A stretch of 64,000 bases of DNA from Bdellovibrionales bacterium (lineage in GTDB: Bacteria > Bdellovibrionota > Bdellovibrionia > Bdellovibrionales > JAUICD01). Made by a program: the position numbers and the translations under genes. Under the pieces are notes generated by a model. The model was not told the DNA's origin. It saw only the letters and a program-made list of their open reading frames with translations, and did not search any database. Below are positions 1-64,000 of the stretch, piece by piece. The stretch covers positions 384,001-448,000 of the forward strand of contig OZ253553.1 in the NCBI GenBank assembly GCA_965262715.1. Reading direction: 5' to 3'. Numbering within the stretch: position 1 is the stretch's first letter; every line of letters begins with the position of its first letter.

Positions 1-19
1 AACTAAACAGATCAAATCT

Positions 20-1597
20 TTGCAACTAGACCAAGAAGACATCTTAGTTCTCTCTAAGGTTAAAGGAGGGTTGCTTTATAACTCAGCAGCATCAGGTGTC
101 CCAAATCTTTATTTCTGGGATGAGAGAAATCAAAACTCTTATCCTATCACACATTCCAAAACAGCTATTCGAAGTGGCACTTTTGACCATTTTCATCAAG
201 AATTATGGATTTCACAGTTTCATGCTGATGGATACCGTATAGAGGTTCAAAAAAGCTCTCTAGAGTCTACAAATCTCCCTTATATAAATCTCCCTCATTC
301 ATCTAAGAAAAAGCCTCTTAAATCTGTCTCAGAAGCTTTAGAGCCTTCTTTATGTTCTTCTTACGATCTGTTCGCATTTGACAGTGAACCCTTGATGTGT
401 TTGCCCATATCTGAAGAATCTTTACTATCGGCTAGTACAAAAAGTCGTGATATAGAATATGTGGAGCAATTACGTAAGAAATGGCAAGCGCATTTTCAAA
501 ACTCACCTCCTGCTATAACAAAATATAGAGGAATATCTTATTTAACTCCTTATTTTTTGTTTCCATATTATTATTATTGGACTAGAGGTTCTGTTTTTGG
601 TTTTCTTACGAGAGGCACTGACGTTCTAGAGCACCACAAATATTCACTGCACTTAAACTATAAGTATCGCTTAAAAGCTCTTAACGGTAGTTTTCGTTAT
701 GATCATTATAAATTGTGGAGTTTTGAGATTGAAGATGACGCAAGGTATATAGAGCCTTTTAGAGGTACTGATAAGGAAAATAAAGACTTCCAACGAGACA
801 CTAGTGTTTCTCTTCAAAAAGGATTTTTTCTTAATGATTATTGGACAACCTTTTTAGGATGGAGACTTTCTAGGACTTTTTATTCCACAGATCCAAAGGC
901 TTCATATCAATATGGACCTGAATTAACCCTTGAATATTCAGGCCATCAATCTGACTCTCTTTTTGCAACATCAGAAGACTTTTACATCAGGAGATTTTTT
1001 GATATAAATCAACCTTCATCTAGTCAAACTTCTCTGGGCATTCATTTAATATGGTCCTTTGCAAGTCCTTTTAAATTTTTAACTCGAAATAAACAACCTA
1101 GATTTCAAAACTCTTCTTTTAAATACCATGAGCTGTCTTTAAAAACAGACCATATATTTAGTTCATACTCTTTTCAGATATCTAATCCTTCTTTATTTAC
1201 ATTTGGGGAACAGCCTCCGCCTTATATAAGAGGCTATCCTGAAAGCGCATTTGGTGGTCGGCAGGTTCACTCATTGAACTTAGAGTACACCTTCCCACTT
1301 TTTGAGATACAAAAGGGACTGGGTAAAGGCCTTTTATTTTTTAAAAGAGTGGATATAACGCTGCTCTCTGATCATTTGATTTTAAAGGGAAATTATTTTG
1401 ACACCCAAAATAACCTGCAACCCACTAATATGGATCGTTTATTTAGTTCTATTGGTATAGAGACCAAACTCAATATGGCATTAGGTTACTCTAATGTACA
1501 CTTCGTTCTTGGAGGCGGGTTGTATTATGGGCTTGACCGCAATGTGTCAGAAGGCCTGCAATTTGCTTTCAGTATAGGTTCTCAATTTGATTTTTAA
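20..1597 (+). CDS. Outer-membrane protein, TolB-like propeller remnant plus Omp85/BamA-TamA-like C-terminal barrel (5' end probably outside window)
   Basis: IRGYP...GGRQVHSLNLEYTFPL resembles the Omp85 (V/I)RGY loop; ends in aromatic F; frame is open at the window edge. Confidence 0.6.
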   Translation: MQLDQEDILVLSKVKGGLLYNSAASGVPNLYFWDERNQNSYPITHSKTAIRSGTFDHFHQELWISQFHADGYRIEVQKSSLESTNLPYINLPHSSKKKPLKSVSEALEPSLCSSYDLFAFDSEPLMCLPISEESLLSASTKSRDIEYVEQLRKKWQAHFQNSPPAITKYRGISYLTPYFLFPYYYYWTRGSVFGFLTRGTDVLEHHKYSLHLNYKYRLKALNGSFRYDHYKLWSFEIEDDARYIEPFRGTDKENKDFQRDTSVSLQKGFFLNDYWTTFLGWRLSRTFYSTDPKASYQYGPELTLEYSGHQSDSLFATSEDFYIRRFFDINQPSSSQTSLGIHLIWSFASPFKFLTRNKQPRFQNSSFKYHELSLKTDHIFSSYSFQISNPSLFTFGEQPPPYIRGYPESAFGGRQVHSLNLEYTFPLFEIQKGLGKGLLFFKRVDITLLSDHLILKGNYFDTQNNLQPTNMDRLFSSIGIETKLNMALGYSNVHFVLGGGLYYGLDRNVSEGLQFAFSIGSQFDF

Positions 1598-1778
1598 AAA
1601 AATATTGGGACAATTTTTGTCAGCTATTTATTAAAAACAACACTTTTTGTCGTTCCTTATAAGCGGTAAATCCCCTTAAGAGCCTTTAATCACAGTCATT
1701 ATAAAGTTGGCATTATTTGTGAAGTATCAAGTATTATAACGAATTTTTAAATTAGAAAATGAGAAAGGAAATCAAAAA

Positions 1779-2339
1779 ATGAAAAAGTTATCTTTAACAG
1801 TAATAGCAGCTATATCTTGTATCACTTTATTTGTGGGTTGTGGTCAAAATAGAAATCAAAATAGAAACCCCTACGGACCTCAAGTTGGAGGAAATTGCTC
1901 TCCTTATGGTAATAGCGGTTATGATAGATATGGATATGGAAGTGATAGATATGGTAGTGCTGGTTATGGGCATGATAGATATGGTAGTGCTGGTTATGGA
2001 CATGATCCTCGTAGCAGTTACTATGATCCAACTTGTACTGGCGGAGTACAGCCCTATCCTACTGGTCGTGGTGATTGTGGTATGTATGGCCAAGGCTATC
2101 GCCGTGCACAACACTACACACATAGTGGAAGTTATTGTACTGATGCTTATACTCCTTATGCTCAAGGTGGTGCTAGTTTTTGTGTTGGCACTAGAGGTTT
2201 TTGTCCATACTTTAGAGGAATTGAAGAGTCAGGTGAAGCTGTCCTTTTATGTAACTTAAATGAAGTGCCTGGTGCAGCTTGTCCTCAAGGACTGAGTTGT
2301 CAAGAAATAGGCAAAGGTGATACTGGTATCTGTTCATAA
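1779..2339 (+). CDS. Lipoprotein with Gly/Tyr-rich repeats and Cys-rich C-terminus
   Basis: MKK + hydrophobic core + FVGC lipobox; DRYGSAGYGH x2 (30-bp repeat); AAAGGA RBS. Confidence 0.8.
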   Translation: MKKLSLTVIAAISCITLFVGCGQNRNQNRNPYGPQVGGNCSPYGNSGYDRYGYGSDRYGSAGYGHDRYGSAGYGHDPRSSYYDPTCTGGVQPYPTGRGDCGMYGQGYRRAQHYTHSGSYCTDAYTPYAQGGASFCVGTRGFCPYFRGIEESGEAVLLCNLNEVPGAACPQGLSCQEIGKGDTGICS

Positions 2340-2371
2340 TTTATAAGAACATATCACATCAAAAATAATCT

Positions 2372-2399
2372 TTAGAGCAGGTCAGTGATCTGCTCTAAA
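2372..2399 (+). terminator. Hairpin, probable intrinsic terminator
   Basis: TTTAGAGCAG...CTGCTCTAAA inverted repeat ~30 bp after the stop codon. Confidence 0.55.
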
Positions 2400-2411
2400 A
2401 CGTACGGAGGG

Positions 2412-3299
2412 CTGTATCCCTAAAAATAGTCTCGCCTCTATATCACTAAAAATGCCTCTCGCCTCTGGCGACTTTCTGGCATTGCCCCCAAACTGGCTCA
2501 CGCCGTTTGGCAAATAGGGCAATACCTAGAAAGCCTGAGGCATTTTTACTAGAAGGATATCCTCGTTTTTTAACACGATGTTAGGGAAACCGTTGTTATT
2601 TATCAGTTAGTCTAAAGACCCCAAGTCTTCAAGAAAATGCTGACTGCCTAGAAAACCTGTTCATTTTTAGTAGGAAGAATCTTCTCATTTCTTTACACCA
2701 TGTTAAGGAAAATCTTCATTTATTTATGAGTTCTAAAGCAATCTGCACAGCATTAAGTGCAGCCCCTTCCTGGCATTGCCCCCAAACTGGCTCACGCCGT
2801 TTGGCAAATAGGGCAATACCTAGAAAGCCTGAGGCATTTTTACTAGAAGGATATCCTCGTTTTTTAACACGATGTTAGGGAAACCGTTGTTATTTATCAG
2901 TTAGTCTGAAGACCCCAAGTCTTCAAGAAAATGCTGACTGCCTAGAAAACCTGTTCATTTTTAGTAGGAAGAATCTTCTCATTTCTTTACACCATGTTAA
3001 GGAAAATCTTCATTTATTTATGAGTTCTAAAGCAATCTGCACAGCATTAAGTGCAGCCCCTTCCTGGCATTGCCCCCAAACTGGCTCACGCCGTTTGGCA
3101 AATAGGGCAATACCTAGAAAGCCTGAGGCATTTTTACTAGAAGGATATCCTCGTTTTTTAACACGATGTTAGGGAAACCGTTGTTATTTATCAGTTAGTC
3201 TGAAGACCCCAAGTCTTCAAGAAAATGCTGACTGCCTAGAAAACCTGACTATTTTTAGGAGGGAGACTCTCCTCATTTTTTTACACCATGTTAAGGGAA
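2412..3299. repeat. Family-A nested-hairpin element array; 294-bp unit x ~2.6 containing orphan asd 3' ends
   Basis: CTGGCATTGCCC at 2476, 2770, 3064; outer arms CCTAAAAATAGTC (~2419) and GACTATTTTTAGG (3247). Confidence 0.95.
2716..2766 (-). pseudogene. asd: Orphan copy of asd 3' end (GAALNAVQIALELINK*); identical second copy at 3010-3060
   Basis: Aligns to 3700-3750 with 6 synonymous and 2 non-synonymous differences. Confidence 0.9.
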
Positions 3300-3429
3300 C
3301 TGTATCCCTCAAAATAAGCCCTATGGCTTACTTTCAGGAGTTGTCATCCTCTTTATTTTGAAATAACTCTTTGCAGGTTATTTCAAAATAATAATGATTA
3401 CTGAAAGTAAGTAAAGCTTATTTTGAGGA
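3300..3429. repeat. Long three-tier palindrome sharing the CTGTATCCCT left end with family A
   Basis: CCTCAAAATAAGC/GCTTATTTTGAGG, CTTACTTTCAG/CTGAAAGTAAG, TTATTTTGAAATAAC/GTTATTTCAAAATAA. Confidence 0.85.
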
Positions 3430-3699
3430 AAAAGACAGTACATTACCTATCTGTCTTTCCCTCTGGAGATTTTTATATGAAAACAGCATTATTTAAGTAA
3501 GGAGACTTTCCTCGCTCTTTAACAAAAGGAATTGTTTCTATTCTCTGGCAGTCTGGGAATCGGTTCCCGGCAACAGCTTGCCGGATTAACGGGTTGCCTG
3601 TTTCCCGGAAAAAAAAGAAAGTGCTAACTACCTCAAAAATCTGTTCATTTTTAGTAAGCAGATTCCCTTCGTCTCTTTACATCATGTTAAGGAAAATCT

Positions 3700-4716
3700 T
3701 CATTTATTTATGATTTTCAAAGCAATCTGTACAGCATTGAGGGCGGCTCCTTTTCTTACATTGTCTGCTACGACCCATAGTAGCCATGTTCTATCATCGT
3801 CTGGGTCTTGGTGGATACGGCCTACAAAAACATCATCTTTATCTGAAGCCTGCCTTGCTAAAGGATATTGATTTTGCTCAACATCATCTATCACGTGAAC
3901 ACCTGATGCCGTGTTTAAACAAGAAAGAATATCAGATTTTGTGATCTTTTGTTTAAGACGAACCCAAATCACTTCACTGTGAGCATTAAAAGTAGGAGTC
4001 CTTACACAAAAAGCAGTGATCTTCATAGAAGGGTCATCAAAAATTTTACGCATCTCCTCTCTCATTTTTACCTCCTCTGTGCTAAACCCTTTAGAGCCAA
4101 AGGATCCAATATGAGGTAAGTTATTAAAAGCAATGTCATGTGGGTACACCTGACTTTCAGTAGCTCTGCCTTCAAAATGAGCTAATGTATTATTTTTTAA
4201 TTCTGAAATAGCTGCCTTTCCAGACCCACTTACAGATTGATAAGTGGCAACATTTATTTTCTCAATTCCAAAGTTTTTGTAAAGAGGATAAAGAGCCACA
4301 GCCATCTGTATAGTCGAACAATTAGGATTAGTAATAAGTAGTTGCTTTTTAGATGCTTGCAGCAGATGACCGTTGACTTCAGGTACAACTAAAGGCACCC
4401 CAGGATCCATGCGAAAAGTTGCAGCATTGTCTATGACAATAGCGCCTGCCTTCAAAGCTATTGGAACCCACTTAGCACTGATGTGATCTTCTGTTACAAA
4501 AAAAATAAGCCCTAAATCTTGCAACTTTTCTTCCCTCAAAACATCAAGCAGAATTTCCTTTTTATCAAATAAAACGCTTTGTCCTTTAGAAGATGAGCTT
4601 GCAAATAAGCGCAGTTTAGAAATAGGAAACTTATATTGCTCTAATATTTGAAGCAAGGCAGAACCTACTAGCCCCGTCGCTCCTACGATACCAACATGTG
4701 AAAGTTCTTGACCCAT
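3700..4716 (-). CDS. asd: Aspartate-semialdehyde dehydrogenase
   Basis: GATGLVG Rossmann motif, VVPEVN, NPNCST catalytic Cys, TYQSVSGSG, DNVRKGAALNAVQIA. Confidence 0.98.
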   Translation of the reverse strand: MGQELSHVGIVGATGLVGSALLQILEQYKFPISKLRLFASSSSKGQSVLFDKKEILLDVLREEKLQDLGLIFFVTEDHISAKWVPIALKAGAIVIDNAATFRMDPGVPLVVPEVNGHLLQASKKQLLITNPNCSTIQMAVALYPLYKNFGIEKINVATYQSVSGSGKAAISELKNNTLAHFEGRATESQVYPHDIAFNNLPHIGSFGSKGFSTEEVKMREEMRKIFDDPSMKITAFCVRTPTFNAHSEVIWVRLKQKITKSDILSCLNTASGVHVIDDVEQNQYPLARQASDKDDVFVGRIHQDPDDDRTWLLWVVADNVRKGAALNAVQIALKIINK

Positions 4717-4974
4717 AAAATCCCATAATCCTCTTGAGAAGTTGAAAAATAAAGACTTAACTTACAAATTAAATAAAAGCAACTTATAAGCTTTAGAGAG
4801 ACAATATATCATCTTTTCAATAAGGTCTTCTCATTTTGACTTAATAACTAATTAATGGTTAAGGGCTTTTGAAATTGAGCCTAAGTAAAGAAAACAGTGC
4901 CCCTCTACACTAAATCATTTAAACCTTTGGTGTCTCTTCAAATAATATACAATATGCATAGGTCTTTGTGGGTT

Positions 4975-5567
4975 TTAATCTTCCATCACAGAAGCATTTG
5001 GAACAGAAAGGTCTGGAATGTCGGTCCATGGAGCAAAAAGTTCTCTATCTCTTGCTTTGAACATAATTGCTAGGGCTCTGCCGTCACGCTTTGGACCTTT
5101 ATACATAATCTCTGTTAATGGTGTGGATGATCCAGATGGTAAGGTAGGGTCTGCCCCTGCTTCCAATAAAGTGATAATAACCCTTAATTCAAAATCAGAA
5201 CCTAAATAGCCTATAACAGCTGTCATAAGTGGCGTATTACCAAACCCGTCTGGTTTATTAGGGTCTGCCCCTGCTTCTAATAAATCTTCAATAATCTTGA
5301 ACCACTCATCAGTTCTTGTAATACCAAGATAAAGCGCCGTTGCATGCCTGGTTGCCACTACAAGTGATATGCGACTTTTATTGGGATTAAACCTGTCTCT
5401 TCTAGTCTGGAAGTGATGTAGTCCATTTGTCTGTCTGCTCTTTCCAGTTTTCGTCGCTCCTCATCTGTTAAGGATATGTCTATTGCATTTTGTGCCATAG
5501 AAGTTGTACTGGTCATTGTCATTAAAGTAGAGAGTAATCCTATTGATAGAATCTTAAAGTTTAACAT
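4975..5567 (-). pseudogene. Secreted ankyrin-repeat protein split into two ORFs (5358-5567 signal-peptide part; 4975-5358 ankyrin part)
   Basis: LLEAGADP x2, GNTPLMTA, STPL; upstream ORF has AGGAG RBS and signal peptide (SMA|Q); TAG/GTG overlap. Confidence 0.65.
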
Positions 5568-6290
5568 TTATTGTCTCCTTATTTTCAAAGAGTTATACAT
5601 AATTGCTTTTCATAATTTAATTTTGTTTCTTATATATTTAGATGTTCAGATCAAAACTTAAGACACTAAATAATACAAGCATACTACCTTATATACTACA
5701 AAAAGATCAAGGTCAACCAAATTATCTATTAGTGAAATAATTACATATATTTGAAATTATTACATACTTAATATTGATAACTTACAAACTCTCACTATCA
5801 TGCCGATAGTTTATTTAAATGCTCAGAAAGTGAATCTTTAAAAATTCTAAAAGGAAATTGTACAACATAAGAGTTTATTTAGAACTCATCTCAAAATTAT
5901 TTCCTGTGCTCACGTTTTCAAAAAACTTTCAGTTCAGTGTGTTAAGAAAGCGTAAGTTTAAGTCACAAGTGCGATTTTTAAAGATTATGCTGAGTTTTTT
6001 AGAGTTGTATCATTTTAAGATTAAAGTTTCAATAGGAAGGCTTAATTGTCATATAAGCTTATTATAAAGGCAATATTTAAAAAAACTTAGAGTATTCTTC
6101 TAATCCTCTTTAAATAATTATTTAAAGAGTTGCATTTCCTACTTGAGTTCACTCATAATTAAAAGCAACCAATGTAAGCTTGTAGTGAAACCAGCTTTCA
6201 CAATTGGAATATTTATGTAGCAAGAATTTGTTAAAAATAATTTAGTAGTGTATGATGTAATTATATCTGATTTATTTTTTGTAGGTAAAT

Positions 6291-6791
6291 ATGAAACTTT
6301 ACACACGCTTATTTTTATTGATATTACTGACTGTTTATTTAGCAGGTTGTACCAGTCATCACTCTCAGAGAGTGTATGATGCGGAAAAAGCTTCTTTTTT
6401 ACAAAGAGCCATTAAAGGGAAATATGAGCAGGTATTTCATGCAGCTCAATTGTCTCTTGCTAACTATCCAATAGCTGTAAGTGATATGGAAGCAGGTATT
6501 TTGAGAACAGGTATTATTAAAAATGAGCAGATGTGGCTTCCTCCTTTCTTAAATAAGCAAGCACTCTTTGGGCATCGTTATACAGTTAGTATTCAGCTTT
6601 TAAAAATTAAAGGTAAAGAAGCTGTTCAAGTTACAATTGTTAAGGATATGGAACACAAAAGAAGCTTCTTTGAAGAATACCAGAAGGTTAAAACAGATGG
6701 CCTTGAAGAGATAGCTTTATTTTACAGGATGCGAAGGGAGCTTTTACTCCAAAAGAAAATCAATGGATCACAAGAAAATCCACAATCGTAA
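6291..6791 (+). CDS. Hypothetical lipoprotein
   Basis: LAGC lipobox after hydrophobic stretch. Confidence 0.8.
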   Translation: MKLYTRLFLLILLTVYLAGCTSHHSQRVYDAEKASFLQRAIKGKYEQVFHAAQLSLANYPIAVSDMEAGILRTGIIKNEQMWLPPFLNKQALFGHRYTVSIQLLKIKGKEAVQVTIVKDMEHKRSFFEEYQKVKTDGLEEIALFYRMRRELLLQKKINGSQENPQS

Positions 6792-6816
6792 GTACCTTAT
6801 TTTTATAATACAAAAA

Positions 6817-7417
6817 GGTCATGTTGCTCAAATATTTATAGGTGTTAGTAGAAGCCATCTCAAAAATAAATATTTGCATTTTACAACATCTCTATTCCGG
6901 GATCTGGCAGTCGGGTAATCAGGTATCAGGCATTATCATTCGCGTTCAACCGTTGTATTTGAAAGCACTTTATGCTGAATGCCAAATAATACAAGAATTG
7001 TAAAAGCCAATGATAAGAATGAGAAGAGGCTTGCCTCGAGAGGCTTGCCTTGAGAGGCTCACCTTGAGAGGCCAGTTCATCTTTAGGGAAACAGTTCCCT
7101 AACATGATGTAAAGAACAAGCAGTATCTCCATCCTAAAAATAAACGGATTTTTGAGGCAGTGAACAGTTTGTAAGGGCGTTAGCCGTCATGTTTATTGCC
7201 CAAAAACAACCAGAGGCTTGCCTCGAGAGGTTGGTTTATTTTTAGGGAAATGAAATAAATGCAAAAATTCAAATTACAGGTGCCGGATATTTTGATTCTG
7301 GGTACTGTATGCCAGAGTGCCGGTTTGCCAGATCCCGGAAAAAAAGGATGCTTAAGTAGTTATGAACCTTAACTTTTATATACATACTCCTTAAATCAAT
7401 ATTTAAGCAACAAGTCC
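6817..7417. mobile_element. Composite non-coding element: IS903-like MITE shell with nested family-A and family-C repeats
   Basis: Ends GGTCATGTTGCTCAAATATT / AATATTTAAGCAACAAGTCC; right part resembles 36540-36599; 7236-7367 matches 25075-25207; 14-bp GAGGCTTGCCTCGA-type repeat x3 at ~7026. Confidence 0.65.
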
Positions 7418-7439
7418 TAAATAGATTATATTCTATAAG

Positions 7440-8282
7440 TTATTTAAAATTACTTTTGATAAAAGAGAAGTTTTGTTTTTGTCTTAAAAGTTTATTATAA
7501 TCTCTCCAAAACCAAAAAAGTAAAGGGTCGAGATCTATAGATTCAACAACACAGATATTGTCTCTTAGGGTATTGTTTGTTGTAATTTCATAGAGTAGCC
7601 AATCTTTCTTTATTTGTTTTTCCATGCTTTCTACATCGTGAGCTTGTAAGATATTGTGCTGAGATGATGAGTGGTGTGATATATCTGGTCCAATCACAAT
7701 AATTTGAGAAATGTGATATTTTTCTATATATTCTGAAAAGTTTTTAGAATGCGAAATGCTTGATGTGAGACAATCATATTTTTTACTTTCTTCATTATGT
7801 TTGAAAAAACTAAGACTGTTATTATTGTTCTTTTTCCTTTTTTTCTTAGAATTAGTAGATCGATATGTTTTATTTTCTTTGGATAGTTCTTTGAGCATAT
7901 CTGCTATTGTCCATAGTCCTCCGGTAACTTTAGCAGCCCAGTCAGAAGAAGATGGAGCAATAAGACCTAAAGGACGCATTTGTGATTTTAAATAACGATC
8001 ATAAAGTCCAATTTGTATAATAGTTATTACTATATGCCAAAAATCTATATTAAAAGATTTTAATTTATTAGAAGATTGTTCAAAAAAATCTTCATCCATA
8101 CTTAAAAGATGAAATAAATCTTTAATTTTTTTTAATTTTTTCATCTTGTTTAAGTCTAATTGATTTAATGCGTCTAAGGTTTGTTTTAGTCTTAAAAAAA
8201 CCTCTGGAATACGTAAGGCATTTTGGCAGACTGTAAAATCATGCAGACTTTTTGTATTTTTGAAGTAAATTATGCGATACAT
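7440..8282 (-). CDS. Hypothetical protein, possibly degenerate FabD/acyltransferase-like fold
   Basis: 280-aa ORF with AAAGGA RBS; RIPEV...QIGLYDRYL...LIAPS pattern; no intact GHSxG. Confidence 0.55.
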   Translation of the reverse strand: MYRIIYFKNTKSLHDFTVCQNALRIPEVFLRLKQTLDALNQLDLNKMKKLKKIKDLFHLLSMDEDFFEQSSNKLKSFNIDFWHIVITIIQIGLYDRYLKSQMRPLGLIAPSSSDWAAKVTGGLWTIADMLKELSKENKTYRSTNSKKKRKKNNNNSLSFFKHNEESKKYDCLTSSISHSKNFSEYIEKYHISQIIVIGPDISHHSSSQHNILQAHDVESMEKQIKKDWLLYEITTNNTLRDNICVVESIDLDPLLFWFWRDYNKLLRQKQNFSFIKSNFK

Positions 8283-8920
8283 TATAATATTCCTTTTAGT
8301 TTTTTAATTTGTTATGGCTTTTATATAAAGTTACGTTATTTATTAAAAATTCTTTCTATTACTATTCTATAGGCAAAATTTGTACCAAATTAAAGTGAAA
8401 TAAAAGACGGTTTAAGGTAAATATCTATGTGTTTTTTTTATAAAAATGTAAAATATACATAGTTATTTACAGGCACAAGGTAAGGAGCATGGGGTAATTA
8501 TTGGTCTAGAAGGTCAGTCAAAAGTAGGAAAATAAGAATATATAAAGACTATTTTTTATGCTGTTGATAGAATTATATAAGTAAAAATATCTTAAATTTA
8601 AGTTATTTTTAATTATTTGACAATAAGAATATAAAGTGCTAATTCATTATGTATCTAAAGAAATAAAAGGCTTTTTTATTTGAAATTTCATTAATAACTT
8701 TTGTTGAATATAAATGATAAAATTTTATTCATTTTTTCATTTATCACGTAGACAAAGAATGAAAAGAATATTAAATGCAAAAGCTATTTTAAAATCTTTC
8801 ATGTGAAAAACACATATCCATAATATTACAATCACAACTCATTAATTTAAGAATACTTAATGTAAGAATGTATAGATACATTTAAAAGATAGATAAGATA
8901 AAGAATTTAGAGGGGCTGCA

Positions 8921-10237
8921 ATGACCAAAAATATAATTATTATAAATTATATTTTATTTTTTGGATTTACTTTTGTAAAGGCAGATGTAATCAATGATGA
9001 TTCATCTATGAACCTTTCATCTGACAAAGAATATTTAGCAAGAGAAACTTTTAGTTCAAGTCAGAAAGTTTTACCAAAAGGTGTATGGCATCCACGGTTT
9101 ATATTTGGAAATGTTTCTGAAGTAGCACATCTTTTCGATCATAACTCTAAGCTCACTTCTATTAGTCGTTTTAATGTAGATTTTGAGAGTGACTTCTTAA
9201 GACAAATAGATCCGAGGTTTGATGAACTCATAGATGCTTTAAATAAATTGTATGATGGAGCAGGAGATAAATTGCATTTAGGTTCTCTAAAATTTTATGG
9301 AGGGCCTGAGATTTCTTACTTTGCACCAGTGCTTGCTTATGGGCTGACCGATAAATGGACAATAGGAGTTGGATTGCCTATTGTTAGCATGTATGGAAGT
9401 GTTACGACAGAAACTAAAGGTATCAATACAGCAAGGGATATTCTTAATGATGTTACTCCTTTTACAGGTGGACGTGAAAGCTTTAAATATAAGAAATTAA
9501 TTAAAAATTTAAGAGATATTACTGATCTCAAAAAGAAATTTAATGAAGTTTTGAAAGAGAGAGGATATAAATCTTTTGATGATTCACGTTTTAATGGCAT
9601 TGGTGATCTTCAAGTTTTTAGTTTTTATAATTATTTTAATAGGCCTCCATGGAACTTGACTTTAATGACAACTATTAACCTTCCTACAGGACCCAAAGAT
9701 GACCCGGACAATCTTATTGATTTTCCTAACTTTGCCCAAACGGGTATAGAGTTAAAGACACACCATCAATTTCGAATTTCTAATCGGTTCATACTAGGAA
9801 ATGCCTTAAGTTATTACTATATAATGCCGGATCGATTAGTGAAAAGAGTGCCTGAGCATGAAGATGATCTTTTACCAGATAAGGACAGAAAAGAATTTTT
9901 ATATAGAAACTTAGGAGATAAAATATCAGTTGAAACTTTTGGAACTTTTAATGCAATGGACTTTTTAGATTTTGATGTATCTCTTGCCTTATTTTTAAAA
10001 GGTTCTGATTACTATTTAGGTGATAGATTAGGATATGATTATTCTTTATTAGGCGATAATACAAAAGGGCACTGGGTTGAAGGGAAAGTAGGGATAAGTT
10101 TCTCATCAATACCCTGGTTTAAAAGGGGTAAGTTTCCACTTCCTTTAATATTTAGTTATAGTTATTCAGATATTTTATATGGACATAATACACATAGAGA
10201 AGTGAAGCATGAGGCTAACTTGCTTTTGTTTTTTTGA
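8921..10237 (+). CDS. Putative outer-membrane beta-barrel protein
   Basis: Signal peptide (VKA|D), GIGDLQ...LPTG motif, amphipathic C-terminus ending FF. Confidence 0.65.
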   Translation: MTKNIIIINYILFFGFTFVKADVINDDSSMNLSSDKEYLARETFSSSQKVLPKGVWHPRFIFGNVSEVAHLFDHNSKLTSISRFNVDFESDFLRQIDPRFDELIDALNKLYDGAGDKLHLGSLKFYGGPEISYFAPVLAYGLTDKWTIGVGLPIVSMYGSVTTETKGINTARDILNDVTPFTGGRESFKYKKLIKNLRDITDLKKKFNEVLKERGYKSFDDSRFNGIGDLQVFSFYNYFNRPPWNLTLMTTINLPTGPKDDPDNLIDFPNFAQTGIELKTHHQFRISNRFILGNALSYYYIMPDRLVKRVPEHEDDLLPDKDRKEFLYRNLGDKISVETFGTFNAMDFLDFDVSLALFLKGSDYYLGDRLGYDYSLLGDNTKGHWVEGKVGISFSSIPWFKRGKFPLPLIFSYSYSDILYGHNTHREVKHEANLLLFF

Positions 10238-10410
10238 TAAAAAGTTATATTTTATTGTATTATTTGTTAATTTAGGTTATAAGGCAAGCTGTAAAGTCGG
10301 GTATTTAGTTTAGGATACCAAACCTTACATTTAAAGATTGGATGGATGATTTTTTGAAAGATTTAAAGTTCTATATAATATTTTAATAATACAGAGACAG
10401 AAGGGCTTGT

Positions 10411-13266
10411 ATGTTTAGATGTGATATAATGACAACTATAATATCAAGGCATATTACAAATCTTATTTTTGTAAAAAAGATTTTTATTTTTTTATTTGTA
10501 AAAGTCTTAGTTGTTTTGAATTTATCTTGTCAGAAATCTATTGTAGAAAAGCCAGTTAATGTTGTTGGTGCTATTGATTCTATTTCTGTTACGTTCAACA
10601 TACCTGAGGGTATTCATATATCTGCTGATACATCTTCTAATGTTTTACTTGACCATACAGCAGACATTTTTCTTTTTGCTGAAAGTTTAATAGAGCTTGG
10701 ACGTTTATCTGATAGAGAGTTTTTTACAGAATTAGGTCATAGAATCATGGTTAACTTTTATGCAGATGAGAAGCATTATACATCTTATTCTTTTTGTGAT
10801 AACTCTTCTAAGAATGGTGAGATATCTCCTTGTGATGAAAGCGAATTTTATAACAATGATATACCTTATATAGGAGTGGCCTTAGGTGTAAAAGATATAG
10901 TTAAACATGATTCAAATTATCTAGTAGAAGAACATAAATTACCATCTTACAATGAACATGGTCATCCAGATTGTGATCCAAAAATATCAGAAGACTGTGA
11001 TCCAGCCAAACATGTAACGAGTGAGACAATAGCTGGTTTATATTCTTCATCGATGAAAGGCATAAAAGATTATATTGAAGATAGTCAGATTCTTGAGAGT
11101 GGAAATTTAGAATCAATAGAAACAACTGATCTAAGTTTGAGAACATATTTTGATGTAGTTCTGAACTTTTTAGAAGAAGTTAAGTCTTCTATTTTGGAAG
11201 ATACTTCTGAAGTTCCATTAGAGATAAAAAGAGGAGCTGCTGGTGCAGTAGAAACAGTCAAAGAAGGGATTACTGGTTTGCAAACAGATTTAAATAAAGC
11301 TATTGTATTAAGAGACAGAATAGGAATTATTGATGCTTTTAAAAAATTTCTTAATATCGAAGAAGATATTGAGGCTATTTCATGTCCTGATGAAGATACC
11401 CAACCTTTACCTGAAAGCATCATCAATCCTTTATGTAATAGTGATTTAAGAGAGATCATTATTGGATTACAAGCATTAACAGGTACTATACCTTGGATCG
11501 TTAGTTGGCATGAGGTTCCGTTTTGGGTATTTGCACGGCTCATATTAAAAGAGCTTGCCGATAGTATTAATGGTCTTTTACCACAAATACCAATAATAAT
11601 TAAAGATATGATCATATCAGAGATTGAAAAAACTATTGATCCGGATAATATTTACAATACCATTTACTCTGAAGCAAGGCAGCAAGCGAGACAAAAGATT
11701 TTTAACAATAGAGCAACACTTCCTGGTGTTGAATTATCTGATGTCAAAATGATAAGAGAAGGAGATGTTGTTTCATTTTCTGTGGATGAAAACTCCTTAT
11801 TAACAACTAATGGTTTGACATTAGGTACTGCTATGTCGGCTTTGATAGAACGATTGGAGCAAATAGAAACCTATGAAAGGGATATTTATAGTAGATACTA
11901 TCAGCCTTTATTTTCTCTTTTTAATAAATCATTAAGCATGCTTGGGCACTATCAGTTTGTAAATAAAAACAATGATGGAATGTATGAAGAAGTTATTCCT
12001 ACCAGTTTTTTTAGACCTCTTCACATTAAGGCAAATCAAACAAGAAGAGATTCTATTAATCCTTATAATTATTATGGTGATGAAAATGATGGAAAAACTC
12101 AGGCCGGTTATTTTGCTATTCCTGAGAAACTTGTTTTAGAAAGTGAAAGTGCATTTACTGTTGACTTAAATGCAACACAGGATGGGAATATGCTTTCAAC
12201 AGTTGCATCTCAAGCTGAGATGATTAGAGGCGCCTCAAAAGTTTTAAGTTACTTGAGACCTGATAGGTTGAGCAGTTATGATGAGACTATGGGGGCACTC
12301 AATCTTTCTTCGAACACTGATCAGAATGGAGATATATCTTCAGATGGGATCGATCAAGCTCTCTTTCCAAAATCATCTTTTTTCAATTTACATCTTGGAA
12401 TAGCAGGTGCAGTTTTAACCAACTTAATTAGGAAGGGGATTCTCATTCACACTCTTGAGGGAGAGTCTATTCCTGGTAATGAGTTTGAAAATGACCAAGA
12501 AGGAGTCACACCTCTTTTAGTTTCTGTATATGATGTGAGAGAAGGAAATCAGGATATAGATAGCGAAGTTAAAACGATAGATATAGCTAAGTTAATGATA
12601 GCTGTTGAAGAGTTTATGTTAGCTGTTGAGGATATAGATCAAATGAATACACCTGATCTATCTGATTTTAGTAGAAAATCTTATGAAACAGTAAGTGCTG
12701 GTATAGATAAATTAAAAGAGGTGAATTTAGGGTTTCACTTTTCTATGATGATAGAATTACAAAGAGAAGATGGATGTTTTGTGAACACTCACAATATTGT
12801 TGAAAGTCATAATGCAAGATCTAATGAAACTCAATATAATGATAAAGATGATAGTAATATACTTCTAGATACTCAAATACAATCCCTACTTGCTTTAACA
12901 AGATTTTATAAAAGGTCTATGGAAGAAGCAGAACCTGATGGTCCACAAGGGGGCAGGCTTAAAAGATCTATCCTTAGAGGTTTTAATTGTGTTACAGAAA
13001 AACTTGTTGATAGTCAAAATAACTTTTATGTGGCTGAAGAAGGGACGGATCAAAAGCCATCTTTACGTCTTACAACAGATTTTTTACGATTGCTTTATAA
13101 TTTAGATTTCGTTATCTCAGGTCATGATGACTGGATGCAAAAATTAAATGACCTTCGTACACGCTGGACAGAAGGTTACATTGAGCAGTTAGAATTCTTA
13201 AAAGAGGCTTTACCTATACCTGAAACAGCAGGAAGGTTTCTTACTGATGACTGGATGCACCATTAA
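10411..13266 (+). CDS. Large acidic hypothetical lipoprotein
   Basis: 951-aa ORF, hydrophobic N-terminus ending NLSC. Confidence 0.75.
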   Translation: MFRCDIMTTIISRHITNLIFVKKIFIFLFVKVLVVLNLSCQKSIVEKPVNVVGAIDSISVTFNIPEGIHISADTSSNVLLDHTADIFLFAESLIELGRLSDREFFTELGHRIMVNFYADEKHYTSYSFCDNSSKNGEISPCDESEFYNNDIPYIGVALGVKDIVKHDSNYLVEEHKLPSYNEHGHPDCDPKISEDCDPAKHVTSETIAGLYSSSMKGIKDYIEDSQILESGNLESIETTDLSLRTYFDVVLNFLEEVKSSILEDTSEVPLEIKRGAAGAVETVKEGITGLQTDLNKAIVLRDRIGIIDAFKKFLNIEEDIEAISCPDEDTQPLPESIINPLCNSDLREIIIGLQALTGTIPWIVSWHEVPFWVFARLILKELADSINGLLPQIPIIIKDMIISEIEKTIDPDNIYNTIYSEARQQARQKIFNNRATLPGVELSDVKMIREGDVVSFSVDENSLLTTNGLTLGTAMSALIERLEQIETYERDIYSRYYQPLFSLFNKSLSMLGHYQFVNKNNDGMYEEVIPTSFFRPLHIKANQTRRDSINPYNYYGDENDGKTQAGYFAIPEKLVLESESAFTVDLNATQDGNMLSTVASQAEMIRGASKVLSYLRPDRLSSYDETMGALNLSSNTDQNGDISSDGIDQALFPKSSFFNLHLGIAGAVLTNLIRKGILIHTLEGESIPGNEFENDQEGVTPLLVSVYDVREGNQDIDSEVKTIDIAKLMIAVEEFMLAVEDIDQMNTPDLSDFSRKSYETVSAGIDKLKEVNLGFHFSMMIELQREDGCFVNTHNIVESHNARSNETQYNDKDDSNILLDTQIQSLLALTRFYKRSMEEAEPDGPQGGRLKRSILRGFNCVTEKLVDSQNNFYVAEEGTDQKPSLRLTTDFLRLLYNLDFVISGHDDWMQKLNDLRTRWTEGYIEQLEFLKEALPIPETAGRFLTDDWMHH

Positions 13267-13320
13267 TGGTGAAATCAAAAAAAGTCAAAATATTACAGAC
13301 TGATTATCGAAGAATAGCCA

Positions 13321-13497
13321 GAGAAAATATCTTTGAAAAAGCCTTGATTTGATGTTTTAAGCCAAATCTTGAAGTTTTCGAGCAAACCGCTTGAGGGCGG
13401 TTTACTCTGCGGAACATCTCGTTTTTGGCTTAAAAATCAAATTTTAACTGGCTATAAAGATTCAGGTAATTTGTTAAAGAGAGAGATAGTAAGAGGA
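13321..13497. repeat. Family-B structured palindromic element (stem 13349-13440)
   Basis: TTGATGTTTTAAGCC...GGCTTAAAAATCAA with inner hairpin; homologous to 37645-37820 and to the IS30-borne hairpins. Confidence 0.85.
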
Positions 13498-13539
13498 AAT
13501 TTTCCTTAACATGAGTGCGATATCGGTTTATTCTAATAG

Positions 13540-14547
13540 ATGATGAATCGTCTTTTGCAAAAACTAAAAAGTCAAGGCCCATTACGATCTGAGAAGGTTG
13601 ATCTTTCTCAAGCGCTTTATTCTTATTTAGAGCAAGCTTCATCTCAGCAAACTAATGTAAATAAAGCCACAGACCAAAAATTGCTTTTAGATTTTGTATT
13701 TTTATGTCTATCTCTTGTTTATTGGAGAGAAAGGCAAAAAGAATTTTTTTCTCAAATAAAAATACTTTTAGAGCCTCTAAAAGAATCAATTGGGTTAAAT
13801 ATGGAGTTTTTTCAAAAGCTCTATAATGTACAAGTTTGTCCTATTTATTCCCAAGATACTCTTTATGAAATAATTGAAAGCCAAGCAAAGAGGGTGCTTG
13901 GCTCAGGTGATAAACTGCGTATTTTACCTGATGGAAAAAAGTGTATTATCAGTCTGATATTATCCTCTGACGGCATATTATCTGTGAGGTCTTATTTGCC
14001 ATATGGAGTGATTTATAATGGGCAAATATTGCCGCTTTCTGATGGCACATACTTAAAATATTCACCAGAAATGGACTTATTAGCTGATCATTTCCATATT
14101 TTCAAGAAAAATCAGAATGATTTTTACTTTATAAGAAAAATAAAAAATATTTTTTCTATCACAAGTGTATCTGGTGTGACATTTGTCCCAAATAGTTTTG
14201 ATCAAGTAGAAAAGCTTGAAAATCACATTCAAATGTATTATCATCTCAAACATTTAGAGCAGTTTTTTATAGATCGATCAACAGATCCTTATTATAGGGA
14301 TCTTGTTCATCTACTGGAGACTCAAATTCAAGATTTATCTAGAAACTCGAATTGTGTTTCAGAGAGTATAAAAGTTTATGAAAAGGTATGGAATATTTTA
14401 GATAGAATATTTCAAGATGATAAACTTCTATCTCTTTTATTAAAACAGCTTGGTGATAAGATAGATCAGATAAGGAGTTCAAATGACATCAAATATGCAA
14501 AGAAAAATACGATTAAATCGTGCCTTGGTCCAGAGTGGGGTATGTAG
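13540..14547 (+). CDS. Hypothetical protein, overlapping the pseudouridine synthase
   Basis: 335-aa ORF in apparent operon with downstream genes. Confidence 0.7.
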   Translation: MMNRLLQKLKSQGPLRSEKVDLSQALYSYLEQASSQQTNVNKATDQKLLLDFVFLCLSLVYWRERQKEFFSQIKILLEPLKESIGLNMEFFQKLYNVQVCPIYSQDTLYEIIESQAKRVLGSGDKLRILPDGKKCIISLILSSDGILSVRSYLPYGVIYNGQILPLSDGTYLKYSPEMDLLADHFHIFKKNQNDFYFIRKIKNIFSITSVSGVTFVPNSFDQVEKLENHIQMYYHLKHLEQFFIDRSTDPYYRDLVHLLETQIQDLSRNSNCVSESIKVYEKVWNILDRIFQDDKLLSLLLKQLGDKIDQIRSSNDIKYAKKNTIKSCLGPEWGM

Positions 14548-15274
14548 CCGGAGAAAAGCTGATAAACTGCTATCTGAGGGTCGCATTCAAGTAAATAATA
14601 AATCTATTCTCCAATTAGGCTTTAAAGCAGATGTTCTTAAAGATAAAGTTAAAGTAGATGGACAGATGGTCTCTTTAACACAAAATTTTATTTATTATCT
14701 TTTTCATAAACCTAAGAATGTATTGACTACATTAGATGATCCAAAAGGACGTGTTCATATTTCAGATTTTCTAAGAGGGGTTAAGCAGAGAGTGTTTCCA
14801 GTGGGGCGGCTGGATTGGAATTGTGAAGGTTTATTGATTCTGACAAACGATGGCGATTTTGCTCATCATGTTTTGCACCCTCGGTTTGCTGTTACAAAAA
14901 CCTATATGGTAAAGATTAATGGTCGTATAAAGGTAGAAGATATTTATAAGTTGAAACGAGGAGTGAATATTCTTGGGAAAAGTGTAAAGGCAAAAGAAGT
15001 GATACGTTTAAAGAAAAAAAAAGGAAAATATGATTGGGTGAAGATTACTATTTCAGAAGGAAAAAACCAACAAATCAAGAGGATGTTTCAAAAAGTAGGA
15101 TTTGATGTGATCAAACTCAAGCGAGTGCTCATAGGTCATTTAGGATTAGGACATTTGAAAAAAGGACAGATGCGTTTGTTACGTAAGGAGGATTTTTTTA
15201 AAATTTTCTCTGATTATAAAACAAATAAGCTGCAAGTTAAAAATTTAGAATATTTAAAAAACTTAGGTTTATAA
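14483..15274 (+). CDS. rluB: rRNA pseudouridine synthase, RsuA/RluB family
   Basis: S4 domain (RLNRAL...SRRKAD), HKP, FPVGRLD catalytic motif, EGKNQQIKRM. Confidence 0.9.
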   Translation: MTSNMQRKIRLNRALVQSGVCSRRKADKLLSEGRIQVNNKSILQLGFKADVLKDKVKVDGQMVSLTQNFIYYLFHKPKNVLTTLDDPKGRVHISDFLRGVKQRVFPVGRLDWNCEGLLILTNDGDFAHHVLHPRFAVTKTYMVKINGRIKVEDIYKLKRGVNILGKSVKAKEVIRLKKKKGKYDWVKITISEGKNQQIKRMFQKVGFDVIKLKRVLIGHLGLGHLKKGQMRLLRKEDFFKIFSDYKTNKLQVKNLEYLKNLGL

Positions 15275-15302
15275 TTGTGCTGTAAAACAAAGAGGAGATA
15301 AA

Positions 15303-15611
15303 GTGTCATCACCAGCCACAGAACCTGTAGATATGGAAGTGCAAATTGAAGATGAAAGCAGCAGTTTGACAGTAGAACCAGGGGAGACTCTTTTAGAGGC
15401 TGCCTTGCAAGCTGGCTTGAATGCCCCTTACTCCTGCATGGCTGGAGCCTGCACATCTTGTAAGGCTCAACTTATATCAGGAAATGTGATGATGGAAAGC
15501 AGTGATGCTTTAACGGATGAGGAAATTGCATCTGGAGAAATATTGACTTGTCAGGCAAAGCCGGTTTCTTGTGAGAAACTCAAAATTAAATATCTATCAG
15601 ATTTCATTTAG
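15303..15611 (+). CDS. 2Fe-2S ferredoxin
   Basis: PYSCMAGACTSC...LTCQ; GAGGAG RBS. Confidence 0.95.
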   Translation: MSSPATEPVDMEVQIEDESSSLTVEPGETLLEAALQAGLNAPYSCMAGACTSCKAQLISGNVMMESSDALTDEEIASGEILTCQAKPVSCEKLKIKYLSDFI

Positions 15612-15682
15612 CAGCGATCTCAAAGTTTGAATCTATTATGAAACTCTTTAATGAGAAATAAGAAATTTTCCTTAACATTGTA

Positions 15683-17020
15683 CGTAACTTCAAATCGCAA
15701 GTGCAACTCTTTTGTGTTTGTAGATATTTTTAAAAGTTGTATCACTTTAGGATTAATATTCCAACAAAGTTTTAATTATCATGAAAGATTATTGTAAATT
15801 ATTTAATTTGAATGAATGTATTTTGATGTTTATGGCAAAGTCTCGTAGTCCTCGAGCTAAAGCTCTGCGGAAGAACGATCCTTTGCCATAAACATCAAGC
15901 TGTCAAATAAGCATCTTCAGAAGTTATTATATATAAGTAAAATTAAATGGATAAACTATGAATAACTTCAGCAAACCATCTTTTGTCTATGAAACTCATT
16001 AGGAGTTAGAAAACCTAAACTCTTTCGAGGGCGATGGTTTAAAAGAGACTCAACCTTTTTTACATCCTTAGAGGCGATTTCTCTAAAATCTGTCTTCTTT
16101 GGAAAATACTGACGGATTAAACCATTCGTGTTCTCATTTAAACCTCTCTGATATGAACTGTAAGGATGTGCAAAATAAACTTTACATCCAGTATATTCAC
16201 TGATCTTCTCATGACACGAAAACTCTTTACCATTATCCAAAGTCATTGTATGAACAACCTCTCCTTTAAGAGCTTTAGAAATAGCATGAAAAACTGCCTC
16301 ATATCTCTTAGATTCTATTTTGACAATCCTCGTCTTCTTAGAACATCTATCTACCAGCGTGACTAAAGCTCCTTTATGATGTCTACCTATCATTAGATCA
16401 CCTTCCCAGTCTCCTATCCGACTCTTCTTATCTACTATCTTAGGCCTTTTATCAATGCTCACTCTATTCTTTATCTGACCCCTTTTATCAAATCTACTTG
16501 TACCATATCGCTTCTTCCGTTGCCTCTGACATCTTAAAAATTTGTAGAGATCTCCTCCTGATTGCTTATCTCCAAGAATATGCTGATAAATACTCTCATG
16601 ACTTATAGACAAACCTTTTCGTTTAAGAAAACCGGATATCTGTTCCGGACTCAAACGATCACGAAGAAACCTCTCAAGCTTATTAATGACTTTTTGTGTT
16701 ATCTTTATATGTCTATGAGAGTTTTGAAGACGATCGACTGCTTTTTCATGGGCTTGTTGAGGACGATAACCTCGCAAACCTTTGTTGCGATTCAATTCCC
16801 TATATATGGTGCTTTTATCTCGACCTACCTGAGTAGCAATTGAACTTATTGATTTTCCACTTTGCAAAAAAGCTAAAATCTGGTATCTCTCATGTTGGGT
16901 TAGATGAGTGTAATTGCTCATGGAATACTCCTTTCATTATTTAAAGAGATTGATTAGAGTATTCCTCTAACCCGCTTTAAATAACTATGCAAGGAGTTGC
17001 ACTTGCAACTTGAATCCACC
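15683..17020 (-). mobile_element. IS30-family element, copy 1 (1338 bp, TSD GTA)
   Basis: Imperfect TIRs CGTAACTTCAAATCGCAAGTGCAAC / GTTGCACTTGCAACTTGAATCCACC; flanked GTA|...|GTA. Confidence 0.97.
15968..16921 (-). CDS. IS30-family transposase
   Basis: HTH (STIYRELNRN), GDWEGD, TLDNGKEF, RGLNENTNGLIRQYFPK, LNHRPRK. Confidence 0.98.
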   Translation of the reverse strand: MSNYTHLTQHERYQILAFLQSGKSISSIATQVGRDKSTIYRELNRNKGLRGYRPQQAHEKAVDRLQNSHRHIKITQKVINKLERFLRDRLSPEQISGFLKRKGLSISHESIYQHILGDKQSGGDLYKFLRCQRQRKKRYGTSRFDKRGQIKNRVSIDKRPKIVDKKSRIGDWEGDLMIGRHHKGALVTLVDRCSKKTRIVKIESKRYEAVFHAISKALKGEVVHTMTLDNGKEFSCHEKISEYTGCKVYFAHPYSSYQRGLNENTNGLIRQYFPKKTDFREIASKDVKKVESLLNHRPRKSLGFLTPNEFHRQKMVC

Positions 17021-17072
17021 GTATCAAATAACAAGAGGTATCTGCCTTACTAAAAATAAACAGATTCCAGGA

Positions 17073-17654
17073 TTCCCGGACTACAGAGATAGCAATTAAG
17101 CAAGGTTTAACTTAGGCAAATTAGTAAACAACAATAGGCTTTCTAGTTATAAAGGTTGCGTAAGACATAATAACTGATCTTACGCAAAGATACCTCAAGA
17201 GGTTGAGACTAGTTTTTGAGTATTTTTACACAATTTATATAGAAAAGCCCCAAGTTTATCAGCTTCTCTGATTAATTTTTGATGGTTAACAAGAGTTAAT
17301 ATTGTTTGTGCTTCCCTCAGAGAACCTAAACTAATCTCATAGAACTTCCTACGCTCTTTATGACTAGACTTAGCAGAGCCTTCGGCTAGATTGAGTACAA
17401 TGCTAAGCATAGCCCTTTGAAACTGGTTCTTCATAGGTCCTCTTAAACTTAAGCTATTAGATTTATGATAGAATTGAATTGCTAGTTGATAAGTTTTGAA
17501 TTTTTTCATAATTTTTTTCTCCTTTACCTTTTGGTGGGAGAAAAAAATTAGGGAAAAGTTCAAGACAAACAGATTGCCAGTTTCCCGGGATTCCCGGTTT
17601 CCCGGACTACAGAGATAGCAATTAAGCAAGGTTTAACTTAGGCAAATTAGTAAA
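17073..17654. repeat. 56-bp identical direct repeats (17073-17128, 17599-17654) bracketing the four-helix-bundle gene
   Basis: TTCCCGGACTACAGAGATAGCAATTAAGCAAGGTTTAACTTAGGCAAATTAGTAAA in both; weaker similarity extends to ~110 bp. Confidence 0.95.
17195..17509 (-). CDS. Four-helix-bundle protein (23S rRNA IVP/bAvd-like), 104 aa
   Basis: YQLAIQF...KNQFQRAMLSIVLNLAEGSAK...RRKFYEISLGSLRE; AAGGAG RBS before ATG at 17509 (ORF-track start 17629 is too long). Confidence 0.9.
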   Translation of the reverse strand: MKKFKTYQLAIQFYHKSNSLSLRGPMKNQFQRAMLSIVLNLAEGSAKSSHKERRKFYEISLGSLREAQTILTLVNHQKLIREADKLGAFLYKLCKNTQKLVSTS

Positions 17655-17790
17655 TAACAAACATATCTCTTAAATTTATAAAAGCTGCGTAAGATGAGTT
17701 AATAAGGTATATTTTGCAGTTTTAATGTGTTGTCTTGAAGTAACAACAACTCCTAGAGTGTAGATATAAAGAAATAGGAAGGCCTAATAA

Positions 17791-19749
17791 TTATCCTGCT
17801 TTTTTCTTAAAGAAAGGAATCGCCTTTATAATATCCTTTAGATCGCTTTTTAAAATATTTATAGATTTTTTATGATAGCTAAGGGCGCGCATTTCTTGCT
17901 TAGCCTTTATGAAATTAGGATCAAGATGGTATGCATATTTAAGATGACTTATGGCCATTTCTTTATTATCTAATATCTTATAAAATAAGCCTTTTACAAA
18001 GTAAAAAAGTGCTGTGTTTCTATATTCTGGAGGTATTTTATCAAAACATGAGTTGATCTCTTTTACTTGTTGAGATGAATTCTGACTGGAGAGATTGGTA
18101 ATTTGAGACCAAATGAAATATAAGAGAACGTGAGGGGCCGGGGATGTATCGATCTTCATAAGTTTTCTAAATAATTCTAAGGCTGTTTTTTTATTATTAA
18201 CATCTAAAGCTTTTTTTGCTTCTAAAAAGAGTTGTTTTGATTCTAAAACAACCGTTAAGTTTTCATATTCTAAAGACAGTTCATAGTCCTTTCTTTTCTT
18301 TGCACTTGATAACACATCATAAGCTGTTTTTATTTTATGGAATATATTTGTAAGAAGGTTTTTAACTTCGTTGGATTCTAGAGAATTGACGGTATTTGGA
18401 TAGAAAATAACAGATAACTCTTTATAGGCTTGCCTGATTTCAGAAATATTTGCTTGCTGTGAAATATTTAACACTTCAAAGTGGCTTTGAAGTGTTAAAT
18501 TGTTTAATATTTTTTTCAACCTTAAAATTTTTACTTGAGCTGTCTCTCCATCTTTTGTAATTTGTAAATATCCTTGTCTGTTTAATAAAAGCAAATGCAC
18601 CATAAAATAAACCTCATTGATGTGATTAGGATATTTATTGAGCAGAGAAAGTAAAGAATGGTTCTCATCTCTGATAGAAATTAAAATCTCCATTGTCTTT
18701 TCAAATGTTGAAGTGGAAAAATCAGAAAGTGTAAGGGTTGATTTAGCATGTATTTGATCATTCAATCTATTCAAATAGATATTTTTAATATATGTTATAG
18801 GAATTTTTACTTTAAGATACTTAGTATAAATTTTCATTAATTCCTTTTGATTAATTTGTGTAGACTTTTTATCAGATGAGATGTGAGCAGTTTCTTGGAA
18901 GTTTATATTATAATAAGTGTTTTGTATAAGATGCATAAAGCGTATACCAGCTTGTTCTCTTGTTAGTATTTGTATAATATGAGGACTTATTAAATTAGCA
19001 GCTACGAGTCTTTCTCCAATTTTTTTTCCATCTTCTTCTACATCAAAAAATGGTTGAAGTTCCTCAAAAGATAAAATGTTTTTCTTGATAAGAAGGTCTC
19101 CAAAAAAATCTTTCATCTGTTTTTGATTTAATTCTATAGACGTTATTTTACCTTCTGAAAGGTAAATATATTGGTTATTGTTATCAGTAGATAGATTTAA
19201 AACTCCAGATATTTTACCAAAATCAAGTAATCTTATAACTTGAGGCAATGTAAAACCATGTATTTGTTTGATATTAGAAAGTATAGAAAGCCTTTCTTTA
19301 ACAGAAAGTTCTTTTTGAGTAAAAAGCAGATCAACAAGGCTTGTTTTTGTTTTTCTATGTTTTGCAAAGCATTGATCTATTTGAGATATTAAAGTGTCTG
19401 GAGAAAAAGGTTTTGAAAAAAAAGTTTGAGTATTTATTTTTTGTTTTATTTCATCAAAAACATCTGTTTTCTGAAAGACGCCGCTCATAAAAAAGAAGTG
19501 TTTTTTATGAGAATCAGATTCTTCTTTTTCTTCAAGCTTTAGAGCTAATTCTAATCCTTGCATTTGAGGAAGTAGGCAGTCGATAACAAAACAATGGATA
19601 AAATGTATTTTATTGTAGTACATGGCTTCATTAGGTGTCAGAGCAAGAAAGGTATTTGTATAACCTGTTTGTACAAGGGCTTCTTTTATACTCTCGCCAA
19701 AGATAGTGTTATCTTCAACAATAAGTATTTTAATCTCTTCTTGTTTCAT
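17791..19749 (-). CDS. Response-regulator receiver + DUF4388-like + DnaJ-domain + TPR protein
   Basis: ILIVEDN...IDCLLP...KPF; KIGERLV; HFEVLNI...EIRQAYKEL...YPN (HPD altered)...AYDVL. Confidence 0.8.
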   Translation of the reverse strand: MKQEEIKILIVEDNTIFGESIKEALVQTGYTNTFLALTPNEAMYYNKIHFIHCFVIDCLLPQMQGLELALKLEEKEESDSHKKHFFFMSGVFQKTDVFDEIKQKINTQTFFSKPFSPDTLISQIDQCFAKHRKTKTSLVDLLFTQKELSVKERLSILSNIKQIHGFTLPQVIRLLDFGKISGVLNLSTDNNNQYIYLSEGKITSIELNQKQMKDFFGDLLIKKNILSFEELQPFFDVEEDGKKIGERLVAANLISPHIIQILTREQAGIRFMHLIQNTYYNINFQETAHISSDKKSTQINQKELMKIYTKYLKVKIPITYIKNIYLNRLNDQIHAKSTLTLSDFSTSTFEKTMEILISIRDENHSLLSLLNKYPNHINEVYFMVHLLLLNRQGYLQITKDGETAQVKILRLKKILNNLTLQSHFEVLNISQQANISEIRQAYKELSVIFYPNTVNSLESNEVKNLLTNIFHKIKTAYDVLSSAKKRKDYELSLEYENLTVVLESKQLFLEAKKALDVNNKKTALELFRKLMKIDTSPAPHVLLYFIWSQITNLSSQNSSQQVKEINSCFDKIPPEYRNTALFYFVKGLFYKILDNKEMAISHLKYAYHLDPNFIKAKQEMRALSYHKKSINILKSDLKDIIKAIPFFKKKAG

Positions 19750-20154
19750 TAGGTTCTATTCCATTGATATTATTAACTTATGCTGCTCATTATGAGTTTT
19801 TTTAGCTATACTTTAGACTATTTGCTTAGTTATTTATTTTATCGGTTTTTTTTCTGGACTTTTGAGCAAAAAATACATATTTTGTAGTTATTTTATTAAC
19901 GGTCTTACGTAAAATATTTTTTTGATACAACATATATATTTTTGTTGTGGTAGACTTCGTTATTTGATTTAGGTAAGTAGCTGATGAGACAAAGACTTTT
20001 TATTCCACAATAAGATTATAAAGTCATGATACTACTGGCACAAGGGTTGTCTATTGTCAGTAAAGAAGGCTGCTATAACAACATAGGTTGTAACTATTTT
20101 TGTAGGATCAGTTATTTAGTGTTTTTGTAGAAATAAAAAGATAAGGGGTTAAAA

Positions 20155-20487
20155 ATGTCAGTTGATGAGCAAGCTGAAGCAACAGGTAGGAGTTTTCAAT
20201 TAAGTGTCCTTGAGTCTCAAAAACTCGTTTTGGTGGATTTTTGGGCACCATGGTGCGTGCCGTGTAAGGCTGTAGCTCCAAAGCTGGAAGCGGTTTTGAA
20301 AGATTTAAATGGTAAATTTGATCTTGTCAAAGTAAATATTGAAGAGAACAATGAAGTTCCAAAAAATTATGATGTACGTAGCATTCCTACATTGGTTTTA
20401 TTTAAAGATGGTCAACCAATTGATCGTATGGTAGGTAATCATTCTCAAGAAGACATTAAATCTTTTGTTGAAAAATATATATCATAA
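20155..20487 (+). CDS. trxA: Thioredoxin
   Basis: LVDFWAPWCVPC, VRSIPTL. Confidence 0.95.
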   Translation: MSVDEQAEATGRSFQLSVLESQKLVLVDFWAPWCVPCKAVAPKLEAVLKDLNGKFDLVKVNIEENNEVPKNYDVRSIPTLVLFKDGQPIDRMVGNHSQEDIKSFVEKYIS

Positions 20488-20671
20488 TGGGATGTTTCAT
20501 TTTGAGCAGATAAAATATTTAGAACTGGTCTCAAAAATAAATATTTTGCATTTTGCTTTTGCGAATTAAAAGTTAAAATAGCAAGTCTGTGCTACAAGGG
20601 ACTTCGGTAACACTTTCTTCAAGACAAAAGGTAATAGAATAGATAAGTTAAATTCATATAGATGCGTGTAG

Positions 20672-20735
20672 GTCCTCTGCCGCTATTGAGAATGCCTACC
20701 ATAACTCTCTTATACATGTTTGTGCAACAAGCAAG
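20672..20735. repeat. Partial copy of the IS903-like MITE
   Basis: Reverse complement of ~36387-36450 (ATAACTCTC..TACATGTTTGTGCAACAAG). Confidence 0.7.
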
Positions 20736-20746
20736 GCTCTTGTAAA

Positions 20747-21691
20747 TTATATTTTTGTAGATAAGCTTTTTGTTTCTGTTATTTTTTGATACATTAAGCC
20801 TCCAACAAGACCTGAAGCAAAACCTCCAAGATGTGCCGTATGGGCAATATAAACAAATCCTGGTAAGGTGCTAAGATATCCTGAGATATCTGTCAGTAAC
20901 CACACTCCTATAAATAACCATGTTGGAAGAAAAATCCATCTCCACCATCCTTGTATGGGTAAAATGCCTAGTAATAACCTTACAGGCTGTCGAAAGCACA
21001 GCACAGCAAATATTCCAATAAGAGCATTGATGGAAGCGCTTGCTCCGATCAAGGGAGAAAAAGACAAACTTGATATTTTAGCAAATGTTATAGCTCCTAC
21101 ACATCCTCCTAATAAGTAATTGAATAAGAAAAAAAGATGACCAATGAGTGGCTCTAAAAATCCTCCAAAAATTAGTAAAAACCAGCAATTAAATAACAAA
21201 TGCAAGATGTTTCCATGAATGAATTGATAGCTTAAAAAATGGTACCATTCTTGATTTTTAACAGAAAGTCCAAAATAGAAGCTAGGAGCTTTTTCTTTTT
21301 GCTTAAGATATATATCTAATTTTTGATTCCAATAATCATTTTCTACTTCATCTTTAGATGAAAATAAATCTCTTGCTTTCAAAAATGACCAATCTTGAAA
21401 AGCTAATTTTCCTAGTAGCGATGTCTGCTCTAATTGACCTGACAATGAGGCTGAAGCCATATCAAGTAAAAAGTTATCATACTCTTCTTCATTGTTGATT
21501 AAATGCTGTGTGTATGCTCTCCCTTGAGCTCTTATAAACGATTTATCGCTTAATAAAGATTTTTGAAAACTTTGTACCTTCGTCTCTTCTATTTTAAAAC
21601 ATGTAAAACAAGTTACATACAATAATACAAGTATCCATGTTATAGGGGCTTTCTTGAAAGAAGGTGGTCCAGATAAAAAAGGTAGGATCAT
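20747..21691 (-). CDS. Rhomboid-family intramembrane serine protease
   Basis: FIHGNILHLLFN, IGASAS, AHTAHLGG. Confidence 0.93.
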   Translation of the reverse strand: MILPFLSGPPSFKKAPITWILVLLYVTCFTCFKIEETKVQSFQKSLLSDKSFIRAQGRAYTQHLINNEEEYDNFLLDMASASLSGQLEQTSLLGKLAFQDWSFLKARDLFSSKDEVENDYWNQKLDIYLKQKEKAPSFYFGLSVKNQEWYHFLSYQFIHGNILHLLFNCWFLLIFGGFLEPLIGHLFFLFNYLLGGCVGAITFAKISSLSFSPLIGASASINALIGIFAVLCFRQPVRLLLGILPIQGWWRWIFLPTWLFIGVWLLTDISGYLSTLPGFVYIAHTAHLGGFASGLVGGLMYQKITETKSLSTKI

Positions 21692-23670
21692 TGCTGTCCA
21701 AACTTAGAGATTAAGGTTTCTTGAATATCTTGGAATTCTTCTTTTGAAGAGACATTAGCGATACTTCTTGTTGGAGATTTTGAATAAACTGGATAACTTT
21801 GATAAGAAAACTTTTGTTGATCATTGTTTTGATCATTGACTGTTCTTAGAATATCCCATGCCTCTTTTTCTTGACCTATTTTATAAGAAGCAATGATGAG
21901 GTTTTGTGTTAGTTTTTGATTATAGGGATCCATTTCAAAGAGCTGATTTCCAATACGGGTTGCTAATATGAGATTGTTCATTTCAAAGGATTTATTGAAA
22001 AGCATAAGTCCCAATGTTCTAGCGTTCCAAGTTGAAACATCAGCTTTAAACCAGTCTTCTGCTAAATCATTGATATCTAAAGGACTGTCTGTAATAAATG
22101 CTAAAAGTTCTTTAGCTTCTTCAAAATAAGGTGAATTGTGTTGAATATAGTTTCCTTCAGAAGCATTTTTTTGTTCTTGAATTAAGCCTTTAAGTATAGC
22201 TTTTGACTCTTTAACTTTTCTTTCTTTTATCAGTCTCATTGCGCGTACTAATTGAAGAGCAGGCATTTCTATCATTTCATCTTCTAGCGCTATATAGTCT
22301 AATTTATCTCTTTGACTACAAATATTAATTTTAATATAGGCCAGAGAGTAAAGGTTATTTTCTAAAAGTAAAGGATCATTTTTCACTGTGCTAGCAAAAT
22401 CTTGGCAATTAGATATAACTTCATTTGTACAGGTTTCCTTAAGTTGTTGCAAACAGTACCAGCTTGATAACTTTAATATATCTTGTGTAGATAAAACTTG
22501 AATAGCAGATTGAAAGGCCACATGTGCTTCTTTTTTTCTTCTTAAGCCCCAAAGTGCTGCTACTCTGTGAGACATAAGATACTCTTTCAGTGGTTTAATA
22601 TGCCAAAGCTGTTGAATAATTTCTTCTTCTGCTTCAAACTCTTTAACTCTTTCAAAGTGCTTTATAGCCCATACTTTCATAAAGCTTTTTGTTTTTTGAT
22701 AATCTAAAGTGCGAAATTTCTGACTTGCTTCTTCCCATTTTTTTTGAGACCATAAATTGACAATTTGACCTAATTGACAGGCTTGACCATCTGAAGATAC
22801 TTCACAGGCTTTTTTTAAGTACTTATCAGATAGTAAAGGCTGATCATCAGAAGTAATAAAAGCATTAGCTAAGTAAGCCATATCTAGGTTTTCGTTGTTA
22901 TAAAAGGCATGCTGAGTTTCTAAATCTAGACATTGATGGTCTATCAAGTAGGCACTATGAAGTGTGAGTGCTATTTCTAGGCGTGATGTTGGATCTTCAT
23001 CATAATTGTAAGGCCATGTACTTTCTAGATCAGTGACCTTATCACAGTAAACTTTATTAGATTCTAAAAGTTTTGATATGCTTGCTTTTTCTTCACTCTT
23101 TTTTATGATTTGATAAGGATAGAAAGTTAACAGAAAAATAATGGAGCATGTAAAGGTGAGAACAATAAATTGCCCAAAAATACTTACTAGTAAAGGTGGA
23201 GCTGGAGTAAATCGGCCTCGTGTAGAGATCACAATAGATTCAGCAATGCGATCGTAAATAGGTCTTCTTTGGTGGTGAAAAAAAATGGCGAGATGAGGTA
23301 TATAGAGTAAAAAAGTACATAGGAGCCAGAAAAACTCTCTTATAATAACATTAAAAGTACTTAGAGGTTGGCCAGACCAAACATTTACCACTTGCAGTCC
23401 GGTAAGTAATTTTCCAGGGGTGCCTCCTTTTATTATTGTGAAAATGGTTCTATATAAAAATGCTAAAACAATTGAAAGTAAAATAGCTAAAAAGATTGTG
23501 ATGAGTAATGAATGGCCCTGTTGAGTAAACTTGAATATTAAAATATATTTTCTTATGGGGGATAAAAATAGACCAAAGATAGTCGCTAAAAAAATAAAGT
23601 CTATTATAAAAGCAATATAACGATCTTTGATACATGCCGGCTTATTGGTTAATAAATTTGGATTGTCCAT
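21688..23670 (-). CDS. RDD-family membrane protein with long helical/TPR-like C-terminus
   Basis: RYIAFIIDF, GGTPGKLLTGLQVV, RPIYDRIAES; ATGA overlap with rhomboid. Confidence 0.85.
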   Translation of the reverse strand: MDNPNLLTNKPACIKDRYIAFIIDFIFLATIFGLFLSPIRKYILIFKFTQQGHSLLITIFLAILLSIVLAFLYRTIFTIIKGGTPGKLLTGLQVVNVWSGQPLSTFNVIIREFFWLLCTFLLYIPHLAIFFHHQRRPIYDRIAESIVISTRGRFTPAPPLLVSIFGQFIVLTFTCSIIFLLTFYPYQIIKKSEEKASISKLLESNKVYCDKVTDLESTWPYNYDEDPTSRLEIALTLHSAYLIDHQCLDLETQHAFYNNENLDMAYLANAFITSDDQPLLSDKYLKKACEVSSDGQACQLGQIVNLWSQKKWEEASQKFRTLDYQKTKSFMKVWAIKHFERVKEFEAEEEIIQQLWHIKPLKEYLMSHRVAALWGLRRKKEAHVAFQSAIQVLSTQDILKLSSWYCLQQLKETCTNEVISNCQDFASTVKNDPLLLENNLYSLAYIKINICSQRDKLDYIALEDEMIEMPALQLVRAMRLIKERKVKESKAILKGLIQEQKNASEGNYIQHNSPYFEEAKELLAFITDSPLDINDLAEDWFKADVSTWNARTLGLMLFNKSFEMNNLILATRIGNQLFEMDPYNQKLTQNLIIASYKIGQEKEAWDILRTVNDQNNDQQKFSYQSYPVYSKSPTRSIANVSSKEEFQDIQETLISKFGQQ

Positions 23671-23701
23671 GATATATTATTTCGGTTGATTTTAAATTGA
23701 A

Positions 23702-25090
23702 CTGTATCCCTAAAAATAGTCTCGCCTCTGGCGACTTTCTGGCATTGCCCTCAGACGTGCTTACGCCGTCTGGCAAATAGGGCAATGCCTAGAAAGCCTG
23801 ACTATTTTTAGGGGGGAGACTCTCTTCGTTTCTTTACATCATGTTAAGGAAATCGTACTGTATATTCCCTAAAATGAACTGGCCTCTGTTCCACTAAAAT
23901 GCATCTCGCCTCTGGCTACTTTCTGGTGATAACCCTGATGGCTCCATCAGAAAATGGTTATCACCTAGAAAGCTTGATGCATTTTAGTAGAGAGGATATC
24001 TTCACTCTCTTACAACATGTTAGGGAAATTATTATTGTTTGTTAGTTAGCCTGAAGACTTGCGTCTTCAGAAAATGGCTTACTGCCTAGAAAGCCTGACT
24101 ATTTTTAGGGGGGAGACTCTCTTCGTTTCTTTACATCATGTTAAGGAAATCGTACTGTATATTCCCTAAAATGAACTGGCCTCTGTTCCACTAAAATGCA
24201 TCTCGCCTCTGGCTACTTTCTGGTGATAACCCTGATGGCTCCATCAGAAAATGGTTATCACCTAGAAAGCTTGATGCATTTTAGTAGAGAGGATATCTTC
24301 ACTCTCTTACAACATGTTAGGGAAATTATTATTGTTTGTTAGTTAGCCTGAAGACTTGCGTCTTCAGAAAATGGCTTACTGCCTAGAAAGCCTGACTATT
24401 TTTAAGGGGGAGACTCTCTTCGTTTCTTTACATCATGTTAAGGAAATCGTACTGTATATTCCCTAAAATGAACTGGCCTCTGTTCCACTAAAATGCATCT
24501 CGCCTCTGTTCCACTAAAATGCATCTCGCCTCTGGCTACTTTCTGGTGATAACCCTGATGGCTCCATCAGAAAATGGTTATCACCTAGAAAGCTTGATGC
24601 ATTTTAGTAGAGAGGATATCTTCACTCTCTTACAACATGTTAGGGAAATTATTATTGTTTGTTAGTTAGCCTGAAGACTTGCGTCTTCAGCAAATGGCTT
24701 ACTGCCTAGAAAGCCTGATGCATTTTAGTAGAAAGGATCTCTTCACTCTCTTACAACATGTTAGGGAAATTATTGTTGTTTGTTAGTTAGCCTGAAGGCT
24801 TACGCTATGGAATATATTCCCTTCAAGAAAATGCTGATTGCCTCAAAAACCTGTTCATTTTTAGGAGGGAGACTCTCTTCGTTTCTTTACATCATGTTAA
24901 GGAAATCGTACTGTATATTCCCTAAAAATAAACCTGCCTCTGTTTCACTAAAATGCATCTGACCTTTCGAGGCGAGCCTCTGGTCACTTTCTGGCAGTAA
25001 GCCTGAAGACTCACGCTACGGGATATATCCCCTTCAAGAAAATGCTGACTATCCAAAAACTGCTAGAAGCAGGTTCATTTTTAGGGAAAT
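23702..25090. repeat. Family-A element array; 297-bp unit x ~3.5 plus variants
   Basis: CCTAGAAAGCCTGA at 23788, 24085, 24382, 24705 (last interval +26-bp internal duplication). Confidence 0.95.
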
Positions 25091-25241
25091 GAAATAGATG
25101 CAAAAATTCAAGTTACAGATGCCCAGATATTTTGATTCCGGGTACAGTATGCCAGAGTGCCGGGTTGCCAGATTCCGGAAAAAAAGGATGCTTAAGTAGT
25201 TATGAACTATAATAAATTCATAGTTTTTGAGATAGTTCGGG

Positions 25242-26465
25242 TTACTCTATTATAAAGTCAGCTGTACCATTAAGTTGTGATCGTTTTCTGAGATACTGCC
25301 TGTGAACCATATCAAAGATATTATTGTTTGAAAGACCAATAAGATCATCTCCATATTGCTTTGATAACATTTTCAACTCATTATTTGAATCTGATGAACC
25401 TGAGCTTAAGCCTCTTATGTTTTGTAGTTTTTGTTGATTATTTAAGATATCTTGGAAACTTGGAGGCCGCCAATCTGAACTAAAAGATGAAGTGGTATAA
25501 CCATTACCATTGATGCCTTGGTTTTTTTGGATGTTAGTAATTCCATTTTCTTTTATACCTTTAACTTTTTGGTTTGCTATATTGTAGGGTGAGTTCTTAT
25601 CAGATTGAGCTTTTGCAGCTAGTCGTTTTGCTTTATTTTTTGCTGATTTGATAATTCCAGCTATTTTAGCATTTCCTTGACGTATAGCTTGTCGTTCAAT
25701 CTTTTTTTCTTGTTTTTTAAACTCTTTAAACTTTTCAGGTGGAAGACCTAAAGCTTTGAACCCTTTTTTTGTAAAAATATCTTTTGCAGGTATGCTTTTG
25801 CCTCCAGGGAGGGTTACACGATTACTTTTTGGATCAAATGTATAACCTTTGCCTTTATAATATTCAGCATCTTTTTGAGTCTGTTGGTATATTTTCTCAA
25901 CATAATCATCAAGCTCTTGATCGATAAGAGATCTTTGTAGATCTTGCAAATTAATTGTTGCAAAATAACGTCTATCATCCCAGTCTCGTTGATTAAATTC
26001 ACCTGTGGATATAGAGGGGTCATAAGGTCTTGTATCTGTAAGTTGGTCTGCAGTTGCTATGGATACTTTTTCAGAAGCCCTATGGGATGAAGTTTGCGCA
26101 GTAAGTATAGGAGCTGCAGCTGCAGCTGCTGTTGGGCTCAGTCTTTTTAGTACTTCCCAATGTGCATAATTAATAGCTATGGCTTCGGTTATAGTTTTTA
26201 TTTGCTTGCTTGCACTGGTTTTGAAAGAGTCATCTTTTGACGTTTTATAAGGAGCTATTTTATTTAGCCAACGTGCATCGGGTGGTGGTGATTGACTAAT
26301 GGCAAAATTAGGAAGAAAACTTATAATTGTAATAGCAACTAAATGCGAGATATAAAAAAAGTAATGGCTTTTTAAAAAATGATGGTTGTTCATGTTATCC
26401 CTTCTTTGATAATTATTTTCCTTAAAATAAGGCCTTTGTGTTTTTCTTTTATACAAAAAAGTCAA
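25242..26465 (-). CDS. Secreted hypothetical protein (real start probably ~26393)
   Basis: Signal-like segment after MNNHH; C-terminal IG...NIFDMVHRQY motif similar to neighbour. Confidence 0.7.
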   Translation of the reverse strand: MTFLYKRKTQRPYFKENNYQRRDNMNNHHFLKSHYFFYISHLVAITIISFLPNFAISQSPPPDARWLNKIAPYKTSKDDSFKTSASKQIKTITEAIAINYAHWEVLKRLSPTAAAAAAPILTAQTSSHRASEKVSIATADQLTDTRPYDPSISTGEFNQRDWDDRRYFATINLQDLQRSLIDQELDDYVEKIYQQTQKDAEYYKGKGYTFDPKSNRVTLPGGKSIPAKDIFTKKGFKALGLPPEKFKEFKKQEKKIERQAIRQGNAKIAGIIKSAKNKAKRLAAKAQSDKNSPYNIANQKVKGIKENGITNIQKNQGINGNGYTTSSFSSDWRPPSFQDILNNQQKLQNIRGLSSGSSDSNNELKMLSKQYGDDLIGLSNNNIFDMVHRQYLRKRSQLNGTADFIIE

Positions 26466-26474
26466 AATGGATGT

Positions 26475-27998
26475 TTATTTAAACACGTTTTGACGCCTGT
26501 CATTCATAGCTCTTGAAACTTTTTGAAAGTTTGAAAGTCCATTAGCTGAAGTAATTTCATCAGCACCCCCAACTCCTGCTATGTTACGCCCTGTTTTATT
26601 TGCTTTTTTATCAAAAAGGTTTTTAGGTAGTGCAAAACTGTTAAGGTTTTTTCTAAGTCCAGTTCCTTTGTTTTTACCTTGATAGCCACTGCCACCAAAA
26701 CCGGAAGAAGCTCCACGAGAACTGCCTACATCTCCTAAAATAGCTGTGTCTATTCCAGGATCTACATTTTCTTCATAAGGACCTTCATCACCACCTTCTT
26801 CTTCTTCTCCACCGGCACCACCAAAGCCGCCGCCACCGCCTCCAAAACCGCCGCCACCGCCTCCTCCAGGAGTAGACGCCAGTGATGGTGAGCTTGGATT
26901 ACCACTATCACCATTTCCTGTGTACCCTGGTGGTGTAAGAAGCAGATCTTCTTCATCTTCGTGATCACTTGGATCAAAGGTGGGATTTGAAAGGCTTGCT
27001 GTTGAAAGTGCTTTATTTCTTCTGGGGTTGAAGTCAGGTGAGCCTGGGAGCTCTTGCCCAGGTGGAAAATTTGTAGGCTCTACTCCTAAACATTCCATAA
27101 GACGATCGCCAGCAAGTCCTGTACAAGGAGCCTCTGGTTGTTGTGCGCCTGTTATACATTCTGTAAGTTCTCTATTTACTTGCGCGCAAGAAGATCCACT
27201 TGCTCCTGAATTTGCTACACAGTCTTGACGTCTTTGACTGATTTCACCACAAGTACCTCCTCCTGCATTCTGATCAGGGCAATCTGCTGAATTTATCACT
27301 TGTACTAAATTAGTAATCACTGATGGTCCTCCTATCACAAGAGTCCAATTTCTTTTTGAGGCGCACTCATCAGCTAGATATTGTGCGTTTGGATCAAATG
27401 GAGCAGCAGCACTGCAAGCACTTGTACATTTTTTGAGAGCAACAAGGCAGAGACCAAGAGTTGTGGTATTGATTCCGAGTGCCCACTTGTTTAACTCCTT
27501 ATTTCTTTGACAGATAGCTTGTATATCACCAGTTGCCTCAGAACTTTTGAAGGCTTGAAGTGCGGCTATAATTGCTGGTGAAAATTGAGAGGCATTGCAG
27601 GTGGATTGCCATGCAGAGCTGTGAGCTGATTGACAAGCATTAATTTTCTCTTGTTGTTCTTTTATAGTAGCTTGTATAGTAGCTTGTTGTTCTGCAATTT
27701 CCTCATTAAGCCTTTGATTAAATATTTGGCAGTTAGAATCAGGAGGGCCTACAACATCAGGGTCCTGACTACTACAGTCAGGGTAAGCAGTATTTTGAGC
27801 TTGTACTGCTTCTTGTTGTTCTGTTGGTAGGGTACTTATTCTTGTACAAGCTTTGCTGTTTGATGGTAAGGAGTCATAATCTATAGGTTTGATAAAACCA
27901 GTGGGACAGGCTGCTAATACATTATTGATATTAAGGAAAAATGAAAAAAAGATCAAAACAGATAACAAATATATTTTTTGCTTACTTAATGTTTTCAT
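26475..27998 (-). CDS. Secreted Cys-rich / Gly-rich hypothetical protein
   Basis: Signal peptide VLA|A, paired Cys, poly-Gly tract, C-terminal GLSNFQKVSRAM. Confidence 0.8.
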   Translation of the reverse strand: MKTLSKQKIYLLSVLIFFSFFLNINNVLAACPTGFIKPIDYDSLPSNSKACTRISTLPTEQQEAVQAQNTAYPDCSSQDPDVVGPPDSNCQIFNQRLNEEIAEQQATIQATIKEQQEKINACQSAHSSAWQSTCNASQFSPAIIAALQAFKSSEATGDIQAICQRNKELNKWALGINTTTLGLCLVALKKCTSACSAAAPFDPNAQYLADECASKRNWTLVIGGPSVITNLVQVINSADCPDQNAGGGTCGEISQRRQDCVANSGASGSSCAQVNRELTECITGAQQPEAPCTGLAGDRLMECLGVEPTNFPPGQELPGSPDFNPRRNKALSTASLSNPTFDPSDHEDEEDLLLTPPGYTGNGDSGNPSSPSLASTPGGGGGGGFGGGGGGFGGAGGEEEEGGDEGPYEENVDPGIDTAILGDVGSSRGASSGFGGSGYQGKNKGTGLRKNLNSFALPKNLFDKKANKTGRNIAGVGGADEITSANGLSNFQKVSRAMNDRRQNVFK

Positions 27999-28149
27999 TA
28001 ATAAGAACCCCTTCTTTCTAAGATAAAATCAAATCATTCCCTATTTAAAAATAATGCAAAGATTATGCCTTTTGCTTTAAATGCAAAGGAAGTGCTTTTA
28101 TGTGTTAGAAAACTGGATAGGTGTAAAAAGAGTTGACAGTTTATTTATC

Positions 28150-28330
28150 AGGCAATCGGGCATTCCGGCAGTCAGTTCCCGGGAGCAGTTGCCAGAATGC
28201 CGGATTGCCAGAATCCCGGCAAACTGGCAATTTGTATCTAGTATCATAATGTCAAAATACAAAATGTTACTTAATGTCTCAATGTATAACGGACTCTGCT
28301 GCCGGTAAACTAATTGCCGGGCTGCCGGAT
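28150..28330. repeat. Family-C 8-9-bp periodic GC-rich repeats (TGCCGG/TCCCGG/TGCCAG)
   Basis: Same motifs at ~3545-3608, 6895-6930, 7280-7338, 17572-17605, 25120-25178, 33775-33802, 58310-58336. Confidence 0.75.
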
Positions 28331-28458
28331 GTTAAATATAAGATATAGAATCCATTCTGAACACATTAGGTTATATTTTTGACTCAAAAAAAATCATAAT
28401 TTGTCTCATGTTATTTAAAACTTTAGCCGAAGTTTATTTATACAATCTTTAATTAATA

Positions 28459-29796
28459 CGTAACTTCAAATCGCAAGTGCAACTCTTTTGTGTTTATAGA
28501 TATTTTTAAAAGTTGTATCATTTTAAGATTAATATTTCAACAAAGTTTTAATTATCATGAAAGATTATAGTAAATTATTTAATTTGAATGAATGTATTTT
28601 GATGTTTATGGCAAAGTCTCGTAGTCCTCGAGCTAAAGCTCTGCGGAAGAACGATCCTTTGCCATAAACATCAAGCTGTCAAATAAGCATCTTCAGAAGT
28701 TATTATATATAAGTAAAATTAAATGGATAAACTATGAATAACTTCAGCAAACCATCTTTTGTCTATGAAACTCATTAGGGGTTAGAAAGCCTAAACTTTT
28801 TCGAGGGCGATGGTTTAAAAGAGACTCAACCTTTTTTACATCCTTAGAGGTGACTTCTCTAAAATCTGTCTTCTTTGGAAAATACTGACGGATTAAACCA
28901 TTCGTGTTCTCATTTAAACCTCTCTCATATGAACTGTAAGGATGTGCAAAATAAACTTTACATCCAGTATATTCACTGATCTTCTCATGACACGAAAACT
29001 CTTTACCATTATCCAAAGTCATTGTATGAACAACCTCTCCTTTAAGAGCTTTAGAAATAGCATGAAAAACTGCCTCAGATCTCTTAGATGCTATTTTGAC
29101 AATCCTCGTCTTCTTAGAACATCTATCTACCAGCGTGACTAAAGCTCCTTTATGATGTCTACCTATCATTAGATCACCTTCCCAGTCTCCTATCCGAAGC
29201 TTCTTATCTACTATCTTAGGCTTTTTATCAATGCTCACTCTATTCTTTATCTGACCCCTTTTATCAAATCTACTTGTACCATATCGCTTCTTCCGTTGCC
29301 TCTGACATCTTAAAAATTTGTAGAGATCTCCTCCTGATTGCTTATCTCCAAGAATATGCTGATAAATACTCTCATGACTTATAGACAAACCTTTTGGTTT
29401 AAGAAAACCGGATATCTGTTCCGGACTCAAACGATCACGAAGAAACCTCTCAAGCTTATTAATGACTTTTTGTGTTATCTTTATATGTCTATGAGAGTTT
29501 TGAAGACGATCGACTGCTTTTTCATGGGCTTGTTGAGGACGATAACCTCGCAAGCCTTTGTTACGATTCAATTCCCTATATATGGTGCTTTTATCTCGAC
29601 CTACCTGAGTAGCAATTGAACTTATTGATTTTCCACTTTGCAAAAAAGCTAAAATCTGGTATCTCTCATGTTGGGTTAGATGAGTGTAATTGCTCATGGA
29701 ATACTCCTTTCATTATTTAAAGAGATTGATTAGAGTATTCCTCTAACCCGCTTTAAATAACTATGCAAGGAGTTGCACTTACAACTTGAATCCACC
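28459..29796 (-). mobile_element. IS30-family element, copy 2 (TSD ATA)
   Basis: Same TIRs and length as copy 1; ATA|...|ATA. Confidence 0.97.
28744..29697 (-). CDS. IS30-family transposase
   Basis: Near-identical to 15968-16921. Confidence 0.98.
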   Translation of the reverse strand: MSNYTHLTQHERYQILAFLQSGKSISSIATQVGRDKSTIYRELNRNKGLRGYRPQQAHEKAVDRLQNSHRHIKITQKVINKLERFLRDRLSPEQISGFLKPKGLSISHESIYQHILGDKQSGGDLYKFLRCQRQRKKRYGTSRFDKRGQIKNRVSIDKKPKIVDKKLRIGDWEGDLMIGRHHKGALVTLVDRCSKKTRIVKIASKRSEAVFHAISKALKGEVVHTMTLDNGKEFSCHEKISEYTGCKVYFAHPYSSYERGLNENTNGLIRQYFPKKTDFREVTSKDVKKVESLLNHRPRKSLGFLTPNEFHRQKMVC

Positions 29797-29823
29797 ATAT
29801 CAAAAAAGTACAGGTCGTTATTT

Positions 29824-32800
29824 TATGATGAGATATAAAGTTTTAAATAGCTTACAAACTCAGTTTAATAATAAAATTCGAGGCTCTGTTGTCTTTTTTA
29901 AAAACTTAAGAGGTAAGTCTTCGAATTTGATGTATCTCTTTATGATTTTTGTGGTCCCTATTTTTTTGATAGCCTTTCAAAACTGTAAAACCACTGGTTT
30001 GGACACGTCACTTTTAGATAGCGGTGAAGGGGTGAGTAATTATGATCGGGGCCATATTGTTCGAATAGATACTGAAACTGATGATTTTATAGAAGAGGGA
30101 CTTCTTCCTATCGATACAGATATAAAAATGAAGTTTATAAATGCTCATGAAGATGCTGATACTTATAGATGGACGATCAATAGAGGTTTTGATCCTATTG
30201 TGTCAGATGCTTCAACAAATGAAGAGACCTATACAACACAATTCTCTCAAGTTGGAGCTTATGATGTCTTTGCAGACTCGTATGAATCTGGAACGTTTCT
30301 GCGCTCAGCTAGTAAACGTTTTGTGGCTGGCCAGTCTTGCTCACTCACTGATATTTTAGAAATAGATCTGTATCAGGTTCTTTAAAAGTTGGTGAGTCTG
30401 CTACCTTTGGTTTAAGGTATAGTGGTGAGTTTTCTTCTACGAAATGGAAGGCAACGCTTCCTTCTGGAGAAGTAGAAGAAAAAACAGATGACGACAGTAC
30501 AGATGATGAAAATGAAGACTATAATACTTTAGAACTTTCATTTGAAAATGAAAGTTCAGGAGGTTTGGTGATTGAGGTTTCTGCCTCACATATTGATAGG
30601 AGTGAGTGTCTCACTTATAGAAAACAAAGCCTTAATGTTACTTCTACACTAAGACCTCACTTTAATCCTATAACCATTACAGATGGCACTGATGAAATAG
30701 CTGTGATGTTGGAAAACAATGACATTTATAAATATCCAAGACCAAGTGGTAACCAATATTTAGAGGTGGAAGTTCTCCATGGCCATACTTGTAATTATAA
30801 AGTTAATGAAGATGATAAAACTGAGTTTACTTGTAGTTCTGGATCGATAAATATCAGTTTAGATTCAGGTACAGCTTGCGATGAGTCCACTATAGAGCTT
30901 TGGGCATCTGGTGGTGAAGATGAAGAAGAATCAGAACAAGAAAAACGAACCTATTACAATTTCTGTCCAGAGGGTAGTGATTATTGCTATTTAGGACCTG
31001 GTGATGAAAGACAGAGCTATCATCTATGTTCTCGTGATATTGCTAGTGAAAGCTCAGAAGGTAATGTTGCAAGAACAAGCTTTGAGGTTGATCCAGCAAA
31101 TGGGAGATGTGGAGAAGCAGAAAATGCTTGTCAAATAGGTAACTTAACAGACCTTGCAGATACAGATACTCATTACAAATGGCAATGTGTAGGTATTGGT
31201 AGTGGCGCAACGGCAGATTGTGAAAAATTTATACCCATCAGTGGAGTTTGTGATAACTCTGTGAGAAATGGCTGTGGCGCAGGTGAGGCTAATGATGAGG
31301 CTATAGCAGATACAACCACTCATTACACATGGGCTTGTGAGGGACTGCATGATGGCAGTACAGCAAATGATTGTCAGATAAGAAAACCAATAAATGGAGT
31401 CTGTGATAACAGTCAAAGAAATGCTTGTTCTACTGGTGATTCTGATGATGCAGCTATAGTAGATACACCTACTCATTACAGATGGCATTGTAAAGGTTTA
31501 TATGAAGGTACGACAGCAACAGATTGTCAAAGAGAACTGCCTCCGCAACCTGTCAATGGAGTTTGTAATAATTCTAAAAGAAATGGTTGTTCTACTGGTG
31601 ATTCTAACGATGCAGTTATAGCAGATACAAATACCTATTACACATGGCACTGTGTAGGTCAGCACGGTGGCAGTACAGCAACAGGTTGTCAGATACGGAA
31701 ACCAATCAATGGAGTCTGTAACAATAACCAAAAATATAGTTGTTCTACAGGAACTTCCAATGCTTCAGCTATAGCAGATACATCTACTCTTTATAAATGG
31801 CATTGCGTAGGTAAACACGGTGGCAATACAGCAAGAAATTGTCAAAAAGCCATACCTGTCAATGGTGCTTGTGATAATTCTAAAAGAAATGGTTGTTCTA
31901 CTGGTGATTCTAACGATGCAGCTATAGTAGATACAAATACCTATTACAGATGGCACTGTGTAGGTCAGCACGGTGGCAGTACAGCAACAGGTTGTCAGAT
32001 ACGGAAACCAATCAATGGAGTCTGTAACAATAACCAAAAATATAGTTGTTCTACAGGAACTTCCAATGCTTCAGCTATCGCAGATACAAATACTTTTTAT
32101 AAATGGCATTGTGAGGGGCTGCATGGTGGTACAGCTGCAACAAACTGTCAGATAAGAAAGCCAATAAATGGAGCTTGTAATAATAGTCAAAGAAATGCTT
32201 GTTCTGCTGGTGATTCTGATGATGCAGCTGTAGCAGATACAGCTACTCTTTATAAATGGCACTGCGTAGGTGAACATGGTGGCACAACAGCAAGAAATTG
32301 TCAAAAAGCCATACCTATCAATGGAGTTTGTGATAACAATCAAAGAAATAGTTGTTCTGCTGGTACAGCTAATGATGCAGCTATCGCAGATACAAATACT
32401 CTTTATAAATGGCACTGTGTAGGCTTAAATGGTGGTACAACAGTAAGAAATTGCCAAAAAGCTATACCTATCAATGGAGTTTGTGATAATAGCAAACAAA
32501 ATGGCTGTACAACTGGCACTCCAAGTGATGCTGCGGCAGATGATACCAGCACTCATTATAAATGGTACTGTTTAGGCAGTAATGGAGGCACAATAGCAAC
32601 AGATTGTGAAAAAGCTAAACCTGTTAATGGAATTTGTGATAACACTAGAAGAAATGGTTGTTCTGCTGGTACAGCTAATGCTTCAGCTATCGCAGATACA
32701 AATACTCTTTATAAATGGCACTGCGAAGGTCTGCATGGTGGCGCGACAGTAACAGATTGTGAAAAAACAAGATCTACAGATGGTGCTTGTGATAATAGTA

Positions 32801-33393
32801 GGATTAATAGATGTCGGAATGGGACTACTTTAAATGATATAGATGATACGGATACTCTATACAAGTGGCAGTGTGTAGGCTTAAATGGAGGCAGAACACT
32901 TACTTGTTCAAAGTCTAAGGCAGATTGTTCATTCCATAAATACTTCTGTGATGAAGGCTCTGAAGAAGATACAGGTGAAGGTTCTCCAGTACCTCCTGTA
33001 CCTGAATCTGGAGAAGCAACCCATTACACATGTCCATGTGTAAGTGATGATCGTAAAGCAGTCGCTTCTTGTAGAACACTTAAAAAAACAGCATGGTGTG
33101 GTGGAGATGTTGGTGCCATTGAGGGAAAGGATGTTGACGTGTATCTTGTTCGTATCAATACATGTCTGATAGGTACACCTAGTGATATTACAGATACAGA
33201 AGATATGCATAAATGGAAGTGTGATTGGTATGAATCTGTAGCTTTTTGTTCTGTTGTTAAACATGCAGAGTGTAGGCCATCTTCTGTAAAACTTTGTAAT
33301 AATGGTGCAACACGCACTTCTTATAGTCAAGAGGCAGGTACATGGAACTGTGCAGGTGGTACAACTAGCGTTAGTTGTTCAAGAGACGAATAA
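29824..33393 (+). pseudogene. Large FQNC-type lipoprotein with PKD-like domain and ~12 Cys-rich 51-aa repeats; frameshift near 30355-30383
   Basis: IAFQNC lipobox; the frame of ORF 30565 is open back to ~30353 and overlaps the end of the first ORF; NGVCDNS..CS.G..DT.T.Y.WHC.G..GG repeats. Confidence 0.8.
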
Positions 33394-33563
33394 ATAAAAT
33401 AGCAGATATCCTTGATTAAGCTATTGAAAAATGGAACTCAAGTGTTGATAAGCAGATTTTTTAGACAAATGATTTCCATAATACTCTATAAAAAGAGGAT
33501 CTTTCTTACTCAAAATAAATAACTGACCTTAAGCGGGACACTTTAAGAAGTTGAAATCAAGTT

Positions 33564-33663
33564 TCAAGTATTTTTACACAATTTATATAGAAAAGCTCCA
33601 AGTTTATCTGCCTGTTTTGCTAAGTCAACGTGGCCTATCATATTCAATATAGCTTGAGCTTTT
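33564..33663 (-). pseudogene. 3' remnant of a second four-helix-bundle gene
   Basis: Translates AQAILNMIGHVDLAKQADKLGAFLYKLCKNT*, compared with AQTILTLVNHQKLIREADKLGAFLYKLCKNT in the 17195-17509 protein. Confidence 0.85.
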
Positions 33664-33667
33664 TCAT

Positions 33668-33945
33668 TCAAAATGAACTGGCCTCTTGAGGCGAGCCTCT
33701 CGAGGTTGATTTATTTTGAGTGAAACGAATTAGGTGCAAAAATTTAAAGCAGATCCCTGTTACCTGATACTGATGCCAGATTGCCGGACTGCCAGATCCC
33801 GGAATAGAGATGTTGTAAAATGCAAATATTTATTTTTGAGAGGGCTTCTAAATTTTCTAGGTATTAGCCATTTTTGAAAGCGACAAGCCTTCAGGCTAAT
33901 ACCAGAAAGTTACTAAAAGTGGATTTATTTTGAGTGAAACAAAGA
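33668..33945. repeat. Mosaic of family-A and family-C repeat modules
   Basis: 33790-33850 is the reverse complement of 6849-6912; TTCTAGGTATTAGCC/GGCTAATACCAGAAAG hairpin. Confidence 0.75.
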
Positions 33946-34052
33946 CAGCCAAAATACTAGTTTTTCAGAAGTATTGAAAAATACACCTGTTTATCTTTTT
34001 AGACCCTATTGAGATATTTTTAAAACCAAAATAAAATATAAAGAGAACACTT

Positions 34053-36272
34053 ATGTCAAACTTATGTTTTTACCTTCATAGATTGATTTTTTATAGTTTA
34101 AACGGGATGTTTTTACTACTTGTTAGCTGTGTGTCTATCTCTGATTCTGAATTTCAAAGTCAAAGCAGAGATGCTAGTGGTATATTATCTTTACCTGATG
34201 ATATTGAAGGGCTAGATAAGGAAAGTATTCAAAATTATTTACAAAAATTTTCTGAAAAGAATGAAGACATCTCTTCTCAATGGTGGGTGAACTATCAAAG
34301 GGCGAGACTATGGGAGGATAAAGATAATGAAAAGGCTTGTCTTGCATTTAAGGAGTTATCTGAGAAAAAAGACTTTCCTCTTCATAAATTAGCATCTATT
34401 AAAAAGAAGAGTGTTTGTCGTGTTACTGAAGATGATCTGATAGAGCTTAAACAAGTTTTAGAAAATAAAGAGGATAAATGGTTACATCATTTAGCGGCAG
34501 AGGTGGGAGCAGCTCAAGCCTTATATCTTTCTCTACCATCTTACTTATCCTACTTCCAATATAAGCTTTCTTATCATACACCGGTTTCTTCAAAGAAAAT
34601 AGACCTTTTAGAGCAATCTGTAGCTCATGCTCAAAATGCTAAAGATCAAGAACAAGAAGTATTATCATCTAAAAGACTTTATAAAGTAGCTCCGAGATTG
34701 ATGCCAAATAGTAAAATCTCTCCATTTAAATTGGCCTATGATTATAGAAAGGCTAGGCAATTTGATAAAGCTATTTCTATTTATAAATCTATTATAAGAA
34801 ATAATAAATCGTCTCTTTATGAAGTGTATCTATCTTTAAAACACTTGCGGACAGTCAGTAAACTTATGAATAATAAAAAAGATGTATTAAAATATTCTTT
34901 TCAAGTCTCACAAGTTACTAGGAACGGATTTTTACAAACTTTAAAGAGAAAACAAAATCGATGTCACAGAGAAAGGAGCAGGCTTTATCATGATGGTTCC
35001 CTGCTTTATGCAAAAACCTTATGGACACAAAACAAGAGGGCGCAAGCTCAAGAAGTACTACAAACCGCACAACAAAGCCTAAAAAAGTGTAGAACTTCAG
35101 GTCATATTTATTGGGTTTTAACTCAAATGAAAGAAGAGGCTAGGGACTTTGAGGGTGCTATTTCCTGGGCTCAAAAAGGTTTAGCAGTGGCAAGGTTTAA
35201 ATCGACCATCTGGAAAAAACTCAAGTGGAGGCTTGCGTGGAATTTTAGAAAGAAATTGGAATTTCAAGAAGCCATTGATCAGTTCAAAGAAATTGTTAAA
35301 ATAACTAAAGATGATTTCCTGCGTTCAAAATACACTTACTGGATGGCTCGAACTTTTGAAGACATGGGCAATAAATCACAAGCAGAGTTAGAATTTCAGA
35401 AACTCACTGAAACAAACGCTTTGGGTTATTATGGTCTTTTAGCTTATAGAAGCTTAAAAAAACCTATACCTGCTTTTAACAATCAACAAGATATAATTCC
35501 TAAACGCTTTCTAGCAAGCACATCTAAAACAACTATTATAGATGAAAATCTTGTGAATTGGTTAATTTCTGTAAATGAAAAAGAGCTTGCAAAGAATTAT
35601 TTAAGAACGAAAAAAGTGAAAATATCAAAAACAAGCGCAGAGATGAAAAATATCATTGATTATTTTTCTATTGTAGGGGATCACATTCAGGTATTTTCAT
35701 ATTTATCAAAACTTTCCTTTGACCCTAAAGATGAGGCATTTTCACAGCTTCTTTTTCCAACTCCTTATTTAAGGCAAATCACAGAACTTTCTTATAAATA
35801 CACTGTTCCAAAAGAGCTTATTTATTCTATTATTCGACAAGAGTCAGCATTTGATAGATATGCGCGTAGTCCAGCAGATGCTTTTGGTTTAATGCAGCTC
35901 CTTCCACGAGTGGCTCAAGAAACATCTGATTTGTCTGATGTGCCTTACTCTTCTGTAGAAGATTTATATCATCCAAAAACAAATTTATCTTTAGGTATTT
36001 TTCATTTGAGGCAATTGCTTGATAAATTTGATAACCAATTTATTATGGCAGTTGCTTCTTATAATGCCCCAGAAGAGGCTGTTAGAAATTGGGTTAAGCA
36101 TAGGTTCCATGACAACCCGGTAGAGTTTATTGAGGATATTCCTTATAGAGAGACAAGGCTTTATATAAAGCTCGTTATACGTAACTTGATATTTTACCAA
36201 AGTCTTTTTTCAGATAAAGAAATCTCCTTCCCTGAATGGTGTTTAAGCGGTTTACAATCTTTTAAATCTTAG
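34053..36272 (+). CDS. slt: Soluble lytic murein transglycosylase (TPR + SLT), lipoprotein
   Basis: IIRQESAF, AFGLMQL, ASYNA, IPYRETRLY; LVSC lipobox. Confidence 0.92.
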   Translation: MSNLCFYLHRLIFYSLNGMFLLLVSCVSISDSEFQSQSRDASGILSLPDDIEGLDKESIQNYLQKFSEKNEDISSQWWVNYQRARLWEDKDNEKACLAFKELSEKKDFPLHKLASIKKKSVCRVTEDDLIELKQVLENKEDKWLHHLAAEVGAAQALYLSLPSYLSYFQYKLSYHTPVSSKKIDLLEQSVAHAQNAKDQEQEVLSSKRLYKVAPRLMPNSKISPFKLAYDYRKARQFDKAISIYKSIIRNNKSSLYEVYLSLKHLRTVSKLMNNKKDVLKYSFQVSQVTRNGFLQTLKRKQNRCHRERSRLYHDGSLLYAKTLWTQNKRAQAQEVLQTAQQSLKKCRTSGHIYWVLTQMKEEARDFEGAISWAQKGLAVARFKSTIWKKLKWRLAWNFRKKLEFQEAIDQFKEIVKITKDDFLRSKYTYWMARTFEDMGNKSQAELEFQKLTETNALGYYGLLAYRSLKKPIPAFNNQQDIIPKRFLASTSKTTIIDENLVNWLISVNEKELAKNYLRTKKVKISKTSAEMKNIIDYFSIVGDHIQVFSYLSKLSFDPKDEAFSQLLFPTPYLRQITELSYKYTVPKELIYSIIRQESAFDRYARSPADAFGLMQLLPRVAQETSDLSDVPYSSVEDLYHPKTNLSLGIFHLRQLLDKFDNQFIMAVASYNAPEEAVRNWVKHRFHDNPVEFIEDIPYRETRLYIKLVIRNLIFYQSLFSDKEISFPEWCLSGLQSFKS

Positions 36273-36287
36273 CAAATAACAGGTTAT

Positions 36288-36652
36288 GGCCTTAATGGAA
36301 TGAATACGTCTCTTTCATTTTAGGCATCTAAATCTTTTGATGGATTATGTACCTTAAATGTTGTTAAGTTTTATAACTGTAATAGGTCTTGCTGCACAAA
36401 CATGTATGAGAGTTATGTAGGCACCTTCACTAGCAGTAGAGGGCCTCCGTGCCTTCTACCGCTTTCATTTTTTGATTTTATATAATCCTTTCTCCTAAGC
36501 CGCTAGCCTGAGGTGGCTCGCCACAACTAGATCAGATACCTACCATAACTTTCTAACATTTATATACCTGCTTTAAATCAATATTTGTGCAACAAAGCCA
36601 CTGTAATAATTAATTTAACAAGTAAGGGGGACAGATTCATTCCATTAAGGTC
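36288..36652. repeat. Inverted-repeat shell enclosing the MITE
   Basis: GGCCTTAATGGAATGAAT / ATTCATTCCATTAAGGTC. Confidence 0.7.
36385..36599. mobile_element. 215-bp MITE with IS903-like (IS5 family) ends and 9-bp TSD ACTGTAATA
   Basis: TIR GGTCTTGCTGCACAAA / TTTGTGCAACAAAGCC; ACTGTAATA at 36376-36384 and 36600-36608. Confidence 0.9.
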
Positions 36653-36714
36653 ACAAGAAAACATAAATAAAAAGCTTAAGATTATGCTAAAAACTATGGG
36701 TTTCTAGGTTCTTT

Positions 36715-36743
36715 TTGACTTTTTCCTGCTTTGCCTATACACT
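36715..36743 (+). promoter_or_regulatory. sigma70-type promoter of the TA operon
   Basis: TTGACT-N17-TACACT. Confidence 0.6.
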
Positions 36744-36829
36744 GAAAGTACAATAAAAATTTTAAAAAAGAGGTTAATTCATAAACAAACCTTTAAAAAA
36801 CTAAAAAACCTATATAGGAACAATATAGT

Positions 36830-37060
36830 ATGTCTACGGTTAAAAAAAAGATTTCTCTTACAGTGGATTATAAATTCTATGATGAACTCAAAAGGTTACA
36901 ACAAACTAAAGGTAAGTCGTCACTATCTTCTACCGTTTTAGAGCTAACAAAAGAAGCTTTAGAGCTTGAAGAAGATATTTACTTTGATAAAATTGCATCT
37001 CAAAGGGAGCGTGAAGGTACAATTTCTCATAAATCTATTTGGAAAAAAAGTAAATTATAA
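36830..37060 (+). CDS. Antitoxin (RHH/CopG-like)
   Basis: KKISLTVD...EALELEEDIYF...ISHKSIW; directly upstream of RelE. Confidence 0.85.
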   Translation: MSTVKKKISLTVDYKFYDELKRLQQTKGKSSLSSTVLELTKEALELEEDIYFDKIASQREREGTISHKSIWKKSKL

Positions 37061-37336
37061 ATGTGGAAAATCTCTTATAAACGTTCTGTTAAAAAAGATC
37101 TTAAAGAAATTCCCAAAAACATGAGAGATACTTTAGAGAAAGCGATTGAAACAAAGCTTATGGTCGATTCTATTCAATTCGGCTTTCCACTTAAAAAGAA
37201 TTTAAAAGAACTGATGAAACTACGAGTAGGAAATTATCGTATTGTTTATTCTGTTCAAAAGAAAACTATTATGGTCTTTGTTATTAAAATAGGACACAGA
37301 AAAGAAGTCTATAAAAAGGCTAGTAAATCTCAATAG
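37061..37336 (+). CDS. relE: RelE/ParE-family toxin
   Basis: WKISY...KKDLK...LRVGNYRIVY...IGHRKEVY. Confidence 0.92.
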   Translation: MWKISYKRSVKKDLKEIPKNMRDTLEKAIETKLMVDSIQFGFPLKKNLKELMKLRVGNYRIVYSVQKKTIMVFVIKIGHRKEVYKKASKSQ

Positions 37337-38143
37337 ATGTAAAATAAGGGAAAGGATTTCCTTAACATGATGTTAAACAACGGAGGGAGTCTCCCTAGTA
37401 AAATGCATCTTTCTTTCTAGGCAGTCAGCATTTTCTTGAAGGGGACACATCCCGTAACGTGAGCCTTCAGGCTGACTAGTAAATAATAACAGTTTCCCTA
37501 ACATAATGTAAGAGAATAAGGAGAGTCTCCCTACTAAAATGCATCTTTCTTTCTAGGCGATAACCATTTTCTGATGGAGCCATCAGGGTTATCGCCAGAA
37601 AGTAGCCAGAGTTAAAAGGTGTGTTGTTTTTTTAGAAAAAACAAGGAAAAAATCTTTGGAGCAATGACTTGATGTTTTAAGCTAAGCCTCGAAGTCCTCG
37701 AGTGATCGCTTGTGTAGCGATCACTCTGCGGAATATCTCGTCTTTAGCTTAAAACATCAATTCTCAAGCTGCTATGAAAAGATTTGGGTGATTTGTAAGG
37801 AGAAGGATATAGCAGAGAAGATGTAAAATAAGGGAAAGGATTTCCTTAACATGATGTTAAACAACGGAGGGAGTCTCTCTACTCAAAATAAACGGATTTT
37901 CTAGGCAGTCAGCATTTTCTTGAAGGGGACACATCCCGTAACGTGAGTCTTCAGGCTGACTAGTAAATAATAACAGTTTCCCTAACATAATGTAAGAGAA
38001 TGAGGAGAGTCTCCCTACTAAAATGCATCTTTCTTTCTAGGCGATAACCATTTTCTGATGGAGCCATCAGGGTTATCGCCAGAAAGTAGCCAGAGGCTAG
38101 ATGCATTTTAGTGAAACAGAGGCAGGTTTATTTTTAGGGAAAC
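37337..38143. repeat. Family-A array (reverse orientation): two ~275-bp units 484 bp apart with a family-B element (37645-37820) between them
   Basis: ATGTAAAATAAGGGAAAGGATTTCCTTAAC at 37337 and 37821; CTGATGGAGCCATCAG hairpin shared with the 23.7-25 kb array. Confidence 0.92.
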
Positions 38144-38300
38144 ATTGACTTTTAGGATTTTTTATATTAAGTTTAATCTTTAATTATTTAAGAAGTATTC
38201 TACTAATAATTGGGAGGCATAAGATGTATACTAAAGCATTGTACATTGTATCCAAATCACAAAGCCAATTTGTTTTACAGGTAGCTCTTTGTAATTTGAT

Positions 38301-40409
38301 ATGGTGCTTAATACATCGTGTTATCCTAATCCATCAACAACTAAATTACCAGTTCTAAATGAAGATTCTGTAAAACCAAACCCAGAAGATATCTCTACTG
38401 ATACGGGTATACCTTCAACTAGTTCTTCTGTCACAGAAGAAGCTTTAGTATCTGAAGGTCCAATAGGAGAGATCGCAAAAGATATTACATCAGATGATGT
38501 CAAAGGGTCTCTTGATGAAGAAGTTCCCCTACGGCTTGAATTTGAAGAATTTGTGGATGATCTTGCAGAAGATCCAAAGTCTGCTTTTCTTAAACAGATG
38601 TTTCTTTTAGATTATCAAGAAATTAAATATGCTTATTCTAATGATCCTCAAATGAGGCTTGAGATTTCTTTTTTTAGAGAGGCTCTTGTGAAGATCATGG
38701 AAACAGAATTTTATTTAACGTTGATTTTAGGACGAAGAACATTCAAACGGATATATTCTGAAATTCCATCTCATTATAAGGTGAATGGGCATAACTTTTA
38801 TGAAGGAGTGAGGCAATACCACGACCGTTTGCAACAAAACTTGGATCAAAGCTCTCTTGAAATAAAACAAGTAATGACAATCATACTCTTAGACACTGCT
38901 ATAAAACTTTCTTTAATTGAACAGAGAGAAAAGAATATAAAGCAAAGTATCTTAGATGCAGAAAATCCAGATCAGCATTTATTAGAGAAAATGCAACAAG
39001 TGATGAGAGATAAGAGTCAAATTTTTGCAAACGAATCTTGGGCGATGATTCTTTTTGAGGATGTTGAAGATCATAGAGGTAATACCCTACTTTTAAAAGA
39101 TATTATAATGAAAATTTATAAAGATCATTTATCATTAGGTGATATTGATCCAGAAGATGATTTGATAAATCTCTCAGAAAAAGCACAGGAATTCTTAGGT
39201 CACATTCATACAGAAATACAACCTTCATTACGTCAAGCATCTCAGCAAGTGCTTAAGATGATTTCAGGTAGAGTAAATCTTTACAGAGATAAGCGAACAA
39301 TTTTATTTGTACATAACTTAATCCAACAAGAAACTTTAAAACACTTGGAAGATATTCAAGATAATGATGCTTTAACTGTTTATAATGGGTTTATCAATCA
39401 AAGAAGTCGGCCCGTAACTGTTGGTGGTGTGGCTATAGCTGCTGGTCGTCTTTTAATATGTAATATGAGTAGAGTAGTGAGTGTATCATCTACTATTTTA
39501 ATTGCTACTGTGGGCCTTTTAGATTCAGTTTCTCTTAAACAAACATTTTATAGAGGGGCAATCTTTGGTTTAAATAATTATTTGCAGTATGACTTGTATG
39601 ATAATGCTGACTTCTCAGAATTTGTTGTAAATGCGTCTTTATCAGCTGTGGCTATGGCCTTCATGTGCTCAAAGTCAAGATCATTGCCTGTCACCAGTCT
39701 ATTCATGTCAAATCCAGTTTATACCAGAAGTTTATCGACAGTAATAAATTCATTTTCAAAAATGGATATAAGCCTTCAACAGTTAAGGGAAGGTGGTCGA
39801 CAGCTTTTAAAAAAACTAAAAGAAGGAGTGTTTGATGTCAATGCACTTCCATCAGCAATTGCTTCTTTAGCTACTTTTTACTTCATTGGACGTTTAGAAG
39901 AATGTGATGAAATACTGACTTTAGAATGTCATAAAAGGTGGGATGAAGAATTCGTGCTTTTACTGAGTATTACTTTTGTGGTAGAGTTTGTATTTGTATT
40001 TAAATCTTTAAATTCTGGAAAAGTATGGTTTTCTGATCAGCATTTCCAAGCTATGCAAGATATCGCAAGAACTGTGTTTGGAATTTCACTAGGTACACAA
40101 GCTGCTTTAAACCTTATCAATGGTAAAGATTTTTTTGATATTAACTATAGACTTGCATTTTTTGAAGTTATTTTCGGTTCATTAATTAGTCTGTCAACAA
40201 CTAAGTTTGTACTTCTTAAAATGGTTGATCCTTTTTCTGGTTGGTTGCAGAGGCAGGGAAGCTATTTTGGAAAACCATCAGCAACTTTTTTCTTAATGTT
40301 GTTAAAGAATATATTTGGTAATTATTTATATTTACAAATTGGACATGGCTTACTTGATGATGAACAAATAACTAATGATGAAGATAATGATAATCAAGAA
40401 GAGGAGTAA
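38301..40409 (+). CDS. Hypothetical membrane protein/lipoprotein; signal peptide possibly frameshifted (GGAGG + ATG at 38224)
   Basis: 702-aa ORF, LNTSC near start, several C-terminal hydrophobic helices. Confidence 0.7.
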   Translation: MVLNTSCYPNPSTTKLPVLNEDSVKPNPEDISTDTGIPSTSSSVTEEALVSEGPIGEIAKDITSDDVKGSLDEEVPLRLEFEEFVDDLAEDPKSAFLKQMFLLDYQEIKYAYSNDPQMRLEISFFREALVKIMETEFYLTLILGRRTFKRIYSEIPSHYKVNGHNFYEGVRQYHDRLQQNLDQSSLEIKQVMTIILLDTAIKLSLIEQREKNIKQSILDAENPDQHLLEKMQQVMRDKSQIFANESWAMILFEDVEDHRGNTLLLKDIIMKIYKDHLSLGDIDPEDDLINLSEKAQEFLGHIHTEIQPSLRQASQQVLKMISGRVNLYRDKRTILFVHNLIQQETLKHLEDIQDNDALTVYNGFINQRSRPVTVGGVAIAAGRLLICNMSRVVSVSSTILIATVGLLDSVSLKQTFYRGAIFGLNNYLQYDLYDNADFSEFVVNASLSAVAMAFMCSKSRSLPVTSLFMSNPVYTRSLSTVINSFSKMDISLQQLREGGRQLLKKLKEGVFDVNALPSAIASLATFYFIGRLEECDEILTLECHKRWDEEFVLLLSITFVVEFVFVFKSLNSGKVWFSDQHFQAMQDIARTVFGISLGTQAALNLINGKDFFDINYRLAFFEVIFGSLISLSTTKFVLLKMVDPFSGWLQRQGSYFGKPSATFFLMLLKNIFGNYLYLQIGHGLLDDEQITNDEDNDNQEEE

Positions 40410-40577
40410 AGGTTTTATCTTAAGCTAAATGTGAAACTATTTTCATAAATAAAACCTAGTCCTTTTGTTTAATTTTGAAATTTTAACAGCGTTTAATCAT
40501 CTTTCAGTTGATCTTTCTATTTCTATTTGGTTCTCTCTTTAAATTAAGGATTATTTAACAATCTTGAAATATTGAAA

Positions 40578-40766
40578 TTATTCTGTACTGCTTTCAGCAT
40601 TACTTTCAGCTTCTTCAATGGTTGTAATAGTTATCTGCTCTGTTTTGAGTTTTGTGAAAAAGTTAGTCTGAGCATTTATCATGATTTGTGAACGGCGTTC
40701 CATTTCAGAAGTAGAAAGTGTATCAAGTAAATGACTTACTTTTTTCAAAAATGATATGCTCATCAT
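40578..40766 (-). pseudogene. Orphan fragment of the zincin-family C-terminal domain
   Basis: LLDTLSTSEMERR matches FGTLSTSEMTRR / LDTLSISEMERR of paralogs. Confidence 0.7.
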
Positions 40767-42154
40767 GGCCTGACTGTTTCTAAGATTTGTTCAAAGTTAA
40801 TATCCTCATATCTATCAGGTTTATCAGAAATAACTTCAAGAGCTCGTTCTAAAGTATGGAGACGACGGGTCATTTCAGAAGTAGAGAGTGTACCAAATGA
40901 ATAGATAGTGTTTATAATAAATTCAGGAATTTTGTTCATTCTAATAAATTCTAAGATTTGTCTTGTTAAGCGATTTTCAATTGAATTAAAATCTAATGAT
41001 CTTTCCTTATGTAGAGCATGTATTTTATTTGCTAACATCTCTGAGATTCTTAGATTTTCATAATTGCGCCTCCATGAATCTTTAAGACCTTCTGTAAACC
41101 CTGCCTCTAAAACAGGGCTTTCTGAAGTTTTTTGGAAGAGTTCAGAAACATCATTAGGTACACTTTGAAATCTGAAATCACTAGTAAGTAAACCAAATTT
41201 TCTAAGTAAATCATTAGTTTGAATTTCAAAAAGATTGTTTATTTCAATAATCTTCCTTCTTTGAGAAGGGTCTACTCCCATAATTTTATCCAAAGCTTCA
41301 AAGCGGTGAGCATACCTTCTTGTCACGTTAGGGTAATAAAGTCCACCGTTTGTCATTATATAAAGTTGCATGGCTTCAGCAAAATCCTCTTCAATTTTTT
41401 CATTCCCATATTTAGAAACACTTGTATTATCTGCTAAAATAGCATCTTGATATTTTTGATCAGGAGTAGCTGTGTCATTATTGTATGTATGACGTGCAAT
41501 AACATGTCCCAATTCATGTGGCATTGTCATCTCTGCATGATAGAGGCCTTGTAGCATTACATCTTTCAGATCAAGGTCTTTTCTGTCAGCTGGATGATTT
41601 TGAAAAATTCCAAAATAAATTATGATGTAATCCTCTTGAGATTCATTTCTTCCTGATTGACCTCCTATTACTCTGTCATCATCAGGGTTTTTTATAATGG
41701 GAGGATTCTTTTTGATGTAAATGGTATCAGCAAAACTCAAAGCTCTTCCTGGCAAATGACCGAAAACATTCTTAAGCCTTTTCAAAACTTCTGTGTCATT
41801 AAGAAGTATAATCTCGTCAGATGAAAGCCCACCAACTCTAAGGTGAATATTTTTGATTTGTCCATCCAAAAGGAATGAAACATTATAAGATAAGTAATAT
41901 AAGCGCATGTATTTTCCAGGTGTATTTAGTTGTTCCTCATATACTACTGGTGTTATAGGGCCATTTTCAATATGGATATTTGATACTCCAACTTTTTTGA
42001 ATGCGTCTGGTAATGTGAATGTATCTAATGCGCTTGATAATGCATTTGCACATCCTGCTTTATGTGTTTTTAAATTAGATATCTCATTAGATATGGATTC
42101 ATTAGGGATGAAAAAGCTGAAAAAACAGCATAAAAAAAGAATGAAATACTGCAT
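40763..42154 (-). CDS. Secreted zinc metallopeptidase-like protein (HELGH ... EEDFAE)
   Basis: Signal peptide; MPHELGH, VSKYG...EEDFAEAM zincin/lethal-factor-like motif. Confidence 0.8.
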   Translation of the reverse strand: MQYFILFLCCFFSFFIPNESISNEISNLKTHKAGCANALSSALDTFTLPDAFKKVGVSNIHIENGPITPVVYEEQLNTPGKYMRLYYLSYNVSFLLDGQIKNIHLRVGGLSSDEIILLNDTEVLKRLKNVFGHLPGRALSFADTIYIKKNPPIIKNPDDDRVIGGQSGRNESQEDYIIIYFGIFQNHPADRKDLDLKDVMLQGLYHAEMTMPHELGHVIARHTYNNDTATPDQKYQDAILADNTSVSKYGNEKIEEDFAEAMQLYIMTNGGLYYPNVTRRYAHRFEALDKIMGVDPSQRRKIIEINNLFEIQTNDLLRKFGLLTSDFRFQSVPNDVSELFQKTSESPVLEAGFTEGLKDSWRRNYENLRISEMLANKIHALHKERSLDFNSIENRLTRQILEFIRMNKIPEFIINTIYSFGTLSTSEMTRRLHTLERALEVISDKPDRYEDINFEQILETVRP

Positions 42155-42325
42155 TATAAACCTTTATTTTTTTATGAAGTTTTTTTTTGAGATTAAGATA
42201 AGTGAAAATACTTTGAGAAAAATACTTTGTCAAGAAGTCTTTGAGGGCATTGAAAATAATGAAAAAGCGTATAAGAACTTTAGAGCAAGTGCGGTATGAA
42301 TACTTCTGATGAAGTTTCTAGGAGG

Positions 42326-42879
42326 TTACCTTAAAGCTTCTTCAAAAACGATATAATCACTTTCTTCTGCTGTTCTTATTAAAAAGCGGTTGGCTTCTTC
42401 TAAAGTATGGAGACGCCGTTTCATATCAAAAATAGAAAGCTTATCAAGCAAATAAATATTTTTTATAACAAATTCAGGTATCTTGTGATCTCTCCAAACA
42501 TATTTTACGTACTTTAAAGTCTCTCTTGTTGAACCATTTTCAATGGAAGTGAAATCTAATAACTTATCTCTTGGTATTGTATTTATCTTATTCAATAATG
42601 CTTTTATAATTTTTATATTATGAAGCCTTGTTTTCCAAGATTCTATAAGATAAGCAACAAACTCTTTATCCTGTCTTGTGAGGTTTTTAATCTTAGTCTT
42701 TGTAGCTGTTGAGTTGGTTCTAGCATTTGTAATGAATTTTGGTAAATGGGGTTTTGTCTCCAAGGGGGTCTTCTTAGGGTTCTTTCAGCTTGTGATGTTT
42801 TAGGAATTAAAGAAAGTATAAATAGAATCAAAATAAAGTATTCTTTATCTCTATGAACATTCAAGCAGTAAGTATCCAA
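42326..42879 (-). pseudogene. Signal peptide + stand-alone zincin-family C-terminal domain, frameshifted near 42765-42785
   Basis: FILILFILSLIPKTSQA in one frame; LDFTSIEN...IPEFVI...LDKLSIFDMKRRL in another. Confidence 0.6.
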
Positions 42880-43080
42880 TTTATTCTATTTCCCTTGTAG
42901 ATATCGATTCTATAAATAAAATGGAAAATAATTAAAAAGAATGTTTTTGTCAAATAACATTAAAAATATTTAGCAAGATAGACTCAATTATTCATAGTAT
43001 AGTTGACATAAATGAGTATTTTATGACTTATTGAGTCTGACATATTATATGTTTTAAAGTTGATCAAACTTAAAAAGCTG

Positions 43081-45690
43081 TTATCTGTCTGAAATTCTTT
43101 GCTGAGCGATGAGTTGGTTGATTTCGATTCTAACCTGATCTGTTGTTTGTATTTTTGGGATCATATTAGAAATATTATTAAGGAGTTCTTGATTGATGGC
43201 ATCTTGTCTGAGTGCAAATCTCAACATATTCAATTCTATTGGATCGAGAGGCCCGGACCAAATGATGGTATTCAGTTTAATACTGTCTATAATGCCAGAA
43301 AGACCCTTGACGTCCATCTTGTTATCACAACGTGAATATATCAGTTCAAGCTTCTGTGGGGTGTTAGAGATTGTAGGTATATAATATTGAGAATTAGGAC
43401 TGGAGTTATTTGTGATAGTATGAGCTGCTGCTGCACAAGCTTCAGTAATATATGGATTGTTTGTTATTAATTGAAAAATATTCGTCATTCTAGAAGGGTC
43501 ATCATAATATTTAATAAAGGATATAGCAGCTCTAATGACACTCTTCTGATCAGCCTTTTCATGATTTATTGTTGTTGAGAGAAATTGATCAAAATCTTCA
43601 TCTTCAAAGTTTTCACTGTATTGAATAAGGCTATAAGTTATAAGACTAAAAGTTTGAGAGTTAGTCTGAGGACTTTCTATGATAGATTGTAACATCTCTT
43701 TAAAATCTGAATTTTGAGCATAGTTTTCTATAAGAACCTCTGCCATCTTGCCAAGGTGTTCGCCATTAAGTTTACGATCATTTATGAGAGGATTTGATAT
43801 TTCTCTAGCATTGGAGATATTGTTATAGTCTTCTATTATATTAAGAAAGGTGTATTTAATAACAGTGCCATTACATCTTTCATGATTAAGAATCTCACCT
43901 AAAAGTTCCTTAAAGTGAGGTAGTTTTTGACGATATCGAATAATATCATCGTTAACAATATTTATGAGATCTATTTCTGTGATTTTTTCACTATCTATGA
44001 GCATTCTTGTAAAAAGCTCAGGGTCAGAAAGTTTGTCAAGGTTATGAGAGATGGCCAGTGTAGGGAGCGGGGCATTTTCATGATTTATTACATATCTTAA
44101 AATATCTTCTGCATTAGAAATTTTATTAAAATTATCTGTAATAATATCATTAACAACAGAAAAAACAGAAGCATCAGCATTATTGTGGTGTATGGCTTTT
44201 GTTAATATTCCCTCAAGGTTTGGAATATCTTCATAATATTGCAAGATATCTTGAAGAGATTTTAAGGCTGTTGCCAGGAGTTCGCTTCGCATATTCCTAT
44301 CATCCAATATAGGCATAATGATTTGACTAAGGTTTTCTTTAGAAATGGCATGCTTGAGAAGCAAGTCATAATCTTGGTCTACAATCATGTTGTGAATAAT
44401 ATCTTCATCTGACATATCTAGCCTTTCAGCTAATCCTTTGTAAAACTCTGCATGTTTTGTCAGGCCACTTTCTTTTTTAATACAAGAGATAATTTGCCAA
44501 AACCTTTTATCTGAAGAGTCTAAGAAGGCTATTTGTCTAAGTCTTTTTAAAGTACTATGTTTATCTTCACAAGTCGCGCTATCTGAAAGTATATTATTTT
44601 CAGAGAAACAATAAGGAAATGCATTTTGCGCATCTCTAATGGTTGTTTCCTTGTCTTCTTCTAAGTGAAATTTATAGGTACTATCAAGGTTGAGATGAGA
44701 AGAAATGCATCTACTATGTTTATTTTTATCGTATTGATCGTTTTGACAAATTTCTTTTAACTTAAAGCCCACTTCTCCAATCTTATAAGCATTGAGTATG
44801 CCATGACCCATGCTATTTGAAGAGGGTAGGTTTGGAAAATGTATAGCTGTCTTTTTAAGAAGATGTTCTGCTTGTTTTGTGTTCAAAAGATGACTGGTTA
44901 TAACTGTAAAAGATGTTAAAGTTCCTTTTGTTAGAGGAGCTGCTCCGCTAGTTCCTCCAAAATTGAGTGGGATTCCTTCGAAGTTATAGCTTCTGATCAT
45001 GTTATCAGCCGGTGCTGAAACAGTTGTGTTTATCGAATAGTTAGAAAAATGTGATGGATTTCCAAGGGGATCAAGGCTTGCAACAACAATAAGGCGGTTA
45101 AATTTTTCTAAGCCTCCTTTGGACTTAGACAGATACTGAGCGTCATTACCTGCTGATGTGACAATGACTGTTCCTTGTCTTTTATTCATCACATAAAAAA
45201 TTTCTTTTGTAAGGTTTGTTGTATTGTTGCCTGGCAAGAGCATAAACCAGTGCAAAGAATTATTTATATAGCGAGGGCAGTTATTTTCTTTTTGACATTG
45301 TTTATAGAGATGTTCATAGCCATTGGTACCTGGAATTACTGTGACATCAATAGGTTGAGATTGTGGGATAACTGCTGATGGAAAAGGGCCAGCAATGATC
45401 TGACTCACAGGTTCCCCATGAAGATGGCTATAATCCCAGATTTGAACAAGATCATGAGTTATTTTTTCAATACCATCTATAGTTTCAAGTCTTTTTCTTA
45501 ATAGATCTGCCCCTATATATTCTTGTGCCCAAAAGGCATCAAGACCTGTTACTCTTTCTTCCTCTAAATGAATATCAGGAAGGACAGGTTCTATTGGTTT
45601 TGGGAAAACACAATCTTGATAAGTATGGGCTTGTAAACTGAAAGAGAATATCAATAAAGCGATACCTAAAGTTATCCTACTTAATAGCAT
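43081..45690 (-). CDS. Secreted S8 (subtilisin-like) serine peptidase with helical C-terminal region
   Basis: Signal LQA|H; IWD..HG, SAGND, FSNY, GGTSGAAP. Confidence 0.88.
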   Translation of the reverse strand: MLLSRITLGIALLIFSFSLQAHTYQDCVFPKPIEPVLPDIHLEEERVTGLDAFWAQEYIGADLLRKRLETIDGIEKITHDLVQIWDYSHLHGEPVSQIIAGPFPSAVIPQSQPIDVTVIPGTNGYEHLYKQCQKENNCPRYINNSLHWFMLLPGNNTTNLTKEIFYVMNKRQGTVIVTSAGNDAQYLSKSKGGLEKFNRLIVVASLDPLGNPSHFSNYSINTTVSAPADNMIRSYNFEGIPLNFGGTSGAAPLTKGTLTSFTVITSHLLNTKQAEHLLKKTAIHFPNLPSSNSMGHGILNAYKIGEVGFKLKEICQNDQYDKNKHSRCISSHLNLDSTYKFHLEEDKETTIRDAQNAFPYCFSENNILSDSATCEDKHSTLKRLRQIAFLDSSDKRFWQIISCIKKESGLTKHAEFYKGLAERLDMSDEDIIHNMIVDQDYDLLLKHAISKENLSQIIMPILDDRNMRSELLATALKSLQDILQYYEDIPNLEGILTKAIHHNNADASVFSVVNDIITDNFNKISNAEDILRYVINHENAPLPTLAISHNLDKLSDPELFTRMLIDSEKITEIDLINIVNDDIIRYRQKLPHFKELLGEILNHERCNGTVIKYTFLNIIEDYNNISNAREISNPLINDRKLNGEHLGKMAEVLIENYAQNSDFKEMLQSIIESPQTNSQTFSLITYSLIQYSENFEDEDFDQFLSTTINHEKADQKSVIRAAISFIKYYDDPSRMTNIFQLITNNPYITEACAAAAHTITNNSSPNSQYYIPTISNTPQKLELIYSRCDNKMDVKGLSGIIDSIKLNTIIWSGPLDPIELNMLRFALRQDAINQELLNNISNMIPKIQTTDQVRIEINQLIAQQRISDR

Positions 45691-47166
45691 GGTGTTTCCA
45701 ATCTCTTTGGATGATATCTTATGAAAATATTATGTTCTTTTCTGTTTAGGCGCAAGCAAAAGTAGGACAATAAGCTATAGAGTTGATAAGGGTTTGTTTT
45801 TTAAGGGTTAGGAGAAGTTAAAAAGATAGTATTGCACTTTATCTTATGTAATAATTACGAGGAGGTTGTACTTAGAGCTTTTTTTCTTATCTGCTCTTTA
45901 ATCTTGCCCCGGAATGATTTTATAGATTGTTGGAGTCCTTAAGCAGTGAAAGAGAATTTTATTGTAAAGTTAGCAAAATATTATAAGTGCTGGCTTTGCC
46001 TTTTATTTATAATCATTCATGGGACTAGTTATTTTGCTTTTAGTTGGGAGATATTAAAAGACCAGGAAGCTTTTGCTAACAGGTTAGGACAATTTAAATA
46101 TGTCTCTATAGTTTTTGCCAGTCAAAATTTGAAAATTCCTATTTCTTTTTTTGGACATACCCTTTTAATTTTTCATAATGAGACAACTCCTGAACCTAAT
46201 AGCATTGTCTTTGAGTATCTCGGTGATAGAGAAGTTTCACATTATGTTATTAAAGGATTGTTTTGGAGTATACCAGGAAGATTCCATCTTCTTCCATGGA
46301 GCCAAAAACGTTGGATATATGAACAAGAAGACAGGGATATTTGGGCTGTTCGTTTAAATTTTAAAAAGCATGAAAGAGAAAAACTTGAAGCCAAAATCAA
46401 AACTTCTTTATCTGAAGAAGAGTCTTATAATTTTTTCTTTTATAACTGCTCTTGGTATATTTTTGAGATTGTAAAAAAGAGTATGGATGATATGGAGTGC
46501 TTTGTTAAGCCTTATGTTCCCCCAATAGAAACTCTTAATGCTCTGTATAAGTGTCAAAAAACAGGTGAATCTGTTTATATCCCAGCTCATGCGACTCGTT
46601 TGAAAGAGGCCTTTAAAAATCTAAATCGAAAGGAGAAAACTATTTTAAAGAAATTAAATTTGCAAGAAGACATTCATCATGAAAATGTGTCCCCCGAATT
46701 GAAAACGGCCATTACAGAATGGATTGATTATAAAATTCCAAGAACAGATAGAGAAGACCATCGAGATAAGCTTTTCAAACTTAAAGAAACATATCATCAT
46801 CCTATCCAAATAAAAAATAAAAAATTAGAAGAATTAAGCAGACCTAGAAGTGGTCGTGTGACTTTATCCTATTTAACAAAATGGCGATCAACAACACTAA
46901 CCGTCTCACCAGCTCAAGTGAGATTTTTAAATGCGTTAGATGATCCTTTTTGGGCAGATCGATTTGAATTTCTGACTATAGGTTTGACATTTATCCCTAA
47001 AAAGCTTTTTCTTTCTAAATTCAACATTATAGATATAAATACGAATACTTCGGGGCATGTGCTTAAATTTCCTTTCGTGAGAGATATTTATGCAGGTTAT
47101 CAAAAATATGCTATTGATTCAGAGCAATATTGGAGTGAGCTTTTAGCTCGGGTAGGTACTGGCCTT

Positions 47167-48573
47167 GAGGATGTCCCACGTTTCGGTGAAATTGAAGTTA
47201 AGCAGAGCTTGATGTTTTGCTACGCCTGTTTCTATTGTTAGTCAATAGGTTTAAATTTTCTTCCATTGTATTTAAATCTTTATACCCTTTAATAGCTCTA
47301 AACTTTTTTTCAGCTTCAACTAAAGAAGCAGCAGCCCATCTCATAACCTGATCTGGAGAACTTCTCCAGTTCTTAACCCTGCTGACTTTATCTCTTACAA
47401 TAGAAAAAGCAGACTCAATAGGATTTGTAGAAGATAAGGTTCTCCTTAGCAGTGGAGATACCTTCAACTTGATAACTGTCAGTGTCTCCTCCTTTGCTTC
47501 CTTAAGTGAAGCCAATGCTGCATAATTAATCCTGCTTAACCAACTCAGTAACTTATTGTATTCTCTCTGAGAAGAATCATAATCATTAAAACCATGCACC
47601 ATCTTCCAGCGACGCTTAAACTCTAAATGACGTTCCTGAGGTAAATAACTTAAAACATTCCTCTCCTTGTGGTGAATACAGCGTTGAACTACTGCTCTCT
47701 TACCAAAAACTCTATTAATAGCTGTCCTTAAAGATCTGCTACCATCAATTACAAAAAGGTAAGGCTTATCTGAACAAAGACCTCTTGCTATTAAACTCTC
47801 TAATAAGTCCTTGCAAACTTCCCAGTTCTCTGTATGACCCTCTCTAAGACCCAGAACTAACTTCTTACCTTCAACTGTGATGCCAAGAGCTACAACCACT
47901 GTCCTTGATCCAAAAACAACACCATCAATCATAATTGATGAAAACTTATCCTTACTCAGATCACGACCATTTAAAGATTCAAGAAACTTCCTAGATGACT
48001 TATTAAAGACTCTGCTCACTGTACTCTTAGAAAGACCCGTCCCTCCTACAATATCATCAAGAAGTTCATTGTAATTACGACAAGATACCCCTCTCATAGC
48101 ATGACTCAAAACTTTATCACAAAGTATGTCATACTTTTGAAGCACTGAATAAGACCGCAGCTTAATATCAGAACCTCCCTTCTCCTTCACCCTAGGCTTC
48201 CTCACCTGAAGCCTTTGACCTTGTGCAAGAACACTCCCAGAATCACTACCCGCTCTGTAATATCTTGTATCACGACCACGAACATGACGCTTACCACACA
48301 GTGATAATAACTCATCCTCAAAGAAATCATGGATCATATTAATAACCATTGATCTCATGCGATGCTCTAGGATCTCTCGAATCTCATTTGACTCAGATGA
48401 TAAAACTTGAATTGAATAACCATTCTTACTACTCTTCATAATAGCTCCTTTCTGTTATCTATTTCCTGATAAAATAAAAACAGTAAACAACGGCTAGACC
48501 ACTTAGGATAGCCGGGAGCTCTACTTTCTTCTAATTTCTATAAGAAAATTTCACCGATCTATGGGACAACCTC
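47167..48573 (-). mobile_element. IS256-family element
   Basis: TIRs GAGGATGTCCCA..TCGGTGAAATT / AATTTCACCGA..TGGGACAACCTC; flanks ACTGGCCTT and ACTGG(CTGG)CCTT. Confidence 0.93.
47198..48439 (-). CDS. IS256-family (mutator-type) transposase
   Basis: RGVS.R, GLSKSTVSR, IMIDG, VIDG, QRCIHHKERN, STNPIES. Confidence 0.95.
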   Translation of the reverse strand: MKSSKNGYSIQVLSSESNEIREILEHRMRSMVINMIHDFFEDELLSLCGKRHVRGRDTRYYRAGSDSGSVLAQGQRLQVRKPRVKEKGGSDIKLRSYSVLQKYDILCDKVLSHAMRGVSCRNYNELLDDIVGGTGLSKSTVSRVFNKSSRKFLESLNGRDLSKDKFSSIMIDGVVFGSRTVVVALGITVEGKKLVLGLREGHTENWEVCKDLLESLIARGLCSDKPYLFVIDGSRSLRTAINRVFGKRAVVQRCIHHKERNVLSYLPQERHLEFKRRWKMVHGFNDYDSSQREYNKLLSWLSRINYAALASLKEAKEETLTVIKLKVSPLLRRTLSSTNPIESAFSIVRDKVSRVKNWRSSPDQVMRWAAASLVEAEKKFRAIKGYKDLNTMEENLNLLTNNRNRRSKTSSSA

Positions 48574-48932
48574 ACTGGCTGGCCTTGTTTAGGATTTTCA
48601 TGACCACTGGAAACTCTCTATTTTAGCGTTTTTAGAGGCTGGTAGAAGTGCAGATAGGCAAAGAAGTTATTTTTTAGCTCGATTTGGTTTAGGGGCAGTG
48701 ATGAGTGTAAGGTTGTTGAGTTGGTTGCGTTCAAAAATAGAAGTTCGTCAGATGATAGGATATAATTCTTTAATTGGCCAAGTAGGTAAAGGGCAACTAG
48801 TTTTTCTAGATAAAAGACCTTTTGTAGGTGCATTGGAGTATCTTTTTTTCTCCACAGTTAAAGATCGAAAGTTTCATCATTCTTTAGGTCTATCTTTAAG
48901 TTATTTATTTTAAGTTCATAGTATGTGAAAAC

Positions 48933-50426
48933 TTAGTCTTTTGGACCTCTTGGGCGTTCACCAAACAATTGATTGAATTTCCCATCTACAAATTGATAGA
49001 GTTTTGCAATCCTATTTGAATTATCTTTTGCCTTTTCAATCCAAACAAGAGTTCTTTTATAAAAAGATTTTGTGCATTCCACATCTGAAAAAGCAGGAGA
49101 CCATGTTCCACTATTTAAATGTTCAATATCTTCAAAGTTTTTGTGCATCCACACATGAGTGTGTCCATATACAATGCGTTTGATCCTAGTGATTTGTGAG
49201 GCTGTTTGGAAAATTCTTAACTTGGGAGACCTGTAATTTACAACTTGTGACTGAAAAGCGTGAGAGTAAAAAATAAAAAATGGTATCAATAAAGCTAGTG
49301 GAATAAACATCCAAAAAAGTGAAATGCCAAAGAAGATATTAATACTGACAAATATCAAATAAGTATTAAAAAACATAATTAAAACAATGAAGGCTTTATC
49401 GATCCACAGCTCTCTGGCAATCAGTAAGGGATTAAAGGCCGCAGGATGAACAGCTAATTCCTTCATTTCTCTGACCATGCGAGGTGTGGCATTTGCATTT
49501 TTAGCAATTGACTCAATGCGTCCTTCAATAGTTAATGGGTCTTTCATGGCAGGAAGTAGTGTGTAAACAAAGGAATCTATAACAGTCATTACAGAGCTTA
49601 CAAACCATGTCACCAATAAGAGCGGCTGTGCTTTTGCCATGTACTTGAAAAAAAATCGTACATATTCCTTAACTGTCATGATGAAATTAGATTCTGCATG
49701 AGGGTTAAAGAACCCCATTTGATTTGTGAGATAGCGGCAAGCCAGGTTACCAAAAGGGATGCGAATTTCCATTCCATGAAGCCTTTGAACCATGGGCGAA
49801 ATAGGGTTTTGACAAAGGCAGTAAGGGTCATATTGGTTACCATGCTCAATGAGGGTGTCTTTGTTACTAATATAAAACCAAGAACAAAATCGAATACGCT
49901 CTTGATCTTCCTTTGATATATTTAAGCTTTCTAGGATGTTGTTTTGTACGATTTGATAATGCATCTCTAGATCATGATTTCCAATAATAAAAATAACTCG
50001 ATGACCGTTGAGTATAAAACTTCTTAGAGCTTCTACCCATTCTTGATGGTCTTCAAGTATCTTACGTATTTTATAAGCAGATTTTAATTCTTGAGGGAAC
50101 ATACCACATTTTCTTTCTATCCAAGAAATTTTATAAGGAGGGTTTTCTGGAATAGCCATACAGGAATCAAAGTCAAAAATATCTCCGTTGAGAATGAGTT
50201 CTATCTTTTTGTCTTCTGCCTTCTTTTCTATATGTTCTAAAAAGCTTTTGAACTCTTTATCAAAGAAAAACTCTCTAGTTTTGAATTTTTTCCAAAGGGG
50301 ATATTTAGGATTTGGTTTTTCTGCTTCACATAAGTGCAGATCAGAAATCACAACTGTACAAGAAGCGTTAGTGAAATCTTCAGGTTCCATTGTAGGTTGT
50401 AGGGAAGGTGTTATATTTTCAGCCAT
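48933..50426 (-). CDS. Calcineurin-like metallophosphoesterase with two TM helices
   Basis: ISDLH, LNGDIFD, GNHD, EHG, GHTH, NSGTW. Confidence 0.9.
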   Translation of the reverse strand: MAENITPSLQPTMEPEDFTNASCTVVISDLHLCEAEKPNPKYPLWKKFKTREFFFDKEFKSFLEHIEKKAEDKKIELILNGDIFDFDSCMAIPENPPYKISWIERKCGMFPQELKSAYKIRKILEDHQEWVEALRSFILNGHRVIFIIGNHDLEMHYQIVQNNILESLNISKEDQERIRFCSWFYISNKDTLIEHGNQYDPYCLCQNPISPMVQRLHGMEIRIPFGNLACRYLTNQMGFFNPHAESNFIMTVKEYVRFFFKYMAKAQPLLLVTWFVSSVMTVIDSFVYTLLPAMKDPLTIEGRIESIAKNANATPRMVREMKELAVHPAAFNPLLIARELWIDKAFIVLIMFFNTYLIFVSINIFFGISLFWMFIPLALLIPFFIFYSHAFQSQVVNYRSPKLRIFQTASQITRIKRIVYGHTHVWMHKNFEDIEHLNSGTWSPAFSDVECTKSFYKRTLVWIEKAKDNSNRIAKLYQFVDGKFNQLFGERPRGPKD

Positions 50427-50583
50427 TGTTTTTTATATAATGAGTTTTCTAATGGAGGTTATTTTAAAAGTAAGCTTTTTTATTATGTCTATTATATAAT
50501 AGTTATCCTAACAAAGTCATTTACAATCTTTAAAGATTTTTTTGATGTCCTAAACCAAACTTTACCTTGTATGTTCTTGAATC

Positions 50584-50943
50584 ATTGCCAGAAAGTGACC
50601 AGAGGTCAGACTATTTTTAGGGATAAGGCCTGATTTCCTTAACATTTTGTAAAGAGAGGAGGAGAGTCTCCCTCCTAAAGATAGTCAGGCTTTCTAGGCA
50701 TTGCTCTATTTGCCAAACGGCGTGAGCCAGTTTGGGAGCAATGCCAGAAAGTGACCAGAGGTCAGACTATTTTTAGGGATAAGGCCTGATTTCCTTAACA
50801 TTTTGTAAAGAGAGGAGGAGAGTCTCCCTCCTAAAGATAGTCAGGCTTTCTAGGCATTGCTCTATTTGCCAAACGGCGTGAGCCAGTTTGGGAGCAATGC
50901 CAGAAAGTGACCAGAGGTCAGACTATTTTTAGGGATAAAGCCT
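50584..50943 (-). repeat. Family-A monomer tandem repeat, 156-bp unit x ~2.3
   Basis: GCCAGAAAGTGACCAGAGG at 50587, 50743, 50899. Confidence 0.95.
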
Positions 50944-51498
50944 CCAAATAACATCAGGATTTTTTTGTAAATAATTGATATAACGGGATAAAACGAATAA
51001 ATAGTCACTCATACGATTAAGATATATTAAAATAACAGGCTTAATATCTTCTTGGCAGCTCAAATCAACACAGACACATTCTGTTCTCCTACAGACCACA
51101 CGACAAATATGTGCTTGAGAGGCAGCCTTTGAGCCTCCGGGTATGATAAAATTTTTTAAGGGTGAAAGATTGTTTGTCATACTGTCAATTTGTTCTTCTA
51201 GGTGTTTTATCCATATTTCTTGCAAAGCGGGAAGTTCATTTAACAGTTTTTGACTGGTGCATGCCAAATGGCTGCCAATATGAAATAATTGAAATTGCAG
51301 GTTTTGTAAGAAGTCCAAGATACTTTGTCTTTTTGCTGATTGAGGGACGTCTTTGATATAAGCTGTTAAAAGCCCGATGTTTGAATTGAGTTCATCAACA
51401 TGACCGTAAGCTCTTATACGCAGTTCAGATTTTAAAATATGAGTAGCACCTAATAAGCTGGTTGTACCCTTATCACCTTTTTTTGTATAAACCTTCAT
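50929..51498 (-). CDS. pduO: Cob(I)alamin adenosyltransferase, PduO type
   Basis: KVYTKKGDKGTTSL, AYGHVDELNS, FIIPGG, RRTE, YLNRMSDYLF. Confidence 0.93.
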   Translation of the reverse strand: MKVYTKKGDKGTTSLLGATHILKSELRIRAYGHVDELNSNIGLLTAYIKDVPQSAKRQSILDFLQNLQFQLFHIGSHLACTSQKLLNELPALQEIWIKHLEEQIDSMTNNLSPLKNFIIPGGSKAASQAHICRVVCRRTECVCVDLSCQEDIKPVILIYLNRMSDYLFVLSRYINYLQKNPDVIWRLYP

Positions 51499-51581
51499 AT
51501 TATATCCTTGCTGATTTCATTTGCTTTTATTAAAACCTTATTTATTGATATTGTATATACTTTAGATGGAAAATCCATTAA

Positions 51582-53018
51582 GTGGGAATAATGCTTTCAG
51601 TAAAAATAAAATTTCTAGCAAAACGTCTTTTTCTTTTTTTAGCTTCTATAAAGCTAGCGGTTATTATTATTATAGCACTTATAGCTCTTAGCACTTGGGG
51701 CACTATTGTAGAGTCTAATTATGATGCCAGAACAGCGCAAGAGATTGTCTTTTACTCACCTTTAATGTCTTTTATTTTGTTTTTACTAGTGATCAATTTG
51801 CTGTTTTCTATGATCAAAAAATTTCCTTGGCAAAAAAAACATCTACCATTTTTATTGGCGCATATAGGTATTTTAGTTGTAATTTTAGGGTCTTATGTCA
51901 CTCAAAAGTGGGGCATAGATGGTTCAATGGCTTTTCGCATAGGTCAAAAGCGTAACTGGATGTCCACTACAGAAACTTTTATTCATATCTACTTAGCTAA
52001 GAATGATCAGATTTTTCTTCCTCACAGAATCCTAAGCCAAAAAGTGCATTTTTTAAGAAATCCTCCAAAAAATTTAAAATTAAAAGTTCAAGATCATATT
52101 TTAGTGATTGATAAGTTTCATCCCTACACGCGTCCTGAGACACAAATAACAGCTTCTGATAAACCTTTTGCTAAACCTGCCATTCATTTTGTCATACAAA
52201 ATGCATTTGCATCCATCTCTGAATGGTTGACTTTGGAGGACAAACTGACAGCTTACAAAGATTTTGGCCCTTTGAGAGTTGTTTTAACTTCGCAAAAAGA
52301 AACTCCAAAAGAAGTTAAGGGCAATACTATTTTACTGTCGTCGCCTTCTTCACTCGAGTTAAAAGAAGATATCAATTATGTCTTGTTTTCTAAAGAGAAG
52401 TTGATTGAAGAAGGAGTGATGAGTGCTGGTGATGTTCTTGATACACCATGGATGCGGGGTCGAATGATATCAAAAGAGGGAAGTTCAACAAATGTAAAGA
52501 TGCGTCTTTTGAAACTACTCCCAAAGGCTTTGAGAGAAACAAAATACAATGTTCGAAAACGCCCTACTGATCTTACTATTCCTGCTATACATGTCCGTTT
52601 GCAAGATCAATCCTCTTGGATTGGTCTTAATTCTTTCAGCAGGCTTTCTGTAAACAATAAAACATATATTGTATCCTATGCAGAAAATAAACTGGGTATT
52701 GGTTTTGATATGCAATTAACACAATTTAAGGTTAAGCATTACCCAGGGAGTTTAAAGGCGGCATCTTATGAGAGTGAGGTGTTAGTAGATGGCCAGAAAC
52801 ACATTATTTCTATGAACAATCCTTTTAAAAAAAATGGCTTTACATTTTATCAGGCAAGTTTTCAGAAGGATGAAAATGGCGATCCTTTTATGTCTATTTT
52901 ATCTGTGAACCGTGATCAAGGAAGGTTCTTAAAGTACTTTGGATCATTTTTATTAGTTTTTGGCATCATTCTTTTATTTCAAAAACGCAATAAAAAAATA
53001 GCATTAACTTCTCGTTAA
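51582..53018 (+). CDS. resB: Cytochrome c biogenesis protein ResB/CcsB-like
   Basis: LASIKLAV, GTIVES, AHIG, ISMNNP, TFYQASF, LSVNRDQG. Confidence 0.8.
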   Translation: MGIMLSVKIKFLAKRLFLFLASIKLAVIIIIALIALSTWGTIVESNYDARTAQEIVFYSPLMSFILFLLVINLLFSMIKKFPWQKKHLPFLLAHIGILVVILGSYVTQKWGIDGSMAFRIGQKRNWMSTTETFIHIYLAKNDQIFLPHRILSQKVHFLRNPPKNLKLKVQDHILVIDKFHPYTRPETQITASDKPFAKPAIHFVIQNAFASISEWLTLEDKLTAYKDFGPLRVVLTSQKETPKEVKGNTILLSSPSSLELKEDINYVLFSKEKLIEEGVMSAGDVLDTPWMRGRMISKEGSSTNVKMRLLKLLPKALRETKYNVRKRPTDLTIPAIHVRLQDQSSWIGLNSFSRLSVNNKTYIVSYAENKLGIGFDMQLTQFKVKHYPGSLKAASYESEVLVDGQKHIISMNNPFKKNGFTFYQASFQKDENGDPFMSILSVNRDQGRFLKYFGSFLLVFGIILLFQKRNKKIALTSR

Positions 53019-53083
53019 GTTTTGTTTTATAGTTAAATATTTATGAAATAAGCCTGTTTGCCTTTGTTTTTCAGTGATTTTAC

Positions 53084-53112
53084 TTGACTTTCATTAAAAA
53101 GCTTATTATGTT
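53084..53112 (+). promoter_or_regulatory. sigma70-type promoter conserved ahead of all four tandem zincin-like paralogs
   Basis: TTGACT-N17-TATGTT; equivalents at 58409 (TATTGA), 60222 (CATACT), 61340 (TATGTT). Confidence 0.65.
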
Positions 53113-54414
53113 CGGTTTTTCTTATCCTAAGAATTGTACATATAGATGATGCAGAGGTAAACAATGAAGATCAACAAGTTTTATAATTTTTTAGTTTTTA
53201 TAACAGTAATGAGCTTAAGCTTTTATTTATTGACTCAAAAATTATATGCAGGCGAAACGGATGAATTAAATGGATCAGATGAGTGTGGAGATGTTTTAAG
53301 TGTTGTAGAGGCACTGTCGCCGCCGGCATTAAAAAAAGTTGGAGCATCAAATTCAGAAATAGTAGCAGCTCCTATGAGTAATGTTCAGGGTGTTATGAAA
53401 GGTATATTTTCGTTTCTTGTAAATGAACAAAAACAAGAAATTGAAATTGAGTATAAGCTTGACGGTGACATTGACAAAAGGTTTCTTTCTCGAGTAAATT
53501 TTGGATTCTTGGGGAAAGTTCTTGATGAAATGCCAGCTGGTCCTTTAAGTAAGGTGAGTAAAATAACTGTTGTAATTACAAAGGATCCTGAGATTTTAAT
53601 TCATTCAGGAAGAGCATTTGATATTACTCGTCCTACTTCTGAAAGAAAAGAGATATTACAGCTAGAAGAAACTTACTATAATCCTGTGGCTGGTGACATA
53701 ACTCTTGTGATTCCCTATTTATTTAATGTGCCTCATTTGCGTGATGTGTTGTCTTTACGTCGCGTGAGCAGTTTCTATTTTGGTTTTCTTCAGAAGTATT
53801 TGATCCGTAACATGCGACATAAATTAGGACATGTTATGGCCTACTACTACGAATATGGAAGGTTTGAGCCTGATCAAGAATGGCATGATGCGATTTTAGC
53901 AGATAACCGAAGTGTTTCTAAATATGGTGATAAAAATCCAGAGGAGGATTTTGCTGAAGCCATGAAGGTTTATCTAGAGACGAATGCTGGACTTAATCGT
54001 CCAGACATTGTAAGACAATATGCTCATCGTTTTGAGATTTTAGATGAAATTGTAGGTGTAAGCTCTTTTCAAAGAAGGATAATTGCAGAAGGGAATCGCT
54101 GACTTGAAGAACAAATTCATGAAATCAATTATCTTCAAAAATAAAAGAGTTCTTGTTAGAATATTCTAAAGGAATGAGACTGATAAGAGTTTTAGCAAGT
54201 AAAGCACTTACTTTGGGTAGAAATAAACCACTGGATTTTACTTCATTGAGTACATCTTCAGTGAGAGAAAACTTAATAAGGAAATTAGTTTGGCCTGGCT
54301 TATTATATATTCCTGATCCTGATGATATAGCAAACACTCCTGGGTTTATTAGAGATACTATTGACTCACTAGATACACTTTCTATTTCTGAAATGGAGCG
54401 TCGTCTTTATATTT

Positions 54415-55752
54415 CGTAACTTCAAATCGCAAGTGCAACTCTTTTGTGTTTATAGATATTTTTAAAAGTTGTATCACTTTAGGATTAATATTCCAACAAA
54501 GTTTTAATTATCATGAAAGATTATTGTAAATTATTTAATTTGAATGAATGTATTTTGATGTTTATGGCAAAGTCTCGTAGTCCTCAAGCTAAAGCTCTGC
54601 GGAAGAACGATCCTTTGCCATAAACATCAAGCTGTCAAATAAGCATCTTCAGAAGTTATTATATATAAGTAAAATTAAATGGATAAACTATGAATAACTT
54701 CAGCAAACCATCTTTTGTCTATGAAACTCATTAGGAGTTAGAAAACCTAAACTCTTTCGAGGGCGATGGTTTAAAAGAGACTCAACCTTTTTTACATCCT
54801 TAGAGGCGATTTCTCTAAAATCTGTCTTCTTTGGAAAATACTGACGGATTAAACCATTCGTGTTCTCATTTAAACCTCTCTGATATGAACTGTAAGGATG
54901 TGCAAAATAAACTTTACATCCAGTATATTCACTGATCTTCTCATGACACGAAAATTCTTTACCATTATCCAAAGTCATTGTATGAACAACCTCTCCTTTA
55001 AGAGCTTTAGAAATAGCATGAAAAACTGCCTCAGATCTCTTAGATGCTATTTTGACAATCCTCGTCTTCTTAGAACATCTATCTACCAGCGTGACTAAAG
55101 CTCCTTTATGATGTCTACCTATCATTAGATCACCTTCCCAGTCTCCTATCCGAAGCTTCTTATCTACTATCTTAGGCCTTTTATCAATGCTCACTCTATT
55201 CTTTATCTGACCCCTTTTATCAAATCTACTTGTACCATATCGCTTCTTCCGTTGCCTCTGATATCTTAAAAATTTGTAGAGATCTCCTCCTGATTGCTTA
55301 TCTCCAAGAATATGCTGATAAATACTCTCATGACTTATAGACAAACCTTCTCGTTTAAGAAAACCGGATATCTGTTCCGGACTCAAACGATCACGAAGAA
55401 ACCTCTCAAGCTTATTAATGACTTTTTGTGTTATCTTTATATGTCTATGAGAGTTTTGAAGACGATCGACTGCTTTTTCATGGGCTTGTTGAGGACGATA
55501 ACCTCGCAAACCTTTGTTGCGATTCAATTCCCTATATATGGTGCTTTTATCTCGACCTACCTGAGTAGCAATTGAACTTATTGATTTTCCACTTTGCAAA
55601 AAAGCTAAAATCTGGTATCTCTCATGTTGGGTTAGATGAGTGTAATTGCTCATGGAATACTCCTTTCATTATTTAAAGAGATTGATTAGAGTATTCCTCT
55701 AACCCGCTTTAAATAACTATGCAAGGAGTTGCACTTGCAACTTGAATCCACC
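54415..55752 (-). mobile_element. IS30-family element, copy 3 (TSD TTT)
   Basis: Same TIRs and length; TSD confirmed by host frame restoration. Confidence 0.97.
54700..55653 (-). CDS. IS30-family transposase
   Basis: Near-identical to the other two copies. Confidence 0.98.
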   Translation of the reverse strand: MSNYTHLTQHERYQILAFLQSGKSISSIATQVGRDKSTIYRELNRNKGLRGYRPQQAHEKAVDRLQNSHRHIKITQKVINKLERFLRDRLSPEQISGFLKREGLSISHESIYQHILGDKQSGGDLYKFLRYQRQRKKRYGTSRFDKRGQIKNRVSIDKRPKIVDKKLRIGDWEGDLMIGRHHKGALVTLVDRCSKKTRIVKIASKRSEAVFHAISKALKGEVVHTMTLDNGKEFSCHEKISEYTGCKVYFAHPYSSYQRGLNENTNGLIRQYFPKKTDFREIASKDVKKVESLLNHRPRKSLGFLTPNEFHRQKMVC

Positions 55753-56061
55753 TTTTTAATGAAGGTAGTAAATTCATAGAAGAAATGGAAGAAGAAGATG
55801 CAGCTGATGAACATCCATATACTCTGTTTGAGAGAGTTGTTAGAGAAGTTCAAAGCAGGCCAGAATAGGAATAGATTTCTATAAACAAGATGTTTCCATC
55901 TACTAGGTATAGGTGAAAAGCAAAAGCCAACTTTTATGATTTTTATCAAACTTTTATAATCAAAAAACAAATTTAGGTTTGTACAATACTGTACTTTTTT
56001 AAGGCTCATATCTCTTGAGCCGTAAGGCGATGGTAACTAATGGCGTAGGAGGAAACTTTTT

Positions 56062-58015
56062 CCTGACTTCGTCATTTTCGTTTACTTTTGATATTGATAA
56101 GTACGTTTTGAGTTCTTAGGAAGCTTATCAATTCGGGATTTTCATTTTTTTTAATTTTTGTTGTTTCTTGTAGTGTCCCTTGCTATTGACAGAGCTTTTT
56201 AATATTGCGATCTTGTTTTTATGAGCATGTTTGTCCGCCTTGTAAAAAGACCAAATGACCATGTTTCCGTAAGGATCGTTGAGAATAAACGGATCAATGG
56301 AAAGATGAAACAAAAGAATGTCTGCTGCATAGGACACACTCATAAGGATAAGGTCAAAGAGATTTCAAGATTTCAAAAGATAGGCGAGGAAATGATTATA
56401 AAGATAAAGAATGAAATCAATCCTGCATTTGAAGGTTTGGAGTCAGTCCATACACCTCAGAAAAGGAAACAAGGTGTTCCTGATAATATGATATGTTTAG
56501 AGACATTGAAAGAGAAGGCTCGTGTTCATCAAGGAATAGAAGATGTATTTGGTAAGTCATTTGAGCAATTAGAGCTTCATAAGATTATAGGAGATGGTTA
56601 TAAGACAGGAGAGTTTAATACGCTTTTAAAAGAGATTGTTCTTGCTCGCTTAAGTGATCCATCAAGTAAGAGAAAAAGTGTTAAAGATATAGAGAGACAT
56701 CGTTATCAGCAATTTGATTTAAATAAAGTGTATCGGATGATGGATAAGCTGTATAAGAGAGAGGATGAGATAAAAGCAAGGATGTTTCGTAGGACATTGA
56801 GTTTATTAGAGGAAGAAGTACATGTTTTATTTTTTGATGTGACGACATTATATTTTGAGAGTTTTGATCCGGATACACTTCGGTTATGTGGTTATAGCAA
56901 AGACAATAAGGTGAAAGAGACTCAAGTGGTACTAGCTCTTATGACAAGTGTAGAAGGTCTTCCTGTAGGTTATGAGCTTTTCCCGGGTAATACGTATGAA
57001 GGTAAGACATTGATCAGAGTTATAGAAAAGATTGAGAAGACATATAGTATTTTAGATGTATCCATAGTAGCAGATAGGGCGATGTTTACAAGGCAAAACT
57101 TACAAGCACTAAATGAGAAGGGGACTAAGTTTATAGTAGCTGCTAAGCTAAAGACAATGTCTAGAGTTATGAAGTCCCAAATAGTTACAGATGTACAAGA
57201 GAGTCGGAAGCAGATGCCTAACAAGTCTTTTTTTAGTAAGAGTTATGAATATGAGAATCAGAGATTAATTATAAGTTATAGTAAGGATAGAGCTTATCAA
57301 GATGAGAAGAATCGTTTAAATCTTATTGAGAGGCTTAAAAAACAGATGCATGGAGATAAGATATCTTTATCGAGTCTTATAAAGAATACAGGGACTAAGA
57401 AGTATCTTAAGATTGACAAAAAAAATAAACAAGAGGCAACTTTAAATCAAAAGAAAATAGATGAAGAAGCTCGATGGGATGGTATTCACGGAGTTATCAC
57501 TAATCATAAACCAGAGGATTTAAAACCATCAGAGATCTTAGAAAGATACAAGGGTTTATGGCAGATAGAGAATGCTTTTAGAGTTAATAAGCATGACCTT
57601 AAGATGCGTCCTATCTACCATTGGACACCGAGAAGAATTAGGGCTCATATATTAATTTGTTATATAGCATATAGTGTACTGACCTTTATTAAATTTCAAT
57701 TAAAACAGAAGAACATTGATCTTAGCTTCAAGAGACTTAGGGATGAGTTAAAGATTATACAATATAGTATTGTATTAGATAAGACGACGAACAAGAGATT
57801 CATTTTACCTTCAAACATCACAAGTCTTCATAAACAAATTTATGAAGCTCTTAATATCAAATTCACTCAAGCAAGATTCTTAGGAGAAAAAGAGTTTCTA
57901 ACAAGTTAAATACAACTATAAAACTCTCTCAAATAAACAAAAGGTGTAGTGACCCCTGAACTACCTAAACTATTGTAATCATTACATGACGCATGCGCAA
58001 TATGACGAAGTCAGG
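56062..58015 (+). mobile_element. IS1634-family element with 251-bp direct repeats (55811-56061, 58016-58266)
   Basis: TIR CCTGACTTCGTCAT / ATGACGAAGTCAGG, with the repeats abutting both ends. Confidence 0.95.
56221..57909 (+). CDS. IS1634-family transposase
   Basis: FFDVTTLYFE, GYSKD, VADRAM, YKGLWQIENAFRVNK..LKMRPIYHW. Confidence 0.95.
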   Translation: MSMFVRLVKRPNDHVSVRIVENKRINGKMKQKNVCCIGHTHKDKVKEISRFQKIGEEMIIKIKNEINPAFEGLESVHTPQKRKQGVPDNMICLETLKEKARVHQGIEDVFGKSFEQLELHKIIGDGYKTGEFNTLLKEIVLARLSDPSSKRKSVKDIERHRYQQFDLNKVYRMMDKLYKREDEIKARMFRRTLSLLEEEVHVLFFDVTTLYFESFDPDTLRLCGYSKDNKVKETQVVLALMTSVEGLPVGYELFPGNTYEGKTLIRVIEKIEKTYSILDVSIVADRAMFTRQNLQALNEKGTKFIVAAKLKTMSRVMKSQIVTDVQESRKQMPNKSFFSKSYEYENQRLIISYSKDRAYQDEKNRLNLIERLKKQMHGDKISLSSLIKNTGTKKYLKIDKKNKQEATLNQKKIDEEARWDGIHGVITNHKPEDLKPSEILERYKGLWQIENAFRVNKHDLKMRPIYHWTPRRIRAHILICYIAYSVLTFIKFQLKQKNIDLSFKRLRDELKIIQYSIVLDKTTNKRFILPSNITSLHKQIYEALNIKFTQARFLGEKEFLTS

Positions 58016-58480
58016 ACATCCATATACTGTGTTTGAGAGAGTTGTTAGAGAAGTTCAAAGCAGGCCAGAATAGGAATAGATTTCTATAAACAAGATGTTT
58101 CCCTCTACTAGGTATAGGTGAAAAGCAAAAGCCAACTTTTATGATTTTTATCAAACTTTTATAATCAAAAAACAAATTTAGGTTTGTATAATACTGTACT
58201 TTTTTAAGGCTCATATCTCTTGAGCCGTAAGGCGATGGCTACTAATAGCGTAGGAGGAAACTTTTTAGGCGTAAAAGTTTAAAGTAGATCCCTGTTACCT
58301 GATACTGAGGCCAGAGTGCCGGTTTGCCAGATCCCAGAAAAAAAGGATGCTTAAGTAGTTATGAACCTACTTAAAGGTTATTTCTCCTTAAACTTCAAAT
58401 GGTTTAATTTGACTTTCATTAAAAAGGTATTTATTGATCTCTTATTAATTATTAATGACTAGATGAAGAAATGATGGGGG

Positions 58481-59956
58481 ATGAGAATCAGTAAATATTA
58501 TAAATCTTTAGTTTTTATGGCATCAGTAAGCTTGGCCCTTTGTTTATTTGTTCGAAATTTACATGCAAATAAAGTCAGTAAATGTGAAGATGCTTTAATG
58601 ACTATACCTTCAGTGTTAGAACTGGCTAATTCGTCTTCAAATACAGAAATGATAGAAGTTTCTACGATCAATAATTTTAACTCTATGGAGGGTATATTTT
58701 CCTTTCCTATAAACGATCAACAAAAAAAAGAAATTAAAATTGAATATAAGCTTTATAGCGTTGATGTTGATATGTATTTTCTTTCTCAGGTGAGTTTTAA
58801 ATTTTTAAAAAGGGTTCTTGATGAAATGCCAGCAAGCCTCTTAAGCAAGGTGGATAAAATTACTGTTTTATTTACAGAGAAGTTCAGATTAGAAGCTTTG
58901 CCTAATCCTAGTAGGAGAGAAACATTAAAGTTAGAAGAAATCTCTTACCCTCGTACTGAAGCCAATGAAATAACTCTTGTGATTCCTTATTTATACCTTC
59001 ATAAATATTATTCACCTTATCTTTTTAAAAATTATTCTGATAATATCTACTTTGGTTTTCTCTCCGAGCATCTTAATTTGTATCTTCATGAATATTATTC
59101 GTCTTATCTTTTTAAAAATTATTCTGATAATATCTACTTTGGTTTTCTCCACGAGCATCTTATCTATAGAATGCGGCATAAACTAGGGCATGTTATGGCC
59201 TATCACAGGTATAGAGAGCTCACCTCTGATCAAAGGTGGCATGATGCTATTGCACAAGATAATGAGAGTGTTTCTCAATATGGTGATGTAAATATGGCAG
59301 AAGATTTTGCTGAAGCCATGAGGGTTTATCTAGAGACGAATGCTGGACTTAATCATCCAGACATTGCAAAAAAATACTCTCATCGCTTTGCAATTTTGGA
59401 TGAGGTTGTGGGTCTGGATTCTTCTGAAAGGAAAAGAATTTCTGAAAGAAACCATTTATTTGAAAAACAAATTCAAGAAGTGAATTACTTATTTAGACAA
59501 TTGGGCATAGTTGATAATAATGGAGCAGTTATAGTGTATTATAAAGGCGAAGGTGAAGTTATAAATGAAGATACTCCTAGAGAAATAATAGAGGTTTTGC
59601 CGGGAAACCCTGATTGGATAGTCACGATGAGGATTCTAGCAAATAAGGCACTTGCTTTACATAGAAATAAGCCATTGAATTTTACATCGTTGGACACATC
59701 TTCCGTGAGAGAAATTTTAATAAGAAAATTAATTTGGCCTGGTCTACTATTTTTACCTCGAAATAATGGAGAAAACACATCTCAATTTATTAGAGACACT
59801 ATTGACTCACTAGATGCGCTCTCCACTTCTGAAATAGAACATCGTCTTTATGTCTTTGAAAAAGTTTTCAAGATCATGGTATCGAAAAACTCAAATGAAG
59901 AAGCAGATGTTATGTTTGAGAAAGCCATTGAGGAAGTTCAAAGTAGAGCAGATTAA
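58481..59956 (+). CDS. Zincin-like paralog 2 (HKLGH), full length
   Basis: Signal LHA|N, CEDAL, MRHKLGH, AEDFAE, C-terminal LNFTS...LSTSEIEHRL; 29-aa internal duplication. Confidence 0.85.
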   Translation: MRISKYYKSLVFMASVSLALCLFVRNLHANKVSKCEDALMTIPSVLELANSSSNTEMIEVSTINNFNSMEGIFSFPINDQQKKEIKIEYKLYSVDVDMYFLSQVSFKFLKRVLDEMPASLLSKVDKITVLFTEKFRLEALPNPSRRETLKLEEISYPRTEANEITLVIPYLYLHKYYSPYLFKNYSDNIYFGFLSEHLNLYLHEYYSSYLFKNYSDNIYFGFLHEHLIYRMRHKLGHVMAYHRYRELTSDQRWHDAIAQDNESVSQYGDVNMAEDFAEAMRVYLETNAGLNHPDIAKKYSHRFAILDEVVGLDSSERKRISERNHLFEKQIQEVNYLFRQLGIVDNNGAVIVYYKGEGEVINEDTPREIIEVLPGNPDWIVTMRILANKALALHRNKPLNFTSLDTSSVREILIRKLIWPGLLFLPRNNGENTSQFIRDTIDSLDALSTSEIEHRLYVFEKVFKIMVSKNSNEEADVMFEKAIEEVQSRAD

Positions 59957-60303
59957 TTCTTTCTCACCAGCGGCAGAGAAGCCCTAACTGCTGAACCTTT
60001 ATGGCTTTATAAGTTGATGAAAGAATAAAACTTTTTTAAAGTCTATATTTCATTATATTGTGGTTTAAGTGTATAGGCATGTTATAAGTTTTCTATATTA
60101 TAGATTCCTATATAATGTAAATTCTCCAAAGTTGACTTTGGTAATTTTTAAGAATATAAGTCATTTTCCCTTTTGATATGTACTCGTGTTACCGTGTTAG
60201 CTCATAATAAGTTGATTTTACTTGACTTTTGTTAAAAGACTGGCCATACTCAATTTTTCTCATATCAGCAATAATGATGAAGTGGAAAGGTGAAAGGTGA
60301 AAG

Positions 60304-61209
60304 GTGAAGATAAATAGGTGTTATAGACTCTTAATTTTTATCGTGTTTATGGGTTTGGCCCCTTGGTTTTTATTTGTTGAAAATGCGTATGCAATGGAGC
60401 ATAAGTGTGAAGACGCTGTAATAAGAGCACCTTTAATAAGTGTACCTTTAATAAGTGTACCTTCAATATTAAAACCAGTTGGCACATCATCAAATACGGA
60501 AATAACAAGTACTTTTATAGTTGATACTCCTGGCGTTTCTATTGTTAAAAGAGGTACATTTTTCTTTGTTGCGGATCAACAAAAACAAGAAATCGAAATT
60601 GAACATAGAAGGTCTCATGATTTACATTTTCTTAACAAATATCTTTTTGAGCTAGAGTTTAAACTTGTAAAGAGAATCCTTGATCAAATGCCGGCTGTTT
60701 TCTTAAGTAAGGTAAATAAAGTGACTGTTTTGTTCTCGGGGAGATTCGAATTATCAATCCCATTTGCTAATGATGGTACACATGAAACACTACAATTAGA
60801 GGAGGCTGATTATAGTCCTATGGCTAATGAAATAACTCTTGTCATTCCTTACTTTCATACATTTTCCTCACCTTCTTCTCCTGACTCATTAGATATCTAT
60901 CCTGGTAGTTATTTTGTTTCTCTTTATCATCATCTTATTCACAGAATGCGACATAAATTAGGACATATTGTGGCTTACCACAAATATGGACAGATCACTC
61001 CTGATCAAAGGTGGCGTGATGCGATTTTAGCAGATAACCAAAGTATTTCTCAAGGTGATATAAATATGGCAGAGAACTTTGCTGAAGCTATGGAGCTTTA
61101 TTTAAGAACGAATGCGGGGCTTGACTATCCAGATATTGCAAGAGAGTATGCCCATCGGTTTAAAGTTTTAGATGAAATTATAGGACTAGATTCTTCTCAA
61201 AGAAGGTAA
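60304..61209 (+). CDS. Zincin-like paralog 3 (HKLGH), lacks C-terminal domain
   Basis: Signal AYA|M, CEDAV, MRHKLGH, AENFAE; stops at SSQRR*. Confidence 0.8.
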   Translation: MKINRCYRLLIFIVFMGLAPWFLFVENAYAMEHKCEDAVIRAPLISVPLISVPSILKPVGTSSNTEITSTFIVDTPGVSIVKRGTFFFVADQQKQEIEIEHRRSHDLHFLNKYLFELEFKLVKRILDQMPAVFLSKVNKVTVLFSGRFELSIPFANDGTHETLQLEEADYSPMANEITLVIPYFHTFSSPSSPDSLDIYPGSYFVSLYHHLIHRMRHKLGHIVAYHKYGQITPDQRWRDAILADNQSISQGDINMAENFAEAMELYLRTNAGLDYPDIAREYAHRFKVLDEIIGLDSSQRR

Positions 61210-61216
61210 ACAGCCT

Positions 61217-61283
61217 CTAGCTTTGGGTATCATTACTTTTGTTCCAAAAACGCAATAAAAAAATAGCATTAGCTTCTCGCTAA
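61217..61283 (+). pseudogene. resB: Orphan copy of the resB-like 3' end
   Basis: LALGII/LLFQKRNKKIALASR* vs LVFGIILLFQKRNKKIALTSR* at 52953-53018. Confidence 0.88.
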
Positions 61284-61404
61284 GTCCTGTTTTTATAGCT
61301 ATTTAAAGGTTGTTTGGCTGTTCTTTTACTTGACTTCATTTGACTTTTATTAAAAAGCCCATTATGTTCGGCTTTTCTTATCTTAAATTGTACATGGTGT
61401 ATAG

Positions 61405-62837
61405 ATGATGAAGAAGCAAAAAATAAAAATCAACAAGTGTTATAAATCCTTAGTTTTTATAACAGTAATAAGTTTAAGCTTTTATTTATCTGCCAAAAAT
61501 GTACATGCAGCAGATGAAAATGCAGATAGAGCAAATGAATGTGAAAATGCTTTAATAAGTGTGCCATCAATATTAAAACCAGTTGGCGCATCAAATAATA
61601 CAGAAGTAATAGAGACTTCTACAATTGATATTCCTGGTGTTATGAAAGGTATATTTTCTTTTCCTATAGATGCTGAACGGAAGAAACAAATTGAAGTTGA
61701 GTATAGATTTGGTGACATTGATGATATATATTTTATTTCTCGAGTAAATCTCAAATTTTTGAAAAAGATTCTTGATGCGATGCCAGCGGTTCTCCTGGAT
61801 AAAGTGGATAAAATAACTATTTTATTCAGAAGAGCTATATTTCGACCTCCACTGGTGATATTCGGAAGCACTCCTAATAAAGAAGAAGGATCACAATTAG
61901 AGGAAGCTCAAGATAAGTTTCTGGCTAATGAAATAGCTCTTGTTATCCCTTATTTTCCTCAAGCTCATGAGAGTGCTGCTTTTAATACCTTCTACAGTTT
62001 TCTTATCTATCAAATGCGATATCAACTAGGACATATTATGGCTTATCATAGATATGGAGATATAATTCCTGGCCATGAGTGGCGTGATGCTATTCTAAGA
62101 GATAATAAGAATCTTTCTAGTGATGCAGATGTAGCAGAAGATAATGAGAATGCTCCTAGTGATATAGATATAGCAAAAGATTTTGCTAGTACTATGGAGC
62201 TTTATTTAAAGACCTATGCAGGGCTTGATCATCCAGACATTACAAGAAAGTATGCTCGTCGCTTTGAAATTTTGGATGAGATTATGGGCTTAGATATTTA
62301 TCAAAGAGCAAAAATTATTGAAAGAAATCTTTTCATTGAAAGGCAACTCTATGAAATACGATGATTTACTCAAACAATTGGGCATAATTAATGATGAAGG
62401 TGTGGTATGAGGGTATAAATGAAGATACCCCTAGAGCAATAAAAGCCTTCTTACTAAGAGACCCTAATAGTTTGAGAATGATGAGAAGATTAGCAGATAA
62501 GGCACTTACTTTACAGAACAATGGACAACTGAATTTTACTTCAGTAGAGGCATCTTCAGTAAGAGAAAATTTAATAAGAAGATTAGTTTGGCCTGGTCTA
62601 CTCCTTATACCTATATCTCAAAGTGATGAGGCGAACACACCTCAATTTATTACAGACACTGTTGACTTGCTAGACACACTTTCTACTTCTGAAATAGCAC
62701 ATCGTCTTTATATCTTTAACGAAGCTATTAAATTCATATTCATAGAGCAGCAAATCAATAATCGATCTTTATTAAATCAAGAAAGTTATATTATTTTTGA
62801 TAGAGCCATTAAGGAAGTTCAAAACAGAGCAGAATGA
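61405..62837 (+). pseudogene. Zincin-like paralog 4 (YQLGH), split into 61405-62364 and 62391-62837
   Basis: Frameshift near 62360 (alternative frame DLLKQLGIINDEGVV matches paralog 2); second ORF is the C-terminal domain. Confidence 0.8.
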
Positions 62838-62918
62838 ACTTTTTATAAGCAACATCTCTTCACCTATAGTCTGCGTATAAATTTTAGGCTCACTGCTTCT
62901 GGTCTGTTAAAATAATTT

Positions 62919-63821
62919 CTAATGTTTATTTTTTATAAGTTGAAATAATGTGGTAGGTCTATCTGTTATAATGCCATCAACACCAAGCTCAATTAACCGC
63001 TGCATATCCTTTCGTTCATTAATTGTCCATACAAATACAGGTTTTTCTCTACGGTGCATTTCCTTTAAGAGTCTTTTAGATAGTACGGGTATAAACATGC
63101 TGACTTCAGGAATAGAGTAGATATCAGCGTTCATAGGATCAATAGGTTCTAAAAACATATTTAATAAGATCAATGATTTGTATATTTCAGTAGGTGTCAC
63201 CAGGAATATCCAATCTCTTCGAGATCTCATATAATCTATAGCCTGATGAGAATAACTGGCTATAGCAATATATTCAAAGGCTTTAAATTCTTCAATGACA
63301 TCTATAAGCTTTTGAGCAGCTTTAGTGGAAAGAGATTTTAATTCAATAATCATTTTTTGACGAGGGTATCTTTCCAGCACTTGTCTTAAAGAAGGTATTC
63401 GAATGCCTTGAGATCGATAAATATATTTGTCTTCGTCATTTTGGTAATGCCAACCAGCATCTAATTTTTGTAGTTGTTTTAGAGTCATGTTGGCAACGGT
63501 ACCTTGACCGTTTGTTGTTCTGTCTACTGTATCATCATGGATAACAACCAAGTGATCATCTTTTGTCAGATGTATATCCATTTCTAAAATAAAATGAGGG
63601 GATATCTTAATGGCCTGATCAAAAGCTATCAAAGTATTTTCTGGAGCTTCTAGTGCGCCTCCTCTATGGGCAATCATTTCAATAGAATTTCTTTTAAACT
63701 GATGATAGGAAGCTTTGTGCTTTATTTGAAATCCAAAATGTCTGATGATAATGATCACAACAGTAAAGAAAATAAGAACTCCAGTAAGGAGTAGAAAGAA
63801 TTTTAATAATGTCTTTTTCAC
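62919..63821 (-). CDS. Glycerophosphodiester phosphodiesterase (GDPD)
   Basis: IAHRGG...PENTL, EMDIHLTKD...VIHD, IELK, VWTIN, GVDGIITDRP. Confidence 0.95.
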   Translation of the reverse strand: MKKTLLKFFLLLTGVLIFFTVVIIIIRHFGFQIKHKASYHQFKRNSIEMIAHRGGALEAPENTLIAFDQAIKISPHFILEMDIHLTKDDHLVVIHDDTVDRTTNGQGTVANMTLKQLQKLDAGWHYQNDEDKYIYRSQGIRIPSLRQVLERYPRQKMIIELKSLSTKAAQKLIDVIEEFKAFEYIAIASYSHQAIDYMRSRRDWIFLVTPTEIYKSLILLNMFLEPIDPMNADIYSIPEVSMFIPVLSKRLLKEMHRREKPVFVWTINERKDMQRLIELGVDGIITDRPTTLFQLIKNKH

Positions 63822-64000
63822 GTATCTCTCAAATATAAATTAGGAATTGTTTGTATGCTTCTATTATCTTAATTATAAGATTCATAATAAAAAATAAGAA
63901 TGTAAAAAAAATAACGCATCGCATGCTATCTTTATGACAGTCCCACAGCTAGCTTAAATACAGTGAATTTCAAGTGGTTTTAAGATTTCGCCTATTTTTT

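What the first reader, a model, noticed from the sequence alone, without database searches (positions are those of the whole stretch)
23702..25090. Family A: ~150-bp nested-hairpin element with compensatory changes and swappable inner hairpins
Seen at 2412-3299, 3640-3696, 7026-7250, 23702-25090, 33668-33945, 37357-38143 and 50584-50943. Layout: (CTG)TATCCC-outer arm-TCGCCTCTGGNNA-CTTTCT-GG-inner hairpin-CC-T-AGAAAG-CCT-outer arm-tail ending CATGTTA(A/G)GGAAA. Arms covary: TAAAAATAGTC/GACTATTTTTA, TAAAAATGCCTC/GAGGCATTTTTA, TAAAATGCATC/GATGCATTTTA; TTGCCC/GGGCAA vs TTGCTC/GAGCAA; GGTGATAACC/GGTTATCACC vs GGCGATAACC/GGTTATCGCC. Unpaired parts (GCCTCT loop, bulged T, AAAT bulge) stay constant, while at least three different inner hairpins are used. 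Inference: selection acts on a folded RNA or ssDNA, as for REP/BIME, Rickettsia palindromic elements or attC sites. I do not recognise the family.
Basis: partly seen in the sequence, partly recalled or inferred. Interest (0 to 1): 0.8.

Follow-up and report, generated by a model that had tools for sequence, protein, structure and literature searches.

The report
Folded repeat docking at gene ends
Hundreds to over a thousand copies of a 150-base branched hairpin repeat lie between the genes of one uncultured Bdellovibrionales genus, with one fixed end placed against stop codons and tRNA ends; it likely spreads by being copied into free DNA ends, and none of the usual transposases or reverse transcriptases was found in the genome where it spread most recently.

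Summary
Real. The window holds 26 profile hits of a ~150-bp element; the genome holds 447 (58 kb) and a sister species 1,290 (5.9% of its chromosome); elsewhere in the order it was not found. Five helices covary, also after tree correction. New here: insertion is polar. One end is sharp and abuts stop codons and tRNA ends (CCA or +1) in both genomes; the other carries a 0-43-nt tail, with target deleted or duplicated by variable lengths. So it is not an ordinary MITE or attC site. The sister genome shows recent spread, yet no RAYT/Y1, Y2, IS110 or reverse transcriptase was found. Best reading (0.5): a selfish repeat copied from a single-stranded folded intermediate into free 3' ends; enzyme unidentified. 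Four-helix-bundle (Avd-like) and Rpn nuclease genes are favoured targets, but both occur without the element. The scan had already noted this family elsewhere in this genome. New variant of the REP/RPE kind; interest 0.55.

The parts
23702..23852 (+). Outer helix P1, side hairpin P2, helices P3-P5, then unpaired tail ending ATGTTAAGGAAA
23860..23885 (+). 26-nt 5' piece of a unit of another subtype, ending at the P2 loop; inferred left half of an older copy split by a newer insertion, or a restart product
   Evidence: such pieces precede 31/177 outer 5' ends in G000 and 140/525 blocks in G001
23886..24029 (+). Full unit, second subtype
24039..24149 (+). 3' remainder of a split unit (profile positions 34-144)
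24157..24446 (+). Second 297-bp tandem period: 5' piece, full unit 24183-24326, remainder 24336-24446
   Evidence: (family D7)
24454..24769 (+). Third period: doubled 5' piece, full unit 24506-24649, remainder 24658-24769
24780..24905 (+). 3' remainder with a lengthened inner hairpin
24927..25090 (-). Head-to-head copy lacking the tail; scores on both strands
25091..25208 (-). Not part of the element: end of an IS1595-type miniature element (terminal motif at 25199-25208), 7-bp repeats, and the leader of a four-helix-bundle cassette, into which the copy at 24927-25090 is inserted
2412..3299 (+). Array: 5' piece, full unit 2438-2590, five remainders, with duplicated 3' end of the neighbouring asd gene between periods
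3617..3695 (+). 3' part of a unit directly behind the asd stop codon
7095..7249 (-). Full unit inside an IS1595-type miniature element
33851..33938 (-). Degenerate partial unit
37357..38143 (-). Two periods of unit plus remainder, separated by another palindromic repeat family
50581..50943 (-). Two full tandem units and a 5' fragment; the first unit supplies the TAA stop of the cobalamin adenosyltransferase gene (50929-51498)

Best explanation
This is a non-coding repeat present in 447 to 1,290 copies per genome that likely spreads selfishly through a single-stranded, folded intermediate whose 3' end would be copied into a free 3' end in the chromosome. Inferred steps: (1) the minus strand is released as ssDNA or RNA and is recognised by its fold and by its two invariant ends; (2) a chromosomal 3' end, from a nick, a stalled fork or an RNA end, switches onto the intermediate's free 3' tail with 0-5 nt of microhomology or extra bases; (3) a polymerase copies through the element and some donor flank; (4) it rejoins the chromosome up- or downstream, giving the variable duplication or deletion; (5) arm-to-arm copying and recombination between copies keep the stems perfect and shuffle modules. 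The enzyme is not identified. The host repair polymerase, helped by the four-helix-bundle (Avd-like) protein whose own cassettes also abut stop codons, is my leading guess. Rpn nucleases are a possible source of breaks.
For: The opposite strand has the lower energy in 120/131 (RNA) and 112/131 (DNA). Its apical loops are GNNA. Junctions: 32 distinct filled/empty comparisons in G000 show tails of 0-34 nt and target changes from 84 bp duplicated to 59 bp lost. Between 193 near-identical unlinked G001 pairs, identity runs a median 3 nt past the sharp end and 12 nt past the ragged end. Docking: the sharp end lies within 10 nt of a same-strand stop in 24/177 (G000) and 72/451 (G001) outer ends, against 3/150 and 5/214 for the other end and 13/235 for IS and MITE ends (p = 0.005). 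Counts fall from 30 (0-10 nt) to 6 (31-50 nt) in G001. The sharp end is within 6 nt of a tRNA end at 8 of 34 tRNAs in G000 and 7 of 37 in G001 (one further Ile match dropped as chance), mostly different tRNAs, against 1 and 0 for the other end; about 0.1 is expected. Recent spread without a known mobiliser: 39/694 G001 copies are identical, and 148/694 within 3 mismatches, to an unlinked copy with an unrelated flank. G001 gave no Y1, RT, Y2, IS110 or primase-polymerase hit. RpnA leaves 3'-OH ends that prime polymerase, and its authors propose template switching (PMC5350276, passages). PF05635 is reported as homologous to Avd (PMC10053308, passages).
Against: No enzyme, intermediate or transcript was observed; every mechanistic step is inferred from junctions. 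Part of the end asymmetry is built in, because the tail adds distance at the ragged end. Allowing 50 nt there leaves G000 level (24/177 vs 16/150) and only G001 clearly asymmetric (72/451 vs 12/214). Flanks at the sharp end are not richer in hairpins than other intergenic DNA (23/169 vs 40/300). Helix P5 in G000 shows the opposite wobble sign (28 G·T vs 18 A·C). Copies are related, so wobble counts are not independent. The four-helix-bundle cassette is not specific: none of 18 G004 cassette loci carries the element, and G021 (18) and G025 (11) have many such genes with no element found. Rpn is not specific either: G003 has 16 and G022 has 14 with no element found, and only 7/38 Rpn ORFs in G000 are near one (background 11%). 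The predicted four-helix-bundle model matches Avd itself only weakly (rank 45, E 0.57, TM 0.56). G001 is 90% complete by markers, and the Y2 search rang in no control genome.
Confidence: 0.5

Rival explanations
1. A REPIN-like element moved by a HUH (Y1/RAYT or rolling-circle) transposase that has been lost, is missing from the assemblies or arrives transiently; the sharp end is the cleavage site and the ragged end reflects variable termination.
For: Extragenic, clustered, self-inserting and tandemly amplified like REPINs (PMC3116915, passages). REP termini often supply stop codons (PMC3733652, passages). The sharp end begins CT in about half of 169 flanks (C 0.51, T 0.77); CT as the E. coli TnpA-REP cleavage site is recalled. 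A GTAG-like word sits before the tail (313/446 in G001, 37/131 in G000). A family member, G002, has two RAYT-like genes.
Against: The only Y1 gene in G000 is an IS200 transposase with its own ends. G001 has none by Pfam, tblastn or a custom profile although its copies are the youngest. The G002 genes carry their own short palindromes, not this element. No consensus hairpin follows the GTAG word. No leading/lagging bias (99 vs 105 loci). Variable duplications up to 88 bp are not expected from strand transfer (own knowledge).
Confidence: 0.2
2. Insertion is more or less random and the positions are made by selection: the host tolerates or keeps copies that act as 3' stabilisers or terminators right behind genes, and spacer DNA erodes up to essential borders.
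For: The sharp end is also close to gene starts (21/111 within 30 nt). In 25 G001 genes whose stop lies at or in the element, 22 differ from the G000 homologue by at most about 15 terminal residues; the other three are Rpn genes.
Against: At tRNA-Ala(TGC) and at an att-like copy of its end, the downstream flank is retained behind the element, so nothing eroded. None of 11 occupied syntenic intergenic sites is shared by the two genomes. The better-folding strand is the antisense one in these positions. Load reaches 5.9% of the chromosome and breaks CRISPR arrays.
Confidence: 0.15
3. A bacterial SINE-like retroelement: the folded strand is an RNA copied by a reverse transcriptase borrowed from a group II intron, retron or phage, primed by tRNA or DNA ends and template-jumping from RNA 5' ends.
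For: Junction polarity resembles target-primed reverse transcription (own knowledge). Exact fusion to CCA and to tRNA +1 on the antisense strand. 256 of 446 loops are GNRA. G000 holds a group II intron RT and a retron RT.
Against: No RT in G001 by Pfam or tblastn. 138 of 446 loops are GNYA, which suits DNA loops as well (own knowledge). More copies lack the sharp end than the ragged end (136 vs 51 of 447), the reverse of retroposon truncation, though nested splitting explains many.
Confidence: 0.1
4. An ordinary MITE moved by a DDE transposase that recognises its imperfect terminal inverted repeats.
For: The two invariant ends form an imperfect ~11-bp inverted repeat (consensus). Some copies ride inside IS1595-type miniature elements.
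Against: No fixed-length target duplication. The ends of the multi-copy IS30, IS1634-like, IS5-like, IS256, IS3 and IS1595 families do not match. Strongly polar junctions.
Confidence: 0.04
5. attC-like recombination sites of an integron or mini-islands of a tyrosine integrase.
For: One strand folds with a conserved extrahelical base; copies sit at tRNA 3' ends and some carry duplicated tRNA pieces.
Against: The two tyrosine recombinases of each genome are not flanked by it. Junctions are not conservative. The terminal word ends GTTARGG, not in a pyrimidine (attC core recalled). No cassette-like spacing.
Confidence: 0.01

Closest known systems
REP / REPIN / BIME repeats with RAYT (TnpA-REP) transposases
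   Same: Hundreds of extragenic copies, clusters by self-insertion, tandem periods with flanking DNA, termini that give stop codons, mosaic arrays (PMC3116915, PMC3733652, PMC6006769; passages).
   Different: 150-nt three-way junction rather than a 21-65-nt hairpin or an inverted doublet; no flanked Y1 gene found; polar junctions with variable target duplication or loss; docking at tRNA ends.
Rickettsia palindromic elements (RPE)
   Same: About 150 bp, palindromic, lineage-restricted, mobiliser not established (size and number from PMC10969869, passage; the rest recalled).
   Different: RPEs often insert in frame into genes; here 3 of 447 hits lie inside called ORFs and insertions in genes break them. 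No sequence link was tested beyond Rfam.
Bacterial MITEs (Correia, ERIC, RUP)
   Same: Size, non-autonomy, imperfect inverted ends, closeness to genes.
   Different: No fixed target duplication and no IS with matching ends.
Four-helix-bundle (PF05635 / TIGR02436, 23S-IVS, Avd-like) gene cassettes with 7-bp repeats
   Same: Dispersed multi-copy in both carrier genomes (19 and 14); cassette ends abut stop codons in several G004 loci; favoured target of the element.
   Different: The element has no ORF and no 7-bp repeats; cassettes occur in many genomes without it.
Integron attC sites
   Same: One strand folds preferentially, with a conserved bulge; sequence varies while structure stays.
   Different: No integron integrase, no cassette layout, non-conservative junctions.

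Membership tests
REP/REPIN-RAYT | A RAYT (Y1 HUH) gene flanked by the repeat | tested here: not met
   One IS200 TnpA in G000, unflanked; none in G001
REP/REPIN-RAYT | GT(A/G)G-type tetranucleotide at the foot of a short hairpin | tested here: inconclusive
   GTAG in 313/446 (G001) and 37/131 (G000), but no consensus hairpin behind it on either strand
REP/REPIN-RAYT | Unit is an inverted doublet of short REPs | tested here: not met
   Asymmetric unit: three-way junction plus tail
REP/REPIN-RAYT | High copy, extragenic, clustered, often touching stop codons | tested here: met
REP/REPIN-RAYT | Cleavage of the folded strand by the transposase | not testable with these tools
   needs biochemistry
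IS200/IS605-type single-strand transposition | Preference for the lagging-strand template | tested here: inconclusive
   99 vs 105 loci, but the GC-skew curve of G000 is irregular
MITE of a DDE insertion sequence | Terminal inverted repeats | tested here: inconclusive
   Imperfect ~11-bp match between the invariant ends
MITE of a DDE insertion sequence | Fixed-length target-site duplication | tested here: not met
MITE of a DDE insertion sequence | Autonomous IS with the same ends in the genome | tested here: not met
   Multi-copy IS families of G000 inspected; single-copy IS ends were not inspected
Integron attC | Cognate integrase beside an array of gene cassettes; conservative junctions | tested here: not met
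Rickettsia palindromic elements | Frequent in-frame insertion in protein genes | tested here: not met
   3/447 hits inside ORFs; insertions in real genes split them
Retron msr-msd or other retroelement | Linked reverse transcriptase | tested here: not met
   G000 RTs are a group II intron (two copies) and a retron with one copy about 1.2 kb away behind tRNA-Asp; none in G001
Known structured RNA (Rfam 15) | Score above a family's gathering threshold | tested here: not met
   0 hits; only five sub-threshold plant or animal small-RNA matches, E 0.36-4.6

The most novel reading that the evidence does not exclude
A class of bacterial mobile repeats that needs neither a transposase of known type nor a resident reverse transcriptase: a folded single strand is bound by the Avd-like four-helix-bundle protein and copied by host polymerase onto ends generated where transcripts end (tRNA CCA and +1, stop codons). 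The element would be the gene-less passenger of the four-helix-bundle cassettes, giving that widespread orphan protein family a role in mobility.
Probability: 0.15. Interest if true: 0.88.

Novelty: new variant of a known kind. Interest (0 to 1): 0.55.

Why it matters
How small palindromic repeats without a RAYT (RPE-type, ERIC-type) multiply is an old open question. This family offers over 1,700 copies in two single-contig genomes, one with very young copies, many paralogous empty sites and a clear junction signature that rules out the usual DDE and integrase routes. It makes a third route testable and names two candidate helpers. It also shows that strong, tree-corrected covariation can mark a selfish repeat rather than an RNA gene, which matters for RNA-motif surveys. 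At 6% of a chromosome it rewrites protein C-termini and breaks CRISPR arrays and defence nuclease genes.

Tried and rejected
Mobiliser searches that found nothing linked to the element: Y1, RT, Y2 (no control rang, so weak), GIY-YIG (one hit per genome in a 612-653-aa frame, read as UvrC), tyrosine recombinases, primase-polymerase, TnpB (only the Cas12-sized effectors), IS110 (99), DUF559 (100), a HUH motif scan. Ku/LigD, relaxases, Rep proteins and GxxExxY were not searched. Hairpin-target idea: rejected as a general rule. Tail as inverted copy of the flank: rejected (5.97 vs 5.96 matches). Rpn as specific partner: weakened by G003, G022 and the G004 locus. Four-helix-bundle gene as flanked cognate gene: rejected in that form. 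Presence in a second genus (G004): rejected; its hits lie on three contigs whose proteins are 87-93% identical to G000 against 43-56% for three other stretches, so they look misbinned. CRISPR spacer against the element: best scores 16-17 vs control maximum 16, gapped; not accepted. No RNA holder listed. Contigs laid on 19800-27500 gave no empty site. Hammerhead, theta-ribozyme, dif/Xer and CtrA-box likenesses were considered from memory and dropped for lack of the required pairings or context. Paper searches found no description of this family or of this targeting; the library lacks most subscription papers, and no supplements were read.

Full report
1. Observation. The window (G000:C1:384001-448000; 2.94 Mb, one contig, 33.6% GC) carries the element at all seven loci named. 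A profile built from G000 copies gives 26 hits in the window and 447 in the genome, 278 full length, 58 kb, with none in the reversed genome. Only 3 of 447 lie inside called ORFs. Rfam has no match. The 16S sequence looked Bdellovibrio-like to me (own reading), and a pattern scan returned 78 of 80 shown loci from one record titled Bdellovibrionales bacterium.

2. Distribution. Of 41 genomes searched with the DNA, three matched: G000, G001 (same genus) and G004. The terminal 11-mer occurs 366 times in G000, 1,147 in G001, 12 in G004 and at most 15 times in each of the other 148 genomes of the order, where the reversed control gives similar numbers. The G004 hits lie on three small contigs whose proteins are 87-93% identical to G000, against 43-56% for three other G004 stretches, so they look misbinned from a close relative of G000. 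The family is therefore confined to one genus among those searched. G001, read in 129 stretches, holds 1,290 hits, 738 full length, 151 kb or 5.9% of the chromosome. Its copies are young: 39/694 are identical and 148/694 within three mismatches of an unlinked copy with an unrelated flank, against 0/239 and 18/239 in G000 (same-length comparisons only).

3. Structure. From 278 full hits I kept 131 distinct copies of 140-156 nt (of 189 distinct). The 19 best MI-APC pairs are all helix pairs. The fold is an outer helix P1 (12 bp), a side hairpin P2 (5 bp, 3-nt loop), P3 (6 bp), one bulged base, P4 (10 bp), a 5-6-nt asymmetric bulge and an apical hairpin P5, followed by a 40-nt tail with no consensus pairing. 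Pairing is 94-97% in P1-P4. Independent counting on 20 copies gives 93.8% paired, 0/500 shuffles, and 30-50% for slid partners. On trees built without the tested helix, 22 of 23 pairs change jointly in 0.46-1.0 of their changes, against control means of 0.11-0.37. Modules are shuffled: 102 combinations in 131 copies.

4. Which strand folds. The reverse complement has the lower energy in 120/131 copies as RNA and 112/131 as DNA. Its apical loops are GNNA: 256 GNRA and 138 GNYA among the 446. P5 in G000 goes the other way (28 vs 18), where the alignment is poor. Either selection for wobble pairs or cytosine deamination in a single-stranded intermediate would give this bias; both point to the minus strand (inference). 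RNA versus ssDNA is not settled. Parsimony finds about 144 direct pair-to-pair changes, 45 of them transversions, against 23 mismatch-to-pair changes, so arm copying or module swapping contributes to the covariation.

5. Junctions. Filled and empty paralogous sites were found for 54 of 213 blocks in G000 (32 distinct) and 45 of 525 in G001 (31 distinct). The 3' end carries 0-43 further bases, and the target resumes anywhere from 88 bp back to 76 bp ahead; these limits are near my search bounds. Seven of 54 isolated copies have long flank duplications, against about 1% in shuffled pairs. Near-identical copies share a median 3 nt beyond the sharp end and 12 nt beyond the ragged one. No multi-copy IS has matching ends. 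A separate IS1595-type miniature family carries some copies, including the one at the right end of the flagged array.

6. Where it lands. The sharp end lies within 10 nt of a same-strand stop codon in 24/177 and 72/451 outer ends, against 3/150 and 5/214 for the ragged end and 13/235 for IS ends. Often the element's own TAA ends the gene, changing only the last few residues. The sharp end sits within 6 nt of a tRNA end at 8 of 34 tRNAs in G000 and 7 of 37 in G001, either behind CCA in the sense direction or in front of +1 on the antisense strand; only Asp and Ser(GCT) are shared. About 0.1 such cases are expected in G000. It inserts into its own side loop, which explains the split pieces in the flagged array. 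It hit the type V CRISPR repeat in both genomes at different bases. Of 905 junctions tested, 32 fall inside Rpn coding sequence and 26 inside four-helix-bundle coding sequence (20 and 14 distinct flanking 10-mers), against about 39 in all other plausible genes by my reading of the list; paralogous coding DNA is 58, 7 and 492 kb. There is no replication-strand bias and no general excess of hairpins in flanks.

7. Search for the enzyme. The single Y1 gene of G000 is an IS200 transposase with its own ends. G001 gave no Y1, RT, Y2, IS110 or primase-polymerase hit, and its tyrosine recombinases and GIY-YIG hit are not linked. Two families stand out as neighbours. Four-helix-bundle genes (TIGR02436) number 19 and 14 in the carriers; 12/19 in G000 have a copy within 300 bp (random positions 9%) and 24/24 ORFs in G001 within 200 bp (background 25%). 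The protein folds like 2RLD and 2GSC (TM 0.91, 0.85) and only weakly like Avd; a paper reports homology of the family to Avd (PMC10053308), which works with the DGR reverse transcriptase (PMC6182149). But 18 G004 cassette loci have no element, though several of their ends abut stop codons. Rpn genes have a copy within 200 bp in 51/56 ORFs in G001 but 7/38 in G000, and G003 and G022 have 16 and 14 with no element found. Both are best read as favoured targets and possible helpers, not proven mobilisers.

8. Mechanism. A fold read on one strand, one sharp and one ragged end, variable duplication or loss of target, restart-like 5' pieces and module shuffling fit copying of a single-stranded intermediate onto a free chromosomal 3' end, followed by rejoining (0.5). 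RpnA products prime polymerase and a template-switch model was proposed for them (PMC5350276), which shows that the chemistry exists. Rivals are a lost or transient HUH transposase (0.2), selection on terminator-like copies (0.15), borrowed reverse transcriptase (0.1), MITE (0.04) and attC (0.01).

9. Comparison and novelty. It works like REPINs and RPEs but fails their membership tests. I found no description in ten paper searches of an incomplete library. Papers were seen as passages only (PMC3733652, PMC3116915, PMC6006769, PMC5350276, PMC10969869, PMC6182149, PMC10053308, PMC8700078); no supplements. The scan had already reported this family at other places in this genome, and four-helix-bundle cassettes docking at CCA ends and stop codons in other genomes (unchecked notes). 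The additions here are the folding strand, the polar junctions, the replicated docking, the restriction to one genus and the lack of known mobilisers in the genome with the youngest copies. Verdict: new variant of a known kind, interest 0.55.

Noticed in passing
G000:C1:2198524-2198955: Four tandem tRNA-Trp-derived copies (89-bp period) with an 8-nt anticodon loop and no CCA, directly upstream of the real tRNA-Trp.
   Followed up: partly
G000:C1:2605196 and 156807-156832: A spacer of the type V CRISPR array matches the own chromosome 26/26, next to an element and four-helix-bundle locus.
   Followed up: no
G000:C1:2591988-2601755: Two large Cas12-sized ORFs (1,334 and 1,407 aa) beside cas4/cas1/cas2-like genes and a 60-repeat array; gene names are my reading of the N-termini.
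   Followed up: no
G000:C1:2693529-2694236: A piece of the element-invaded CRISPR trailer has been copied 86 kb away, near a short cas12 5' fragment.
   Followed up: no
L018:1282-3054: Retron St85-type effector and reverse transcriptase fused in one 590-aa ORF, in an island behind tRNA-Asp.
   Followed up: partly
G004:C1, C4, C11 (L329-L331): These contigs look misbinned from a close relative of G000 (87-93% protein identity).
   Followed up: yes
window 25091-25208 and 7250-7368; about 90 motif hits genome-wide: IS1595-type miniature elements whose ends match the resident IS1595 transposase; many carry 7-bp repeats, a four-helix-bundle gene or this element.
   Followed up: partly
window 17195-17629 (-): Intact four-helix-bundle cassette with 7-bp repeats and a hairpin over its ribosome-binding site; 19 copies in G000, well conserved across three genomes.
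   Followed up: partly
window 37640-37770: A further palindromic repeat family with 12-13-bp inverted ends, often following the element.
   Followed up: no
G000:C1:476745-490607: CRISPR-like 29-nt repeats with copies of the element inserted right behind the repeat palindrome.
   Followed up: no
L013, L014 (G002): Two RAYT-like Y1 genes in a family member, each flanked by its own short palindromes.
   Followed up: partly
L299-L308 (G022): Rpn genes of G022 share non-coding flanking segments of 100-200 bp, unrelated to this element.
   Followed up: no
window 30565-33393: 942-aa protein with about twelve 51-aa cysteine-rich repeats and no Pfam hit.
   Followed up: no
window 15968-16921, 28744-29697, 54700-55653: Three near-identical IS30-type copies; 27 in the genome.
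   Followed up: partly
G000:C1:2606838: One CRISPR spacer resembles the element over about 22 of 28 bases with gaps; not above control.
   Followed up: yes
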